Assembly: GCA_950097015.1 (NCBI GenBank)
Contig: CATNEN010000001.1
Location: forward strand, 13,826,001-13,890,000
DNA: 64,000 nucleotides
DNA from: Macrostomum hystrix
Taxonomy: Eukaryota; Animalia; Platyhelminthes
Direction: 5' to 3'
Shown here: positions 1-64,000 of the stretch, piece by piece
Layout: the number at the start of each line of letters is the position of its first letter
Position numbering within the stretch: the stretch's first letter is position 1
Notes under the pieces: generated by a model
The model's input: only the letters and a program-made list of their open reading frames with translations
The model's database searches: none
Told to the model about the DNA's origin: nothing
Made by a program: the position numbers and the translations under genes

Positions 1-200
1 ACTCGGTGTACTTTCACGAGCCGCTGCTGAATCCTGGCGATTACCTGCTGTCCGAGTCGCACTGCCTGTACGGTGGCAGGGGGCGGACCAGCAACAAGGG
101 CAATCTGTGGCGACGCGATGGCGCCCTGGTGGCCACCATCTTCCAGGAGGGCCTCGTGCGTATGCAGCGATCCGACGCGGCCGGTTCTCCGAAAGCCTAG
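1..200 (+). CDS. ACOT8: 3' end of an acyl-CoA thioesterase II (TesB/ACOT8-like) gene, paralog 1; 5' part lies outside the window
   Basis: HSVYFHEP...DYLLSESHC...GGRG...GNLWRRDGALVATIFQEGLVR matches the C-terminal hotdog-domain motifs of TesB/ACOT8 (HSxWFH, GRG, QEG). Stop TAG at 198-200. Confidence 0.85.
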   Translation, partial: SVYFHEPLLNPGDYLLSESHCLYGGRGRTSNKGNLWRRDGALVATIFQEGLVRMQRSDAAGSPKA

Positions 201-1952
201 AAACAATATATAATTTAAAATACACAGATTTTGTGCTTTTCGATACATGTCGGGAATTGTTATTTTAGATCGAAAATCACCGAAAATATTGTGTTTTCGA
301 TACATATCGGGTACTTAGATTTAGTTTTGATAGTTCGATGCTTGATTTGTTTTTAGGAGTTAGATAATAATGTGCTCCTAATTTACTTCCTTTATGGAAA
401 CCTTAGGAATTAAATAAATTGCAGAAGAATACGTTTTTCAGCACATATCGGAAGTATTGCGTTTAGCTACATATCGGAAAGCTTCAACATTTTAGAAATA
501 TATAGAAACGTATCTTTCGATACGTATGGTAAAATTTTCTATCTCAAATAAGATAAAAAAGATATTTTTCGATACATATCGAAAACTTTTTTCAATGCAG
601 GATAGTAAAACTCCAGAAGTATTAAAAGTTTTTTTGTTTTAATTTTATAGTATCTCCTATTTCTTATCCAGCTGCGATACAAAACAAACTCTTTCTTTGC
701 AGCATTTGTTAAAGCGTTGCTTTCCTAGAATCGTTTGGAAAGTTATGATGAAAAATTAATTTGCTCACTATGAGTAGTACGATATGTACACTGTTTTCTT
801 TAAATTGTGGGTGAATAGAAAGCTTGTCCTAAAAATCGCAAATAATGCTTTTACCAACCTACTTATATCCTTTTGCGAGTACTATAAACGCAAATGAAAG
901 CCTATATTTCTTAATTTTTGGCAACCCGCATTGCTTATAGTTCTCGTTATTAGAAACACAATATCCATTTTTTTAATTAGCTCGTATTTGTGAAAAAAAA
1001 TCTTTTTTACTTTTCGTGTTTTTTATTTCTTTTATTATTTTTACAATTATTATCAAGTTTGTTTTGGCATTTTTTCATGGCTTTAATGGCTAAGTTTTCA
1101 GAAAAAAAATGAAAGATAAAATGAAAAATCAATACTACTTAAAGTAGATAATACTCCTATGGTGAATATTTGCTCAAATATATTGACAATAGGACTTCTC
1201 CACAAGGGTGACATTGTATTTCTTGCCGACTTTAAAGAATTATCTTTAGATACAAACAGACTGCAAACTTCTCGTTTGTGAAATCACAATCGAAATGCTT
1301 TTCTTTGTTCTAGAAGCAAATACAATTAGCGGTATTGTGGCAGCAGACAATGGCTAGCTGGCTGACTTAATGAGTCTAATGGCTAGAAATCAATTTATAC
1401 TTGATTGACTCACAATTGACTTCACTTTTTTGCACATTTTATTTGGTAGACAATCCGACGAAGGCTTTGGTCTCAATAGGCAATTTTATGCTATGCAAAT
1501 AGCATCCGATATGTATTGAAAATAGGAAAAGTTAAAAACTGTTCACCCGATATGTATCGAAAGAATATAATACTCAGGATTGATTGCTAAAGAACTAGAT
1601 TTTTGCTATAAGATTTGTGTTGTTAAGTATCTGGTCTAATGAAAATCCAGGGATTTCAATATTGTAACATTTTTGCCTATTTTCTTTAAGGTCCTTTTTG
1701 TTGGATGATTTAAGGTGCTTGTGCACATGAATGCACAGCTCATTTCAAGTGACCCATTTGGCAGCCATTTACTCTTGACGGGTTTCTGCTAATTTGCCTT
1801 CCCATTTGCCTGCCTCGTTTTCCCTGGCATTGGCGTGTTCTCATCGTCTGTTACTGTTTCGCTACCTTCCTTGTGGGGCTTTCACAGTCCTTAGAAACAT
1901 AGCGCCAGCATGTAAAGCTACTTTTACTGGCTTTTAACACAATATATGAATT

Positions 1953-2861
1953 CCCATTCTGATCTCACCAGCTCACTCTCTCCCATTCTGTCTGATCTCA
2001 CCTGCTCACTCTCCCCCCATTCTGTCTGATCTCACCTGCTCACTCTCTCCCATTCTGTCTGATCTCACCTGCTCACTCTCTCCCATTCTGTCTGATCTCA
2101 CCAGCTCACTCTCTCCCATTCTGTCTGATCTCACCTGCTCACTCTCTCCCATTCTGTCTGATCTCACCTGCTCACTCTCCCCCCATTCTGTCTGATCTCA
2201 CCTGCTCACTCTCTCCCATTCTGTCTGATCTCACCAGCTCACTCTCTCCCATTCTGTCTGATCTCACCTGCTCACTCTCTCCCATTCTGTCTGATCTCAC
2301 CTGCTCACTCTCCCCCCATTCTGTCTGATCTCACCTGCTCACTCTCTCCCATTCTGTCTGATCTCACCTGCTCACTCTCTCCCATTCTGTCTGATCTCAC
2401 CTGCTCACTCTCTCCCATTCTGTCTGATCTCACCTGCTCACTCTCTCCCATTCTGTCTGATCTCACCTGCTCACTCTGTCCCATTCTGTCTGATCTCACC
2501 TGCTCACTCTCTCCCATTCTGTCTGATCTCACCTGCTCACTCTGTCCCATTCTGTCTGATCTCACCTGCTCACTCTCTCCCATTCTGTCTGATCTCACCT
2601 GCTCACTCTCTCCTATTCTGTCTGATCTCACCTGCTCACTCTGTCCCATTCTGTCTGATCTCACCTGCTCACTCTCTCCCATTCTGTCTGATCTCACCTG
2701 CTCACTCTGTCCCATTCTGTCTGATCTCACCTGCTCACTCTCTCCCATTCTGTCTGATCTCACCTGCTCACTCTCTCCCATTCTGTCTGATCTCACCTGC
2801 TCACTCTGTCCCATTCTGTCTGATCTCACCAGCTCACTCTCTCCCATTCTGTCTGATCTCA
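1953..2861. repeat. 33-bp minisatellite (CCCATTCTGTCTGATCTCACCTGCTCACTCTCT)n, about 27 copies
   Basis: Direct tandem repeat; explains ORF 2305..2898. Confidence 0.95.
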
Positions 2862-3048
2862 CTGAAATCAGGTTTAGCTTCTGAAGTAAAAAATTCATCT
2901 TTTAAGGTTGTATTATACTATTTAAATAATAAATAAATAAAGAAATGAATGTACAAATATATTATTTGTAAAAGCGATTTCTGCGGTGTTGAGTGCGCAG
3001 TGATGCACTTCTCTGCATTCTATTTCAGTGTTCGGTCAGTTGTACAAA

Positions 3049-6000
3049 ATGAACGCCGCATCTGTAAGGGCAGAAGTGTTCCGAAGAGCAATTTTCGGTC
3101 TGCAGAAACAAGCAGATGGCTGCTTGTGGTCCCATGTGCCTAGTTGGTAAGTAACTGACTTTTGTTTGCTTCAAAAAGACTTGGACAAAGCAGCCAAATT
3201 TTCTGTCACGTACGAAGCGTTTTTCTCTGATATGAAAAATTGACGACTTGAAAAAAATCTATTTCACCAGCTTTAAAGTGCCAGTTTTGCTAGTTAGAAA
3301 TTGTTTAATATCCGCACTAACTGACAGACTGAGGCAGACACTGAAGTATCAGGGACTGATGCAGACACTGAAGTATCAGGGACTGAGGCAGACACTGAAG
3401 TATCAGGGACTGAGGCAGACACTGAAGTATCAGGGACTGAGGCAGACACTGAAGTATCAGGGACTGATGCAGACGCTGAAGTATCAGGGACTGAGGAAGA
3501 CACTGAAGTATCAGGGACTGAGGCAGACACTGAAGTATCAGGGACTGAGACAGACACTGAAGTATCAGGGACTGAGGCAGACACTGAAGTATCAGGGACT
3601 GAGACAGACACCTTGCCCCAAAAAAATGTGGTACCTTCGCGAATTCGAACCAAGACCCTCCATGCATGTGTCGTTAAATTAAAGCAATGCGCCAATTAGC
3701 CCCTTCAGTCTGCAATGCGTAGTTTACTAATTTACTCCAATCACAGCTCTGAATTGGGTCGGCTGTGGCTTGGTGCCGGGTCATCAATGTACGGCGGTCT
3801 GCTGGTGGCTCAGGCAATGTCTGCAGCGCTGCTAGCAGATGAGCTGGGAGTGGATTCAAGAGGCTGGCGATTTCACTCAGTGCAAGCCTATTTTCTGCGA
3901 GCAGGTGAGAGACTATGTTTAAAGGAGGGCTTTGGGCAATGCTACATCATTTGGTGACACTAGACCCGCAGCCAGCGAGGAGGCAATTCTGCCCATGTAC
4001 ACAGCCAAACGCTCACACAGATGACAGGTGTGTACCTCTTTATATATTTGCCTTGGAGATTGGTTCTCAAGCGCGTAAATTGCACGACAAGTCCCCAAGC
4101 CTTCTCTCCGCGGCAGCGCCGCGTCTAAATGAATGTGACCTCGCCGCGAAATCGACCTCAGGGACCTTGGTGCGAGAGGCGAACGCCTACCTCCTACCTG
4201 TGCCTACCTCCACTAATTCACTGTTTCTGGTTAATTATTTTTATTTTAAAGAGCTCCTAGCTACTAACTAAGGATACCAGATAAACCTGACGTTGAAACA
4301 ATTTAAAACTAAGGTTCTATGAAGTGAGTAACCCGGGATTTCACGTCTTACCGGAACGTGACTTTCAGCCATGGAAGCTCTTCACAATTCCTTGTCGGCG
4401 TGTGTTTTTTCATCAAGTAAAACAAACCCGGCTTGCATCGTAACACAACATTCATGTCTGCCTGAATAATTCTAGCCGCGTTCTTATCTCTCTGCGCTGA
4501 AAAATTGCTACGAAAATAGGACATGCCCAAAGTATACAGACGAAGTAGAGAGACCAGTTCGTGTTCTCTTCAAGTGCAATTGGTCCGTCTATGTTCCAAT
4601 TAGAGATGAATTCATAAAGCAAGTGACAGGCGCTGTTCAGAATTTCAATAGCTTAACAGCCGAATACAAAATGCTATATTTAATGACACAGGAAAGCACA
4701 GACAAAAAAGAAAAACTAGTGCGATTCGTAGAAAAAATCATTACACTTAGATAAACAACGCGCGGCCCTAACGCCATAGTTAATTATTGTTTAATATCTG
4801 TAACTGAATGTAACTCTTCAATTCAGTTTAACTGTATTTTTTCCTGAGCAAAATTTGTTCGTCAGATCCCAGCTAAAGTTTCAGTTTTAAGCAAAAATAT
4901 TACGTTTTTGTACTACGGCTCGTAAATAAATATTTGGCTATATTTTTCTGCACATTCTTCTTATTTTCTTATTTTATTTTTATCGCATATTTAACTTTAT
5001 CTCGAGATTAATATAATTAATATAGTAATAGTAATATAGTATTAATATAATTAATTAAAAAACGATAAAAAATAATAATATAATCAATCGTAACAATGAT
5101 AATAATAATAATAATAAAATTAATCATAATAACGATAAAAAATAATAAAATCAATCATAACAATGTTGATAATAATAATAATAATAATAATAATAACATT
5201 AATCATAATAACGATAAAAAAATTAATGATAATATAATCAATCATAACAATGATGATAATAATAAAAATAATAAAATTAATTGCAATATCAATAAGAATA
5301 ATAATATTTGTATCTATAATTCGTGGCATTTTTGTGAAATTTTGCACGCAAATTAAAAATTCGTGCGTTGATCTGCTGAGCCAAAGTTATTTTACTAGGA
5401 TTTTCATTTAAAATGCGAAAATTAAAACAAAATCGTCATTAGACGACAAGTAGGTCTTTTACTTTAGGAGAAGGGGCATTGAAATTTGTGGAAAATATGT
5501 ACAGCGACAAAACATGCCTTCGAAATACAACCTTCTGCTTTATGTCAATGCCTCGGCGGGGACAATTTAGGTGTTTAACGCTCTCCAGGCTACGCGGGCT
5601 GCAGCGGTGACTGACATTTCTTAACCGCGCTTAAAGAGAACTTCGAGACGTTTCTTACCTTAACAAACTCTTGACTGGACAGACCTTGTTTCTGGCACTC
5701 GTTTTCTAGTAGAGAAAATTGTCTGCAACAGGAAATAATAGATTCTAATGCGCGAATGCCTGTACTAGCAGAAAACTTTTAGTTCTTACAGAAAAAAACA
5801 ATACGAAATCTAGTCTACAACATGTAATTGCATGCATGTAGTAGAGAATGGCTATGAGAACATGTTTCTCCTCTAGCATTACATGATTTCGCGCGCGCTC
5901 AAAATGTCCATGGCACAAAGTTATGGGCAGTTTAGCAAACAGGTATGGCAAGCCGTGGTTATTGACATAATAATAATATTATTATTAATTTTAAGCGCAG

Positions 6001-9000
6001 CCTCGGAGAGTGGATTCGTGGCTTGTCATTGAATTCACGCCTTTCAGGGCCAACCTCCAAGGCACAGTGAGAGTGTACACTGCCTGACGATGAGAAAGTC
6101 AGGGCAGATGTACACACCTGTGTGAGTGTGTGCTCACGAATCAGCGGAATGTGCAGTATTGCCTCCTCGCTGGCTGCAGGTCTACTGTCACCAAAAGGTG
6201 TGTTATTGCCAGCAGCCCTCCAGCAAAAAGTAATGTTTTAAGCCATAGACTGTCAAGGCGTTCATTGATCGACCTCAAATGTCCCTTCGAAATTATACAG
6301 TCCAAAAAACTACCTACTCATACTTGTACATCACGCGAAAAACATATTCGACTGGTTGGTTAATGAAATATGAGCACATCACGTCTGAGATGGAGCAGTG
6401 AACTGACTGTGAGCTCACAGAGAAACACTGTTTGCAATCAGCTGTCGACTGTCTTCATCCATTTCATTCTCGTCGGTCCATTTGTTCAGCCCACTCACTA
6501 ACGGACTGCGATCAAAGCAGGCAGCTCCGTTTAGTTCGAAACTGTCAGCCTCCTGCAGATCGTCCAACGGTATTTCTAGCAGGTCTTGTCGGACGCGCCT
6601 TCTCGACGCCAGTTTCAATGCTTGCGATGACGAGGCCAGTAGTCTAGCTGCCACGGTGGCGTCGTTAGTCACAGCGGCAGCAACGGTGCCGGCAGCTGTG
6701 ACAGCGGCGTCCGTGGCACCACCGATAGCGCCGGAGCCGGCCCGGTTGAGCCTTCGCTGCAGGCCGAACATCATGTTGCGGTAGCTGCTGCGGACCTCTC
6801 GCATTCGAGTGTACAGAATAATAGGGCTGGCCACAGTGAAGCTCACTGACAAAGCGTACAGGTAGGGCTGGACGTACATGATAAAGGAGACTTCGTTCTG
6901 AAGTATTTCCGTTTTAGTGTGCAGCACAATCTGCAGCAGCATGAACAGTTCGCCAAGTAGACTCGGCAGCATGGTTAGCACAAAGGCCAGCAGCAGCAGA
7001 AAGATCGTCCAAGCGCCTCGACGTCGCCTCGCAGTTGCCCGACTCTGGCCGCATGTTGGACGCAGAATGCGTCGACAGATGAGAGCCAGGCAGGTGCTAA
7101 TCACTAGCAAGCATACGGCTGTAACTACCGTCTGCGTGGCGTGTCCCATGTACCTGGTCAGGTGCAGCATAGTCACATTGTTGGAGCCCATCTTCAGTGG
7201 CGAATGCGGAGCCGGTGGCAGCGCCGGTATCAGCAACCGCGGCATAACGGTGGCCCGCACAATAAACGCAGAGGTTCGCGTGTGACGCATCTGGTACTGA
7301 AGGTCGTGCGTCAGTTTCCTTCCAGCATTTCCAATCAGGCCTTCCGTTTGGAATTGACGCTCGCTGCTCTGACACAGGGTGGGGGCTGTACTTGGCTTCG
7401 CATTGTCATCACCGGACATTGCCAGGTTGATCAGCACGGATAGGAAGCCTAGGCAGAGGCCGAGTATCCAGGTCCCTGCAATGCTGACCTTGGTGATCCT
7501 AGTTGAATAGATCTGATAGCGCATGCTGTGATTGACGGTGAGGTAGAGGTCCATGCTTAGACTGCACAGGCCCAGCATGATGAGAATGGTGCCGCTGTTC
7601 CGCGCGGCTTCAATCAGCATGTCCGTCCAGTTGAGGCAGAACTGGTTTAAGTCGGGTCGATGGATAGTGTTCACCAGCATGATGGTCGCACCGATGGCCG
7701 CCAGCAGGTTGGCAGCGGTGATGCTCACCAACAGTCGCGTCCGATTCGTCAGTTTCCGCTTGCCCCAGCTGCACAGCGTCACCATGGTAACAGCGTTGAT
7801 GGCCAAGCCGAGCATTGTGGCCACGAGTTCAATGATTTTTTCGGTGCTGAATAGCAGCATTCTCTCACAGCAATTGGTTAGATTGACGGCTCAGGCGGAA
7901 GCTGGGCTGCCGTAGTCTGCAATCAAAAGGATAACTAGCTGTTCTCACGCTCTAGTTCTCAGCTTTATTAAATAAGTACTCGTACTTCTATCAAAGACTC
8001 GGTGCAGATCTAAATGTGCGGTGATCGATTTTATTCATCATTGGCAATAATAACTGGGCACTCCCGGATTTTACGCACCCTACATAGTCGCTAAACCCTC
8101 ACGCCTTGTTCAACTTTTTCAAGTTGGTTTGGAGTTCGACAATTCAAACTAGTGAATTGCGTGGGTGTTCAGTCACGCAATTGTCCAACTTCCTTCCTTG
8201 TGTAGCCTCTGAAACTAGCGAACTGTATTTGAGACAGCTGCCTATTAGAAGCAGCAAGTTTCCATGAACATATTGGGTTTAATTAATTGAGTTAATTGTT
8301 TGGCTGAGATTTCTCCCATTTGTTTGGAGAGCTTCCGTTTCTCCTCTACCCAACACCGCTAATTCCTTACCGAAGCGGATTTGCCACTGAAAAAGTGCAT
8401 CGGTACTTCGAATATATTTTACAATTCACATTTTTATTCTCCAGGTAAGTCAGGGAACCTATTTTCATAAAATGCTGGTTTCGATGTTAAGCGATGTTGC
8501 AAATTAACAGGCAAGCAAACAAGCATGTCTGGATGATTATGATGATTTGCCGATGAAAGCGAATCTAAGGACACAGAAAAGATTAGGAATTCAAGCATTA
8601 ATGATTTATTTTTGTCTACCTGTACCTAGCTGTTAATCTGTAATCTACGTGTCTGTCAAGGTCATTAATTATCGCATGATAGGCTTGTCTGACGGGCATT
8701 ATTAGATACGATATTTGGTATAGGGAGGCACAACTTGCTTTCCAACTATTAGCAACAGCTTGCTAGGAACCCGCATAAGCCTACAGCAGCGGTGAGAGAG
8801 CAGTTAGTCAAACAGCCAGCGAACTGAAAGGTTAGATCGTAGTCAGGAAGGAAGATGATAGTCAGGAAGGGAGATGGTAGTCAGGAAGGGAGATGGTAGT
8901 CAGGAAGGGAGATGGTAGTCAGGAAGGGAGATGGTAGTCAAGAAGGGAGATGGTAGTCAGGAAGGGAGATGGAAGTCAGGAAGGGAGATGGTAGTCAGGA

Positions 9001-12000
9001 AGGGAGATGGTAGTCAGGAAGGGAGATGGTAGTCAAGAAGGGAGATGGTAGTCAGGAAGGGAGATGGTAGTCAGGAAGGGAGATGATGGACAGAAAGGGA
9101 AATGATGGACAGGAAGGGAGATGGTAGTCAAGAAGGGAGATGGTAGTCAGGAAGGGAGATGGTAGTCAGGAAGGGAGATGGTAGTCAGGAAGGGAGATGG
9201 TAGTCAGGAAGGGAGATGGTAGTCAGGAAGGGAGATGGTAGTCAGGAAGGGAGATGATAGTCAGGAAGGGAGATGGTAGTCAGGAAGGGAGATGGTAGTC
9301 AGGAAGGGAGATGATGGACAGAAAGGGAAATGATGGACAGGAAGGGAGATGGTAGTCAAGAAGGGAGATGGTAGTCAGGAAGGGAGATGGTAGTCAGGAA
9401 GGGAGATGGTAGTCAGGAAGGGAGATGGTAGTCAGGAAGGGAGATGGTAGTCAGGAAGGGAGATGGTAGTCAGGAAGGGAGATGGTAGTCAGGAAGGGAG
9501 ATGGTAGTCAGGAAGGGAGATGGTAGTCAGGAAGGGAGATGGAAGTCAGGAAGGGAGATGGTAGTCAGGAAGGGAGATGGTAGTCAGGAAGGGAGATGGT
9601 AGTCAGGAAGGGAGATGGTAGTCAGGAAAAGAGATGGTAGTCAGGAAGGGAGATGGTAGTCAGGAAGGGAGATGGTAGTCAGGAAGGGAGATGGTAGTCA
9701 GGAAGGGAGATGGTAGTCAGGAAGGGAGATGGTAGTCAGGAAGGGAGATGGTAGTCAGGAAGGGAGATGGAAGTCAGGAAGGGAGATGGTAGTCAGGAAG
9801 GGAGATGGTAGTCAGGAAGGGAGATGGTAGTCAGGAAGGGAGATGGTAGTCAGGAAAAGAGATGGTAGTCAGGAAGGGAGATGGTAGTCAGGAAGGGAGA
9901 TGGTAGTCAGGAAGGGAGATGGTAGTCAGGAAGGGAGATGGTAGTCAGGAAGGGAGATGGTAGTCAGGAAAAGAGATGGTAGTCAGGAAGGGAGATGGTA
10001 GTCAGGAAGGGAGATGGTAGTCAGGAAGGGAGATGGTAGTCAGGAAGGGAGATGGTAGTCAGGAAGGGAGATGGTAGTCAGGAAGGGAGATGGTAGTCAG
10101 GAAGGGAGATGGTAGTCAGGAAGGGAGAAACTTACCTTATCATTAACAGATGAGCCAAGCGGGATCTTATTGCCGAAGTGAAGTAAATTAAATTTATCAG
10201 TCGGGCAGAAATTCAGTTGCCGGTGCAAACCAGTTTATTTAATAAGCTTGCTATTCCTGGCTGTAGCTGCTGCTCTAGCTTCATCTACTATAGACTCAAT
10301 AGTTTCCATATGATGCAGCCAAGTGATTTCATTGGCTGCCGACTGACTGCCTAAACAGCAAATCGCTTGCTTCTTTCAGTCAGTCAGTCAGTCAGTCAGT
10401 CAGTCAGTCAGTCAGTCAGTCAGTCAGTCAGTCAGTCAGTCAGTCAGTCAGTCAGTCAGTCAGTCAGTCAGTCAGTCAGTCAGTCAGTCAGTCAGTCAGT
10501 CAGTCAGTCAGTCAGTCAGCCAGTCAGTCAGTCAGTCAGTCAGTCAGTCAGTCAGTCAGTCAGTCAGTCAGTCAGTCAGTCAGTCAGTCAGTCAGTCAGT
10601 CAGTCAGTCAGTCAGTCAGTCAGTCAGTCAGTCAGTCAGTCAGTCAGTCAGTCAGTCAGTCAGTCAGTCAGTCAGTCAGTCAGTCAGTCAGTCAGTCAGT
10701 CAGTCAGTCAGTCAGTCAGTCAGTCAGTCAGTCAGTCAGTCAGTCAGTCAGTCAGTCAGTCAGTCAGTCAGTCAGTCAGTCAGTCAGTCAGTCAGTCAGT
10801 CAGTCAGTCAGTCAGTCAGTCAGTCAGTCAGTCAGTCAGTCAGTCAGTCAGTCAGTCAGTCAGTCAGTCAGTCAGTCAGTCAGTCAGCCTAACAGTTCTG
10901 CTTAACAAAGGCTTTAAAATTCAAATTAAAAAAGCAAGTTAAGAGCTCCATTTAAAGGAACCGGTCCATTTGAAACAATTTCATTGATTAGTTAAATGAG
11001 CTTGTGTCTGTCGCTGGGATTCGGTAAAAATGCTTTATTCAATTCCGACAGTGTCAGGTTCAGTTCTGTCTCTGTGTTAGTGCAGTGTTCTTGTGCAGTC
11101 CGTTATCTATCAAGCAGATGTACTTTTAGCCTTTTATTGCCGCTACTTATTGCTAACAGTGGCTTAGATCAGAGTGAATGCAGATGCATGAAATCGCGAA
11201 ATCAGAACACTGCAGCATCGCAGATTAGTTAGACTAAGCTGCTTAACTATTTAATAAGACTCTGGTTGGTTTAGTGATTGGTCAAGTATTTGAGTGCCGC
11301 TTGTGTCAGATAATCAGTGACTGACGCCTTGCTGTCCATGAATATAGCTGTCAGATTTGAAACAAAGATCAGTTGGGCAAACTAGCTCTGACGACAGGTA
11401 GAAATACACGGAGACCAGTTTGATTTGATGAGAAAACTGTGTACTCTACAAGGTGGAAAAAAATATAGGGAAGCATGATGATATTGGAGGCAGACGGTAG
11501 CTTTGCTGATGGGTAGGCTGGAGTATAGAAGGTGAATAAGAAAGTAGACACTATAGATTTAAAAGTAGACAATGTAGATAAAAGAAAAATGGTAGACATG
11601 GGAGTACATAAAGCAGACAGGAGGTTAGATAAAGTAGACAGAACAGTAGATAAAGTAGACAGGGGAGTAGATAAATTAGACAGGAAAGTAGATAAAGTAG
11701 ACAGAACAGAAGATAAAGTAGACAGTACAGTAGATAAAGTAGACAGGAGAGTAGATAAAGTAGACAGGAGAGAAGATAAAGTAGACAGAACAGTAGATAA
11801 AGTAGACAGGAGAGTAGATAAAGTAGACAGTACAGTAGATAAAGTAGACAGGGGAGTAGATAAATTAGACAGGAAAGTAGATAAAGTAGACAGGAAAGTA
11901 GATAAAGTAGACAGAACAGAAGATAAAGTAGACAGTACAGTAGATAAAGTAGACAGGAGAGTAGATAAAGTAGACAGGAGAGAAGATAAAGTAGACAGAA

Positions 12001-15000
12001 CAGTAGATAAAGTAGACAGGAGAGTAGATAAAGTAGACAGGAGAGTAGATAAAGTAGACAGGGGAGTAGATAAATTAGACAGGAGAATAGATAAAGTAGA
12101 CAGGAAAGTAGATAAAGTAGACAGAACAGAAGATAAAGTAGACAGTACAGTAGATAAAGTAGACAGGAGAGTAGATAAAGTAGACAGTACAGTAGATAAA
12201 GTAGACAGAACAGTAGATAAAGTAGACAGGAGAGTAGATAAAGTAGACAGGAGAGTAGATAAAGTAGACAGGGGAGTAGATAAATTAGACAGGAGAATAG
12301 ATAAAGTAGACAGGAAAGTAGATAAAGTAGACAGAACAGAAGATAAAGTAGACAGTACAGTAGATAAAGTAGACAGGAGAGTAGATAAAGTAGACAGGAG
12401 AGAAGATAAAGTAGACAGAACAGTAGATAAAGTAGACAGAACAGTAGATAAAGTAGACAGAACAGTAGATAAAGTAGACAGGAGAGTAGATAAAGTAGAC
12501 AGGAAAGTAGATAAAGTAGACAGGAGATTAGATAAAGTAGACAGGAAAGTAGATGAAGTAGACAGGAGATTAGATAAAGTAGACAGGAAAGTAGATAAAG
12601 TAGACAGGAGAGTAGATAAAGTAGACAGGAGAGAAGATAAAGTAGACAGGAGAGTAGATAAAGTAGACAGGAGAGTAGATAAAGTAGACAGGAGAGTAGA
12701 TAAAGTAGACAGGAAAGTAGATAAAGTAGACAGGAGATTAGAAAAGATAGACAAGGAAGTAGAAAGCCCTGATACAAGAGTAGACAAGGTTGACAGGAGA
12801 GTGGATCAGGTAGAAAAAATACGATATTGCATAATTACAAAATAGGATAATGGTGGGAGTAGACGGTAAAAACACAATCCAAGAAAATTCTCCTCTTAAA
12901 AGACACAAAGTGAGAGAACTGCAATTCTTCCTGCGCCATGATTATCACGCGCGCATCGCTAAGTTAAATATTTATACAGTTTGAAATACAAATATTTATG
13001 CACTTAGAACCTGGTTGTTGTCTCGTCTAGTCTCCGTGAAATATTTCATTATTGGTTTATTGGTTCGTGAAATTAACCGCAGCGAGTTTTAAATTGCTAT
13101 TTATATTTAGAACACGAGTATCATATAGATTTACGCAAAGACTGAGATGTCTGAGAAGTGCAAAGAATTCCAACAGTGACCTGTACTGTGTTCTGCAGTC
13201 TGTCTTTTTCATCCTCCATTGCCGGGCAGACCCGAAGTGCTCTCGCACTTATAAATGCTTTGCTCGGGTCTGGTTGCAATATTATTATTCCCCGATCCAG
13301 ATGGAGTTTTTGTTATCTTGCAGCAGCAGCATTTGGGACTTCGTCTAAAACATTTTTCATTTGCCCAATTTCAGGCTCCCACTCTGAGCCAGTAAAATTC
13401 GCGGTCGAATCGCTACCGAGCGGTTATTCTGGTCAGAGCTATCTGCTGAGAAGGGTTACTGCTTCTCAGAACAGCACGAGCTCACCCATACTGCTGTGCC
13501 AGATGGCCCTAGGTCGCCAGCCAATCAGCGCGGCCGGAGAAATCGATACTCCCTATGAGTCATCAGGCCAGCCAATCAGCGCGGCCGGAGAAATCGATAC
13601 TCCTTATGAGTCATCAGGCCAGCCAATCAGCGCGGCCGGAGAAATCGATACTCCCCACGCGTCTTTAATCCAGCCAATCAGAGCCATTCCTGCGCCTGAA
13701 GATCTTCCAACCCAGGAAGCGTTTCTCGTCGCTCAACTGTCCAATCAGCTTGATCCGGCTCAGCGCCGGTACATCAGTGGCCGCCTAATCGAAGCCCGCA
13801 ACTCGCCTATCGAACTCAGACCGTGCAGACCCACCGAGTTTTTCCGACTCAAAGCAGCTCAGGAACCGGCGGTGCAATTTTGGATTCGATTGAAACCGGA
13901 ATTCAAACCGGCCTTTTCATCCACAGAGATTCCGAACTGTTCGCAGCCACTTGTTGCACAAATTCTCACAGCATTCCTCAGCGACAAGGGCCTACTTCGA
14001 GGCGGCGAGGTGACTCAACCGAATGAGCAGTTTTCTAAGAAAGCCTCTCTGGATCATCGACTCGTTTTCGAAGGAGCCGCTGATCCGTTCGCTTGGAAAC
14101 TGTATCAGGCGCGATGCCTGAGGTCTGGTGAGTAACATTCTCATGCCAATTAGCTTTCAGTTGGGAGTGTATCTTCCTATTCTGTTCTACTTGAAGTTTA
14201 TCTGGCCCTGAGCCTCGACTTTTCAACAAATTAAAACTGGCTTATCGCTTTTATTACCTTTATACGAGGGGTACTTCGCTATCTTACTTCATTAGATTTT
14301 TGCTAACCTTTTCTGCAAATATTATCCATATTTTCCTCTTTCGAATAAGCCTTCCCTCCTTATCCAATCTACCTTCTCTCCTTATCCAATCTACCTTCCC
14401 TCCTTATCCAATCTACCTTCTCTCCTTATCCAATCTACCTTCTCTCCTTATCCAATCTACCTTCTCTCCTTATCCAATCTACCTTCTCTCCTTATCCAAT
14501 CTACCTTCTCTCCTTATCCAATCTACCTTCTCTCCTTATCCAATCTACCTTCTCTCCTTATCCAATCTACCTTCTCTCCTTATCCAATCTACCTTCTCTC
14601 CTTATCCAATCTCCCTTCTCTACTTGTACAATCTACCTTCCCTCCTCATCCAATCTACCTTCTCTCCTTATCCAATCTACCTTCTCTCCTTATCCAATCT
14701 ACCTTCCCTCCTTATCCAATCTACCTTCTCTCCTTATCCAATCTCCCTTCTCTACTTGTACAATCTACCTTCTCTCCTTATCCAATCTACCTTCTCTCCT
14801 TATCCAATCTACCTTCTCTCCTTATCCAATCTACCTTCTCTCCTTATCCAATCTAACTTCTCTCCTTATCCAATCTACCTTCTCTCCTTATCCAATCTAC
14901 CTTCTCTCCTTATCCAATCTACCTTCTCTCCTTATCCAATCTACCTTCTCTCCTTATCCAATCTACCTTCTCTCCTTATCCAATCTACCTTCTCTCCTTA

Positions 15001-17735
15001 TCCAATCTACCTTCTCTACTTGTACAATCTCCCTTCTCTACTTATACAATCTACCTTCCCTCCTTATCCAATCTATCTTCTCTACTTGTACAATCTACCT
15101 TCCCTCCTTATCCAATCTACCTTCTCTACTTGTACAATCTACCTTCCCTCCTCATCCAATCTACCTTCTCTCCTTATCCAATCTACCTTCTCTCCTTATC
15201 CAATCTACCTTCCCTCCTTATCCAATCTACCTTCTCTCCTTATCCAATCTACCTTCCCTCCTTATCCAATCTACCTTCTCTCCTTATCCAATCTACCTTC
15301 TCTCCTTATCCAATCTACCTTCTCTCCTTATCCAATCTACCTTCTCTCCTTATCCAATCTACCTTCTCTCCTTATCCAATCTACCTTCTCTCCTTATCCA
15401 ATCTACCTTCTCTACTTGTACAATCTCCCTTCTCTACTTATACAATCTACCTTCCCTCCTTATCCAATCTATCTTCTCTACTTGTACAATCTACCTTCCC
15501 TCCTTATCCAATCTACCTTCTCTACTTGTACAATCTACCTTCCCTCCTCATCCAATCTACCTTCTCTACTTGTACAATCTACCTTCCCTCCTTATCCAAT
15601 CTACCTTCTCTACTTATACAATCTACCTTCCCTCCTTATCCAATCTACCTTCTCTACTTGTACAATCTCCCTTCTCTACTTATACAATCTACCTTCCCTC
15701 CTTATCCAATCTATCTTCTCTACTTGTACAATCTACCTTCCCTCCTTATCCAAACTACCTTCTTTACTTGTACAATCTACCTTCCCTCCTTATCCAATCT
15801 ACCTTCTCTACTTATCCAATCTACCTTCCCTCCTTATCCAATCTACCTTCTCTCCTTATCCAATCTACCTTCTCTCTTTATCCAATCTACCTTCTCTCCT
15901 TATCCAATCTACCTTCTCTCCTTATCCAATCTACCTTCTCTACTTGTACAATCTCCCTTCTCTACTTATACAATCTACCTTCCCTCCTTATCCAATCTAT
16001 CTTCTCTACTTGTACAATCTACCTTCCCTCCTTATCCAAACTACCTTCTTTACTTGTACAATCTACCTTCCCTCCTTATCCAATCTACCTTCTCTACTTG
16101 TACAATCTACCTTCCCTCCTCATCCAATCTACCTTCTCTACTTGTACAATCTACCTTCCCTCCTTATCCAATCTACCTTCTCTACTTATACAATCTACCT
16201 TCCCTCCTTATCCAATCTACCTTCTCTACTTGTACAATCTACCTTCCCTCAATAGGAGACCAAATAAGGTCTTATTTTTGTTCTGCGCGATAGAATGCAC
16301 TTTTGTGTGTTGACTTCCTGACATTGCACATGCAGACTGAGTTTATTGTCACTGTGTGCGCTTTTCAGAGTAAACGTTTTTTGCTCTGTTGACATTTTCT
16401 ATTCTATTTCTGATTTGCTTCGTTTATTTAGACTTTGGCTTTCTTTAGCTTCTTTAATAAAGTTTTTTAAAGGGAATAAAGTGAATATAATAAAGTTATA
16501 CTCACTCCCTATTCACTCCCTACTCTCACTCCCTACTCACTCCCTACTCATTCCCTACTCACTCCCTTCCTCTCCCTACTCACTCCCTTCCTCTCCCTAC
16601 TCACTCCCTTCCTCTCCCTACTCACTCCCTACTCACTCACTACTCACTCCCTACTCATTCCCTACTCACTCCCTTCCTCTCCCTACTCACTCCCTTCCTC
16701 TCCCTACTCACTCCCTTCCTCTCCCTACTCACTCCCTACTCACTCACTACTCACTCCCTTCCTCTCCCTACTCACTCCCTACTCACTTCCTACTCACTTC
16801 CTACTTACTCCCAACTCTCACTCCCTACTCACTCCCTACTCTCACTCCCTACTCACTCCCTACTCACTTCCTACTTTCTCCCAACTCTCACTCCCTACTC
16901 ACTCCCTACTCTCACTCCCTAATCACTTCCTACTCACTCCCTACTCACTCCCTACTCACTCCCTACTCTCACTCCCTAATCACTCCCTAATCACTCCCTA
17001 CTCACTCCCTACTCACTTCCTACTTACTCCTAACTCTCACTCCCTACTCACTCCCTACTCACTCCCTACTCACTTCCTACTCACTCCCTACCCTCACTCC
17101 CTACTCACTCCCTACTCACTCCCTTCCTCTCCCTACTCACTCCCTACTCACTCCCTACTCACTCCCTACTCACTCCCTACTCACTCCCTACTAACTCCAT
17201 ACTCACTCCCTACTTACTCCCAACTCTCACTCCCTACTCACTCCCTACTCACTCCCTACTCACTTCCTACTCACTCCCTACTCTCACTCCCTACTCACTC
17301 CCTACTCACTCCCTTCCTCTCCCTACTCACTCCCTACTCACTCCCTACTCACTTCCTACTCACTCCCTACTCTCACTCCCTACTCACTTCCTGCACTCTC
17401 CATAGTCATACCAACTCTCACACCTACTCACACCCTTCTCAAAACCAACTCTGTCCCTACTCAATCATCACTCGCATCCCTCGCATTGAATGATTATTAT
17501 TATTCAGCAATAAACTGGAAGCTTCAAAGCCTTCTTAGAAATGGACAATAATTTTACAGTTTAAATCAGGTAATCAATATAATCAGATTTTGTTTATTGA
17601 AAATTCGCATCAGATGACAGGCACAGACTCAACTATGGCTTGCTGAGCACAACCCGAGGCCAACCGATTCTACTAGCCACTCAGCAGAGCGTGACTGCCG
17701 TACGGAATTCGCCTACTGATAGTAGCAAGATCTAG
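3049..17735 (+). CDS. ACOT8: Acyl-CoA thioesterase II (ACOT8-like) paralog 2; 4 exons join(3049..3146,3747..3904,13375..14127,17614..17735), 376 aa
   Basis: All junctions are GT-AG and phase-compatible (2,1,1). Motifs MYGGLLVAQA, HSVQAYFLRAG, PIELRP, FWIR, AFLSD, ASLDH. C-terminal SKI is PTS1-like. Confidence 0.8.
3327..3610. repeat. 27-bp minisatellite (GACTGAGGCAGACACTGAAGTATCAGG)n in ACOT8-like intron 1
   Basis: About 10 tandem copies. Confidence 0.95.
4490..4760 (+). mobile_element. Degenerate 3' fragment of a non-LTR retrotransposon ORF2
   Basis: Translation ENRTCPKYTDEVERPVRVLFKC...YVPIRDEFIKQVTGAVQNFNSLTAEYKMLYLMTQE resembles a decayed C-terminal zinc-knuckle region of CR1/L2/RTE-type LINEs. 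Confidence 0.4.
5010..5310. repeat. AT-rich (AAT)n low-complexity tract
   Basis: Degenerate AAT/AAC/GAT triplets. Confidence 0.85.
6415..7860 (-). CDS. Orphan rhodopsin-like (class A-type) 7TM receptor, single coding exon, nested antisense in ACOT8-like intron 2
   Basis: 481-aa ORF with seven hydrophobic segments. TM1 GLAIN, TM2 SITAANLL, TM3 end SMDLYLTVNHSMRY (DRY-like), TM4 W, TM6 FVLTMLP, TM7 SPIILY. Long ECL2 and C-tail. Confidence 0.85.
   Translation of the reverse strand: MLLFSTEKIIELVATMLGLAINAVTMVTLCSWGKRKLTNRTRLLVSITAANLLAAIGATIMLVNTIHRPDLNQFCLNWTDMLIEAARNSGTILIMLGLCSLSMDLYLTVNHSMRYQIYSTRITKVSIAGTWILGLCLGFLSVLINLAMSGDDNAKPSTAPTLCQSSERQFQTEGLIGNAGRKLTHDLQYQMRHTRTSAFIVRATVMPRLLIPALPPAPHSPLKMGSNNVTMLHLTRYMGHATQTVVTAVCLLVISTCLALICRRILRPTCGQSRATARRRRGAWTIFLLLLAFVLTMLPSLLGELFMLLQIVLHTKTEILQNEVSFIMYVQPYLYALSVSFTVASPIILYTRMREVRSSYRNMMFGLQRRLNRAGSGAIGGATDAAVTAAGTVAAAVTNDATVAARLLASSSQALKLASRRRVRQDLLEIPLDDLQEADSFELNGAACFDRSPLVSGLNKWTDENEMDEDSRQLIANSVSL
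8838..10127. repeat. 19-bp minisatellite (TAGTCAGGAAGGGAGATGG)n
   Basis: About 68 tandem copies. Confidence 0.95.
10377..10887. repeat. (CAGT)n microsatellite, about 500 bp
   Basis: Almost perfect tetranucleotide repeat. Confidence 0.98.
11540..12800. repeat. 21-bp minisatellite (AGTAGATAAAGTAGACAGGAG)n with higher-order variants
   Basis: Tandem repeat; explains ORFs 11369..12845 on both strands. Confidence 0.95.
14349..16250. repeat. 22-bp minisatellite (CCTTCTCTCCTTATCCAATCTA)n in ACOT8-like intron 3
   Basis: About 86 copies, with a CTACTTGTAC variant. Confidence 0.95.
16499..17400. repeat. 11-bp degenerate repeat (TACTCACTCCC)n
   Basis: Tandem repeat. Confidence 0.9.
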
Positions 17736-17889
17736 TTTTTTACCCATTTATACTGTTTTAAAAAAAACAATTTACTAAATACAAATCCTAACTGCCAAAA
17801 ATTCTTTTGACGTAGTAAAAATATTAGATAGTTTTTGAGACATTCATTTTCTTTTTATATAAAACAATTTATTGTGCTTTTCTATTGAA

Positions 17890-18512
17890 AATCCATGAGA
17901 TAATCCACGTGATAATCCATGCAATATTCCACGACATAATCCATGACATAATCCATGACATAATCCATGAGATAATCCATGAGATAACCCACGCGATAAT
18001 CCACGCGATAATCCATGAGATAATCAATATAATAATCCACGCGATAATCAATGAGATAATCCATGAGATAATCCATGTGATAATCCAAGTGATAATCCAT
18101 GTGATAATCCATGTGGTCATCCATGTGATAATCCATGAGATAATCCATGTGATAATCTATGTGATAATCCATGAAATAATCCATGAGATAATCCATGTGA
18201 TAATCTATGTGATAATCCATGAAATAATCCATGAGATAATCAATGAAATAATCTATGTGATAATCAATGAGATAATCCATGAAATAATCTACGTGATAAT
18301 CCATGAGATAATCCATGAAATAATCCATGAGATAATCCATGAAATAATCTATGTGATAATCAATGAGATAATCCATGAGATAATCCATGTGATAATCCTT
18401 GTGATAATCCATGTGATAATCCATGTTGTCATCCATGTGATAATCCATGAGATAATCCATATGATAATCTATGTGATAATCCATGAGATAATCCCTGAGA
18501 TAATCCATGAGA
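17890..18512. repeat. 12-bp minisatellite (ATAATCCATGAG)n
   Basis: Tandem repeat. Confidence 0.93.
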
Positions 18513-18907
18513 TTTCAAATTCATTAACTAGTAAATAGTTTAACAGTTGAGCTTGTAGTTATCGTGACCCCAGCGTCATACATATACTGCTCTAATTATA
18601 AAAATTTCATCAACCGGCTCTATCAGTGGAGTCAATATGTTTAGCTTGAGTAAATATTTAACATTGTTGGTTGGCTTGAGCACACAAAAGCACAGGTTGT
18701 TGAGCTACTGTGCCATGAGAATCTCAGTCAGTTTTTCTTAGCGATTAAATCAATTCCGTCTTGGATTGTGTTTGCTTGAATACACCGACGAGAGGTTACT
18801 GCTGCAAACGGACAATCGCTGAGTCTATAAAGAACCATTGTGCTCATCACAGCCTCTGTTTTTTTAAAGACATTTTCAACTCAAAGCAGCCGGCACAGAC
18901 TCAAGCC

Positions 18908-21900
18908 ATGCTCAAACTCAACACGGTGGAGCGTAACTGGAGAACACTGCTGGAAGCTCTTGACAGCATTGGCGAACACCTGCGGGACAACTTCGGGCAC
19001 TACGACAAAGTGTTTCGGAGGTGCGATCGATACTTCATGCAGAAGCACGGCAGGAAGGCTGACACACTGCAGGATGTCATTGTCATTCTCAACTGCAGGT
19101 GATCAGTACATTGACTATGACCATTGCTGATGGAACAGAGTGGATTGCTAGTCTACGCCATTGCTGATGTAACAGAATGGATTGCTAGTCTATTCCATTG
19201 CTGATGTAACAGAATGGATTGCTAGTCTATGCCATTGCTGATGTAACAGAGTGGATTGCTAGTCTATGCCATTGCTGATGTAACAGAATGGATTGCTAGT
19301 CTACGCCATTGCTGATGTAACAGAATGGATTGCTAGTCTATTCCATTGCTGATGTAACAGAATGGATTGCTAGTCTATTCCATTGCTGATGTAACAGAAT
19401 GGATTGCTAGTCTATTCCATTGCTGATGTAACAGAATGGATTGCTAGTCTATTCCATTGCTGATGTAACAGAATGGATTGCTAGTCTATTCCATTGCTGA
19501 TGTAACAGAATGGATTGCTAGTCTATTCCATTGCTGATGTAACAGAGTGGATTGCTAGTCTATTCCATTGCTGATAGAACAGAATGGATTGCTAGTCTAT
19601 TCCATTGCTGATGTAACAGAGTGGATTGCTAGTCTATTCCATTGCTGATGTAACAGAGTGGATTGCTAGTCTATTCCATTGCTGATGTAACAGAATGGAT
19701 TGCTAGTCTATTCCATTGCTGATGTAACAGAGTGGATTGCTAGTCTATTCCATTGCTGATGTAACAGAGTGGATTGCTAGTCTATTCCATTGCTGATGTA
19801 ACAGAATGGATTGCTAGTCTACTCCATTGCTGATGTAACAGAGTGGATTGCTAGTCTATTCCATTGCTGATGTAACAGAGTGGATTGCTAGTCTATTCCA
19901 TTGCTGATGGAACAGAATGGATTGCTAGTCTATCCCGCAACTGCACCCGCCACTCGCAGGACCCAGTCCCGAGCTCAGGTGTTCCTCAACGACTCAGACT
20001 TTGACAGCCTGATCACTCTGCTGAACCAGTTCTACCGACTTCGAGACGTGCATAACGCTATCACCTCGGAGATCCTGAAGCCGTTGTACCGCTATTACTA
20101 CCTGTACTTCAGCCAGGACAAGCAACACGAGCGTCAGCTTGAGTCCGTGATTAACGCTGCCAACACGGCGAAGATCTTCATCAACTCGGTGCAGGAGGAA
20201 AGCGATCAGAGGCGGGCCGCGCCGAAGCCCTTCGGCAAGGAGGAGGTGAAGCCGCATCGCAAGGTCTGGCACGTGCTCAGTTTCCTGGAAAACTCGCTGC
20301 TCGGCCTCAGGCCGATTTTGGAGCAGCTGGAGGACTGGCAGATGGAGCACCGGTTTCAACTCAACGGCCAGGAGATCGACTTCCTCCAGCCGCTGCTGTC
20401 GTATCGTTATAGCCGGGCGGAGCCGAAGCCGCGGGATCAGGAGGACGAAGACGGCACGTTGAGAGGTCGACGGCTGGGCCGGCTGAAGCAGCCGAAGCAG
20501 CTGCCGCGCCAGGAGGAGCCGAGACGATGGGAGGATCAGCTCAGAGTTCACGGGGAGCCAATCAAGGTCTGCTCACTAACCCCCACTCACCCTCATTCAC
20601 CCTCATTCAACCACATTCACCCTGATTCGCCTAAATTCACCCCATTCACCCACATTCACCCTGATTCACCCTCACTCACCCTCATTCACCCTCATTCACC
20701 CTCATTCACCCTCATTCACCCTCATTCACCCTCATTCACCCTCATTCACCCTCATTCACCCTCATTCACCCTCATTCACCCTCATTCACCCTCATTCACC
20801 CTCATTCACCCTCGCTAACCCTCATTCACCCTCATTCACCCTCATTCACCCTCGCTAACCCTCATTCACCCTCATTCACCCTCATTCACCCTCATTCACC
20901 CTCATTCACCCTCATTCACCCTCATTCACCCTCATTCACCCTCGCTAACCCTCATTCACCCTCATTCACCCTCATTCACCCTCATTCACCCCAAGGCCGC
21001 GCCCACATTTCCCAAGCGCTTCGGTGGGATGGTGAACAACTACCTGTCGGCTCGCGAAGATCACTACCTTCAGCAGCGCGTTGACAGCTACTGGGAGCAG
21101 CAGGCTGCATTGGAAGATTGGCGCAGGAGGCCAGTGATTCAACAGCACCTGCAGCAGCAACATCAGCGTCAGCAGCCATTGTTGGCCATCACAGCACCAC
21201 CTGGCAGCACTAGACTCCAAGACTCCAGCACCGGTGGCTTCCTGGACCAGATTTTGGTTGTCGGCCCGATGCAGCAGCCACACACGGCCAGCTATCACAG
21301 CAATGGGGATGTTCAGGTGAGGCTTCACACAATAACGGCTACTGATTGCAATGTCACTGACTAATTACTTTTCGTGTTCTTTGCTACTACTTGCTAGTTT
21401 GCTGAGTAGTAGTCAGTAGCGTATGCGGCTAACCTTGCTGGAAAGGAGAGATGCAGGGAGAAGGAAAGGAGAGATACGGGGAGAAGGAAAGCAAAGATGC
21501 AGGGAGAAGGAAAGGAGAGATGCGGGGAGAAGGAAAGGAGAGATGCGGGGAGAAGGAAAGGAGAGATGCAGGGAGAAGGAAAGCAAAAATGTAGGGAGGA
21601 CGAAAGGAGAGATGCAGGGAGAAGGAAAGGAGAGTTGCAGGGAGAAGGAAAGGAGAGATCAACTCTGCCATCAAACTAGCCCCTAAAAAATCACCAGAAT
21701 GCTCGGCATGGCCCGTCAGTGTTCATCACGGAGGAAGAGGACGCGGCCGGAAGTCACGGAGGGTCGCCTCGCTTCGGCGCCGTTGACGCAGGCAAGACTG
21801 CAGCCGCGACCTCCAAGCTGCCGCCGCTGGGCCAGCCGCTGCCGCGGTTGTCGGCGGAGGCGCCGGTTCGCGCGGTCCGCGGCTTCGATCCGGACACCTA

Positions 21901-22677
21901 CCTGGAGGAACTGCGCGGCACCGAGGCCAAGCTGCAGGTGGTGGCTGCCGCACTGAGGCAGCAGGAGGCCGAGTCTGCCGACCTTCTGGCCAAGATGGAG
22001 GGCGCTGGCAGGGGCGGCGGAGGTGAGATTTCCCATTCTATACACTCCCCTGTTCCCATCCCTTCTTCTCCCCTGTTCCCATCCCTTCTTCTCCCCTGTT
22101 CCCATCCCTTCCTCTCGCCTGTTCCCATCTCTTCCTCTCCACTGCTCCCACCCCTTCCTCTCCCCTGCTCTCATCCCTTCCTCTCCCCTGTTTCCATCCC
22201 ATCCTCTCCCCTGCTCCTATCCCTTCCTCTCCCCTGCTCCCATCCCTTCTTCTCCCCTGCTCCCATCCCTTCTTCTCCCCTGCTCCCATCCCTTCTTCTC
22301 CCCTGCTCCCATCCCTTCTTCTCCCCTGCTCCCATCCCTTCTTCTCCCCTGCTCCCATCCCTTCTTCTCCCCTGTTCCCATCCCATCCTCTCCCCTGTTC
22401 CCATCCCATCCTCTCCCCTGTTCCCATCCCTTCTTCTCCCCTGTTCCCATCCCTTCCTCTCCCCAGAGCAGGAGTTTATCAGTGTCTCTCTCCCGTCTGA
22501 TCAGGCAACGCGCCGTCTCTCGATGGCTCCTCCTCGCAGCAGAGCTTCGACTGGCTCCGAGTGCTTCGCCAGGAGAAGGAGGCCAGCATTCACAGTCTGC
22601 GTCAGCGGATGGACCTGCTGCAATTTCAGAAGAAGCTCATATTGAGCCGCTTGCAGGCGCCGCTGTTCACTTACTAG
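18908..22677 (+). CDS. Uncharacterised 538-aa protein with C-terminal coiled coil; join(18908..19098,19960..20566,20996..21316,21698..22022,22505..22677)
   Basis: Five GC-rich exons, all GT-AG and phase-compatible (2,0,0,1), giving an uninterrupted ORF. No family recognised. Confidence 0.75.
19121..19933. repeat. 37-bp intronic minisatellite (CCATTGCTGATGTAACAGAATGGATTGCTAGTCTATT)n
   Basis: About 22 copies filling intron 1. Confidence 0.95.
20575..20990. repeat. 10-bp intronic repeat (CCCTCATTCA)n
   Basis: Fills intron 2. Confidence 0.95.
21440..21658. repeat. 23-bp purine-rich intronic repeat (GGAGAAGGAAAGGAGAGATGCAG)n
   Basis: About 9 copies in intron 3. Confidence 0.9.
22045..22465. repeat. 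23-bp pyrimidine-rich intronic repeat (CTCCCCTGCTCCCATCCCTTCTT)n
   Basis: Fills intron 4. Confidence 0.9.
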
Positions 22678-25007
22678 TGCATCGAGTCCTGAGATATCGA
22701 GCTCAAAGGTTACTCACTGACACCTATCCGTAGGAAAAATGTAAATATGAGTTTTGAGTTTTCGCATGTCCTACCTTCTCTACTAATAGCCGCAGTAGGT
22801 GGAAATGCTTGTTCAATTAAAGTAAATATACTAAATACGCGAATCCTTATTGGTTCACAAATAAAGAAATTCACGCATTAATCAATCTAAAATAGTCAAC
22901 AATGTTAGCCGACATGATTGAATTGTGAAATTCTGTGAGCAGGAAAACTATGCCTATTCTTGTGGTTCTTGCCACCAGACACTGACGAGAATCGTTGAAT
23001 ATCTCGACAATGCCAATGTTTTGTGATTCTGGAAGTTGTTTCATCGGATGGAGCGGAGAAATTTAGCCCGTGTTCTAGATTTTTATGGCGACTGGTTGGA
23101 TATTGGTTGAATATTTTAGGAGATGCAGAAAATATAAAAATCTGGGTATTGGAACCCCGTTGTCTTTGTACTTTTAACTTCTCATAAAGTACATTTTGCA
23201 GCAGCCCACCAAGCTTTTGTAGCAGCTGATGAACAAAGATTAGGGAAAGTGTCCCTTGAGGGCAGCAGTTGCTGCTCAAACTCATTTCTCAGATCAAGCC
23301 GTACCATTTAAAGTATTGAGTTGTGCTCATGTCTAAGAAATTGGTTGGCAATAGTTGGCAATCCATGCAGGCAGGCAGCTGGCCTATTGAGTACGCTTTA
23401 CTTTCCTCGCGTCTCTCGCTTGCGCATATCGGGCGGCATGCAGCACACATCGCCCTACTCTGAATTTGGATTGGGTCCAAAGAACTGAAGGCAAGCAGTA
23501 GGAAAGCGGCATTTCCTAAGAAAGCGGCAGTCACGGTAATCAATTTTGCATTCTCCGCAATTTTCGTCAGCCCCAGCCTCACAGCTGAAATGAAAATGTA
23601 ATGACTTGTGAGGAAGTCTTGTGTGTTTCGCTTTTGCAACCGATAATGTGCACGGCTTTTTAACAGGAAAGGCTGAACAATTTAAACGCTTTCACCAAAA
23701 GAATTGCGTTTGTTGGCCGAATCATGTCAAAGACACAAGACACTTTGATTTGGCATTTGATGGGGTGATCCGAGGGTGTCCTCCTGGTGGGGAGTAGAGG
23801 GCAAGCCCCATTATACGCTTGTCCAAATCGATTCGGTCCGAATAATATTTGTTACCGTTGGCGCTGACTGCAGGCCGAAGCACAACAAGCACGGAAACCA
23901 CAAAGATATCGCTAGGACCCATGCAGCCAGTAGCTTCATTGCTGATACACCTGTTGCAGCTTCGGTGTCCGGGTCTCCTCTTCCTGTGCCCCCTTGAAGA
24001 CGGGAACCGTTCAGCCAGTCTTCCAGCTTTTAAGGAATTTATTCTAAGTTTAGAACATGAACAGCGAAGCAAAAATGCTGCGATAAAGTTTAGACAGCTC
24101 GTGAGTTCTCGAAAACAACTTCTGCACCCCAGATCGATTTTTTGTTGAGTTTTTACCGCAACCAGAGCTGTTTTAATTTAAATTTCGTCAGACTGTGCTC
24201 AAAGTCTGGGGGATGGCTGAGGGATGCTGGTGGACAACTCGACCTGGCCTTGCTGGCCTACCCTGCATTTCAGCCAGCTCTGCGTGAATACTAACAAAGC
24301 TGTACGTCACAATCTGCGTAGGGATATCCCAGCACGCAGGGTTAAATGTGACTTTTACGCTCATTAATTGCTATTAGGGAATTCCGTGTCATGCGATCTA
24401 GTGGTGACCCTATGACCATTGCGATGACGCGTCTATGTACCGCTCACGCATACGTCGCTCGGCGTAGAGCCGACGAAACGAAACGTGTTAACACCCGTGT
24501 CTAGTCTGAATACACTGCCTGAATAGGAAACGATCGTCTATATGAATAAAAGGCAAAATCCTCAGACTTCTCCGGCGATAGCAAGTCCCAGGAGACTCCC
24601 GGGTCTTACGGGACTTACATATTTGGACTTCGATTACCACAGCGTCTTGAGCACCGAGCACTGAACAATATCCGACAGCTGTCGCATAAGAACAAAGGCA
24701 AAGTCTAAGCAGACACGCTATATTCGGTCACACAAATTTTAAGACTCAAGGCCGAATCAAAAGACCCGATGGCAGTAAAATTACAGTTAAAATTGATTTA
24801 TTAGGCACTAAATATAATCAGCTCTGGTGATCAGGACCATTGGTGGAAAAAAACAGAGAAGAGATAAACTCATACAAGGAGGGTTGCTTTCGCAGTCATG
24901 GCGGATGATGTTACATGATGCATGTTAATGCTACGGGTTACGGATTCATCAAATAGCCATGACACAGCCGAACTGAGCCACCAAATTAAATAGTAATATA
25001 CCAAAGG

Positions 25008-25367
25008 ACTGCACTGACCCACACTGCACTGACCCACACTGCACTGACCCACACTGCACTGACCCACACTGCACTGACCCACACTGCACTGACCCACACT
25101 GCACTGACCCACACTGCACTGACCCACACTGCACTGACCCACACTGGACTGACCCACACTGCACTGACCCACACTGTACTGACCCACACTGCACTGACCC
25201 ACACTGGACTGACCCACACTGCACTGACCCACACTGCACTGACCCACACTGGACTGACCCACACTGCACTGACCCACACTGGACTGACCCACACTGGACT
25301 GACCCACACTGCACTGAACCACACTGCACTGACCCACACTGCACTGACCCACACTGCACTGACCCAC
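25008..25367. repeat. 15-bp minisatellite (CCCACACTGCACTGA)n downstream of ANK-cGLR copy A
   Basis: About 24 copies; same unit as 37335..38122. Confidence 0.95.
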
Positions 25368-25711
25368 AATGTCCAGTACTATTGGTAACGTTCGAAAACC
25401 CCCGCTAACTTTCGATAAATTTCTTCTACATCATTAATTTCGATAACCTTAGCGTATTTTCGTTATCTTCGAATAAATTAAAACACCATCCGATACAAGA
25501 GCAAATAAGGGTAAGGGTGAAAGGGTAAAAGAGCAAAAATATGCCAAATTATAAAGAAGAAGAATCAAAGAGAAGCTATAAAAAATGAATAAAAAGGGGA
25601 TTCTATAACATACACAAACGAGCGGTTTGCATGCTGTGATATTCAGCTTCACAAATGGCAGACACTTCCGCAGCTTCTTTCTGTCTCTATGGCAACGTGT
25701 AAATGTTTCTT

Positions 25712-28700
25712 TCAGGGCACCGCCAGCGACTTCGCAAACCGCTGCAGCTTTGCGTGGACCCAGCCGTCTCTCTGCAGGGCTACCGTCTCCATGGCAACAA
25801 GTCTACCGAACTCAGCTCTGACTGGATGCAGCCGCGCTCTCACCCACAGCTTCCGCTCCTCATCCTCCGAGCTCGAGTGACCGACGATGCAGCTGCGAGT
25901 GGAAATTCGCCACCGCTTCTCCCTGACCCAGCGGATCTTCTCCTCATCCTGGGACTCCATGGCGACGCGTCTCTCTTCCCTGACGGTCTCCATCTGTCGC
26001 AGGCTGAACTCCATGTGCTCAACTTGGTCGCTGTAGTGAGCCAGAGTGAGCAGCTCCTCCAAGTCCGGGTCCTCTTGCAGCTCTGAGCGCCACGCATCGA
26101 AGTCGATTGCTGTGCGATTGCGGAGCAGCTCAGCTTGGAGACTCCAGCTCAGGCAGCGGAAGTTCACGTACAGGTGCTCGGAGCGAGGCTGTGACAGTCT
26201 GGGCTGTGACAGTCTGGCTGTGAGCAGAGTCTGCGTGAACTCGGGAAGGAATGGGAATCGAGAAGGAGTGTCTGCTGGGAGGCAGTACCTCCACGCCCAG
26301 TCCGAGTCTGAAGGCAGCCAATAATCTCCGATATCACCAGGCCTCATTCCACTCTGAACTCTGTGACTCTGGAGCTCCATCGCGAGTCTCTCAGCCTCCT
26401 CGGAGTCTCTGAACTTCAAATGCGCCATGGCGGTCATGCACAGGGCGGCGCACTTGCACCACCGCAGCTGATGCAGGAGACTGAGCTGCCTCATCAGGGT
26501 GTCTCTGTCTGCAGACTCTGACTGCAGCTCGCAAACACAATGGTGCACTACACTGTACACGTCTGCTGACATCTCATAACTATGACCACATTTTTTCCTA
26601 ATCTGAGTGACAGCAGGCGGTGCTGTCAGTGGCAGCAGAGTGAACGGGTGAAAGTAGAAGTTCTCTGACTGCAGAGGTCTCACAAGCTGAGAGGTGAGAC
26701 AATCATCACAAGATGAGAGGTCTCTCATCTGCTCAGCCACTCCGCCGATGTCGCTTCTCAGCTCTCTCAGTCGGTCTCGAACCATCGCCTTCGTTTTGTC
26801 GAAGTCGCCGCCGATTCCTGCGTTCTTGAAGTAGAGCGGAGCTCCGGGCATGAAGAAGTGCGGCATGCACTCATTGGGTGAGCTGCTTGAGTCGATGAAG
26901 CTCAGCATCATGTCGAGAGACTCCTTGAGCAGTGAGATCAGACTCTGAGGCTGCCAAGCTTCAGCATTTGGGTCTGTGCCATGCTCCTTCAGCATGAAGA
27001 AGAGCAGAGTCTTTGCATGGTAGGTCTTGAGTCCAGGAGTGTCCAGAGTGAGTGGCAAATGTTTCTTGAAGATGAACTTGATGATTGAGAACAGCTGTCC
27101 CTGGACTGTGCTCAGCTGTCTCATGGCCTCTTTCTCTTGGAAGCTGAAGCTCACTCTGAGCTCATTGGTCTCATTCGGTCTGGTCGCCCTCACGAGGTGA
27201 ACAGAAGTGTTGCTGTGTCTAATCAGCTTCTTGACTCTGTCCCAACAGAAGCCACTGCAGCACCGGATCGCATGGCACGTGTCCTGAGCAGGCCGCACAC
27301 CGCATGCCTTGGTTGAGACGGCAGGTTGGCTGCCTGCAGTAGGTGATAACTCGTGTTATTTTTAAAAGCTTGTGTCAGTTTGTAAATTATTAAATAACTT
27401 TCAAGCTGGTTAAATCTGGTTAAGCTAAAAGCCTTGAAACACAAAGCCTCTATTAATTGTTGATAATTAATTGTCGCAAAGTTGCGAGAGAAAAACAATG
27501 AGTTTTGAACAACAACTTTTTAAGAAATGCAGTATGCTTGCCTTTAGTTGTTGTAGTTCCCACTAAGTAGTTAGCTGTGAGCACTTTTGACCCCAGCGAG
27601 ACCCAGAGAAATAAGAAGATAACAATATCCGATTACCGATCCGATTTCCGATAACTACCCGATGTCACTCACCCGACCCCATTGGCACCTGTGCGTGACC
27701 CTCCGTGACACGCAGCTTCAGGGCACCTCTGCATTCTTCATTTCTCCCATCGCAGCCGCCCTCCAAATGCAGCAGTTGGCCTTGAACAAGCACAGTCCAG
27801 TCAATGTCTGAGTCAGCCGCTGTCCTGCCGTTCACTTGCACCAGACTGTTGGCCCAGCCCTCTGCGAAGCTGCCTGTCATCTGCATCTGCGAGTTCTGAG
27901 TGAGGACTCGAGCGACTTCTTGCAGCCAGACAGCCATTCTCTGCTGACACTTGGCTCTCTCCTGAGTGAATCCCGCCTCGCTGAGCAGTCGGTGCAGTTC
28001 CTCACTGAGCTGCCTGTCCGTCTCTGGGTCGTCTCTGGGCCTGGAATGATGGGAATTAAGTCGGCTGATGGGTTGTACAGCTGCACAGACTGGCATCTCA
28101 AGCTGATCAGCTGAGAGTCCAGCTGCTGCTGCATTCAGACTGGCATCTCATGCTGATCAGCATAGGGGAGTTTCCAATCAGAATCAGAAACTCACTCAGC
28201 GAGACCCGAGTCGGTGCGGAGTCCAGCTGCCTTTTTCTTTTTTCTGCTGCTGGAAAAGGGCGCAGGTTTAGATTAGTTTTACCCGATACGGTCTGCACGA
28301 GTACAGCAAGGGCAAAAAACGGGTTAAAATATTTTAGAACATAAAAACGGACTTACTTCGAAGTTCTGTTCTCCAGCAGCCGCAGCACCTGCTGATGTCC
28401 CAGCTGCTCCGCCACCTGCGCGCATGTCTGGCCCCGACTGTCCCGATGACTCGCATCCGCTCCTCCGTCTATCAGAGTCTTGGCTGCTCGCACGTGACCC
28501 GCCTCACAAGCTCGCGACAGAGCTGTCCGACCCTGACTGTCTTCAGCTCGCACTGACGCACCGAGAACCACCAGCCCCTCGATGAGCTCGTGATGACCTG
28601 AATCAGCTGCCAGCATGAGAGCAGTGGCTCCTGTGCTGTCGGGCACATCGACATCGAATTCTCTGCTGAATCGCTCGTCATGGAGGAGTGTGAGAGCCAG

Positions 28701-31700
28701 TGCGACATGGCCATGGGAGATGGAGACACAGAGCAGCTGTGTGATCTGAGCTGGCTGCATTCGAGACAGAGTCTGGCTGAGAACATCGTTCCTGCCCTCA
28801 ATGGCCATCGAGGCGGTGAAGCTGAGGACTTGGCTGGACTGGAAGAGCCACTCGGGCTGAAGACCAAGGAAGAGGACGACATCTTCACACTGCTGAGAGC
28901 AAGCGGCGACTGCGCAGACACTTCTAATATTTTCTCTTACTCTTTGGTCAGAAACTTTCTGTTCCAAAAATTTGACCACTTCCAAATGACCATGAAATGC
29001 AGCAGATTCCGCAGCTTCCTTGCAGCACTGATCTCTCAGTGTTGGGTCAGTGATTTTCGAGACCAAATATTGGACCACTTTCAACTGACAATTGGTTGCA
29101 GAAGATTTCGCAACCTCCTTGCAGCACTGATCTCTCAGTGTTGGGTCAGCGAATGTCGGCACCAAAAATTTGACCACTTCCAACTGGCCATTGCTCGCAG
29201 CAGATTTCGCAGCCACCTCGCAGCACTGATCTCTTAGTGTTTGGTCAGCGATTTTCAGGACCAAATATTTGACCACTTCCAACTGACGATTAAATGCAGC
29301 AGATTCCGCAGCTTCCTTGCAGCACTGATCTAAAAGTGTTTTGTCAGCGATTATCGGCACCAAAAATTTGACCACTTCCAACTGACCCTTGATTGCAGCA
29401 GATTTCACAACCTCCTTGCAGCACTGATCTCTCAATGTTTGGTTAGCAATATTCAGCACCAAAAATTTGACCACTTCCCACTGACCCCTGATTGCAGCAG
29501 ATTCCGCAACCTCCTTGCAGCACTGATCTCTCAGTGTTTGGTCAGCGATTGTCAGCACCAAAAATTTGACCACTTCCAACTGACCCTTGATTGCTGCAGA
29601 TTTCGCAACCTTCTTGCAGCACTGATCTCTCAGTGTTTTGTCAGCGATTGTCGGCACCAAAAATTTGACCACTTCCAACTGACCATTGATTTCTGCAGAT
29701 TCCGCAGCCTCCTTGCAGCACTGATCTCTCAGTGTTTTGTCAGCAATTGTCGGCACCAAATATTGGATCACTTCCCACTGACGCTCTCTTGCTGCAGATT
29801 TCACAACCTCCTTGCAGCACCGATCTCTCAGTGTTTTGTCAGCAATTGTCGGCACCAAAAATTTGACCACTTCCAACTGACCCTTGATTGCAGCAGATTT
29901 CACAACCTCCTTGCAGCACTGATCTCTCAATGTTTGGTTAGCAATATTCAGCACCAAAAATTTGACCACTTCCCACTGACCCCTGATTGCAGCAGATTCC
30001 GCAGCCTCCTTGCAGCACTGATCTCTCAGTGTTTTGTCAGCAATTGTCGGCACCAAATATTGGATCACTTCCCACTGACGCTCTCTTGCTGCAGATTTCA
30101 CAACCTCCTTGCAGCACCGATCTCTCAGTGTTTTGTCAGCAATTGTCGGCACCAAAAATTTGACCACTTCCAAATGACCGTTGATTGCAGCAGATTTCGC
30201 AACCTCGTTGCAGCACCGATCTCTCAATGTTTTGTCAGCAATTGTCAGCACCAAAAATTTGACCACTTCCAAATGACCGTTGATTGCAGCAGATTTCGCA
30301 ACCTCCTTGCAGCACTGATCTCTCAGTGTTTGGGCAGCGATTTTTAGCACCAAAAATTTGACCACTTCCAACTGACCATTGATTGCTGCAGATTCTGCAA
30401 CCTCCTTGCAGCACCGATCTCTCAGTGTTTTGTCAGCAATTGTCGGCACCAAAAATTTGACCACTTCCAAATGACCCTTGATTGCTGCAGATTCTGCAAC
30501 CTCCTTGCAGCACTGAACTTTTAGTGTTTGATAGGCAATTGTCGGCACCAAAAATTTGACCACTTCCCACTGACACTCTCTTGCAGCCGATTCCGCAGCT
30601 TCCTTGCAGCACTGATCTCTCAGTGTTTTGTCAGCGATTTTCGGCACCAAAAATTTGACCACTTCCCACTGACGCTCTCTTGCTGCAGATTCCGCAACCT
30701 CCTTGCAGCACTGATCTCTCAGTGTTTGGTCAGCGATTGTCGGCACCAAAAATTTGACCACTTCCAAATGACCCTTGATTGCAGCAGATTCTGCAACCTC
30801 CTTGCAGCACTGATCTCTCAGTGTTTGGTCAGCAATTGTCGGCACCAAAAATTTGACCACTTCCAAATGACCCTTGATTGCTGCAGATTCTGCAACCTCC
30901 TTGCAGCACTGATCTCTCAGTGTTTGGTCAGCGATTGTCAGCACCAAAAATTCGACCACTTCCAAATGACCCTTGATTGCAGCAGATTTCGCAACAACCT
31001 TGCAGCACTGATCTTTTAGTTTTTTGTCAGCAATTGTTAGCACCAAAAAATTGACGACTTCCAACTGACCATAAAATGCAGCAGATTCCGCAACCTCCTT
31101 GCAGCACTGATATTTTACTGTTTGGTGAGCAATTTTCAGCACCAAATATTGCACCACTTCTAACTTACCATTGATTGCAGCTGATTTCGAAGCGTCCTTG
31201 AAGCACTGACGTCTCAGTTTTTGGTCAGCGATTTTCGGCAACAAATATTTGACCACTTCCAAATGACCCTTGATTGCTGCAGATTCTGCAACCTCCTTGC
31301 AGCACTGATCTCTCAGTGTTTGGTCAGCGATTGTCGGCACCAAAAATTTGACCACTTCCAACTGACCATTGATTGCTGCAGATTCTGCAACCTCCTTGCA
31401 GCACTGATCTCTCAGTGTTTGGTCAGCGATTGTCGGCACCAAAAATTTGACCACTTCCAACTGACCATTGATTGCTGCAGATTCTGCAACCTCCTTGCAG
31501 CACCGATCTCTCAGTGTTTGGTCAGCGATTGTCGGCACCAAAAATTTGACCACTTCCAAATGACCCTTGATTGCAGCAGATTTCGCAACCTCCTTGCCGC
31601 ACTGATCTCTCAGTGTTTGGTCAGCGATTGTCGGCACCAAAAATTTGACCACTTCCAACTGACCCTTGATTGCTGCAGATTCTGCAACCTCCTTGCAGCA

Positions 31701-33782
31701 CCGATCTCTCAGTGTTTGGTCAGCGATTGTCGGCACCAAAAATTTGACCACTTCCAACTGACCATTGATTGCTGCAGATTCTGCAACCTCCTTGCAGCAC
31801 CGATCTCTCAGTGTTTGGTCAGCGATTGTCGGCACCAAAAATTTGACCACTTCCAAATGACCCTTGATTGCAGCAGATTCTGCAACCTCCTTGCAGCACT
31901 GATCTCTCAGTGTTTGGTCAGAAATTGTCGGCACCAAAAATTTGACCACTTCCCACGAACGCTCTCTTGCAGCAGATTCCGCAACCTCTTTGCAGCACTG
32001 ATCTCTCAGTGTTTGGTCAGAAATTGTCGGCACCAAAAATTTGACCACTTCCAACATACCATTGATTGCAGCAGATTCCGCAACCTCCTTGCAGCACTGA
32101 TCTCTCAGTGTTTGGTCAGCGATTGTCGGCACCAAAAATTTGACCATTTCCCACGAACGCTCTCTTGCAGCAGATTCCGCAACCTCTTTGCAGCACTGAT
32201 CTCTCAGTGTTTGGTCAGCGATTGTCGGCACCAAAAATTTGACCACTTCCAACATACCATTGATTGCAGCAGATTCCGCAACCTCCTTGCAGCACTGATC
32301 TCTCAGTGTTTGGTCAGAAATTGTCGGCACCAAAAATTTGACCACTTCCAACATACCATTGATTGCAGCAGATTCTGCAACCTCCTTGCAGCACCGATCT
32401 CTCAGTGTTTGGTCAGCGATTGTCGGCACCAAAAATTTGACCACTTCCAAATGACCCTTGATTGCAGCAGATTTCGCAACCTCCTTGCAGCACTGATCTC
32501 TCAGTGTTTGGTCAGCGATTGTCGGCACCAAAAATTTGACCACTTCCAAATGACCCTTGATTGCAGCAGATTTCGCAACCTCCTTGCAGCACTGATCTCT
32601 CAGTGTTTGGTCAGCGATTGTCGGCACCAAAAATTTGACCACTTCCCACTGACGCTCTCTTGCTGCAGATTCCGCAACCTCCTTGCAGCACTGATCTCTC
32701 AGTGTTTGGTCAGCGATTGTCGGCACCAAAAATTTGACCACTTCCAAATGACCCTTGATTGCAGCAGATTTCGCAACCTCCTTGCAGCACTGATCTCTCA
32801 GTGTTTGGTCAGCAATTGTCGGCACCAAAAATTTGACCACTTCCAAATGACCCTTGATTGCAGCAGATTCCGCAACCTCCTTGCAGCACTGATCTCTCAG
32901 TGTTTGGTCAGCAATTGTCGGCACCAAAAATGTGACCACTTCCAACTGACCATTGATTGCAGCAGATTCCGCAACCTCCTTGCAGCACTGATCTCTCAGT
33001 GTTTTGTCAGCAATTGTTGGCACCAAAAATTTGACCACTTCCAACTTACCATTTATTGCAGCAGATTTCGCAGCCTTCTTGCAGCACTTATCTCTTCTTT
33101 TTTGGTCAGCAATTGTCGGCAAAAAATATTTTACCACTTCCAACTGACCCATTCTTGCAGCAGATTTCGCAGCCTCCTTGCAGCACTGAACTCTCAGTTT
33201 TTCGTCAGCGATTGTCGGCAGCAAAAATTTGACCACTTCCAACTGACCCCTGATTGCAGCAGATTCCGCAAACTCCTTGCAGCACTGATCTCTCAGTGTT
33301 TGGTCAGTAATTGTCGGCAGCAAAAATTTGACCACTTCCAACTTACCATTGATTGCAGCAGATTTCGCAGCCTTCTTGCAGCACCGATCTCTTTTTTTTT
33401 GGTCAGCAATTGTCGGCAACAAATATTTTACCACTTCCAACTGACCCATTCTTGCAGCAGATTTCGCAGTCTCCTTGCAGCACTGAACTCTCAGTTTTTC
33501 GTCAGCGATTGTCGGCACCAAAAATTTGACCACTTCCAACCGACCCTTGATTGCTGCAGATTCCGCAGCCTCCTTGCAGCACTGATCTCTCAGTGTTTGG
33601 TCAGCAACTGTCTGCACCAGAAGTTTCACAATTTCCCAGTGACGGTGATTCGCAGCAAGACGCCAATGCACTTTACACAGTCGATCCCTTTTTGAGCTGC
33701 TTTTGATTGATTTTAAGTGATTTCGAACTTCGGTTTCCAGCCCCTCTTCTACAGCTCGCCTAAAGCTGATTTTCTGTCCCAT
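25712..33782 (-). CDS. Ankyrin-repeat array + Mab-21/cGAS-like nucleotidyltransferase (cGLR) copy A; complement(join(25712..27333,27673..28139,28196..28249,28357..33782)), about 2,522 aa
   Basis: The donor GTAAGT overlaps the apparent stop of the 1809-aa ORF, and the phases (2,2,1) are compatible. NTase motifs TGSFAEG...DSDID, third acidic site QDTCHAIRC, HLV, ELRVSFSFQE, KTYHAKTLLF, CMPHFFMP. About 47 33-aa ANK-like repeats plus canonical ANK repeats (GATALMLAA, GRTALSRAC). The 54-nt mini-exon is the least certain part. Confidence 0.85.
28960..33600 (-). repeat. Coding 99-bp tandem array (about 47 ankyrin-like units CCKEVAESAAxxxxLEVVKFLVPTIADQTLRDQ)
   Basis: Directly visible 99-bp periodicity; reading frame open throughout. 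Confidence 0.95.
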
Positions 33783-34776
33783 TTGTCAGTCGCTTGGAGA
33801 TTTTAGTAACCTTCTTGACTTTCTTGATCTCTGAAAGTTGGATCGAAAATTTAATTGAAAAACTTTGGAGGGCTCAAGCTGTCCAGGAGGGCTTGAAGCA
33901 GTTGCATTTTTTTCTCTGAGTAGTTGCAGCTCAACTGTGAATTTCAGTCAGTTGAGGAAGGCGGCAATTTTGTCCTGGAGTCTGCTGTGTTGAGTTGCCC
34001 TTAGCAACCATGCGCCCTGACTCTGACGTGTACTCTTTAACTGAGTACTTGAGAGGAGATGAGCTGAGAAGAAGTGAGGAGATACTGACATCCTGCCCCA
34101 GCTAACTGCATAGCAAATAAGAGAGCTCGCATCCTCAGCAGTCACAGGGCATTGTTATGGCCTGGTCGGGCAGCTTCTCTCTCTCCACCTCCCTCCCTCC
34201 AGGCTGGAGTCGCCCATCGGGGTCGGGGAAGGGGGCGGCAGCCGGAGTGCCTCTCACCCCAGGCCCGCACAGAGCAGACCAAACCAGGGGAGGACTTTGA
34301 TGCCTGAAGGGTAGGGACGAGAGTACACACCCCCCACACAACGCCTCACACCCGGTCCAACGCACAAACACAAACAAGCAGGCAAGCAGAAGGCAGGGGC
34401 TAAGGTAAGGGAGGAACGAACCAGCGACCATTTGAAAGTGAGGCAGCGACACTAGCGACACTCACGCCCTCCATCCCATCTCTCTGCCTCATTGGGCAAA
34501 TGCTCAAGTTATTAAATTATCAGTTCTTCAGGCAAATTAAACAGCTAAAACATTCACTCTTTCTTACTCCTATCTATCAAACCATCTTTTTATCAGCCAG
34601 TTTTATGATCAGCTGGAGTCTCTGGGTCTCTACAAGGGCATGCTGAGAGTAGGGCTGCGTTGATGAGGCCTGGTGTTGAGCTGAATCTCAAAGCTTTCTG
34701 TCTGCTGTTCTGAGATTCACTAAAAGTGAGCAGATAAATGGATGCTGCTCTTACTCTGACTCATTTCAGTGTAAAA

Positions 34777-36475
34777 ATGTCAGGAATTCGCGAGCTCGGT
34801 TATTACAAGGTGAGCGATGAAAGTTGCAGTCATTTTCTCACACCTATTTAGTGCACTGAAATCAGTGCACAGCCCATGTTTTCTAGGTGAAGTACAGACG
34901 ATGCAAGAAGATCCTGAATGAGGTATGGTCGATGTTCGCACCTGCAACCCAGTGTTTCGGATTTAATCTGTCATTTCTGATAACCACCTGACCAATAAAT
35001 GCATCATTCCAGACCTGCCCAATATGCCTTGAAGACTTTGCTATTAAAGAGCCAGTCACTGTGTCCCTCTGTCATCACGCCTTTCATGACAAGTTAGTGC
35101 TTCTATTTCATGTTTGTACTTTCAGTTTTGCTCAGTGATAGATATAAGCTTTGAGGATTATTAAACTATACTATATAAAGCTTATAAGAAAGTGGTTCTT
35201 GGAGTTAAGACTCTTAAATCTTAGTCAGACCGCAAAGCCGGTGTGGGCAGCTCTGGTCACAAAGGGCTTTGGTAGGGCCGTCTCACACCGTCTAATCGCA
35301 CAGCCATTGTCTATGGTCTGTCTCCTCAGCAGACGCCCATGAGATTATGACTTGTTTTCCTAGCTTATTTCTGAGTGTCTCTGCGAGGCAAATGAATGAT
35401 GACAAAGGACAAAATCGTAGTGGACAAAGTCAGGTCGACCTCTATGTCATACTGGGCGGTCCAGGGCCACTGCCGATACCGGGAAAAACTGCCGCGAATT
35501 GCGAAGCGACGGTTGGCGGTCCAGAGGTCCAATGGCGTCCGGTCCGTAGGGTGGGCCGAGCAGACGAAAAGGTGCTGCACATTCTCTGGCGCCCGAAGGC
35601 ACCGAGGACAGGTGTCGGGCACGGTGGGTTCAAGACGGCGCTGATAGGAGGCCAGGTGTCAGGCACGGTGAGGTCAAGACGGCGCTGATAGGAGGCCAGG
35701 TGTCAGGCACGGTGGGGTCAAGACGGTGCTGATAGGAGGCCAGGTGTCAGGCACGGTGGGGTCAAGACGGTGCTGATAGGAGGCCAGGTGTCAGGCACGG
35801 TGGGGTCAAGACGGTGCTGATAGGAGGCCAGGTGTCAGGCACGGTGATGTCAAGACGGTGCTGATAGGAGGCCAGGTGTCAGGCACGGTGGGGTCAAGAC
35901 GGTGCTGATAGGAGGCCAGGTGTCAGGCACGGTGGGGTCAAGACGGTGCTGATAGGAGGCCAGGTGTCAGGCACGGTGGGGTCAAGACGGTGCTGATAGG
36001 AGGCCAGGTGTCAGGCACGGTGGGGTCAAGACGGTGCTGATAGGAGGCCAGGTGTCCCGAGCGAAGCTATCAGAGGGTGACACGCATGCCCCGCTGGAGG
36101 CGGGATTCGGTCGGATGAATCGGCGGTGGCGGCTGGTCGATGACCGCGGCGTTGAAGCTAGTTGTGAACGCCGGCGGAGTGGACAGCGAGGACAAGAGGA
36201 CGGACGGGCTCAGGGAGAGGAGACTGAGGCAGGGGCTGGTGAACTCTTAATGACCTATGATGTCATAATAGGCTTTGGTGGTACAGCCAGTGTGCCAGCT
36301 CTGGTCACAATGGACTTTCCCGCGACTGTCTCACGGCATTCAGTCAAGAGTGTCAATCGCGCATTTCAGCTGCCTCGAGCCCTGGCTGCGAGAGCACAAC
36401 AAGTGCCCATTGTGCAAGTCGGACATTGGCAGCGCGAACGAGCGAACGCCCCTGACTTCGATGTCGTCTGCATGA
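34777..36475 (+). CDS. Small RING-H2 (C3H2C3) protein, RNF24/RNF122-like; join(34777..34809,34887..34922,35013..35092,36370..36475), 84 aa (5' end uncertain)
   Basis: Spliced product MSGIRELGYYKVKYRRCKKILNETCPICLEDFAIKEPVTVSLCHHAFHDNCLEPWLREHNKCPLCKSD... has all 8 zinc ligands; junctions GT-AG and phase-compatible. Confidence 0.75.
35500..36240 (-). mobile_element. 3' fragment of a LINE ORF2 inside the RING gene's last intron
   Basis: Minus-strand PPPPIHPTESRLQRGMRVTL*QLRSGHLASYQHRLDPTVPDTCPRCLRAPENVQHLFVCSAHPTDRTPLDLWT is a typical non-LTR C-terminal CCHC region; contains an internal stop. Confidence 0.75.
35618..36056. repeat. 44-bp minisatellite derived from LINE ORF2 sequence, about 10 copies
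   Basis: Unit GGCACGGTGGGGTCAAGACGGTGCTGATAGGAGGCCAGGTGTCA. Confidence 0.93.
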
Positions 36476-36847
36476 CACGTCATGAACCAATCAACCGATC
36501 AATCAATCAATCAAAAGACACTGCTCAACATTTCTCAGTCTCGGACATCAACGCAAACTTTGTCAGTTGCTTTGAAAGACACCCGGCAAAGACAGATTTT
36601 TTGCTCAGTGATTGAGCACTGCATTTTTGTGCACACACACGGTGCCATTTCAAACTTGCTAGATAAATTTACCATGAAGTATATTTTGATTCTTGTTTTT
36701 AAACAATTTCTGACCACGTGACCACATTCACATCGTTTATTGGCTAATAGCTGCCTGAAAATTTACTCTAAAATTTGAGCAAGCCATTTCACAGTTATTG
36801 AGTATTTCAGCTTTTTCTTCACGATATTTCACGACTGATGCTTGCAT

Positions 36848-37131
36848 CATGAGTTTGAGTCTCATGAGTTTGAGTCTCATGAGTTTGAGTCTCATGAGTT
36901 TGAGTCTCATGAGTTTGAGTCTCATGAGTTTGAGTCTCATGAGTTTGAGTCTCATGAGTTTGAGTCTCATGAGTTTGAGTCTCATGAGTTTGAGTCTCAT
37001 GAGTTTGAGTCTCATGAGTTTGAGTCTCATGAGTTTGAGTCTCATGAGTTTGAGTCTCATGAGTTTGAGTCTCATGAGTTTGAGTCTCATGAGTTTGAGT
37101 CTCATGAGTTTGAGTCTCATGAGTTTGAGTC
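36848..37131. repeat. 15-bp perfect minisatellite (CATGAGTTTGAGTCT)n
   Basis: About 19 copies. Confidence 0.97.
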
Positions 37132-37334
37132 AAGATCAGTTTAATAAACCAGTGATTCAGGATGGCCATGGTTAGTGTGTCTTTAAACATTTTCCTCGCA
37201 CCTTTTTACTGTTTTTTACTTCTGGAGTTGTTTTGAAACTCTTAAAATACTTTAAAGTTCCAAAAACTGACTTGAGAAACATGCTAGCCTGCTCGAAAGT
37301 TAACCAAAAGCAAGTATGAATTTTGGTCACAGCT

Positions 37335-38122
37335 CACTGACCCACACTGCACTGACCCACACTGCACTGACCCACACTGCACTGACCCACACTGCACTGA
37401 CCCGCACTGCACTGACCCACACTGCACTGACCCACACTGCACTGACCCACACTGCACTGACCCACACTGCACTGACCCACACTGCACTGACCCACACTGC
37501 ACTGACCCACACTGCACTGACCCACACTGCACTGACCCACACTGCACTGACCCACACTGCACTGACCCACACTGCACTAACCCACACTGTACTGACCCAC
37601 ACTGCACTAACCCACACTGCACTGACCCACACTGCACTGACCCACACTGCACTGACACACACTGCACTGACCCACACTGCACTGACCCACACTGCACTGA
37701 CCCACACTGCACTGACCCACACTGCACTGACCCACACTGCACTGACCCACACTGCACTGACCCACACTGCACTGACCCACACTGCACTGACCCACACTGC
37801 ACTGACCCACACTGCACTGACCCACACTGCACAGACCCACACTGCACTGACCCACACTGCACTGACCCACACTGCACAGACCCACACTGCACTGACCCAC
37901 ACTGCACTGACACACACTGTACTGACCCACACTGCACTGACCCACACTGCACAGACCCACACTGCACTGACCCACACTGCACTGACACACACTGTACTGA
38001 CCCACACTGCACTGACCCACACTGCACTGACCCACACTGCACAGACCCACACTGCACTGACCCACACTGCACTGACACACACTGTACTGACCCACACTGC
38101 ACTGACCCACACTGCACTGACC
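37335..38122. repeat. 15-bp minisatellite (CCCACACTGCACTGA)n downstream of ANK-cGLR copy B
   Basis: About 52 copies. Confidence 0.95.
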
Positions 38123-39070
38123 CCTGTAGGTGATGTATGACCAGTGTTTATTGTTCGCATTTAGTTATCATGATCAGGATTTTTCGCTCAAAACCAAATA
38201 ACACAGCAGATTCAAATATTGAACAAGATAAAATATTTAATGATTTACAGGTGAGGAACTCCTAACAGAAGAAATCAGCCATTTACAATGCTGCAATCGT
38301 CAATGACGGACACAAAAAGAACTCAGAGAGCAGAGCTGATGTTCTCACAGTTTCAGAGCATCAGCCAACTTTATCGTCAAGTTTTTAGCCAAGCCAGTGC
38401 TCAGATTGACATTTACATAAGACAGCATGCGAAATGACTCTGCAACGACTGGGGAGAGCTCGACTTTGAAGCGAAACTCAGAGCAAATCGAGTCAAGGAC
38501 GCCGCCGTTGCTGATAGTTTAATTAGCCTTTGACCGAGAGGGGCATACTTCACTTTCTTACCAACTTCAGCCGACGTCCGTTAGCTTTATATAATTCAGT
38601 TAACTTTCACTAGCTTCTTCCGTTAACTTTACGAAACCTTCTGTTAAATTCGCTAACTTAACCGTTAAATTCCGTTAACTTTCGCTAGCTTCCGTTAACT
38701 TTATTTAATTCCGTTAACTTTCGCTATCTTCGTAGCTTCATCAAACTTCTGTTAACTCCAGCTTACTTTCGTATGCTTCCGCTAAATTTCTTCGAATTCC
38801 CTCAGCTTTCTAGCCTTGCAGCAGCTGTTTTGGCTGTGGTTGCTGTTCCCTCAGCTGGAAAACAGCAAAACTGAGGAACTTGCTTCTAAAAGCTTTCTCA
38901 AGATATCATACGCTCGTAAAAGTAAAAAAGCTGGGATGAAAAGCAGAAAAATCTTACTTTAAATTTACGAAATTAAAAGTCGGTCGAATCAAAGTCCACC
39001 AACGTCAGACACCACAACCTGCTGCATTATCCAGCGATGAGCTGAAAGAAACGCCCTGCCACCTTCAGCT

Positions 39071-42000
39071 TCATGACAGGCGGTGACTTCGGCAGCTGTC
39101 TTCACTAGCTGTCATGCGGCTTCCTGCCCGTCTGCTCGACCTGCAGTCGGACAGGGCAGACTCACTCTCCGTTTCCATAGAAACTGAATGTGATTGATTT
39201 GATTTTCTCAGTCGCTTCAGCTTCTCCCTGACCCAGCGGATCTTCTCCTCATCCTGCGTCTCCATGGCGACGCGTCTCTCGTCCCTGACGGTCTCCATCT
39301 GTCGCAGGCTGAAATCCACGTGCTCAACTTGGTCGCTGTAGTGAGCCAGAGTGAGCAGCTCCTCCAAGTCCGGGTCCTCTTGCAGCTCTGAGAGCCACGC
39401 ATCGAAGTCGATTGCTGTGCGATTGCGGAGCAGCTCAGCTTGGAGACTCCAGCTCAGGCAGCGGAAGTTCACGTACAGGTGCTCAGAGCGAGGCTGTGAC
39501 AGTCTGGCTGTGAGCAGAGTCTGCGTGAACTCGGGAAGGAATGGGAATCGAGGCGGAGTGTCTGCGGGGAGGCAGAACTTCCACGCCCAGTCCGACTGGA
39601 TGGAATTCAGGTTTTTTACCTCATCTGGACTCAAGCCACGATTGACTTGCCAGTATTGCAAATCCTGAGTGATGTTTTTAGCTTCCTTGGAGTTTCCGAG
39701 TTTCAAATTTACCATAATCACCGAACACAGGGTGGCGCACCTGCACCATCGCAATGAAAGCAGGATGCTGAGCTCCCTCATCAGAGTGTCTCCATCGCAT
39801 TCTTTGAATTGCAGCTTGCTCATGCAATTGTGCATAATACTGTACACGTCAACGAACTTGAAATGTCGATCATAATAATTTGTCATTTCTCTAATCTGAG
39901 TGACAGCAGGTGGCGCTGTCAGTGGCAGCAGAGTGAACGGGTGAAAGTAGAAGTTCTCTGACTGCAGTGGTCTCACAAGTCTCCTCATCTGCTCAACCAC
40001 TCCGCCGATGTCGCTTCTCAGCTCTCTCAGTCGGTCTCGAACCATCGCCTTCGTTTTGTCGAAGTCGCCGCCGATTCCTGCGTTCTTGAAGTAGAGCGGA
40101 GCGTCGGGCATGAAGAAGTGCGGCATGCACTCATCGGGTGAGCTGCTTGAGTCGATGAAGCTCAGCATCATGTCGAGAGACTCCTTCAGCAGTGAGATCA
40201 GATTCTGAGGCTGCCAAGCTTCAGCATTCGGGTCTGTGCCATGCTTCTCCAGCATGAAGAAGAGCAGAGTCTTTGCATGGTAGGTCTTGAGTCCAGGTGT
40301 GTCCAGAGTGAGTGGCAAGTGTCTCTTGAAGATGAACTTGATGACTGAGAACAGCTCTGAGCTCATTGGTCTCATTCGGTCTGGTCGCCCTCACGAGGTG
40401 AACAGAAGTCAGCTCTGAATTAGTTTTTATCAACTGTTCAACCTGAGGCTCACAGAATGGGCTGCAGCACCGGATCGCATGGCACGTGTCCTGAGCAGGC
40501 CGCACACCGCATGCCTTGGCTGAGACGGCAGGTTGGCTGCCTGCAGCATTGATGAACGGAACTTCATAAACGTTCAACTAACAGATACACGGTGTTGTGC
40601 ATCGGACTGATTACTCACCTGACCCTACAAAGACCTGAGCATGACCCTGTGCTACCTGTAGCCTTGTTGCTAATTCACATCCAAGTTTGCGCTTGCAGCC
40701 GCCCTCTAGATGCGAACTTTGCACTTTAGCCAGCACAGTCCAGTCAATGTCTGAGTCAGCCGCTGTCCTGCCGTTCACTTGCACCAGACTGTTGGCCCAG
40801 CCCTCTGCGTAGCTGCCTGTCATCTGCCTGCCATCCTGGGCGAGGACTTGAGCGACTCCTTCCAGCCAGTCAGCCATTCTCTGCTGACACTCCGCTCTCT
40901 CCCGAGTGAATCCCGCCTTGTTGAACAGTCGGTGCAGTTCCTCACTGAGCTGCCTGTCCCGCTGAGTGTGGTCAATAAATCTGGAAAGGAAGCTAAGAAT
41001 CATTGGAAAGCCATTTAGCTGCTCATCCCTTCGTTCTAGAAACGATTCTGTTCTGGGAATCCAACGAGAAACTGGTCCATTGGTGTTTCTCATCGTGACA
41101 AACGCTGCATTAAAAAAAGAAAAAATATTTCTTACTCGTCGAGTTCCGAATTGCCACAGTTCCCTGTCTTGGCTCCCTTCTTGGCGCTGGAATTCAAATA
41201 TACGCAACAATTGCACTCGTCAAATGTAAATAGGTAATTATTCATTATTAATACAATATAAGCATCTCCAAATTCTATAGGATGTTTTTCATAATTCAAG
41301 GGCCACTACTCCATTTAGCTTCTAATTTAATAGTCCCGGTCATACGCTGTGGACCTTCATGTCTATAGTTTTTTTAACCATTTTTCTCACCTTCGGGTCT
41401 CCAGCAGCCGCAGCACCTGCTGATGTCCCAGCTGCTCCGCCACCTGCGCGCACGTCTGGCTTCGACTGTCCCGATGACTCGCATCCGCTCCTCTGTCCAT
41501 CAGGGTCTTGGCTGCTCGCACGTGACCCGCCTCACAAGCTCGCGACAGAGCTGTCCGACCCTGACTGTCTTCAGCTCGCACTGACGCACCGAGATCCACC
41601 AGCCTCTCAATGAGCTCGTGATGACCTGCATCAGCTGCCACCATGAGAGCAGTGGCTCCTGTGCCGTCTGGCAGATCGACATGTTCTTTGCTGAAGCGCT
41701 TGTCATGGAGGAGTGTGAGAGCCAGTGCGACATGGCCATGGGAGATGGAGACACCGAGCAGCTGTGTGATCTGAGCTGGCTGCATTCGAGACAGAGTCTG
41801 GCTGAGAACAGAATTTCTGCCCTCAATGGCCATCGAGGCGGTGAAGCTGATGATGTTTCCTGATTGAAGCAGCCATTCAGGCTCGATGTGAAGGAAGGCA
41901 GCCACACCTTCCTGGAGTCGAGAGCAGGCCGCAACAGCGCATTGGCGACGGAAGTGGATTAGCAAGTCAGCATTCGACACAGACTCAATTAGGAACTTGA

Positions 42001-42445
42001 GCACCTCCAACTGACCGGTCCTGGCAGCGGACTCAGCAGCCTTTCCACAACACTCATCTCTTTCAACCGTGAGGAACTCTACAAAGAATTTGACTAGCTC
42101 AAGATGACCTGATCTCGCAGCTGATCTAACAAGCTTTTTACATTGCTGATCTCTGACAGTTGGATCTGAAACTCTCAGCACAAGACATCGCGCCACTTCC
42201 AACTGACCAGACTTGACCGCTGTCTCAGCAGCCAACAGGCAGCACTGATCCTTTTCCCTATCGCCATGAATTGTCTGGAGAAGAAATTTAGCCACATCCA
42301 GATGACCATGGCAGGCTGCAACTCGCGCACTCGCCTTGCAAATAGAATTTCTCATCTCGATGCTGTCAGCTTTGCGAACATGGAGACGAACTTTCCTCAT
42401 GTTGCCTGTTCTCGCAGCTTCAGTGATGCTCATTTTCTGGCCCAT
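39071..42445 (-). pseudogene. Ankyrin + Mab-21/cGLR copy B, frameshifted; exons 42445..41391, 41186..41136, 40980..40619, 40540..39071
   Basis: Same exon structure and phases as copy A, with TGSYAEG...DSDID intact. A 59-bp deletion near 40355 removes VSFSFQEKEAMRQLSTVQGQ and shifts the frame (premature stop at 40221-40223). Confidence 0.75.
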
Positions 42446-42949
42446 GCTTGATTGCTTTGAATTTGACGAGTTGATAAAAAGTCGAAGGGAGCAAATTGTT
42501 GGGAACTTACGAATGACAGTAAGTCTGTACAGGTTTGCTTTCCGCTACAGATTTGCACGTCGATACTTTGTTGGATGGCATGTGCGCCGTTTATCTACGA
42601 TCTGCACTCGATAAGAGGTCCTTATAACCTCCTGGCTTTAACATCCTTATCACAGGATCTGTGATAATAAGCAACTGGGAATGATAAAGCGGGGCAGGAG
42701 TGCATATCAGGTATTGACTTTTAGTAGGGCCGCCGTGTGTAATCAGGCCAGTAGTGGATAAGCACGTAGGCAAATATTTGCGGTTCCACCAAGCTGGAAT
42801 CTGTAAGAACTATATATAGTTCTTCCGTATGGCAGTGTATCCGTATAGTTTTTTCACCTTATAAGTAGCTTTTCTGTCAAAAATGTTGCATGCAATGGAA
42901 TGGCACAGTCAATGACACAGTATGATACACAATAGGTTGACACACAAAC

Positions 42950-44468
42950 GGTGGTGGGTGATGGATTGATGGTGGTGGGTGATGAATTCGATGGTGGTGG
43001 GGTGATGGATTGATGGTGGTGGGTGATGAATTCGATGGTGGTGGGGTGATGGATTCGGTGGTGGTGGGGTGATGGATTCGGTGGTGGTGGGGTGATGGAT
43101 TCGATGGTGGTGGGTGATGGATTCGATGGTGGTGGGTGATGGATTCGGTGGTGGTGGGTGATGGATTCGGTGGTGGTGGGGTGATGGATTCGGTGGTGGT
43201 GGGGTGATGGATTCGGTGGTGGTGGGGTGATGGATTCGGTGGTGGTGGGGTGATGGATTCGGTGGTGGTGGGGTGATGGATTCGGTGGTGGTGGGGTGAT
43301 GGATTCGGTCGTGGTGGGGTGATGGATTCGGTGGTGGTGGGGTGATGGATTCGGTGGTGGTGGGGTGATGGATTCGGTGGTGGTGGGGTGATGGATTCGG
43401 TGGTGGTGGGGTGATGGATTCGGTCGTGGTGGGGTGATGGATTCGGTCGTGGTGGGGTGAAGGATTCGATGGTGGTGGGGTGATGGATTCGATGGTGGTG
43501 GGGTGATGGATTCGATGGTGGTGGGGTGATGGATTCGATGGTGGTGGGTGATGGATTCGATGGTGGTGGGGTGATGGATTCGATGGTGGTGGGGTGATGG
43601 GTTCGGTGGTGGTGGTGTGATGGATTCGATGGTGGTGGGGTGATGGATTCGATGGTGGTGGGTGATGGATTCGATGGTGGTGGGGTGATGGATTCGATGG
43701 TGGTGGGGTGATGGGTTCGGTGGTGGTGGTGTGATGGATTCGATGGTGGTGGGGATTCGGTGGTGGTGGGGTGATGGATTCGGTGGTGGTGGGGTGATGA
43801 ATTGATGGTGGTGGGGTGATGGATTCGGTGGTGGTGGGGTGATGGATTCGATGGTGGTGGGGTGATGGATTCGATGGTGGTGGGGTGATGGATTCGATGG
43901 TGGTGGGGTGATGGATTCGATGGTGGTGGTGTGATGGGTTCGGTGGTGGTGGGGTGATGGATTCGATGGTGGTGGGGATTCGGTGGTGGTGGGGTGATGG
44001 TTTCGGTGGTGGTGGTGTGATGGATTCGATGGTGGTGGGGATTCGGTGGTGGTGGGGTGATTTTCTCGGTGGTGGTGGGGTGATGGATTCGGTGGTGGTG
44101 GTGTGATGGATTCGATGGTGGTGGGGATTCGGTGGTGGTGGGGTGATGGATTCGATGGTGGTGGGGATTCGGTGGTGGTGGGGTGATTTTTTCGGTGGTG
44201 GTGGGGTGATGGATTCGATGGTGGTGGGGATTTGTTGGTGGTGGGGTGATGGGTTCGGTGGTGGTGGGGTGATGGATTCGATGGTGGTGGGGTGATGAAT
44301 TCGATGGTGGTGGGGTGATGGATTCGATGGTGGTGGGGTGATGGATTCGATGGTGGTGGGGTGATGGATTCGATGGTGGTGGGGTGATGGATTCGATGGT
44401 GGTGGGGTGATGGATTCGATGGTGGTGGGGTGATGGATTCGATGGTGGTGGGGTGATGGATTCGATGG
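42950..44468. repeat. G-rich satellite of about 22 bp (GGTGGTGGGGTGATGGATTCGAT/GGT)n, left arm
   Basis: Tandem repeat. Confidence 0.95.
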
Positions 44469-45966
44469 CCCGCTGAAAAAATGGGCTGCTTCTTCGGCTG
44501 CTTCTGCCCGGAAGCACCGATGCTTCCACAAAAAAGCCGCTGAATGTGGGAAGCATCGCAATTCGATGCTTCTTAACTCGGAAGCACTGGAAGGAAGCAG
44601 CCGAATGTGGGAAGCTTCATTCTTGCCTAATCTTGTCTTTTTTGAATTCGAATAGAAGTATATATTTAGACACATGCATCTATATATACGAGCTAGTTGT
44701 ATCATTAGTATGCATAGACATTGGGATATTGATTTCGATATTTATATATTAAACGTCCAGATTGAGATACATAAAGCTATGCAATATGAAATCCAGAGAC
44801 ATCCATATAATAACTGTATGATTGAAAGGTGATATATATACGTGTCTATTGTGAGTGGGATTTATTATAAAATTTGGACTTCGTAGTAAAAAATTATTCA
44901 GGTCGCTCCGTTAACAAGCTGAAGATGGAAGCCCCATGTCCGGCAAAGATAAATGTACTGAAATTGTACTGCAGAGAAATCGGTCAGCAACCTACGGAGG
45001 AGGCTCTCCAGCAGGCTTTCAAGCAGGATCGTGCAAATCTGCTGCTCACTGCAAAACCGGAGGTCTTGGCGGCTCGCCGAACCCAAACGAAAGAGTGGAA
45101 AGAGAATGCGAAGGAGTCGAATAGAGCAGGTGACAATCAGGCCAGTGGAGGGGCGAGGCATGCCAAGCAGGCGAAGAATATGAAGGAGACCAGGCAGGCG
45201 ACACAGGTAGCTTCGACGACAGCTGCGGCTGCATCCAACTGGCAGCGCGCCGCACTGTGGTCGACCACTGTGCTTTTTGCGGACACCGTCGAAGACACCG
45301 AGACCGACCAGCTGTCCGATGACCCGAAGTATGAGGTCGTCCCACCAGAACTATTATGAACACTGATCCCAGCGTGGCGCAAATTTGTAGGATTTGAGTA
45401 GCAGGACCTTCGCTGCGTATTATGAATTATTGACTAGAGATGTGGAGGGAAAGGGATATTCTAAGTTAGGGATTTAGTGTTAAAATAATATATATAGTCG
45501 CATTTTCACGATAAACATAGTAAATACATCATGGTAAAGATGCAGTCAGATTGCCACGGCAGTGATCGAAAACAATTTTGGTTCAGAAAAAAATGTGCCG
45601 CCTTTTTGTCCGCATTTTTTCTGCAATGTCTGCTGAGCTAACATGGGTTATCCAGGATCGGTCGACACTAAACCGCCTGTCTTAGAAAGAGTACATTCAT
45701 ATACATTAGTTAGTACATGTATACATACGTACGTACAATAGAAGCAACGTTTTTAGCTGCTTATAATGTTAGCTGTCTATAATGGGAAGCAGACGAGGAA
45801 GCACCGCTAAGAAAGCATCACTTCAAAACTATTCAGCCGCTTCTTCGGCCGCTTCCGCACAATTAACGGCGACAATCGCTGCTTCTTTTACACTGCCGAG
45901 ATAGGGCCCCAATTCGGCTGCTTCTGGCCAAACTGTGCGCCAAAAAGCAGCCCATTTTTTACAGGA
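44469..45966. mobile_element. Non-autonomous TIR DNA transposon (CACTA/EnSpm-like termini) inserted in the satellite; carries a 161-codon ORF (44874..45359)
   Basis: Left end CCCGCTGAAAAAATGGGCTGCTT and right end AAGCAGCCCATTTTTTACAGGA are inverted repeats. Subterminal GCTTC/GAAGC repeats; probable 2-bp GG TSD. Superfamily assignment is inferred. Confidence 0.65.
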
Positions 45967-47007
45967 GGTGGTGGGGTGATGGATTGATGGTGGTGGGTGA
46001 TGGATTCGGTGGTGTTGGGGTGACGGATTCGGTGGTGTTGGGGTGATGGATTCGGTGGTGTTGGGGTGATGGATTGATTGTGTTGGGGTGGTGGATTGAT
46101 GGTGGTGGGGTGATGGATTCGGTGGTGTTGGGGTGATGGATTCGGTGGTGTTGGGGTGATGGATTCGGTGGTGTTAGGGTGATGGATTCGGTGGTGTTGG
46201 GTGATGGATTCGGTGGTGTTGGGGTGATGGATTCGGTGGTGGTGGGGTGATGGATTCGGTGGTGGTGGGGTGATGGATTCGGTGGTGGTGGGGTGATGGG
46301 TTCGGTGGTGGTGGGGTGATGGGTTCGGTGGTGGTGGGGTGATGGATTGATTGTGTTGGGGTGATGGATTCGGTGGTGTTGGGGTGATGGATTGATTGTG
46401 ATGGGGTGATGGATTCGGTGGTGTTGGGGTGATGGATTGATTGTGATGGGGTGATGGATTCGGTGGTGTTGGGGTGATGGATTCGGTGGTGGTGGGTGAT
46501 GGATTCGGTGGTGTTGTGGTGATGGATTCGGTGGTGTTGGGGTGATGGATTGATTGTGGTGGGTGATGGATTGATTGTGTTTGGGTGATGGATTGATTGT
46601 GTTGGGGTGATGGATTGATTGTGATGGGGTGATGGATTCGGTGGTGTTGGGGTGATGGATTCGGTGGTGGTGGGTGATGGATTCGGTGGTGTTGTGGTGA
46701 TGGATTCGGTGGTGTTGGGGTGACGGATTGATGGTGGTGGGTGATGGATTGATTGTGTTTGGGTGATGGATTGATTGTGTTGGGGTGATGGATTCGGTGG
46801 TGTTGGGGTGATGGATTCGGTGGTGTTGGGGTGATGGATTCGGTGGTGGTGGGTGATGGATTCGGTGGTGTTGTGGTGATGGATTCGGTGGTGTTGGGGT
46901 GACGGATTGATGGTGGTGGGTGATGGATTGATTGTGTTTGGGTGATGGATTGATTGTGTTGGGGTGATGGATTCGGTGGTGTTGGGGTGATGGATCGATG
47001 GTGGTGG
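45967..47007. repeat. G-rich satellite of about 22 bp, right arm (GGTGTTGGGG/GATTGATTGT variants)
   Basis: Same family as 42950..44468. Confidence 0.95.
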
Positions 47008-50000
47008 AGTGACATACACGGTGCTGTGAAAGACGGTGGTATCAGCTTCTTTGGTATCCAATGCCTGATACCACTGTCTGTCACTTTACCACCACCGAAT
47101 TCCCCGGGATGACAGACAGGTTGTGGTGTGGAGTGCCAGACGCGGTGGTATCAGGCATTGTGGCGACGTGACGGGAAAGCCGATAAGGAGACAAGAAAGG
47201 TGGAGAGCAAAGATGCTTGGCGGCCGAGAATAAAGAGCAAAAGCAACGTTTAGCGCACTTTCTGAAACATGAATCAAGTCGTGACGCGTCGAGATAATTC
47301 TGGAAAGTGTACTTTTTCCCAGAAGCACAACTGCATTCAGTAAGTCAATCGGCACTTTGCTCAGCGTACCAATCTTTTTAATGCTTTTAGCATGTACACC
47401 ACACGAGTCTGCATGATCTCAGCCTTACATATCTGCTTGGCTTAACGTCGTAGATAAAAAAATCTTTTCATTCTGTAGCATGTAAATAAACATACTCGTT
47501 TATAATATATATAACAATAGCCCCCTAAAGTTTTATGAATTGACGAGACCAAACACGATAAATGGCTACTGTTTAACTACTGTAAGAAAAAAGCCCTAAG
47601 ATTTTTGTCGCGTATATTTTTGCTTATTAAATTTTAAACAGAAAAAACTTTTGCTGCTGATCTGGTTGATACAAATAGTATTTTACAGTACGGAAAGCCT
47701 GGTCGGAAATTCTATTAGACAGTGGGAATTGGAGTACGAATACAGGAGTAGCTTTTGCTTACAAATTTTGACCAACATACTACTAGTAAGTAGTGTCGTT
47801 AAAATACATTTGGAATGATTTATTAATACAAATAGAAAACTGACTTCATTTTAGAGAGAGGAGACGGACTCAGAGAATTCCGACCAATGGCAGGGTTGCA
47901 TTTTGAGTTTGAAAAAAACGCTTTTAGTTTATAAAAACACATAAAAAAAAGCTACGAGTTTTTTGCCTGAAAAATGGTACAGTATAATATAAAGATACAG
48001 TAAGTTGGGTACTGTTTTGTGCTGTTTTTTTGTTGCAAAACGCCAGATTTGAATAGGTTTTCGTCATAGAATACACGAGTAGTATATAGTGCAATGCTTA
48101 GTAAATAGGATATAGAAAACACGTACGGTACTAAATACTTCGTTAGAAAGTGAGACAGAGACAGTAAGAGAAAAACAGGGAGGGAGAGACAAACATCAGC
48201 TCAGTCCAATGCCAGCTAGTGTGCACACACCAAAGCTTTGAAAGACTAAACTAGCTTACCTAACAAATACAATTATTAGTTTAATAAGTATAGAATACGA
48301 TTACAAGATTATAGAGTAACAGTAGAGCGGTGTATTGCAGTAAAATTATTAATCTACCAGTAAAGTACAGCAGTACTGTAATATTACTATTGATTACAAA
48401 ATAGGAAACGATAAGACTGAGAGAGGCTGAGACAGGGGAAGAAATGCACAATAGCCTGTCTCGTAAAAGAAAAAACAAACAAAATAAAATAGTACAGGAA
48501 TTAAGACAGGAAGAATGGCGGAAAGGAGGCTGTGATTGGGATTAGTTCGGGATTAATTACTCTCAGAAAGAAAAGGTTCTGTTGTCAAGGGCAACTTATT
48601 GGGGAATTATTGAAGCTACAGAACAGCGGAGACAGCTAGGAAAAATGAGTGGGAAGAATTAGCAAGTCGAAGGCGCCGCTCACCAGACCGTACACAAAAA
48701 ATGTACCATAGGCTGTGCATGTACTGTACTGTACTCTGGGGCCAAGTGCGCCACTCGAACAGGGGAAAGCCAATTAAAACACGCCGTCTAGAAGAATCGA
48801 TTCGCGCCAGCAATCAATCAATCAACAATCGCGTACAGCCAGTTGGCAGAAGCAGTCACGGGGACACGCAAGACAACCGCTCACCTCTGCTGTCCATTAA
48901 AAAGACATTTATATAGGCAAAACTACAGTTGATAAAATATGACAAAAATGATAAGAAATGGACAGCAACAGCCAGCAGCGGCGGTGAACTCTGGGGCCGC
49001 GAACCAAACTCTTTCACTACACAAGCGACAAAAAGACACAGAAGACTCAGAACTCTTTGTGCAATGCGCAAACTAAAAGACGGATAAATGAAAAAAGCAT
49101 GGCAAATGGCCGACTGAGGCGGAGTTGAAACAGGCAATCAATGTGAATCGAAAACTTCCCTAATATAGAATTGTGACACGCATTTTATAAGCAACTGCTG
49201 CGGGCAATGAAGGACACGGTAGGCACCAGTCATTTAAGAGGCCGGCTAGGAGCAGTTATAGACAGGCATCACGGGAGCAACAAATAAAAGTAGACAAGCA
49301 GTAGTGTCAGTGACACAAGATGAGCGACAGGATGTTCGATGCCACTGATTGATTGATTGACATGTGGTTGGATTTTTAACAAACTTGCTGCTCAGATGAC
49401 AGATGGGAATCTGCGAATCTCGATTTGTCCTACAGTCTGTTTCTTCTTTTGGTTATTTTTGGGAAATTTTTGCCTAGTGTTGAGTTTCAGACTCCTAAAT
49501 TGAGGTCGGGAGTTCGAATTTTAGCTCAAGGAATGTAATTTATATCCAGAATTAGCTGGAGCACAATTCAGTTGGATTTGGGCCTAAACCAGTCCGCGGA
49601 CACAATAGCTGTATACATCCGACTAAAATGATTTTTTCAGCCTTCTGCAACATTCTACTATGTGAGTAGTTTGTTCGGCTGTTCAGATCCCAGATTTCAA
49701 GAGTTTTGACACGCACAAAATAGGCAACACGACAAAGAATGAGTAATTAGGCGGCAAAACAGTGATACAATGTAGCGAAGAAAATGTGCTGTTAGTCTCG
49801 GCTCTGTCAAATTTCTAAAAAACAAACAGAAAACTTCATGGCGTTTTCTACCGCACTTTTCTTGCATATAGAAAGCGCCAAAAAGTGGCCTCTCTAAAAG
49901 TGAAGAAAAAGCGCCTTCCAGAAATTTAAAATCAGAGCAGAGAGAGGGAGACACAGAGACGGGAAAGGCAAAGCGGGACTTTGCGCTGCGGCAATTTCTG

Positions 50001-50522
50001 AATCAGATTGAGTGAATTGAAGCGCGAGCGCAAAAATTATAAAAACAAAAAACACAATTTGGAATACTCAGACTCAAACTCTGCGGTCTGTGGCCAAAAT
50101 CTGCTAGCAGGTTAAATATATAACAATTTGATAAAGACACCGTTCACAAGCAAGTCCGGTCCTTGAGTGAGACTCTGGCAGACAGAAGGCATTGCACAGA
50201 CAAAATGGAAAACAAAGGAGAGAAAGAGAAGACTGCCTCAACAATAATTAAATAAAAAAATAATTAAAAACTAATAGAAGAGAATCATCTGAGCTTTGCA
50301 CTTTTGAATTGCGGCATTTTAAACTGGTGCCATCACAATCAGATCATTATAACAAATCCGCTCGTTTGTTTGATTCAATTATACTCAGCAATTATAGGCA
50401 CCAATTTAAAATGACGCCCATTCAAAATAGCCTTACAAAACTGAAGAATGATGAGTTTGAAAATAAAAATACAGAGCTTCTTCAAACAAAGACAAACCTC
50501 CCGCCCGCTGGAGTAGGTGGAC

Positions 50523-50915
50523 TCAGGCTGACACGTTGAGCAATCGCTTCAATGCCAGGCTGGCCACATCGCACTGCATCTGCTGCATCTGCTTCTCCTG
50601 CTCGATCCGCTGCTGCGCCTGGGCCGCGATGGCATTGCACCAGTCGATTGGCGGCACTGGAAGCTCCTCGGCCCGCGGAGGCTCGTGAACTCGACCTCCG
50701 GCTAGCTGCCTGGCTGGCGGCGAGTAGCCCAGCAGCTGGCTGCCATTGTTGGAGTGTCTGCCGCTGCTGCCATATGACGACTGTGGCGGACTTCGGCTGC
50801 GGCTCTTCGGGCTGGACCGGGACGCGTGCTGCTTGGCATGCTGCTGCTGCTGCTGATAATAGTAGTACTGAGTGCTACTAACACCGCCGTAGTTCTGTTG
50901 ATACTTGCTGCTCAT
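50523..50915 (-). CDS. PNRC: Proline-rich nuclear receptor coactivator (PNRC) family protein, 130 aa
   Basis: LAGGRVHEPPRAEELPVPPIDW and C-terminal LALKRLLNV match the PNRC motif ([22 protein letters not shown] ... LKTLLKV); low-complexity S/Q N-terminus. Confidence 0.75.
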   Translation of the reverse strand: MSSKYQQNYGGVSSTQYYYYQQQQQHAKQHASRSSPKSRSRSPPQSSYGSSGRHSNNGSQLLGYSPPARQLAGGRVHEPPRAEELPVPPIDWCNAIAAQAQQRIEQEKQMQQMQCDVASLALKRLLNVSA

Positions 50916-53877
50916 GATTTCTTTCGGACAATAGATAGTGGATGGCCGACAATGCTGGCACATTGATCACTAATCAGAACTATAGAATTTTAAATAGAAA
51001 AATTCTAAACTGCCTTTCAAACTTCAAGAAACTATTGACAACCTTTGGAAATATAAAAGCTAATTACAGAATTGCTTTTTGAAAGGTATTTTACTATTTT
51101 TTGATTTGCTTTTCTACTTATTTATTCTTTTACGACACTAAAACACGCTCTAGAAACCGACTTCGCGATGGTTGTTAAGCCTGAAATAGACAATTAAGAG
51201 GAGCAGTTATTAGAAAGGCTAGTATTACATTTTGTATGTTTCAATTTTCTACTCAAGATGCCGCATTGTGCATTCGGCATAGGGCTATCTAACTAACTAA
51301 TACTACACGTTCCTACTATTAAGTATTGTATCATAGAATTGATTTTTATGAAACAACAAAGGCCAAGCCTAGCGTAGCTGCATACAAAAGAAACACAAAA
51401 GCTTTCTTTAAGACAGGACTTTCTAAAACCATTTAGTGAAGAATGAAGAATACTAGAAAATGCAAGTAGATCTTCAGCAACTTACCAACTGCAAACTTAA
51501 ATCTGCTTTACCGGCAATAATACACACACACACTTCTTTTAGCTAGGAAATTATTGCTAACATTTGGAACGGATGGCTGGGCTGAGAGAACGGACTGAAA
51601 GCTGCGTCTATTTTATAGACCCAACTCAGCCTAGGCAAATTTGGGGGGTTCGGGGGGAGACAGAAAGGAGGGTGGCTGAGGGGTGGGTGAATACGGGTCG
51701 ATGAAAACTGGCAGGGCAAGGCCGGATGACTGTACAAGGGCAGAGTAAAATGTACAGTTGTGAATAGTTTGATAATGGGTAGAACTAGCGGGTAAGAAAG
51801 AAAAGAAGGTCTAAGATGGAGTGGAATAGTCTCACTGACAGCGAATAGGAGGGCTCGTCACATGACAATTCTCAAGGTCGGGGCCTTTGCCTATCTTCCC
51901 CCACCCCCAGCCCAAAACCTCGTGACGCACGAAGCAAAACAGTTCAGGCCTTCCCATACAAATAGGGAGAGGGAGAGGACCTGGGTTGGAAAGTAAGAGC
52001 TGCCACGGTTGCTTAACCTCCTTCCCTCACAGCAGGCGCTTTAAACTCGTCCCCGTTCACCCGCCCCCCCAGCAAAGCCCTACAAGCTACAACCACACAG
52101 CCCACCACACACAAACACGCACAAGCACAGCTTAGCAGATTTTTTCCAATTCTTTCTTCAGCATAGCAGGGCAGCGGAAGGCCCACACTCCATTGGGACG
52201 AGCAAAACCTGCCTAAGACTGCACACTATCAGCAGAAACAGCTGTAGGTTTACTTCTTAACGTACGAACAATCCCTGGTCCTGCCACGACTCCGAGCTTA
52301 CCACTAAAGCGCTGTAGGTTCTAGTAAGCTATGCAATGGAGCTTAATTGCTGTTGCCCGATACAGTCTATATAGGTTTATAAAAAAACTGCTTAAGCTTA
52401 TGCTTTCCTATGCGACCAAACTAAACTATCGGTCAGTAATATTTCAAGTGCAACTAAACTCTACAACACTTAGTTTAATGAAGGCTATTATAAAGCCTGT
52501 CTGTATGCTACTGTCGGGCTGGGCACAAGGGTAGGGTATCAGATTGTGTATTTGCGAAAAGCTCCATGCACAATGGTAGGAATAGGAAAGAAGCAGTTTT
52601 AATTGCGGGCGAGCCTTCAGATAAACAACAGCAGCTGACAAAATAGAAATGGAAAACTCTGGAAAAAAGAGGCAGAAACCCAGACGAGCAGGTACAACTA
52701 TAATCCATGATTCAACTAGCTGCAAGGCCACACCAAAACAGAACAGGCATTTGCCAGCTTAACTTCTCAGGCTAGGGACAGGGTGTGTTCTCTATACCTG
52801 GATAGACTGTGTTTATAATTCTAAACACCTGGGCAGTTTATCTTATCAAGCTCTAGAATAAAGATTCTATATTGGTTCGTCACAAAACTTCACTAAGAAT
52901 AGAACCATAAAATAGAGAATCTGAAGCACAATAACAAAAGTTAGTGTCAACAAATATAGATACCACGTCAATGCTAATAGCAGATGGCAGCACGCAGTAC
53001 AGGACAACTATACGGTTGGTTTAACATGTGAACGAAAGTATTTCAAGCATTCCCTAAAAGTACCAATCTACATGGCATAAAGTCTGGAAAAAGCTTCAAA
53101 ATAAAACAAATCAAAGACGACAAATTATTAAAAGGTTAAAAACTCACAGGAAAATATTTTCTTTACTTATTTAAACTTCAGACACAAATATAAAGCCCTT
53201 GTATTAAAACTTTTAAAGATCACATGATAGCGGATTGAGTTTTAAAGCAACTATAGACAAAGACAATTTAAACTTTCCACGTGCCACACCAGACAAAGAG
53301 TCTATTTGATACACAAGGTAAAAATTCCCCCTGTCAACCATCTGTCTGGGTCAGGCCGATTTGCTTACGAATTGAGGAAGAAAGCATGGTTAGAGGAACT
53401 TGATGACTCAATTTGAATGAGCCAGATCCCCATAGCCTAGGTACAGGTCTAAACAAAGACCCTGGATGAAAGTCTTATACGCACCCGTGCCCATTCGATC
53501 CACCCACCGAGCTTGGGCTGGGACAATGACTCACACAAAACAAAGCCTGTCCCAATGAAAATCGTCCCAAACTCGAAGATTCGAAGTTGAGCAATCTAAA
53601 AAACATTACGTAACACCGTCACAGCGGGATCGGACAGCACACCTGGCTTGGCTAAGCGCCAGACACATTTCTTCTTGCTTCTACAGTTGTGGACTTCTGG
53701 GTTGATCTGAGAATTTCAACATGTTGCAACTATTACAGTAATTACTCCCAGGCTATATTACGTCTCTAGCCTAGTCTAATTATCCAGGCCAATGTAAGAA
53801 CCAATCACCATTGACCCTTTAATTATACCAAAATTGCCTATTTACATAATATCAAACCCTGGGTGGGCACCGATTTC

Positions 53878-54950
53878 ACAGTGACACCCTCAGATCCTCA
53901 GTGACACCCTCAGATCCCAAGTGACACCCTCAGATCCTCAGTGACACCCTCAGATACCAAGTGACACCCTCAGATCCCAAGTGACGCCCACAGATCCTCA
54001 GTGACACCCTCAGATACCAAGTGACACCCTCAGATCCCAAGTGACGCCCACAGATCCTCAGTGACACCCTCAGATCCTCAGTGACACCCTCAGATCCTCA
54101 GTGACACCCTCAGATCCTCAGTGACACCCTCAGATCCTCAGTGACACCCTCAGATCCTCAGTGACACCCTCAGATCCCAAGTGACACCCTCAGATCCTCA
54201 GTGACACTCTCAGATCCCAAGTGACACCCTCAGATCCTCAGTGACACTCTTAGATCCTCAGTGAGACTCTCAGATCCTCAGTGACACCCTCAGATCCTCA
54301 GTGACACTCTCAGATCCTCAGTGACACCCTCAGATCCTCAGTGACACCCTCAGAATCCACAGTGAAATACAAAATCTACAGTGAGACATACTAAATCTAC
54401 AGTGACATTCTAAATCCACAGTGATATACCAAAATCTACAGTGACATACGGAATCTACAGTGACATCCCAAATCTACAGTGACATCCTAAATCTACAGTG
54501 AAATCCCAAATCTACAGTGACATCCCAAATCTACAGTGACATCCTAAAATCTACAGTGACATCCCAAATCTACAGTGACATCCTAAATCTACAGTGACAT
54601 CCCAAATCGACGGTGACATGACATCCCAAATCTACAGTGACATCCTAAAATCTACAGTGACATACCAAAATCTACAGGGACATACCAAAATCTACAGTGA
54701 CATACCAAAATCTACAGTGACATCCTAAAATCTACAGTGACATCCTAAATCTACAGTGACATCCCAAATCGACGGTGACATGACATCCCAAATCTACAGT
54801 GACATCCTAAAATCTACAGTGACATACCAAAATCTACAGGGACATACCAAAATCTACAGTGACATACCAAAATCTACAGTGACATCCTAAAATCTACAGT
54901 GACATACCAAAATCTACAGGGACATCCTAAAATCTACAGTGACATCCCAT
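53878..54950. repeat. Compound satellite of about 20 bp: (CAGTGACACCCTCAGATCCT)n followed by (CAGTGACATCCCAAATCTA)n
   Basis: Two related units, switching near 54355. Confidence 0.93.
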
Positions 54951-55226
54951 AATCCCTAGTAGCCCGCAAATCCTAAATCCATGGCCCCACACACAAAGTC
55001 ATGTCTAGAGGCAACACCAAATAAGGCATAAAATGATTCCTACATCTGTAGTATTATATTAAAATCAATAAAAGTATAAACATTACCAAGAGCAGCATTA
55101 GCATTTTTAAATGCACATTTAAATAAAGACAGGCTTATAAAGAGCACAAGAAAGAAGTTTGAATTTTTTAAGAATAAACAAAATCTTTGCGCTATACAAG
55201 CAGAATGAAATCAATTTGATTGGGAT

Positions 55227-58200
55227 CTAACAGTTACGAAATTGTGGCGGAATGTACTCTAATCCCAAGTGGCGGAAGATCTCCTCTTCATTCTCAGCCG
55301 GGAGAGACACTTCCTGCACGAATGTCAAATAGTTGAGATGATCAAGATGAAATTACAAATAGGCAAGCTTGCAGCCCAGCGATACCTTTATAGGTCTTGA
55401 GTTCGATTCTATTGCTCCTAGATGTCCATGGACTGAGCAGAATAAGCTGTACGCCGTACACAACATTTATAACTGGACTAAGTGTCTAATACTCTAATTC
55501 TTTCTAATTATTTCTTAGCTGAGTATCAGATTCCCTCTTTCCCAATAGAAACCCATAATAATCTTACCCTTATTTTTCTAGTGTCAACCTTCTTATTCTA
55601 GAATCTCATCCCCGTTTATCTAGAATCTCATCCCCGTTTATCTAGAATCTCAACCCTGTTATTATAGAATCTCGTTCTTAGAAACTCCCACTCCAGTTTT
55701 TAGAAACTCTCACTCCTGTTCTTAGAGACTCTCACTCCTGTTCTTAGAAACTCTCACTCCTGTTCTTAGAAACTCTCACTCCTGTTCTTAGAGACTCTCA
55801 CTCCTGTTCTTAGAAACTCCCACTCCTGTTCTTAGAAACTCTCACTCCAGTTCTTAGAAACTCTCACTCCTGTTCTTAGAAACTCTCACTCCTGTTCTTA
55901 GAGACTCTCACTCCAGTTATTCTAGACCGTTATCCTTCAATTAGAGTCTCATTTTCTCAACGAACCTTCTGCAGATCGAACAGTCCATGGGACGTGAGCT
56001 TCATTCGCCTCTGCCGCTGGGCAAACAGCCTAAGATCCCGATTGAACAGTCGATTCCCGGTCCAGCCTAGCAGAGCGTAAGCCAACTGAGATTTGGGCAC
56101 CGCAATGAGATCCACCCGGCGGGCTAGCCAGTTCCGCTTCAGAGAAATGGAAAAAAAGTTTTAAGGAAATGGTTTAAAAACGCTTTGCGTCTACTATCAG
56201 TAGAGTGCAGGAATATGTTGTCAGAACAACACTCATATTTCAATGCAATTAATACGCTCGTAATTCTAGTTGCAGTGGGAAAATTCTAGCATAAATGCTT
56301 ATATAAAATACATCTTGCAAATGTTTATCATTAATAATAATTACATGACTTCAAAATCCCAACTATGTCACTTTAAATAACAATCCCATAACTGAGAATC
56401 ATAATCCCATAACTGAGAATCATAATCCCATAACTGAGAATCATAATCCCATAACTGAGAATCATAATCCCATAACTGAGAATCATAATCCCATAACTGA
56501 GAATCATAATCCCATAACTGAGAATCATAATCCCATAACTGTGAATCATAATCCCATAACTGAGAATCATAATCCCATAACTGAGAATCATAATCCCATA
56601 ACTGAGAATAATAATCCCATAACTGAGAATCATAATCCCATAACTGTGAATCATAATCCCATAACTGAGAATCATAATCCCATAACTGAGAATCATAATC
56701 CCATAACTGAGAATCATAATCCCATAACTGAGAATCATAATCTCATAACTGAGAATAATAATCCCATAACTGAGAATCATAATCCCATAACTGAGAATCA
56801 TAACCCCATAACTGAGAATCATAATCCCATAACTGAGAATAATAATCCCATAACTGAGAATCACAATCCCCATAACTGAGAATCATAATCCCATAACTGA
56901 GAATCATAATCCCATAACTGAGAATCACAATCCCATAACTGAGAATCATAACCCCATAACTGAGAATCATAATCCCATAACTGAGAATCATAATCCCATA
57001 ACTGAGAATCACAATCCCATAACTGAGAATCATAATCCCATAACTGAGAATCATAATCCCATAACTGAGAATCACAATCCCATAACTGAGAATCATAACC
57101 CCATAACTGAGAATCATAATCCCATAACTGAGAATAATAATCCCATAACTGAGAATCACAATCCCATAACTGAGAATAATAATCCCATAACTGAGAATCA
57201 TAATCCCATAACTGAGAATCATAATCCCATAACTGAGAATCACAACCCCATAATCATAATCAGATCAGAATCCACAGCTGAAAAATTACACCAACCTCAT
57301 CTGTCGCCATAGACATCGCTTCGGTGAAGCTGCTGAAGGTGCAATAATCGGGCGATACGGATTTGCGCTTCGCTGGCAGCTCTGCGGCATCATCGACTAT
57401 CGCGAAGTCGGTCCCGCTGTCATCGCTAATGCTGTTTGACAGTTTTAGAACGCCCAGCCATTTTTCAAAGTGATCCAGCGTGGAGCGCAATTCTTTGACA
57501 CGAAAATCTCTGCTGAGCACAGACGGGCTGAAGCTATTGGTCTCATAGGTGCCGTGAAGCACAAGTCCACGGCTGGCCAGTGCCTTGGCAACATCGGCCA
57601 CTGCGCCCAATTCACGGCCTTCAGTTTCGTGCGAGATCAACAGGTCGCAGTCGTGACCAACGGATTTGCCGCGCGAGAAACCGCCAACTAGAGTGACTAG
57701 ATAGCCAGGACCGCGCAGGTACGCTAGAAGCTTGTCAACTAAATGGCGAATATGTTCAGCTTCGATTTTTGTGACAGCCTGCTTGGCCAAATCCGAGTGG
57801 AAGGCTAGGCCAGTGTGCAGACGCCTGAAATTCGGTTTAGGACAGTTTAGGAGGCTGGTTTAGGACAGTTTAGGAGGCTGGTTTAGGACAATTTAGGAGG
57901 CCGGTTTAGGACAGTTTAGGAGGCTGGTTTAGGACAGTTTAGGAGGCTGGTTTAGGACAGTTTAGGAGGCTGGTTTAGGACAATTTAGGAGGCCGGTTTA
58001 GGACAGTTTAGGAGGCTGGTTTAGGAAAGTTTAGGAGGCTGGTTTAGGACAGTTTAGGAGGCTGGTTTAGGACAGTTTAGGAGGCTGGTTTAGAAGAGTT
58101 TACTCACTTGTGATCGCCAACTCCAAGGTCTAAACTGACTGCCTCTTCTCCTGTCAGCTCTGGCAGATCTCCCCGATTTCTCCTCTCAATCAGAAGCAAT

Positions 58201-59528
58201 CTTTGAGCAGCCTGCTCTGGAGTTCTCACACCCTGGCTATACCATTTGTAGGCTAGGGATTGGCCAACGCCATAAATGGATGTCAGAGAAGTCATAGACT
58301 TGTAGAGATCTGAGCACGTCAAGTTGTCCACTTCCAGGCAGGATCCAGTGCTCAACATCTCGCTAATAATTCGTATGGCGTGATCGCCTAGATAGCGCGG
58401 ACAGCTGTCAATCAGCTGATTTATTGATTTCAGCGGCCGGGGTAGAGTTTTTAAACAGGCCGCAGCCCGATCGAAAGCCAGGGCTTTGGCATAGTACTGC
58501 TGGTCCTTGGTGATACCGAACTGATGCTCGGCATTGCGGGCCAGGGTTGACAGGGCTGTCTGAAATGCGGAATAACATGGGAAATATGGGACTTGGGACA
58601 TTCGAAATGGAAAACAGGCTTTTATAATATTTTTATCGGATCGACACCGTCACGTTTAGATTAGATTAAAAAAAGAGCAGTGACAAACCGTCAGCTTGAA
58701 ATTGTGATGCTCAAGTGGGCACAACATCTGGCACAGGTACTCCGGCTGTTGAGCACTCGCTGAAGATGCCGAATCCGAGGTTGACGCGGATTCGTCCGGC
58801 TTTTGTAGAGTCGAAACCTGAGGATTGGGGTGGAATGGCTGCTCAAACCTGAGGAATGGGGTGGGAATGGCTGCTCAAACCTGAGGATTGGGGAATGGCT
58901 GCTCAAACCTGAGGATTGGGGAATGGCTGCTCAAACCTGAGGAATGGGGTGAGAATGGCTGCTCAAACCTGAGGATTGGGGAATGGCTGCTCAAACCTGA
59001 GGATTGGGGAATGGCTGCTCAAACCTGAGGATTGGGGAATGGCTGCTCAAACCTGAGGATTGGGGAATGGCTGCTCAAACCTGAGGATTGGGGAATGGCT
59101 GCTCAAAACTGAGGATTAGGGAATGGCTGCTCAAACCTGAGGATTAGGGAATGGCTGCTCAAACCTGAGGATTGGGGAATGGCTGCTCAAAGCTGAGAAT
59201 TTGGGTGGGGAATGGCTGCTCAAACCTGAGGATTGGGGTCGTAAAATTGGGCTCATACTTGAGGATTGGGGGAGGGCTGCTAACAATCAGTTAATAGCTT
59301 AACTACTTAACTACTTATAATAATAAACAATTATATATTATTATTACCGGAAGTTGCTTTCGTTTAAGACAGTAGTGCATTTCAGGCTCTACCATAGCTT
59401 TGGCACGAATGCAGTCTGACAGCCATTTTGTGCTGACAACTGTAACACCAGCAGGCATTGAAGTACCAGCCAACTCGAATAGTCGTTCTACATCTTCTAC
59501 ACAGTCTAGTTCAGTGATTATTATACAC
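55227..59528 (-). CDS. POLM: X-family DNA polymerase, Pol mu/TdT type; exons 59528..59348, 58817..58689, 58559..58108, 57824..57296, 56136..55966, 55313..55227; first exon(s) unresolved (about 59600-60150)
   Basis: BRCT end (VVSTKWLSDCI), YLCQ...PLEHHN, HhH IYGVGQSLA, GGFSRGKSVGHDCDLLISH, DHFEK, RVDLIAVP, LLGWTG, TSHGLFD, EEEIFRHLGLEYIPPQFRNC*. Junctions are phase-compatible. Confidence 0.9.
55597..55925. repeat. 21-bp intronic repeat (TTCTTAGAAACTCTCACTCCTG-like)
   Basis: Tandem repeat in the last PolX intron. Confidence 0.88.
56381..57260. repeat. 21-bp intronic minisatellite (AATCCCATAACTGAGAATCAT)n
   Basis: About 41 copies. Confidence 0.95.
57834..58093. repeat. 23-bp intronic repeat (GGTTTAGGACAGTTTAGGAGGCT)n
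   Basis: About 11 copies filling the intron. Confidence 0.93.
58814..59240. repeat. Intronic repeat of about 28 bp (AAACCTGAGGATTGGGGAATGGCTGCTC)n
   Basis: About 14 copies starting at the exon boundary. Confidence 0.92.
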
Positions 59529-60428
59529 CTTAGGTTGAAACAGAATAAATAATATGCAATTTAAAATGGAATGTTAGTAGACTGACTGAGTAACTGTGAA
59601 TATACATCTAGCTCTAAATCTGGCTTAACTGGCTTAAATCCAATCTGGATGAGATAGTTGGTTGCAAATAAGCAAATTTTTATTTCTAGTATATTAGATC
59701 TATGATGCTTAGACTTATATAATTCATATTCCTCAATCAATTAATGAAACTCAAAAATTGTACGATTGATAACATTTTTTTTAAAATAAACTAATAACCC
59801 TGTAGACCATGTTGAATTATAAATATACAAGGCAAAATTGTTACACTTTTGTAAAAACTTATATTATATTATTTTCTTTTTATGTTGTGTAGTAAGGGAA
59901 CAAAATTTATGTATTAGAAAAGTTGTTTGCAAATTTAACATTTAACCCATATGTTAATATGGGTCATTATGCATAAGCCTAACATCAATTTACCTGTTGT
60001 TCCATTCTTGGTTTTAGCAAATTCTTTGCTATTTGATAGCTATTTATTTATGTCAATGTGGACCTGAATCTCAAGCCCAAAGCTCCATTTTTTATTGACT
60101 AGTTCATGTTTTTATAAGAGCTACAATTGCTTTTGCAAAAGCTGACATAGTCAGAATGCTAGAATGAACTGTCTAATAAAAATGTTTGCCTAAAAATTAG
60201 TACTCTAGATTACATTTTGAGATCATAATTTTGACTTAAAAACTGCTAAATTAAGAATCTCATGTTTCATTAAAAGTATTCTAAAACAAATGAAAAAAAA
60301 ACAAAAAATGTGGAAAATGTGTCAAATTGTAAATTTCTATTTTATAGGTAGGCCAAAATGTCTTTACTTTATATGAGGATAAACAACACAAAAAAATAAT
60401 ATATCATGAGTATCAATTAAGTGATCCA

Positions 60429-62022
60429 TAGGGTAATGTATCACCAACCGAACAGTGTAACTTCAAAACCGAACAAGAATTTTGACTCCTTCCTTGGTCT
60501 TGTGCAGGACAGAAACATGCTATTATGTTTCACAGAACAACTAATTTGAAAGTCAAAGACATTATCTACAAGCTGAGGCATGACATGCAATGAAGCATTA
60601 AGAGGAAAGAAAGATATGGACGTTTCAGTAGAAATTTTTATCACAAAAGCATACTTTTTAACAACATTTTTTTCAGCATGTACTTTAGACAAAGATTGTA
60701 TATGGTTGCTTTCCAATTAAATGACCATAAATGTAGTTATTTATAGAGCATGAAAAATGCTTTCAAATGACATAATTCATAATAGTTCACTCCTTAAAAT
60801 AAGATTAAACCACTCACTCAAATTGCAAAACTGAACATCAAATTCTCCATTTGGTTTGAAGATACATAAAAATCATCATTTGGTTTTAAATGAAAATCAC
60901 AAATAACTTTTTTTATTAGACAAAATAGCAAAAGCAGATACTTTTTAGAAAGATATAACTGTTTTTTATAACTTGGCTTTTGATTTAGGGTAATGTATCA
61001 TCAACCGAACAGTGTATCTTCAAAACCGAACAAGAATTTTAACTCCTTCCTTGGTCTCATGTAAGACAGAAACAAGCTATTGTGTTTCACAGAATAACTA
61101 ATTCAAAAGTCAAAGAAATTATCTATATGCTGAGGCATGACATGCAATGAAGCATTAAAGGAAGGAAAGATATGGACATTTCAGTAGAAATTTATATCAC
61201 AAAAGCATACTTTTTAACAACATTTTATCAGCATGTACTTTAGACTAAGATTGTATGCGGTTGCTTTCCAATTAAATGACCATAAATGTAGTTATTTATA
61301 GAGCATGAAAAATGCTATCAAATGACATAATTTATGATAGTTCACTCCTTAAAATAAGATTAAACTACTCACTCAAATTGTAAAACTGAACATCAAATTC
61401 TCCATTTGGTTTGAAGATATATGAAAATCATTGTTCAGTTTTAGATGAAAAACACGAATAACTTTTTTGGCAATGTTCTACTTCCATTCGTTATATTATT
61501 TTTTTGTTTGCAAACGACAGATAACGACAAAAAACAAGTTTAATGGTAACAAAAAGTCAGTAGTTTGGTCAGACAGTTCTGAAAAGTCTTGGTCAGTCTT
61601 TCTTCTTTCAAACCAGGTAAGTGCCTAATCCAGTAGGAGGGCACCAAAGCTATTCTTGGGGTATAGACGGCGCCATAAGAATTCTTCGAGGTGGCTTTCG
61701 AATAGAGCAGCACTCGTGCCATGCATTTGACGCAGCTTGGCCTTCGCAAAATCTTCAGCTGCAGAATTTTTGTGCCTTAGCTTCCTGTTCCCCCATATTT
61801 GCCAGATTTTGCCATAGACATAGATCCAAGTGTCAAGTCATGGCAAAGCCACGTCAGCACAACTTTTTCAAACTCAGAATGCATGTGTGGCACAAATTCA
61901 AACGAAAAAATAATATAAAAAATGGAAGTGGAACATTGCCCTTTTTTCTATTTGACAAAATAGCAAAAGCAGATACTTTTTAGAAAGATATAACTGTTTT
62001 TTATAACTTGGCTTTTGATTTA
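60429..62022. repeat. Tandem duplication of about 557 bp (60429..60987 and 60986..62022, second copy interrupted by Merlin)
   Basis: Both copies start TAGGGTAATGTATCA and end CTTGGCTTTTGATTTA, with scattered substitutions. Confidence 0.88.
61469..61940 (-). mobile_element. Merlin/IS1595-family DNA transposon, internally deleted (472 bp)
   Basis: TIRs GGCAATGTTCTACTTCCATT / AATGGAAGTGGAACATTGCC; CTTTTTT duplicated on both sides. Minus-strand AKAKLRQMHGTSAALFESHLEEFLWRR matches the Merlin transposase C-terminus. Confidence 0.8.
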
Positions 62023-62625
62023 TCATCATATCTTAAACAGAAAATCTGTAGCTTAGGTTTGAAGTTAAAAAAGTATATTCTTGTTTGATTGATGATAGGC
62101 TAGGCTACATTGTCATTACCCTAACTGATCATAAAAAACATATTTTTTATAAAGGAGGAATACAAGAAGTGGCTAGAATATCTTCTTGTAGCCAAGAAAG
62201 TCACCAATAAAGCTGAGAAAAGGCAACCCTATTGACCCTGATTGGAGAAGAGGTGTACTCAATTCTAAGGAACTCAATTGTGCCAACAATTACAAAGTGC
62301 AAGGACAAGTCCAATAAGGAGTAGGCCTACTGATTTCACTCCAATACCAGTTTACCCTGGAATTGAGCTTTATTGTTCAAGAAATTGTTTTTGCTCAACA
62401 GAAACAGAAGGATGGCGAGACTGAAGCAGTCTTTGCAGAAGCCTCAGTGCCAGCTGCATGTTTCATGATGTTTGACATTCCTGGATCAAGCGCATTGAGT
62501 GATTTTGTCTTTGCCCTCAGAGAGGAGCATGTTGAACTTAATTGTAAACTGTAGGCCTAGACTGAACTTAATTGTAAACTGTAGGCCTAGACTGAACTTA
62601 ATTGTTCATTGTGAACTTAAACAGA

Positions 62626-63036
62626 TCCTAGACACTTCGTCATCCACGTGGAAGGTAGGCCTAGGACACTTTGTCATCCAGCCAATTGGCATGCTTTAAA
62701 GTTTGGTCAGTTCGTCATCTACTAATAACAAGCAATCAAGTTCGACATCAATAAAGTGAGGGTGGGGTGGTGGGACAGAGGTGTGAACACACTTCACACT
62801 CTAAATTGTCAAAAAGAGGTGTCAAAACTGATTTCACTATAAGAGTTGAAAGATAGGTGCCAACATGATGTGAGGAGGGGTGGGGAGGGGTGGTTCTATT
62901 CTAACTTTGAAAACTTTTATTTTATAGATGACGAAGTGTCCACAAGTCTAAGTGTCTTTGTCATCCACCCTCTGAGATATTGGACAGATCGTCATCTGGA
63001 TGACGAAGTTGTAAGATGACAAAGTGTCCAGGTACC
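62626..63036. mobile_element. Possible MITE with inverted subterminal repeats (GGACACTTYGTCATC / GATGACRAAGTGTCC)
   Basis: Several forward copies on the left and reverse copies on the right; no TSD resolved. Confidence 0.4.
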
Positions 63037-64000
63037 GAATTTAAACTACCTAATAAGAATTTTATAAAGAAAAATCTAAAGAAAAAATTAACCACTTTTA
63101 ACTTTAAGGCCCTTAGGGCCTACTGTTTAAAACCAAAGAAAATCAGAATAAAGCCTTTCAAGTTATAAAAACAAACAATTAACCCTTTCCTTACCTTTCC
63201 AGAGCATTTTCTTGTTTCGATTTTATCAGCTCTCGAAAGGGAGTAACACTTCTGGAGAACAATAAAGAAATCTGATTTATAAGGACATTTAATCTGATTG
63301 CTTCAATTTTCTTTTCAAGAATAATAAAATGAAAATCTAAGGCACTTTTTTCCGCTTTGTCATTTTGCTGTCTTTCCATGTCAAAAACGAGTAATTTTAA
63401 ACTACTTTTTAAATAGTAATAGTAAACTAATTTAAAATATCTGCTAGTGCAGCAGCCAGCAGGGCTCCATGGTCTCGACGACCAGACACAAACTAAAAAA
63501 CTACTCAGTTACACCAAACTTGAACTGGCGCGAAAAAAAAATAAGTTCGTATTAGAAAATTTTCGCTCCAACAATGTACTTGCCAACGGTGGCAAGGCAA
63601 GTACACGCCACGCATGCAAGATACACTTGCATGCAGTTTTACATACAGCCTTTATGTATCATAGGTGTTCGAAAAAAGTAATAATTTTCAAAAGGACATC
63701 ATCAAGGAAAGGACATCATCAGGCATTCCATACTTCAGTGTCATAACTGTTGGAAATCGCAGTTGTCCTGATGCTTACATGCTCATATGAAGTTTTAGGA
63801 CTCTAAGTGCACTGTGTTCTGAATTTCGTCGAAAAATCCCGGGATCGTAGCTAGCTATACTGAGTCAAATTTGAAAATCCAGCGGGATTTTTTAGAAACA
63901 ATTGGGCTACCGTTTTTAAGCTGCCTATATTTGGACAAATCGACGGCATTTTAATATAATTACTAATGCCAATCGTTTTCTTGAATGCCACTCACTCACG

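Follow-up and report, generated by a model that had tools for sequence, protein, structure and literature searches.

A four-exon flatworm gene joining a large ankyrin array to a Mab-21/cGAS-like nucleotidyltransferase

A single spliced gene, in which an ankyrin (ANK) repeat array is joined to a Mab-21/cGAS-like nucleotidyltransferase (NTase), lies on the minus strand of the window, i.e., the whole stretch of 64,000 nucleotides from the flatworm Macrostomum hystrix that was analysed. The coding parts of its four exons (Table 1) total 7,467 nt, corresponding to 2,489 codons. The preliminary description of this DNA had proposed that three open reading frames (ORFs) are spliced into one protein of about 2,500 amino acids; the fusion stands, and the length becomes 2,489 amino acids, compared with 2,522 had an earlier acceptor been used for exon 3 (both acceptors, 28040 and 28139, are in frame). 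Exons were searched individually, and phases were taken from the coordinates and the per-exon translations.

Table 1. Positions in the window of the gene, its protein-coding features and the adjoining paralog
Feature	Position	Strand	Description
Exon 1	28357..33782	-	5,426 nt; ATG at 33782; begins MGQKIS...; ends in phase 2 before GTAAGT donor
47 tandem ankyrin-like units	28887..33539	-	each exactly 33 aa (99 nt), gap-free
Linker and canonical ANK	28357..28886	-	degenerate linker repeats, then canonical ANK (...TGATALMLAADSGHHELIE...) abutting the enzyme part
Intron 1	28250..28356	-	107 nt, GTAAGT...CCAG; removed in X7, X8 and X1 transcript contigs
Exon 2 (mini-exon)	28196..28249	-	54 nt; basic stretch SRKKKKAAGLRTDSGLA; phase 2 in, phase 2 out
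Intron 2	28041..28195	-	155 nt, GTGAGT...TTCCAG
Exon 3	27673..28040	-	368 nt; N-terminal spine helices and first half of NTase core
GS motif	27874-27869	-	exon 3
DID (D-I-D) motif	27808-27800	-	exon 3
Intron 3	27334..27672	-	339 nt, GTGAGT...TGCAG; not conserved in paralogs
Exon 4	25712..27333	-	coding part 27333-25715; stop at 25714-25712
Third catalytic Asp	27283-27281	-	exon 4
SFSFQE (SFS..E)	27151-27134	-	exon 4
Mab-21_C match	about 27082-26834	-	exon 4, Pfam
KTYHAK (K.YH.K)	27028-27011	-	exon 4
Family-specific C-terminal extension	25715..26686	-	324 aa
Paralog B	39071..42445	-	352-aa ANK ORF; same three introns and phases

Exon 1 contains the entire ANK region, and its N-terminus is kept in close paralogs. 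The ORF to which it belongs (28353..33782, minus strand; 1,809 amino acids) ends in ...AAG|TAA, and GTAAGT occupies positions 28356-28351, so that the ORF does end on a donor site, as had been described. The stop codon (28355-28353) thus lies within the donor, and an in-frame ATG (28096) lies upstream of exon 3; both would fit two genes, one of which would encode only the ANK protein and stop at the TAA while the other encoded a separate Mab-21 protein. This reading is barely credible, since the joint between exon 1 and exon 2 (28357 to 28249, GT..AG) was found in transcript contigs from three runs (X7, X8 and X1) belonging to two studies, every gene model of the relative M. lignano is an ANK-Mab-21 fusion, and in paralogs the ATG at 28096 has either disappeared or moved out of frame. 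The spliced joints place the proposed 54-nt mini-exon in the message and largely refute the case named as fatal to the fusion, i.e., transcripts ending at the TAA with the Mab-21 part transcribed separately. The mini-exon is open in the correct phase and is conserved in paralogs.

The second junction differs from that of the preliminary description, which had joined 28196 to 28139. An RNA joint at 28195/28037 is present in contigs of X8 and X1, and the acceptor TTCCCATCATTCCAG|G at 28041/28040 is kept in 11 of 11 aligned paralogs; because of these two observations, exon 2 is joined to position 28040. The acceptor at 28140/28139 was therefore rejected; it lies within intron 2, in a duplicated segment found in no copy other than this one and one paralog (L008). 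The 75 nt at the 3′ end of intron 2 are conserved between paralogs, for which reason the ATG at 28096 was considered as an internal start for an ANK-less isoform; it was rejected as coding, as paralogs have 1-nt indels there. The third junction (27673/27333) holds as proposed: an X3 RNA contig has a loose end at 27312, RNA depth is zero across 27342-27717, and the M. lignano gene models are continuous through it. The introns are devoid of RNA depth. Among the public sequencing runs screened, none contained more than 20% of the words sampled from the locus, and the RNA support therefore consists of short contigs, 90-99% alike and partly from paralogs, with the whole gene never within one contig; some contigs of X7 and X8 match the locus at 99% or more.

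The ANK assignment of exon 1 is strongly supported by Pfam, with matches on the 1,809-amino-acid ORF to Ank_2 (E 3e-161), Ank_4 (E 9e-119) and Ank (E 3e-95), and the tandem 33-residue repeats that exon 1 encodes, predicted to be of the helix-turn-helix kind, agree with these profiles. Tandem Repeats Finder reports a period of 99 nt with 47.1 copies, 89% matches and 0% indels (28964-33626). The bulk of the units carry a Cys-Cys pair at the TP position of canonical ANK (TPLH being replaced by CCKE), and, as judged from sequence, their first helix segment appears to be longer and their loop shorter than in canonical ANK. For the canonical repeats next to the enzyme part, the best Pfam Ank stretch is at residues 1750-1781 of the ORF, and the matching region is modelled as ANK in an M. 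lignano relative (PAA73301.1, hereafter P0005). The variable residues of the units are 30-33 and 1 in the phasing used, which would place them at the end of helix 1, before the G-H turn; the number of repeats differs between paralogs. These are presumably the same positions that are randomised in designed ANK binders.

The units have a mean DNA identity of 86.5% and only four pairs are identical, so that calling the array freshly amplified overstated the case. The ORF of exon 1 is maintained: none of 122 distinct variants in the array creates a stop, an outcome with a probability of about 0.003 under neutrality. The array has a dN/dS of about 0.83, and its distinct variants comprise synonymous and nonsynonymous changes in a ratio of 29:93, both near neutral expectation.

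The gene is a member of a tandemly amplified family that numbers at least 81 paralogs in the genome, in keeping with the lineage-specific family that had been suggested. The exon layout is common to 11 paralogs, and the length encoded by the ANK exon lies between about 330 and 1,810 amino acids, a roughly five-fold range; a second paralog has a long ANK frame (1,607 amino acids). The adjoining paralog B does share the intron positions and phases, as had been stated; it is broken, however, having lost 59 nt at 40355/40354 and with them both SFS..E and the reading frame, and is a probable pseudogene. The neighbourhood of the locus is rich in minisatellites and retroelements.

These data bear on whether the gene is itself a decaying or relaxed copy, with an ANK array that ran away by unequal crossing-over and with other paralogs doing the work. 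The near-neutral ratios within the array, the broken paralog next to it and the highly variable length of the neighbours' ANK exons would all fit such a history, which is nevertheless distinctly unlikely: 5.4 kb have stayed clear of stops and indels despite the variants, every splice site and catalytic residue is intact, long arrays recur in the family, and the closest of the X7 and X8 contigs argue for transcripts of the locus.

In the enzyme part, Pfam Mab-21_C matches exon 4 with 27.6 bits (cut-off 24.1), which provides the Mab-21 profile match that had been called for. Exon 3 alone has no significant Pfam match, and the Pfam model of the NTase half (PF03281) was undetected even at E 10; the N-lobe is therefore very divergent. 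A family profile that includes the exons of the locus, built from ANK-free members after a first profile had been swamped by ANK matches, finds cGAS (E 1e-10) and cGLR1 (8gjy; E 1.3e-10) in the PDB, and more weakly MAB21L1 (E 2.4e-6) and MB21D2 (E 1.8e-4). The structural comparison with cGAS that had been suggested was made on an AlphaFold2 (AF2) model of P0005, which is 57% identical (pLDDT 86.6): the model aligns with residues 162-521 of human cGAS at Z 20.2 (269 residues, rmsd 3.6) and with Cv-cGLR1 (8gjw) at Z 19.2. The expected likeness to cGAS was thus found in the model of this relative, and PF03281 did not match. The Mab-21/cGAS bilobal NTase fold is present, as modelled in P0005 and as matched by the profiles.

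The catalytic set G-S ... [DE]-x-[DE] ... [DE] is intact in the sequence, and the SFS..E and K.YH.K motifs, both in exon 4, are likewise present, as the preliminary description had stated. The catalytic residues map to β1, β2 and the third strand of the P0005 model, and the family alignment shows them conserved even in relatives with about 25% identity. For exon 4, dN/dS in comparison with paralogs is 0.44-0.70.

The C-terminal extension is helical, as had been anticipated: its AF2 model (pLDDT 82) consists mainly of TPR-like helical hairpins with a small β insert. A Foldseek search of structures with the extension returned nothing at E ≤ 0.001, the best VIA match (Z 8.2) lies within the background of helical proteins, and neither Pfam nor ESM Atlas gave a match.

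The protein could instead be a non-enzymatic Mab-21 scaffold, its cGAS-like domain retaining the fold but serving as an adaptor, and the ANK and TPR-like parts recruiting partners. This is possible, albeit doubtful. An adaptor role has reportedly been suggested for MAB21L1 and MB21D2 and for certain Mab21 proteins of crustaceans, and the title of a 2026 paper (PMC12928593) reports functions of the crustacean proteins other than nucleic-acid sensing. The lack of a PF03281 match and the presence of two large protein-interaction modules are also consistent with it, as are the M. lignano relatives in a published cGLR screen, PAA86972.1 and PAA45980.1 having been screened as cGLRs and the recombinant M. 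lignano proteins (entries #89 and #90 of Table S3) bearing no active-enzyme label, i.e., no recorded activity (Li et al. 2023, PMC9980059). The retention of GS, D.D and the third Asp down to about 25% identity would, however, be unexpected if catalysis were dispensable, and the E-values of the family profile favour cGAS and cGLR1 over both MAB21L1 and MB21D2.

The reading considered rather likely is that this four-exon ANK-cGAS-like gene encodes an innate sensor of the cGLR type. The protein has, in order, 47 Cys-Cys ankyrin units and a few canonical ANK repeats, the basic linker from the mini-exon, the NTase, and the TPR-like domain. The enzyme would be held inactive until a binding event, most plausibly the docking of a protein, or of a ligand of another kind, on the ANK surface or the C-terminal domain; once triggered, it would make a nucleotide second messenger for a receptor further downstream, perhaps the product of a STING-like ORF on another contig (C2:9104529-9104996, minus strand). 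That ORF is a weak candidate: its PF15009 score of 25-25.6 bits falls short of the cut-off (27), and a word-index protein search found no homologue, with ESM Atlas uninformative; each of its 30 weak matches in the PDB is to STING, and the aligned part is the hallmark segment with which the ligand-binding domain begins. We infer second-messenger synthesis, ligand sensing by ANK and an immune role. More tentatively, and with rather little confidence, the ANK solenoid may be a diversifiable surface for recognising proteins, through which pathogen proteins, or ligands of other kinds that are not nucleic acids, are sensed directly and the fused enzyme is activated, across a repertoire of more than 80 genes.

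Expansion could also have had a driver other than pathogens, if the family had, for example, a germline or reproductive function or served to control transposable elements. The minisatellites and retroelements around the locus would suit such a role, as would a link between cGLRs and Gypsy derivatives in the locust, reported by the title of a preprint; it is nonetheless improbable by analogy, as the characterised cGLRs with intact catalytic residues are all immune sensors (Li et al. 2023, PMC9980059).

The architecture is that of the known ANK-cGLR type, to which the locus contributes no new principle, but an array of extreme size and a gene model that has been corrected. The cGLRs have recently been recognised as a major class of pattern-recognition receptors in animals. 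To our knowledge, the ligand and product of most cGLRs are not known, and the domains fused to them, ANK included, have yet to be explored. RNAi and transgenesis are available in Macrostomum, a laboratory model in which it would therefore be tractable to ask what ANK-fused cGLRs sense; a literature search for Macrostomum together with cGAS found no relevant study. Most flatworms are stated to lack cGLRs beyond Mab21-like proteins (Li et al. 2023, PMC9980059); the genome analysed here has at least 81 copies of the family. If the ANK array does sense such ligands, a flatworm would have built a repertoire of more than 80 protein-sensing cGLR genes in a phylum otherwise said mostly to lack them.

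Among known proteins, the ANK-Mab-21 proteins of M. lignano, e.g., PAA62074.1 (BOX15_Mlig034155g1, P0001) and P0005, are of the same family. They share the order of CC-type ANK, linker, NTase and C-terminal extension, as well as the junction sequences and catalytic motifs, and exon 4 is 75% identical to P0001. Their ANK regions are far shorter, P0001 having 1,217 amino acids in total compared with 47 regular units in an exon 1 frame of 1,809 amino acids here; the models derive from a different species or assembly and none of them is identical to the protein of the locus. Vertebrate cGAS (7ftu, 4k9b, 6ct9) matches the P0005 model throughout the catalytic domain, with Z 20 and rmsd 3.5-3.8 over 260-270 residues at about 13-19% identity, and SFS..E and K.YH.K are common to both. 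Unlike cGAS, the protein of the locus has no insertion at the position of the zinc thumb (between SFS..E and K.YH.K), and has a longer loop from GS to D.D and a Cys/His-rich insert in the N-lobe. MAB21L1 and MB21D2 (5eog, 7lt1) belong to the same superfamily, with weaker profile matches than cGAS; for MAB21L1-type proteins second-messenger synthesis is not established (Li et al. 2023, PMC9980059), whereas the protein of the locus has the intact catalytic set. The animal cGLRs (Cv-cGLR1, 8gjw; cGLR1, 8gjy) share the Mab-21 NTase fold and the GS / [DE].[DE] / [DE] site. Fusions of ANK to cGLRs, which the preliminary description had cited among invertebrates, have been described, including those of Stylophora pistillata (Li et al. 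2023, PMC9980059). In comparison, 87% of cGLRs are single-domain proteins, whereas that of the locus combines an array of about 50 ANK repeats, atypical in their Cys-Cys pair, with a TPR-like domain of some 320 amino acids.

The gene on the minus strand is real, with one junction of the preliminary description corrected, and it is well supported that it encodes an ankyrin (ANK)-fused cGAS-like enzyme. It has four exons (see the table), which sum to 7,467 nt, i.e., 2,489 codons; all three introns have GT..AG ends and every exon is open in its own phase, as checked from the coordinates. The first exon lies in an ORF (28353..33782, minus strand) with an ATG start and 1,809 codons, which terminates as AAG followed by TAA, with GTAAGT at 28356–28351.

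Coordinates of the features in the window
Feature	Position	Strand	Length
Exon 1	33782-28357	-	5,426 nt
Exon 2 (mini-exon)	28249-28196	-	54 nt
Exon 3	28040-27673	-	368 nt
Exon 4	27333-25715	-	1,619 nt
ANK array	28964-33626		
N-terminal motif	33765-33782	-	
Conserved part of intron 2	28041-28115	-	~75 nt
Cys/His-rich insert	27673-27800 and 27240-27333	-	
C-terminal extension	25715-26686		324 residues
Paralog B	39071-42445	-	
GPCR-like ORF	6415-7860	-	481 aa
Minisatellites	1958-25368, 35604-38123, 42950-47012, 53877-59238		

Contigs from four public RNA sequencing runs of three studies were placed on the locus: X7 and X8, which are from one organism and contain about one-fifth of the sampled words; X1, which has a different organism code; and X3, a wastewater metatranscriptome. 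The contigs lie on the exons, and 27342–27717 and 28094–28187 are without coverage. They are short and match with 90–99% identity, so that several are paralog-derived; none covers the whole gene, and transcript ends are not visible from them. The splice from the GTAAGT donor to the mini-exon, as originally proposed, was seen in X7, X8 and X1 (28357 to 28249; the skipped sequence has CT..AC ends on the plus strand, which is GT..AG on the gene strand). The mini-exon had been joined to 28139, but a contig, when read out, showed its end at 28196 spliced to 28040, the only mismatch being at 28038 (read placement reported 28037/28195 plus two bridging letters), and the acceptor there (CATCATTCCAG followed by GC) is kept in an alignment of 11 paralogs from the same genome. 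The acceptor at 28139, thus ruled out, sits inside an intronic duplication and is confined, among the aligned paralogs, to the present copy and locus L008. The third junction (27673/27333) stands as first drawn: an X3 contig with a loose end at 27312 crosses it in paralogous sequence (GGGTCGG joined to GCAACCAGCC). Two Macrostomum lignano protein models, P0001 (PAA62074.1) and P0005 (PAA73301.1), run unbroken from ANK via a short linker into the same nucleotidyltransferase (NTase) sequence; they read straight through the third junction and lack the 33 extra residues of the earlier model.

The 3′ part of intron 2, directly 5′ of exon 3, is 85–95% conserved in all 11 paralogs examined, unlike intron 3, which is not alignable among paralogs. 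This stretch holds an inverted repeat of 9 nt (in paralogs, TCAGCTGAT ... ATCAGCTGA) and is non-coding, because it shows 1-nt indels and loss of an ATG. It may act in splicing or regulation.

All searches of the gene were made exon by exon, each singly. The ORF at 25712..27298 matches Pfam Mab-21_C with 27.6 bits (cut-off 24.1). Exon 3 contains M-T-G-S-F-A-E-G-W and S-D-I-D-W, and exon 4 contains R-P-A-Q-D, L-R-V-S-F-S-F-Q-E-K-E and L-K-T-Y-H-A-K; the catalytic GS, D.D and third-Asp positions and the SFS..E and K.YH.K motifs are intact, as had been claimed, and the first three stay conserved when the exons are aligned with members of the family that lack ANK, as distant as approximately 25% identity. 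A PDB profile search with this alignment matched cGAS (E 1e-10), cGAS-like receptor 1 (8gjy; E 1.3e-10), MAB21L1 (E 2.4e-6) and MB21D2 (E 1.8e-4). The Pfam N-terminal Mab-21 model PF03281 gave no match, even at E 10, which implies that the N-lobe is very divergent.

Since intron 3 splits the NTase core, the relative P0005 (709 aa; identity of 57% for exon 4 in phmmer and 66% for exon 3 in a family alignment) was folded instead of the window protein (pLDDT 86.6, pTM 0.79). The best Foldseek matches of this model were all cGAS (probability 1.00), and VIA-align placed its residues 110–423 on human cGAS 162–521 with Z 20.2 (rmsd 3.6 Å over 269 residues) and gave Z 19.2 with oyster Cv-cGLR1. In the predicted structure, G153-S154 follow β1, D175 and D177 stand at the start of β2 and D236 is on the next core strand, which is the classical arrangement. 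Compared with cGAS, the family is without an insertion at the zinc-thumb position and has instead a conserved Cys/His-rich insert in the N-lobe (consensus H..C.C ... GH ... CC.YP), which may form a metal site in place of the missing thumb.

The C-terminal extension, described earlier as helical, was folded from the window sequence and a family alignment (pLDDT 82.1) and is modelled as stacked helical hairpins with a small β insert. Foldseek (E<=0.001), Pfam and the ESM Atlas gave no match for it; VIA against the full PDB gave a best Z of about 8 with TPR proteins (e.g. PlcR, KLC1 and APC subunits), i.e., helical-protein background. On this predicted model, we call it a family-specific TPR-like domain.

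In the 1,809-codon ORF, Pfam recognizes ankyrin repeats through Ank_2 (E 3e-161), Ank_4 (E 9e-119) and Ank (E 3e-95). Tandem Repeats Finder counted 47.1 copies of a 99-nt period, free of indels and with 89% matches; phased on the protein, the array comprises 47 units, each of exactly 33 residues. As read from the sequence, these units are atypical, with CCKE in place of canonical TPLH, three more residues before the G-H turn and a shorter loop; the remainder of exon 1 after them consists of degenerate repeats and, last, canonical ANK ones. The N-terminus (MGQKIS, MGQKTS or MGQHIG), which is kept across the close subfamily (loci L014, L016, L017, L018 and L024), matches the N-myristoylation pattern G-{EDRKHPFYW}-x(2)-[STAGCN]-{P}, and the array has about 90 Cys-Cys pairs; purely as conjecture, the two would hint at lipidation or membrane association.

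Contrary to what had been supposed, the array is not freshly amplified, because its units have a mean DNA identity of 86.5% and only four pairs are identical; its internal dS (~0.16) is similar to that between gene copies (0.07–0.16). Within the array, dN/dS is ~0.83, and the 122 distinct variants include no stops (P ~0.003 if neutral) and no indels. Variation peaks at unit positions 30–33 and 1 (types IKGH-L, INGQ-L, RERQ-W), with more at 9, 10, 14, 19, 24 and 26. For exon 4 against paralogs, dN/dS of 0.44–0.70 indicates a sequence under purifying selection, yet fast-evolving. Such evolution is common among immune multigene families.

All named relatives are from M. lignano, annotated as hypothetical, 'ANK_REP_REGION' or 'Mab-21 domain-containing'; the closest is only 75% identical, whereas paralogs within the 220-Mb assembly reach 92%. 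The search for paralogs was borne out: exon 4 has at least 81 genomic matches, mostly without stops, many in tandem clusters on contig C1. In sampled paralogs, ~1.0–1.1 kb separates the end of the open ANK frame from exon 4, which lies downstream. The lengths of such frames run from ~330 to 1,810 aa, the upper value being that of the window gene. Giant ANK arrays recur in the family, as seen from a 1,607-aa frame upstream of paralog L008 (C1, 11.41 Mb; G000:C1:11414680-11418408, minus strand, G000 being this genome) and a more distant one of 2,726 aa on contig C39 (G000:C39:20415113-20416075, minus strand; 29% identity). Paralog B, the second copy in the window, does share the intron positions and phases, but it is probably a pseudogene beside the intact copy, because a 59-nt deletion at 40355/40354 removes SFS..E and shifts the frame. 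A 33-nt in-frame deletion lies further along.

Some M. lignano models (P0009, PAA93319.1, 2,111 aa; P0004, 2,381 aa) have additional domains, namely a caspase domain at the C-terminus (Peptidase_C14, E 3e-27) or WSC and RING; these reflect either genuine effector fusions or the merging of adjacent genes. The window is dense in minisatellites (period 10–60 nt, 10–128 copies by TRF), which produce long spurious ORFs, 'pentapeptide' Pfam matches and blocks of strong GC skew; at other loci, arrays like these are found between members of the family. The window also contains an unrelated GPCR-like gene, whose product matches the rhodopsin 7TM family (PF00001) at E 1e-9.

For STING, sought together with the paralogs, a genome-wide Pfam STING_LBD (PF15009) scan gave one candidate ORF only (C2:9104529-9104996, minus strand; L013:1501-1968), which scored 25–25.6 bits, just below the cut-off of 27. 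Its weak PDB matches were all STING (30/30), aligned at the characteristic beginning of the ligand-binding domain; the ORF has the motif IGEAFAWNFAFTFLRLILPKL. As a lead rather than a finding, it could be the receptor for the expanded cGLR family. That the window gene encodes an active, ligand-gated immune receptor, with the ANK array as sensor, is something we infer.

No study of cGAS or cGLR biology in Macrostomum came up in a literature search. In the survey of Li et al. (PMC9980059), single-domain proteins are 87% of cGLRs, some others carry a fused TPR or ankyrin module, and ANK-fused cGLRs are present in Stylophora. The 140 proteins cloned for its biochemical screen include M. lignano ones, e.g. 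#89 PAA86972.1 and #90 PAA45980.1 (Table S3), for which the active-enzyme name column is blank; the M. lignano sequences in that table carry the signature GSFAE.WGN...NG...D.D, as in the window family. Thus, both the ANK-cGLR architecture and the Macrostomum family were already catalogued, and the window gene is a very large addition to an architecture already described.

What the first reader, a model, noticed from the sequence alone, without database searches (positions are those of the whole stretch)
28960..33600. DARPin/TALE-like variable code in about 47 near-identical ankyrin repeats
Seen: the 33-aa framework is highly conserved (occasional substitutions), while variation concentrates in the cassette after SAA: IKGH, INGQ, INGM, INGK, IRGQ, IKGQ, RMGQ, RERQW, RERSW, RECQW, FYGQ, FNRQ, SNGQ, TNCQ, FHGH, plus an E/K toggle (AES/AKS). 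Known: the two residues after 'AA' in helix 1 are among the positions randomised in DARPin libraries to create binding specificity. Inferred: the array acts as a natural combinatorial binding surface whose repeat order encodes ligand specificity, possibly for a polymeric ligand.
Basis: partly seen in the sequence, partly recalled or inferred. Interest (0 to 1): 0.85.

Follow-up and report, generated by a model that had tools for sequence, protein, structure and literature searches.

The report
Hypervariable ankyrin array on flatworm cGLR
A flatworm gene carries 47 very similar ankyrin-type repeats that differ mainly at two to four exposed residues per repeat and are spliced to a cGAS-like signalling enzyme; this resembles the variable sensor repeats of fungal immune receptors, but a TALE-like positional 'code' is not shown.

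Summary
One intact minus-strand reading frame (33782-28353, 1809 aa) holds exactly 47 head-to-tail 33-residue ankyrin-type units with no indels. Variation peaks at unit positions 23, 24 and 26, the residues after 'SAA', which align to DARPin library positions 13, 14 and 16.

The same positions are the most variable in 8 of 9 long paralogous arrays of this genome and in Macrostomum lignano relatives. Non-synonymous change at 23+24 exceeds synonymous change (omega about 1.5-2.6). The framework gives about 0.7. Selection for diversity is therefore suggested, not proven.

The array is exon 1 of a four-exon gene of about 2,489 codons. It starts with a myristoylation-type MGQKIS and ends in a cGAS-like (Mab-21) nucleotidyltransferase with GS...DxD in place. 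There are dozens to more than 100 copies, and the scan has met this family before on other DNA of this genome.

The units are atypical. AlphaFold predicts a long helix where the ankyrin beta-hairpin should be, and the DARPin 'finger' positions are conserved, including an invariant Cys-Cys.

A TALE-like order code or a polymeric ligand has no support. The closest precedent is the highly internally conserved ANK repeats of fungal NLRs. Array length could not be checked with reads.

The parts
33618..33782 (-). Start codon and 55-aa N-terminal cap. It begins MGQKISF, which fits the N-myristoylation pattern G-{EDRKHPFYW}-x(2)-[STAGCN]-{P}. An in-frame TGA lies two codons upstream.
   Evidence: MGQ..S/MGN..S starts are kept in paralogs (L013, L014, L022, L023, L027, L028) and in M. 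lignano P0010, P0015, P0021, P0024.
28965..33617 (-). 47 tandem 33-aa ankyrin-type units (aa 56-1606), consensus VPTIADQTLRDQCCKEVAESAAINGQLEVVKFL. Hypervariable positions are 23, 24 and 26 (plus 25/27 in the RERQW-type words and the E/K toggle at 19).
   Evidence: TRF; register; entropy and dN/dS; Pfam; AlphaFold2 model of units 8-19 with pLDDT 93; Foldseek hits to DARPins, ankyrin-1 and AnkB.
28357..28964 (-). End of exon 1 (aa 1607-1809 of the ORF): three degenerate units, then three canonical ankyrin repeats. This is the family-specific segment shared with all paralogs.
   Evidence: Ank E=5e-12 on this piece; paralogs 43-89% identical; M. lignano 52-76%.
28250..28356 (-). Intron 1 (107 nt, GTAAGT...CAG). 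The ORF's TAA stop sits inside the donor site and is spliced out.
   Evidence: Sequence. The joint 28249/28357 (CT..AC on the + strand) is present in contigs of runs X3 and X2 and absent from DNA run X1. At the 90% likeness used, these contigs may come from close paralogs.
28196..28249 (-). Mini-exon 2 (54 nt) encoding a lysine-rich linker, ..SRKKKKAAGLRTDSGLA..
   Evidence: A loose end at 28195 in X3/X2 contigs continues into exon-3-like sequence.
27673..28040 (-). Exon 3: nucleotidyltransferase core segment with GSFAEGW...DSDID (GS and DxD catalytic motifs).
   Evidence: In the alignment of 12 paralogs, G75, S76 and D99 are invariant and D95, D97 nearly so. The same motif is in M. lignano proteins. 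The boundaries were read from splice consensus and frame, not from reads.
25712..27333 (-). Exon 4: Mab-21_C (HhH/H2TH-like) domain plus a C-terminal extension of about 370 aa, ending at the stop codon.
   Evidence: Pfam Mab-21_C at 27.6 bits (cut-off 24.1); PDB cGAS-like receptor 1 (8gjy) E=0.009; profile E=0.007. The junction reads ..VPMGSG|SQPAVSTKACGVRPAQDTCHAI, matching the M. lignano consensus.

Best explanation
The array is the N-terminal, probably membrane-tethered (myristoylated) recognition or scaffold solenoid of an ankyrin-fused cGAS-like receptor. The gene belongs to a Macrostomum-specific, massively expanded family. The units are kept alike by unequal crossing-over and short-tract gene conversion. 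A stripe of exposed residues at the end of the long inner helix and the turn after it (positions 23, 24, 26, 27, with 19 and in paralogs 20) is free, or pushed, to diversify. Each paralog thereby presents a different binding surface. Inferred, not shown: a protein or other ligand binding along this stripe controls the fused nucleotidyltransferase, which makes a nucleotide second messenger. Diversity works at the level of the gene family and of alleles, as in fungal NLR repeat domains, not as a per-repeat positional code.
For: Shown:
- The frame is intact, with no stop and no indel across 47 units. About 5-9 stop-creating changes would be expected if it were unselected (P=0.006 to 8e-5).
- Variation is concentrated at positions 23/24/26.
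- Positions 23 and 24 are among the five most variable in 8 of 9 long arrays of this genome; 27 and 19 are so in 6 of 9. Position 23 is top in 4 of 5 M. lignano arrays.
- Pairwise dN/dS is 2.0 in the cassette against 0.64 elsewhere.
- Tree-based counts on 222 distinct units from 21 arrays give omega(23+24)=2.55 against the array-wide dS (bootstrap range of dS 7.2-11.3 against dN 23.2) and 1.45 against local dS (p=0.09). Position 24 alone gives 3.1 (p=0.0125). The framework gives 0.7.
- Synonymous change at the cassette is not raised when the cassette is kept in the tree, so this is not a mutation hot spot.
- E/K at position 19 combines freely with the cassette words, and cassette states do not follow the framework tree, which indicates shuffling.
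- The AlphaFold2 model (pLDDT 93) puts 23/24 in the last turn of helix 1 and 25/26 in the turn. A helical wheel puts 12, 16, 19, 23 and 13, 17, 20, 24 on the side opposite the small conserved residues 14, 18, 21, 22.
- The register equals DARPin x13/x14.
- The gene context is a cGAS-like enzyme with conserved GS..DxD, a splice joint seen in contigs, and dozens of paralogs with 4 to 47 units.
- Precedent: fungal NLR ANK repeats with the same evolutionary regime (PMC4986451). ANK-cGLR fusions are listed in bioRxiv 10.1101/2023.02.22.529553.
Against: - Omega above 1 is only marginal when judged against the cassette's own synonymous changes (p=0.03-0.09).
- The trees of 99-nt recombining units are poor, so event counts are approximate.
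- The positions after 'AA' are the least constrained positions of ankyrin repeats in general (established knowledge), so concentration alone is also what neutral drift predicts.
- Framework omega of about 0.7 shows weak constraint on single units.
- No ligand, no enzyme activity and no expression pattern is known.
- No model coordinates were available, so exposure rests on secondary structure plus a helical wheel.
- The NTase fold itself could not be confirmed by structure: the full-length model had pLDDT below 50 there.
- The family is intracellular, and a non-immune role cannot be excluded.
Confidence: 0.55

Rival explanations
1. Neutral by-product. The array is a generic spacer, spring or scaffold that expanded by replication slippage or unequal crossing-over in a minisatellite-rich genome. 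The 'cassette' is simply where ankyrin repeats tolerate substitutions, so the variation carries no specificity.
For: The window holds 48 tandem-repeat rows, so this is a very repeat-prone genome. Framework omega is about 0.7 and event-based whole-array omega about 0.8-1.0. Omega at the cassette judged on local dS is 1.1-1.5 and not significant for the window array alone. Each cassette word has one DNA spelling, so words spread by duplication. Earlier notes report similar variable-groove ANK arrays on ion-channel genes of the same genome.
Against: dN at 23+24 is 2-3 times the array-wide dS. The same positions recur in independent arrays and in another species, with different residue sets. Cassette variants sit at intermediate frequency while most framework variants are rare. 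The reading frame is clearly maintained.
Confidence: 0.3
2. True positional code. Each unit reads one element of a linear polymer (nucleic acid, glycan or extended peptide) through its two to four variable residues, so the order of units spells the target, as in TALE effectors.
For: There are two adjacent hypervariable residues per near-constant repeat, placed at a helix-turn-helix junction, which is topologically like the TALE RVD loop. The vocabulary is limited: 18 words in this array. Long ankyrin solenoids are known to bind extended peptides along the inner groove; AnkB/AnkR structures are among the fold matches. The fused enzyme family includes nucleic-acid sensors.
Against: There is no homology to TALE repeats. 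The array is near neutral in charge (net +17 over 1551 aa). Ankyrin stacking advances about 1 nm per repeat (established knowledge), which does not match base spacing. Order follows duplication history. Cassette strings are not conserved between the closest paralogs.
Confidence: 0.05
3. Artefact or dead gene. The 47-unit length is an assembly error, or the locus is a decaying pseudogene copy of the family.
For: Only short Logan contigs (about 90-250 nt) were available. None spans the array, one 200-nt bin (30900-31099) has no depth in any run, and the best DNA run holds only 0.38 of the sampled words. Other copies of the family are reported as frameshifted.
Against: Units are 12% different on average and 42 of 47 are distinct, which long reads can place. 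The contig is 27.5 Mb. All four exons are open with canonical splice sites and catalytic motifs. Exact-match contigs occur inside the array and at its 5' end. No second copy or haplotig exists in the assembly.
Confidence: 0.07

Closest known systems
Highly internally conserved ANK/TPR/WD repeat domains of fungal NOD-like receptors (Dyrka et al. 2014, PMC4986451; Podospora het-d/het-e work)
   Same: Both have tandem repeats kept alike by concerted evolution and vary in repeat number between paralogs or alleles. A few hypervariable positions lie on the inner-helix face with signs of positive selection. Both belong to large, fast-evolving intracellular receptor families.
   Different: Here the signalling module is a cGAS-like nucleotidyltransferase at the C-terminus, not a NACHT/NB-ARC NOD domain with an N-terminal effector. 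The host is an animal, where that paper found such repeats in only 0.8% of repeat proteins. The array is far longer (47 against 7 to more than 16). The beta-hairpin positions, which vary in the fungal case, are conserved here.
DARPins (designed ankyrin repeat proteins; library positions 2, 3, 5, 13, 14, 33)
   Same: Same 33-residue register, aligned without gaps to DARPin 6mol. The AA-xx-GH-LE(V/I)V core is shared, and the two most variable residues coincide with library positions 13 and 14. DARPins are among the top Foldseek matches, with TM up to 0.6.
   Different: Positions 33, 2, 3 and 5 are conserved (R, Q, C, K). TPLH and GADVNA are replaced by KEVAES and IADQTL. AlphaFold predicts a continuous 17-18-residue helix instead of the beta-turn. 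Positions 16 and 17 (GH-L) also vary.
Ankyrin-fused cGAS-like receptors (cGLRs) catalogued by Li et al. 2023 (bioRxiv 10.1101/2023.02.22.529553), e.g. in the coral Stylophora pistillata
   Same: Same domain layout of ANK repeats plus a Mab-21/cGAS-type NTase, and multi-copy families in invertebrates.
   Different: [quoted passage not shown] Here there are dozens to more than 100 copies, arrays of up to 47 units (73 reported elsewhere in this genome), and a myristoylation-type N-terminus.
TALE repeats (Xanthomonas TAL effectors)
   Same: Near-identical units of 33-35 residues with two adjacent hypervariable residues at a helix-helix junction. Arrays evolve by recombination.
   Different: No sequence homology and a different fold family. 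TALEs are bacterial DNA-binding effectors with one base read per repeat. There is no evidence here for nucleic-acid binding or for an order code.
24-repeat membrane-binding domain of ankyrin-R/B/G
   Same: Both are long ankyrin superhelices. The inner groove binds extended, unstructured peptide segments of many partners. The C-terminal half of ankyrin-1 is a structural match (TM 0.59-0.62).
   Different: Ankyrin repeats there are all different and ancient, with canonical beta-hairpins and no hypervariable stripe, and the protein is not fused to an enzyme.

Membership tests
Ankyrin repeat (Pfam clan CL0465) | 33-residue period and a significant match to the Ank profile HMMs | tested here: met
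   Period 99 nt. Ank_2 E=3.4e-161, Ank_4 E=9e-119, Ank E=3e-95 on the whole ORF. An 8-unit piece scores Ank_2 E=6e-28.
Ankyrin repeat (Pfam clan CL0465) | TPLH motif and beta-hairpin/loop 'finger' between repeats (L-shaped unit) | tested here: not met
   In the 47 units TPLH is replaced by EVA[EK] and GADVNA by IADQTL. Pfam Ank matches only profile positions 9-30 there. Two AlphaFold2 models give a 17-18-residue helix through the hairpin region, while the three C-terminal canonical repeats keep short helices and loops. This is a prediction only.
Ankyrin repeat (Pfam clan CL0465) | Stacked solenoid similar to solved ankyrin domains | tested here: met
   Foldseek finds DARPin fusions, ankyrin-1, AnkB and FEM1 with probability 1.0 and TM up to 0.59-0.62.
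DARPin-like binding surface | Variation at all six library positions (2, 3, 5, 13, 14, 33) | tested here: not met
   Only 13 and 14 (unit positions 23, 24) are hypervariable. Positions 33, 2, 3 and 5 (unit positions 10, 12, 13, 15) have entropy 0.49, 0.85, 0 and 0.30 bits.
TALE repeat | Homology to the TAL effector repeat; a basic, DNA-wrapping superhelix | tested here: not met
   No TAL_effector family among Pfam hits at E<=1. Array pI is 8.2 with net charge +17 over 1551 aa.
cGAS-like receptor / Mab-21 nucleotidyltransferase | Mab-21 C-terminal (HhH/H2TH-like) domain | tested here: met
   PF20266 at 27.6 bits against a cut-off of 24.1 on exon 4. It is also found in the window's second copy (31.6 bits) and in five M. 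lignano relatives. PDB cGLR1 8gjy gives E=0.007-0.009.
cGAS-like receptor / Mab-21 nucleotidyltransferase | NTase catalytic motifs GS and [DE]x[DE] | tested here: met
   GSFAEGW...DSDID in exon 3. G75, S76 and D99 are invariant and D97 nearly so in 12 paralogs. M. lignano carries the same motif with Y in place of F (GSYAEGW...DSDID). The third catalytic acid was not located.
cGAS-like receptor / Mab-21 nucleotidyltransferase | cGAS-type fold and synthesis of a nucleotide second messenger | tested here: inconclusive
   The full-length AlphaFold2 model of M. lignano P0024 has pLDDT below 50 over the enzyme part. The profile of exon 3 found only designed helical proteins in the PDB. Activity is not testable here.
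Fungal-type NLR (STAND) with internally conserved repeats | Central NACHT or NB-ARC NOD domain | tested here: not met
   No NACHT or NB-ARC hit in any exon. The array works like these repeats but is not a member of the family.
Fungal-type NLR (STAND) with internally conserved repeats | Repeats at least 85% identical over at least 100 aa, repeat-number variation, hypervariable inner-face sites | tested here: met
   85% identity to consensus (76% pairwise; 82% in the centre). Paralogs carry 4 to 47 units. Hypervariable positions are documented. Allelic repeat-number polymorphism was not testable.

The most novel reading that the evidence does not exclude
The Macrostomum ANK-cGLR family is a germline-encoded, combinatorially diversified receptor repertoire. 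Homogenised helical-finger ankyrin arrays act as modular readers of extended ligands (for example pathogen peptides), with two to four specificity residues per unit. Unit shuffling creates new specificities that switch on a fused cyclic-nucleotide synthase. In effect this would be an animal counterpart of fungal NLR repeat diversification, wired to cGAS-type signalling and possibly programmable like DARPins.
Probability: 0.12. Interest if true: 0.85.

Novelty: new variant of a known kind. Interest (0 to 1): 0.55.

Why it matters
cGAS-like receptors are now seen as a major family of animal pattern-recognition receptors, but the ligands of most are unknown, and how new specificities arise is an open question. 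This family may answer it in one lineage by attaching a long, self-homogenising ankyrin solenoid with a hypervariable exposed stripe. That evolutionary device was documented so far for fungal NLRs and is rare in animals. If the stripe binds ligands, the arrays would give a direct handle on cGLR ligand discovery through paralog-specific pull-downs. They would also offer a natural ankyrin scaffold, without beta-hairpins, for binder engineering. If the variation is neutral, the locus is still a clean example of concerted evolution in a coding minisatellite.

Tried and rejected
1. Assembly check with reads. Only Logan contigs of 90-250 nt were on offer, and none spans the array. The best DNA run holds 0.38 of the words, and one bin had zero depth in all runs. 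The array length is therefore neither confirmed nor refuted.
2. Haplotig or allele comparison. The 5' flank has no second copy above 93% identity, so no allelic repeat string could be compared.
3. Structure of the enzyme part. AlphaFold2 on a full-length M. lignano relative with a 10-row alignment gave pLDDT below 50 over the NTase, so it is unusable for fold search. A profile of exon 3 against PDB sequences returned only spurious designed helical barrels.
4. Surface mapping by solvent accessibility. Model coordinates are not exposed to scripts, so exposure was argued from DSSP boundaries and a helical wheel only.
5. Simple higher-order repeat. Rejected: only short diagonal runs of near-identical units were found.
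6. Mutation hot spot at the cassette. Rejected: synonymous events there are not elevated when the cassette is kept in the tree.
7. Literature. No paper was found on Macrostomum cGLRs or on hypervariable ANK arrays in animal cGLRs.
8. The spliced product was never joined or searched as one sequence.


Full report
**What is there.**
- Tandem Repeats Finder finds one array at 28964-33626: period 99, 47.1 copies, 89% matches, no indels, score 6918.
- The array lies inside a single minus-strand ORF, 33782-28353, of 1809 aa.
- In register the protein is a 55-aa cap beginning MGQKISF, then exactly 47 units of 33 aa (aa 56-1606). Three degenerate units and three canonical ankyrin repeats follow.
- Pfam assigns the units to the ankyrin clan: Ank_2 E=3.4e-161 for the ORF and E=6e-28 for an 8-unit piece.
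- The long plus-strand ORFs over the array (for example 31221-33695) are antisense by-products of a stop-free repeat unit.
The E/K toggle at unit position 19 is 28:19.
- 'Near-identical' is somewhat generous. Units are 76% identical pairwise (85% to consensus, 82% in the centre), and 42 of 47 are distinct at DNA level.

**Where the variation sits.**
- Entropy per position peaks at 24 (2.15 bits), 26 (1.83) and 23 (1.30). Next come 7, 17, 2, 19 and 3 (about 1 bit each).
- C13 and S20 are invariant, and 14, 21, 22, 28-30 and 33 nearly so.
- The 15-nt cassette differs by 0.25 per nt between units, against 0.10 for the other 84 nt. Neighbouring units 9 and 10 differ at 3 framework and 6 cassette nucleotides.
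- A gap-free phmmer alignment to DARPin 6mol aligns SAA-IK-GH-LEVVKFL with LAA-xx-GH-LEIVEVL.
- The same alignment shows that the other four library positions (33, 2, 3, 5) correspond to R10, Q12, C13 and K15. These are conserved, so the resemblance to a DARPin library is partial.

**Is it selection?**
- Pairwise Nei-Gojobori counts give dN/dS 2.0 for positions 23-27 and 0.64 for the rest. Pairs of units are not independent.
- Counting distinct codon states on a minimum spanning tree puts 11.5 of 77.5 non-synonymous events on two of 33 codons in this array. The enrichment is 5- to 10-fold in paralog arrays.
- The last count used a FastTree tree of units with Fitch reconstruction, on 222 distinct units from 21 arrays. 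Results were:
  - omega(23+24)=2.55 against the array-wide dS (dN 23.2; bootstrap range of dS 7.2-11.3);
  - omega(23+24)=1.45 against the cassette's own synonymous changes (p=0.09);
  - position 24 alone gives 3.1 (p=0.0125), and position 19 gives 1.7 against the array-wide dS;
  - the framework gives 0.7 (nine arrays).
- Synonymous events at the cassette are not elevated when the cassette is left in the tree, so a mutation hot spot is unlikely.
- Hiding the cassette from tree building inflates both kinds of change there. Cassette history therefore differs from framework history, which indicates conversion or shuffling.
- E/K at position 19 occurs with each of the common words: IKGHL 6 E and 5 K; RERQW 2 and 2.
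- Each word has a single DNA spelling, so words spread by copying, not by convergence.
Positive selection is suggested rather than demonstrated, because the trees are weak and these are the least constrained positions of ankyrin repeats in general.

**The pattern is a family property.**
- The unique C-terminal piece of the ORF finds dozens of paralogs, mostly on the same 27.5-Mb contig, with open frames of 236-1810 aa.
- In 8 of 9 paralog arrays with at least 8 full units, positions 23 and 24 are among the five most variable. Positions 27 and 19 are so in 6 of 9. Each array has its own set of words.
- The nearest public relatives are Macrostomum lignano proteins, 52-76% identical in the C-terminal piece.
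- Those proteins show the same framework (V..VADQ..RD.CC...A.SAA..G..EVVKFL) and again peak at position 23 (4 of 5 arrays) and 24 (2 of 5).
- The genome is therefore a Macrostomum-type flatworm, with 220 Mb in 42 contigs.
- The window's second copy (39071-42445) has only four dissimilar units. Short heterogeneous arrays and long homogenised ones thus coexist.

**Array history.**
- Distance from the consensus by unit shows two homogenised blocks, units 8-24 (4.2 nt) and 28-33 (6.5 nt). They are separated by diverged units 25-27 (14.3), with diverged edges (about 9).
- Identical units lie scattered (10=30, 36=39, 38=43, 19=22, 11=12).
- This is the signature of unequal crossing-over and conversion, and it explains much of the order of the words.
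- The frame is clearly maintained. With 101-187 inferred substitutions, 5-9 stop-creating changes would be expected if unselected (P=0.006 to 8e-5). There are also no indels.

**Predicted structure.**
- AlphaFold2 on units 8-19, with nine 12-unit rows as the alignment, gives pLDDT 93 and pTM 0.77.
- Every unit is a long helix (unit positions 7-24) plus a short helix (27 to position 3 of the next unit), with no beta-hairpin.
- The same shape appears in the array of an M. lignano relative, whose three C-terminal canonical repeats keep short helices and long loops.
- Foldseek matches DARPin fusions, ankyrin-1, AnkB and FEM1, with TM up to 0.6.
- Positions 23/24 are the last turn of the long helix, 25/26 are the turn, and 27 starts the second helix.
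- On a helical wheel the variable positions 12, 16, 19, 23 (100-160 degrees) and 13, 17, 20, 24 (200-260 degrees) lie opposite the small conserved residues 14, 18, 21, 22. The variable residues therefore line one exposed side, increasingly so towards the turn.

**Gene context.**
- The TAA that ends the ORF lies inside a perfect donor (TCGAA|GTAAGT). The joint 28249/28357 (GT..AG on the minus strand) is present in contigs of runs X3 and X2 and absent from DNA run X1. At 90% likeness these contigs could come from close paralogs.
- The gene continues through a 54-nt lysine-rich mini-exon into an exon with GSFAEGW...DSDID. The last exon carries Mab-21_C, at 27.6 bits against a cut-off of 24.1.
- The exon 3/4 junction reproduces the M. 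lignano consensus ..GSQPAV...ACGVRPAQDTCHAI.
- Counted, not joined, the four exons give about 2,489 codons.
- The paralogs with downstream sequence in the fetched loci share this layout. GS and the DxD are invariant or nearly so in 12 paralogs and in M. lignano.
- The N-terminus MG-x-x-x-S is kept in distant paralogs and in M. lignano, which suggests N-myristoylation.
- Sequence links to solved cGLRs are weak (8gjy E=0.007-0.009), and the enzyme part did not fold confidently. 'cGAS-like' therefore rests on the Pfam domain plus the motifs.
- A STING ligand-binding-domain-like ORF exists on contig 2 at 26.2 bits, just under the cut-off of 27.

**Comparison with what is known.**
- Li et al. list ANK-fused cGLRs among domain architectures. 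They state that most platyhelminths have only Mab21-like proteins.
[quoted passage not shown] They found it rare in animals (0.8%).
- No paper was found on Macrostomum cGLRs or on hypervariable arrays in animal cGLRs.
- Earlier notes of this scan have found the ANK-cGLR family repeatedly in this genome. They also report variable-groove ankyrin arrays on ion-channel genes. The first point agrees with my reading; the second strengthens the neutral rival.

**Verdict.**
A variable exposed stripe on a receptor-family solenoid is real, recurrent, and evolving at or above the neutral rate.
- A TALE-like order code or a polymeric ligand has no support: there is no TALE homology, the charge is near neutral, order reflects duplication history, and strings are not conserved between paralogs.
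- The array length itself could not be verified with the short contigs available.
- I rate it a new variant of known kinds: fungal-NLR-like repeat diversification on an ANK-cGLR.

Noticed in passing
window 28965-33617 (-), unit positions 13-14: Every unit carries Cys-Cys (C13 in 47 of 47, C14 in 45 of 47; 94 cysteines in the array). The pair is conserved as D.CC in all paralogs and in M. lignano. It aligns to DARPin positions 3-4, the beta-turn tip, but is predicted to lie inside the long helix. Packing, metal binding, redox or lipidation roles are all open.
   Followed up: partly
window 39071-42445 (-): A second ANK-cGLR gene of the same family lies here, with only four dissimilar units and an MGQKMS start. 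Its last exon matches in two overlapping ORFs (40224-40577 and 39074-40390), so it may carry a frameshift or an extra intron.
   Followed up: partly
window 28196-28249 (-): A 54-nt mini-exon between the array and the enzyme encodes a lysine-rich linker (SRKKKKAAGLRTDSGLA), possibly a nuclear-localisation-like or lipid-binding patch.
   Followed up: partly
G000:C2:9104529-9104996 (-) = L031:1501-1968: An ORF here resembles the STING ligand-binding domain (PF15009, 26.2 bits, E=5.7e-6, just under the cut-off of 27). It is a candidate receptor for the products of this cGLR family.
   Followed up: partly
window 30900-31099: This bin (diverged units 26-28) has zero contig depth in all four public runs laid, including the best DNA run. 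It could be a filter effect or a real difference between samples.
   Followed up: no
window, whole (e.g. 8834-10128, 14350-16250, 42950-44468): The window is extraordinarily rich in non-coding minisatellites (48 TRF rows, periods 10-60, up to 128 copies). Strand composition is very skewed locally, with GC skew up to +/-0.8.
   Followed up: no
window 6415-7860 (-): An ORF of 481 aa matches the rhodopsin-family 7TM receptor profile (7tm_1, E=1e-9).
   Followed up: no
window 33787 and upstream: Contigs of runs X3 and X4 match the start of the coding region but diverge upstream of 33787 into a different 5' leader (83-117 nt). Another X3 contig matches the genomic 5' flank exactly (33718-33837). 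The divergent leader could come from a paralog's UTR or from alternative or trans-spliced leaders.
   Followed up: no
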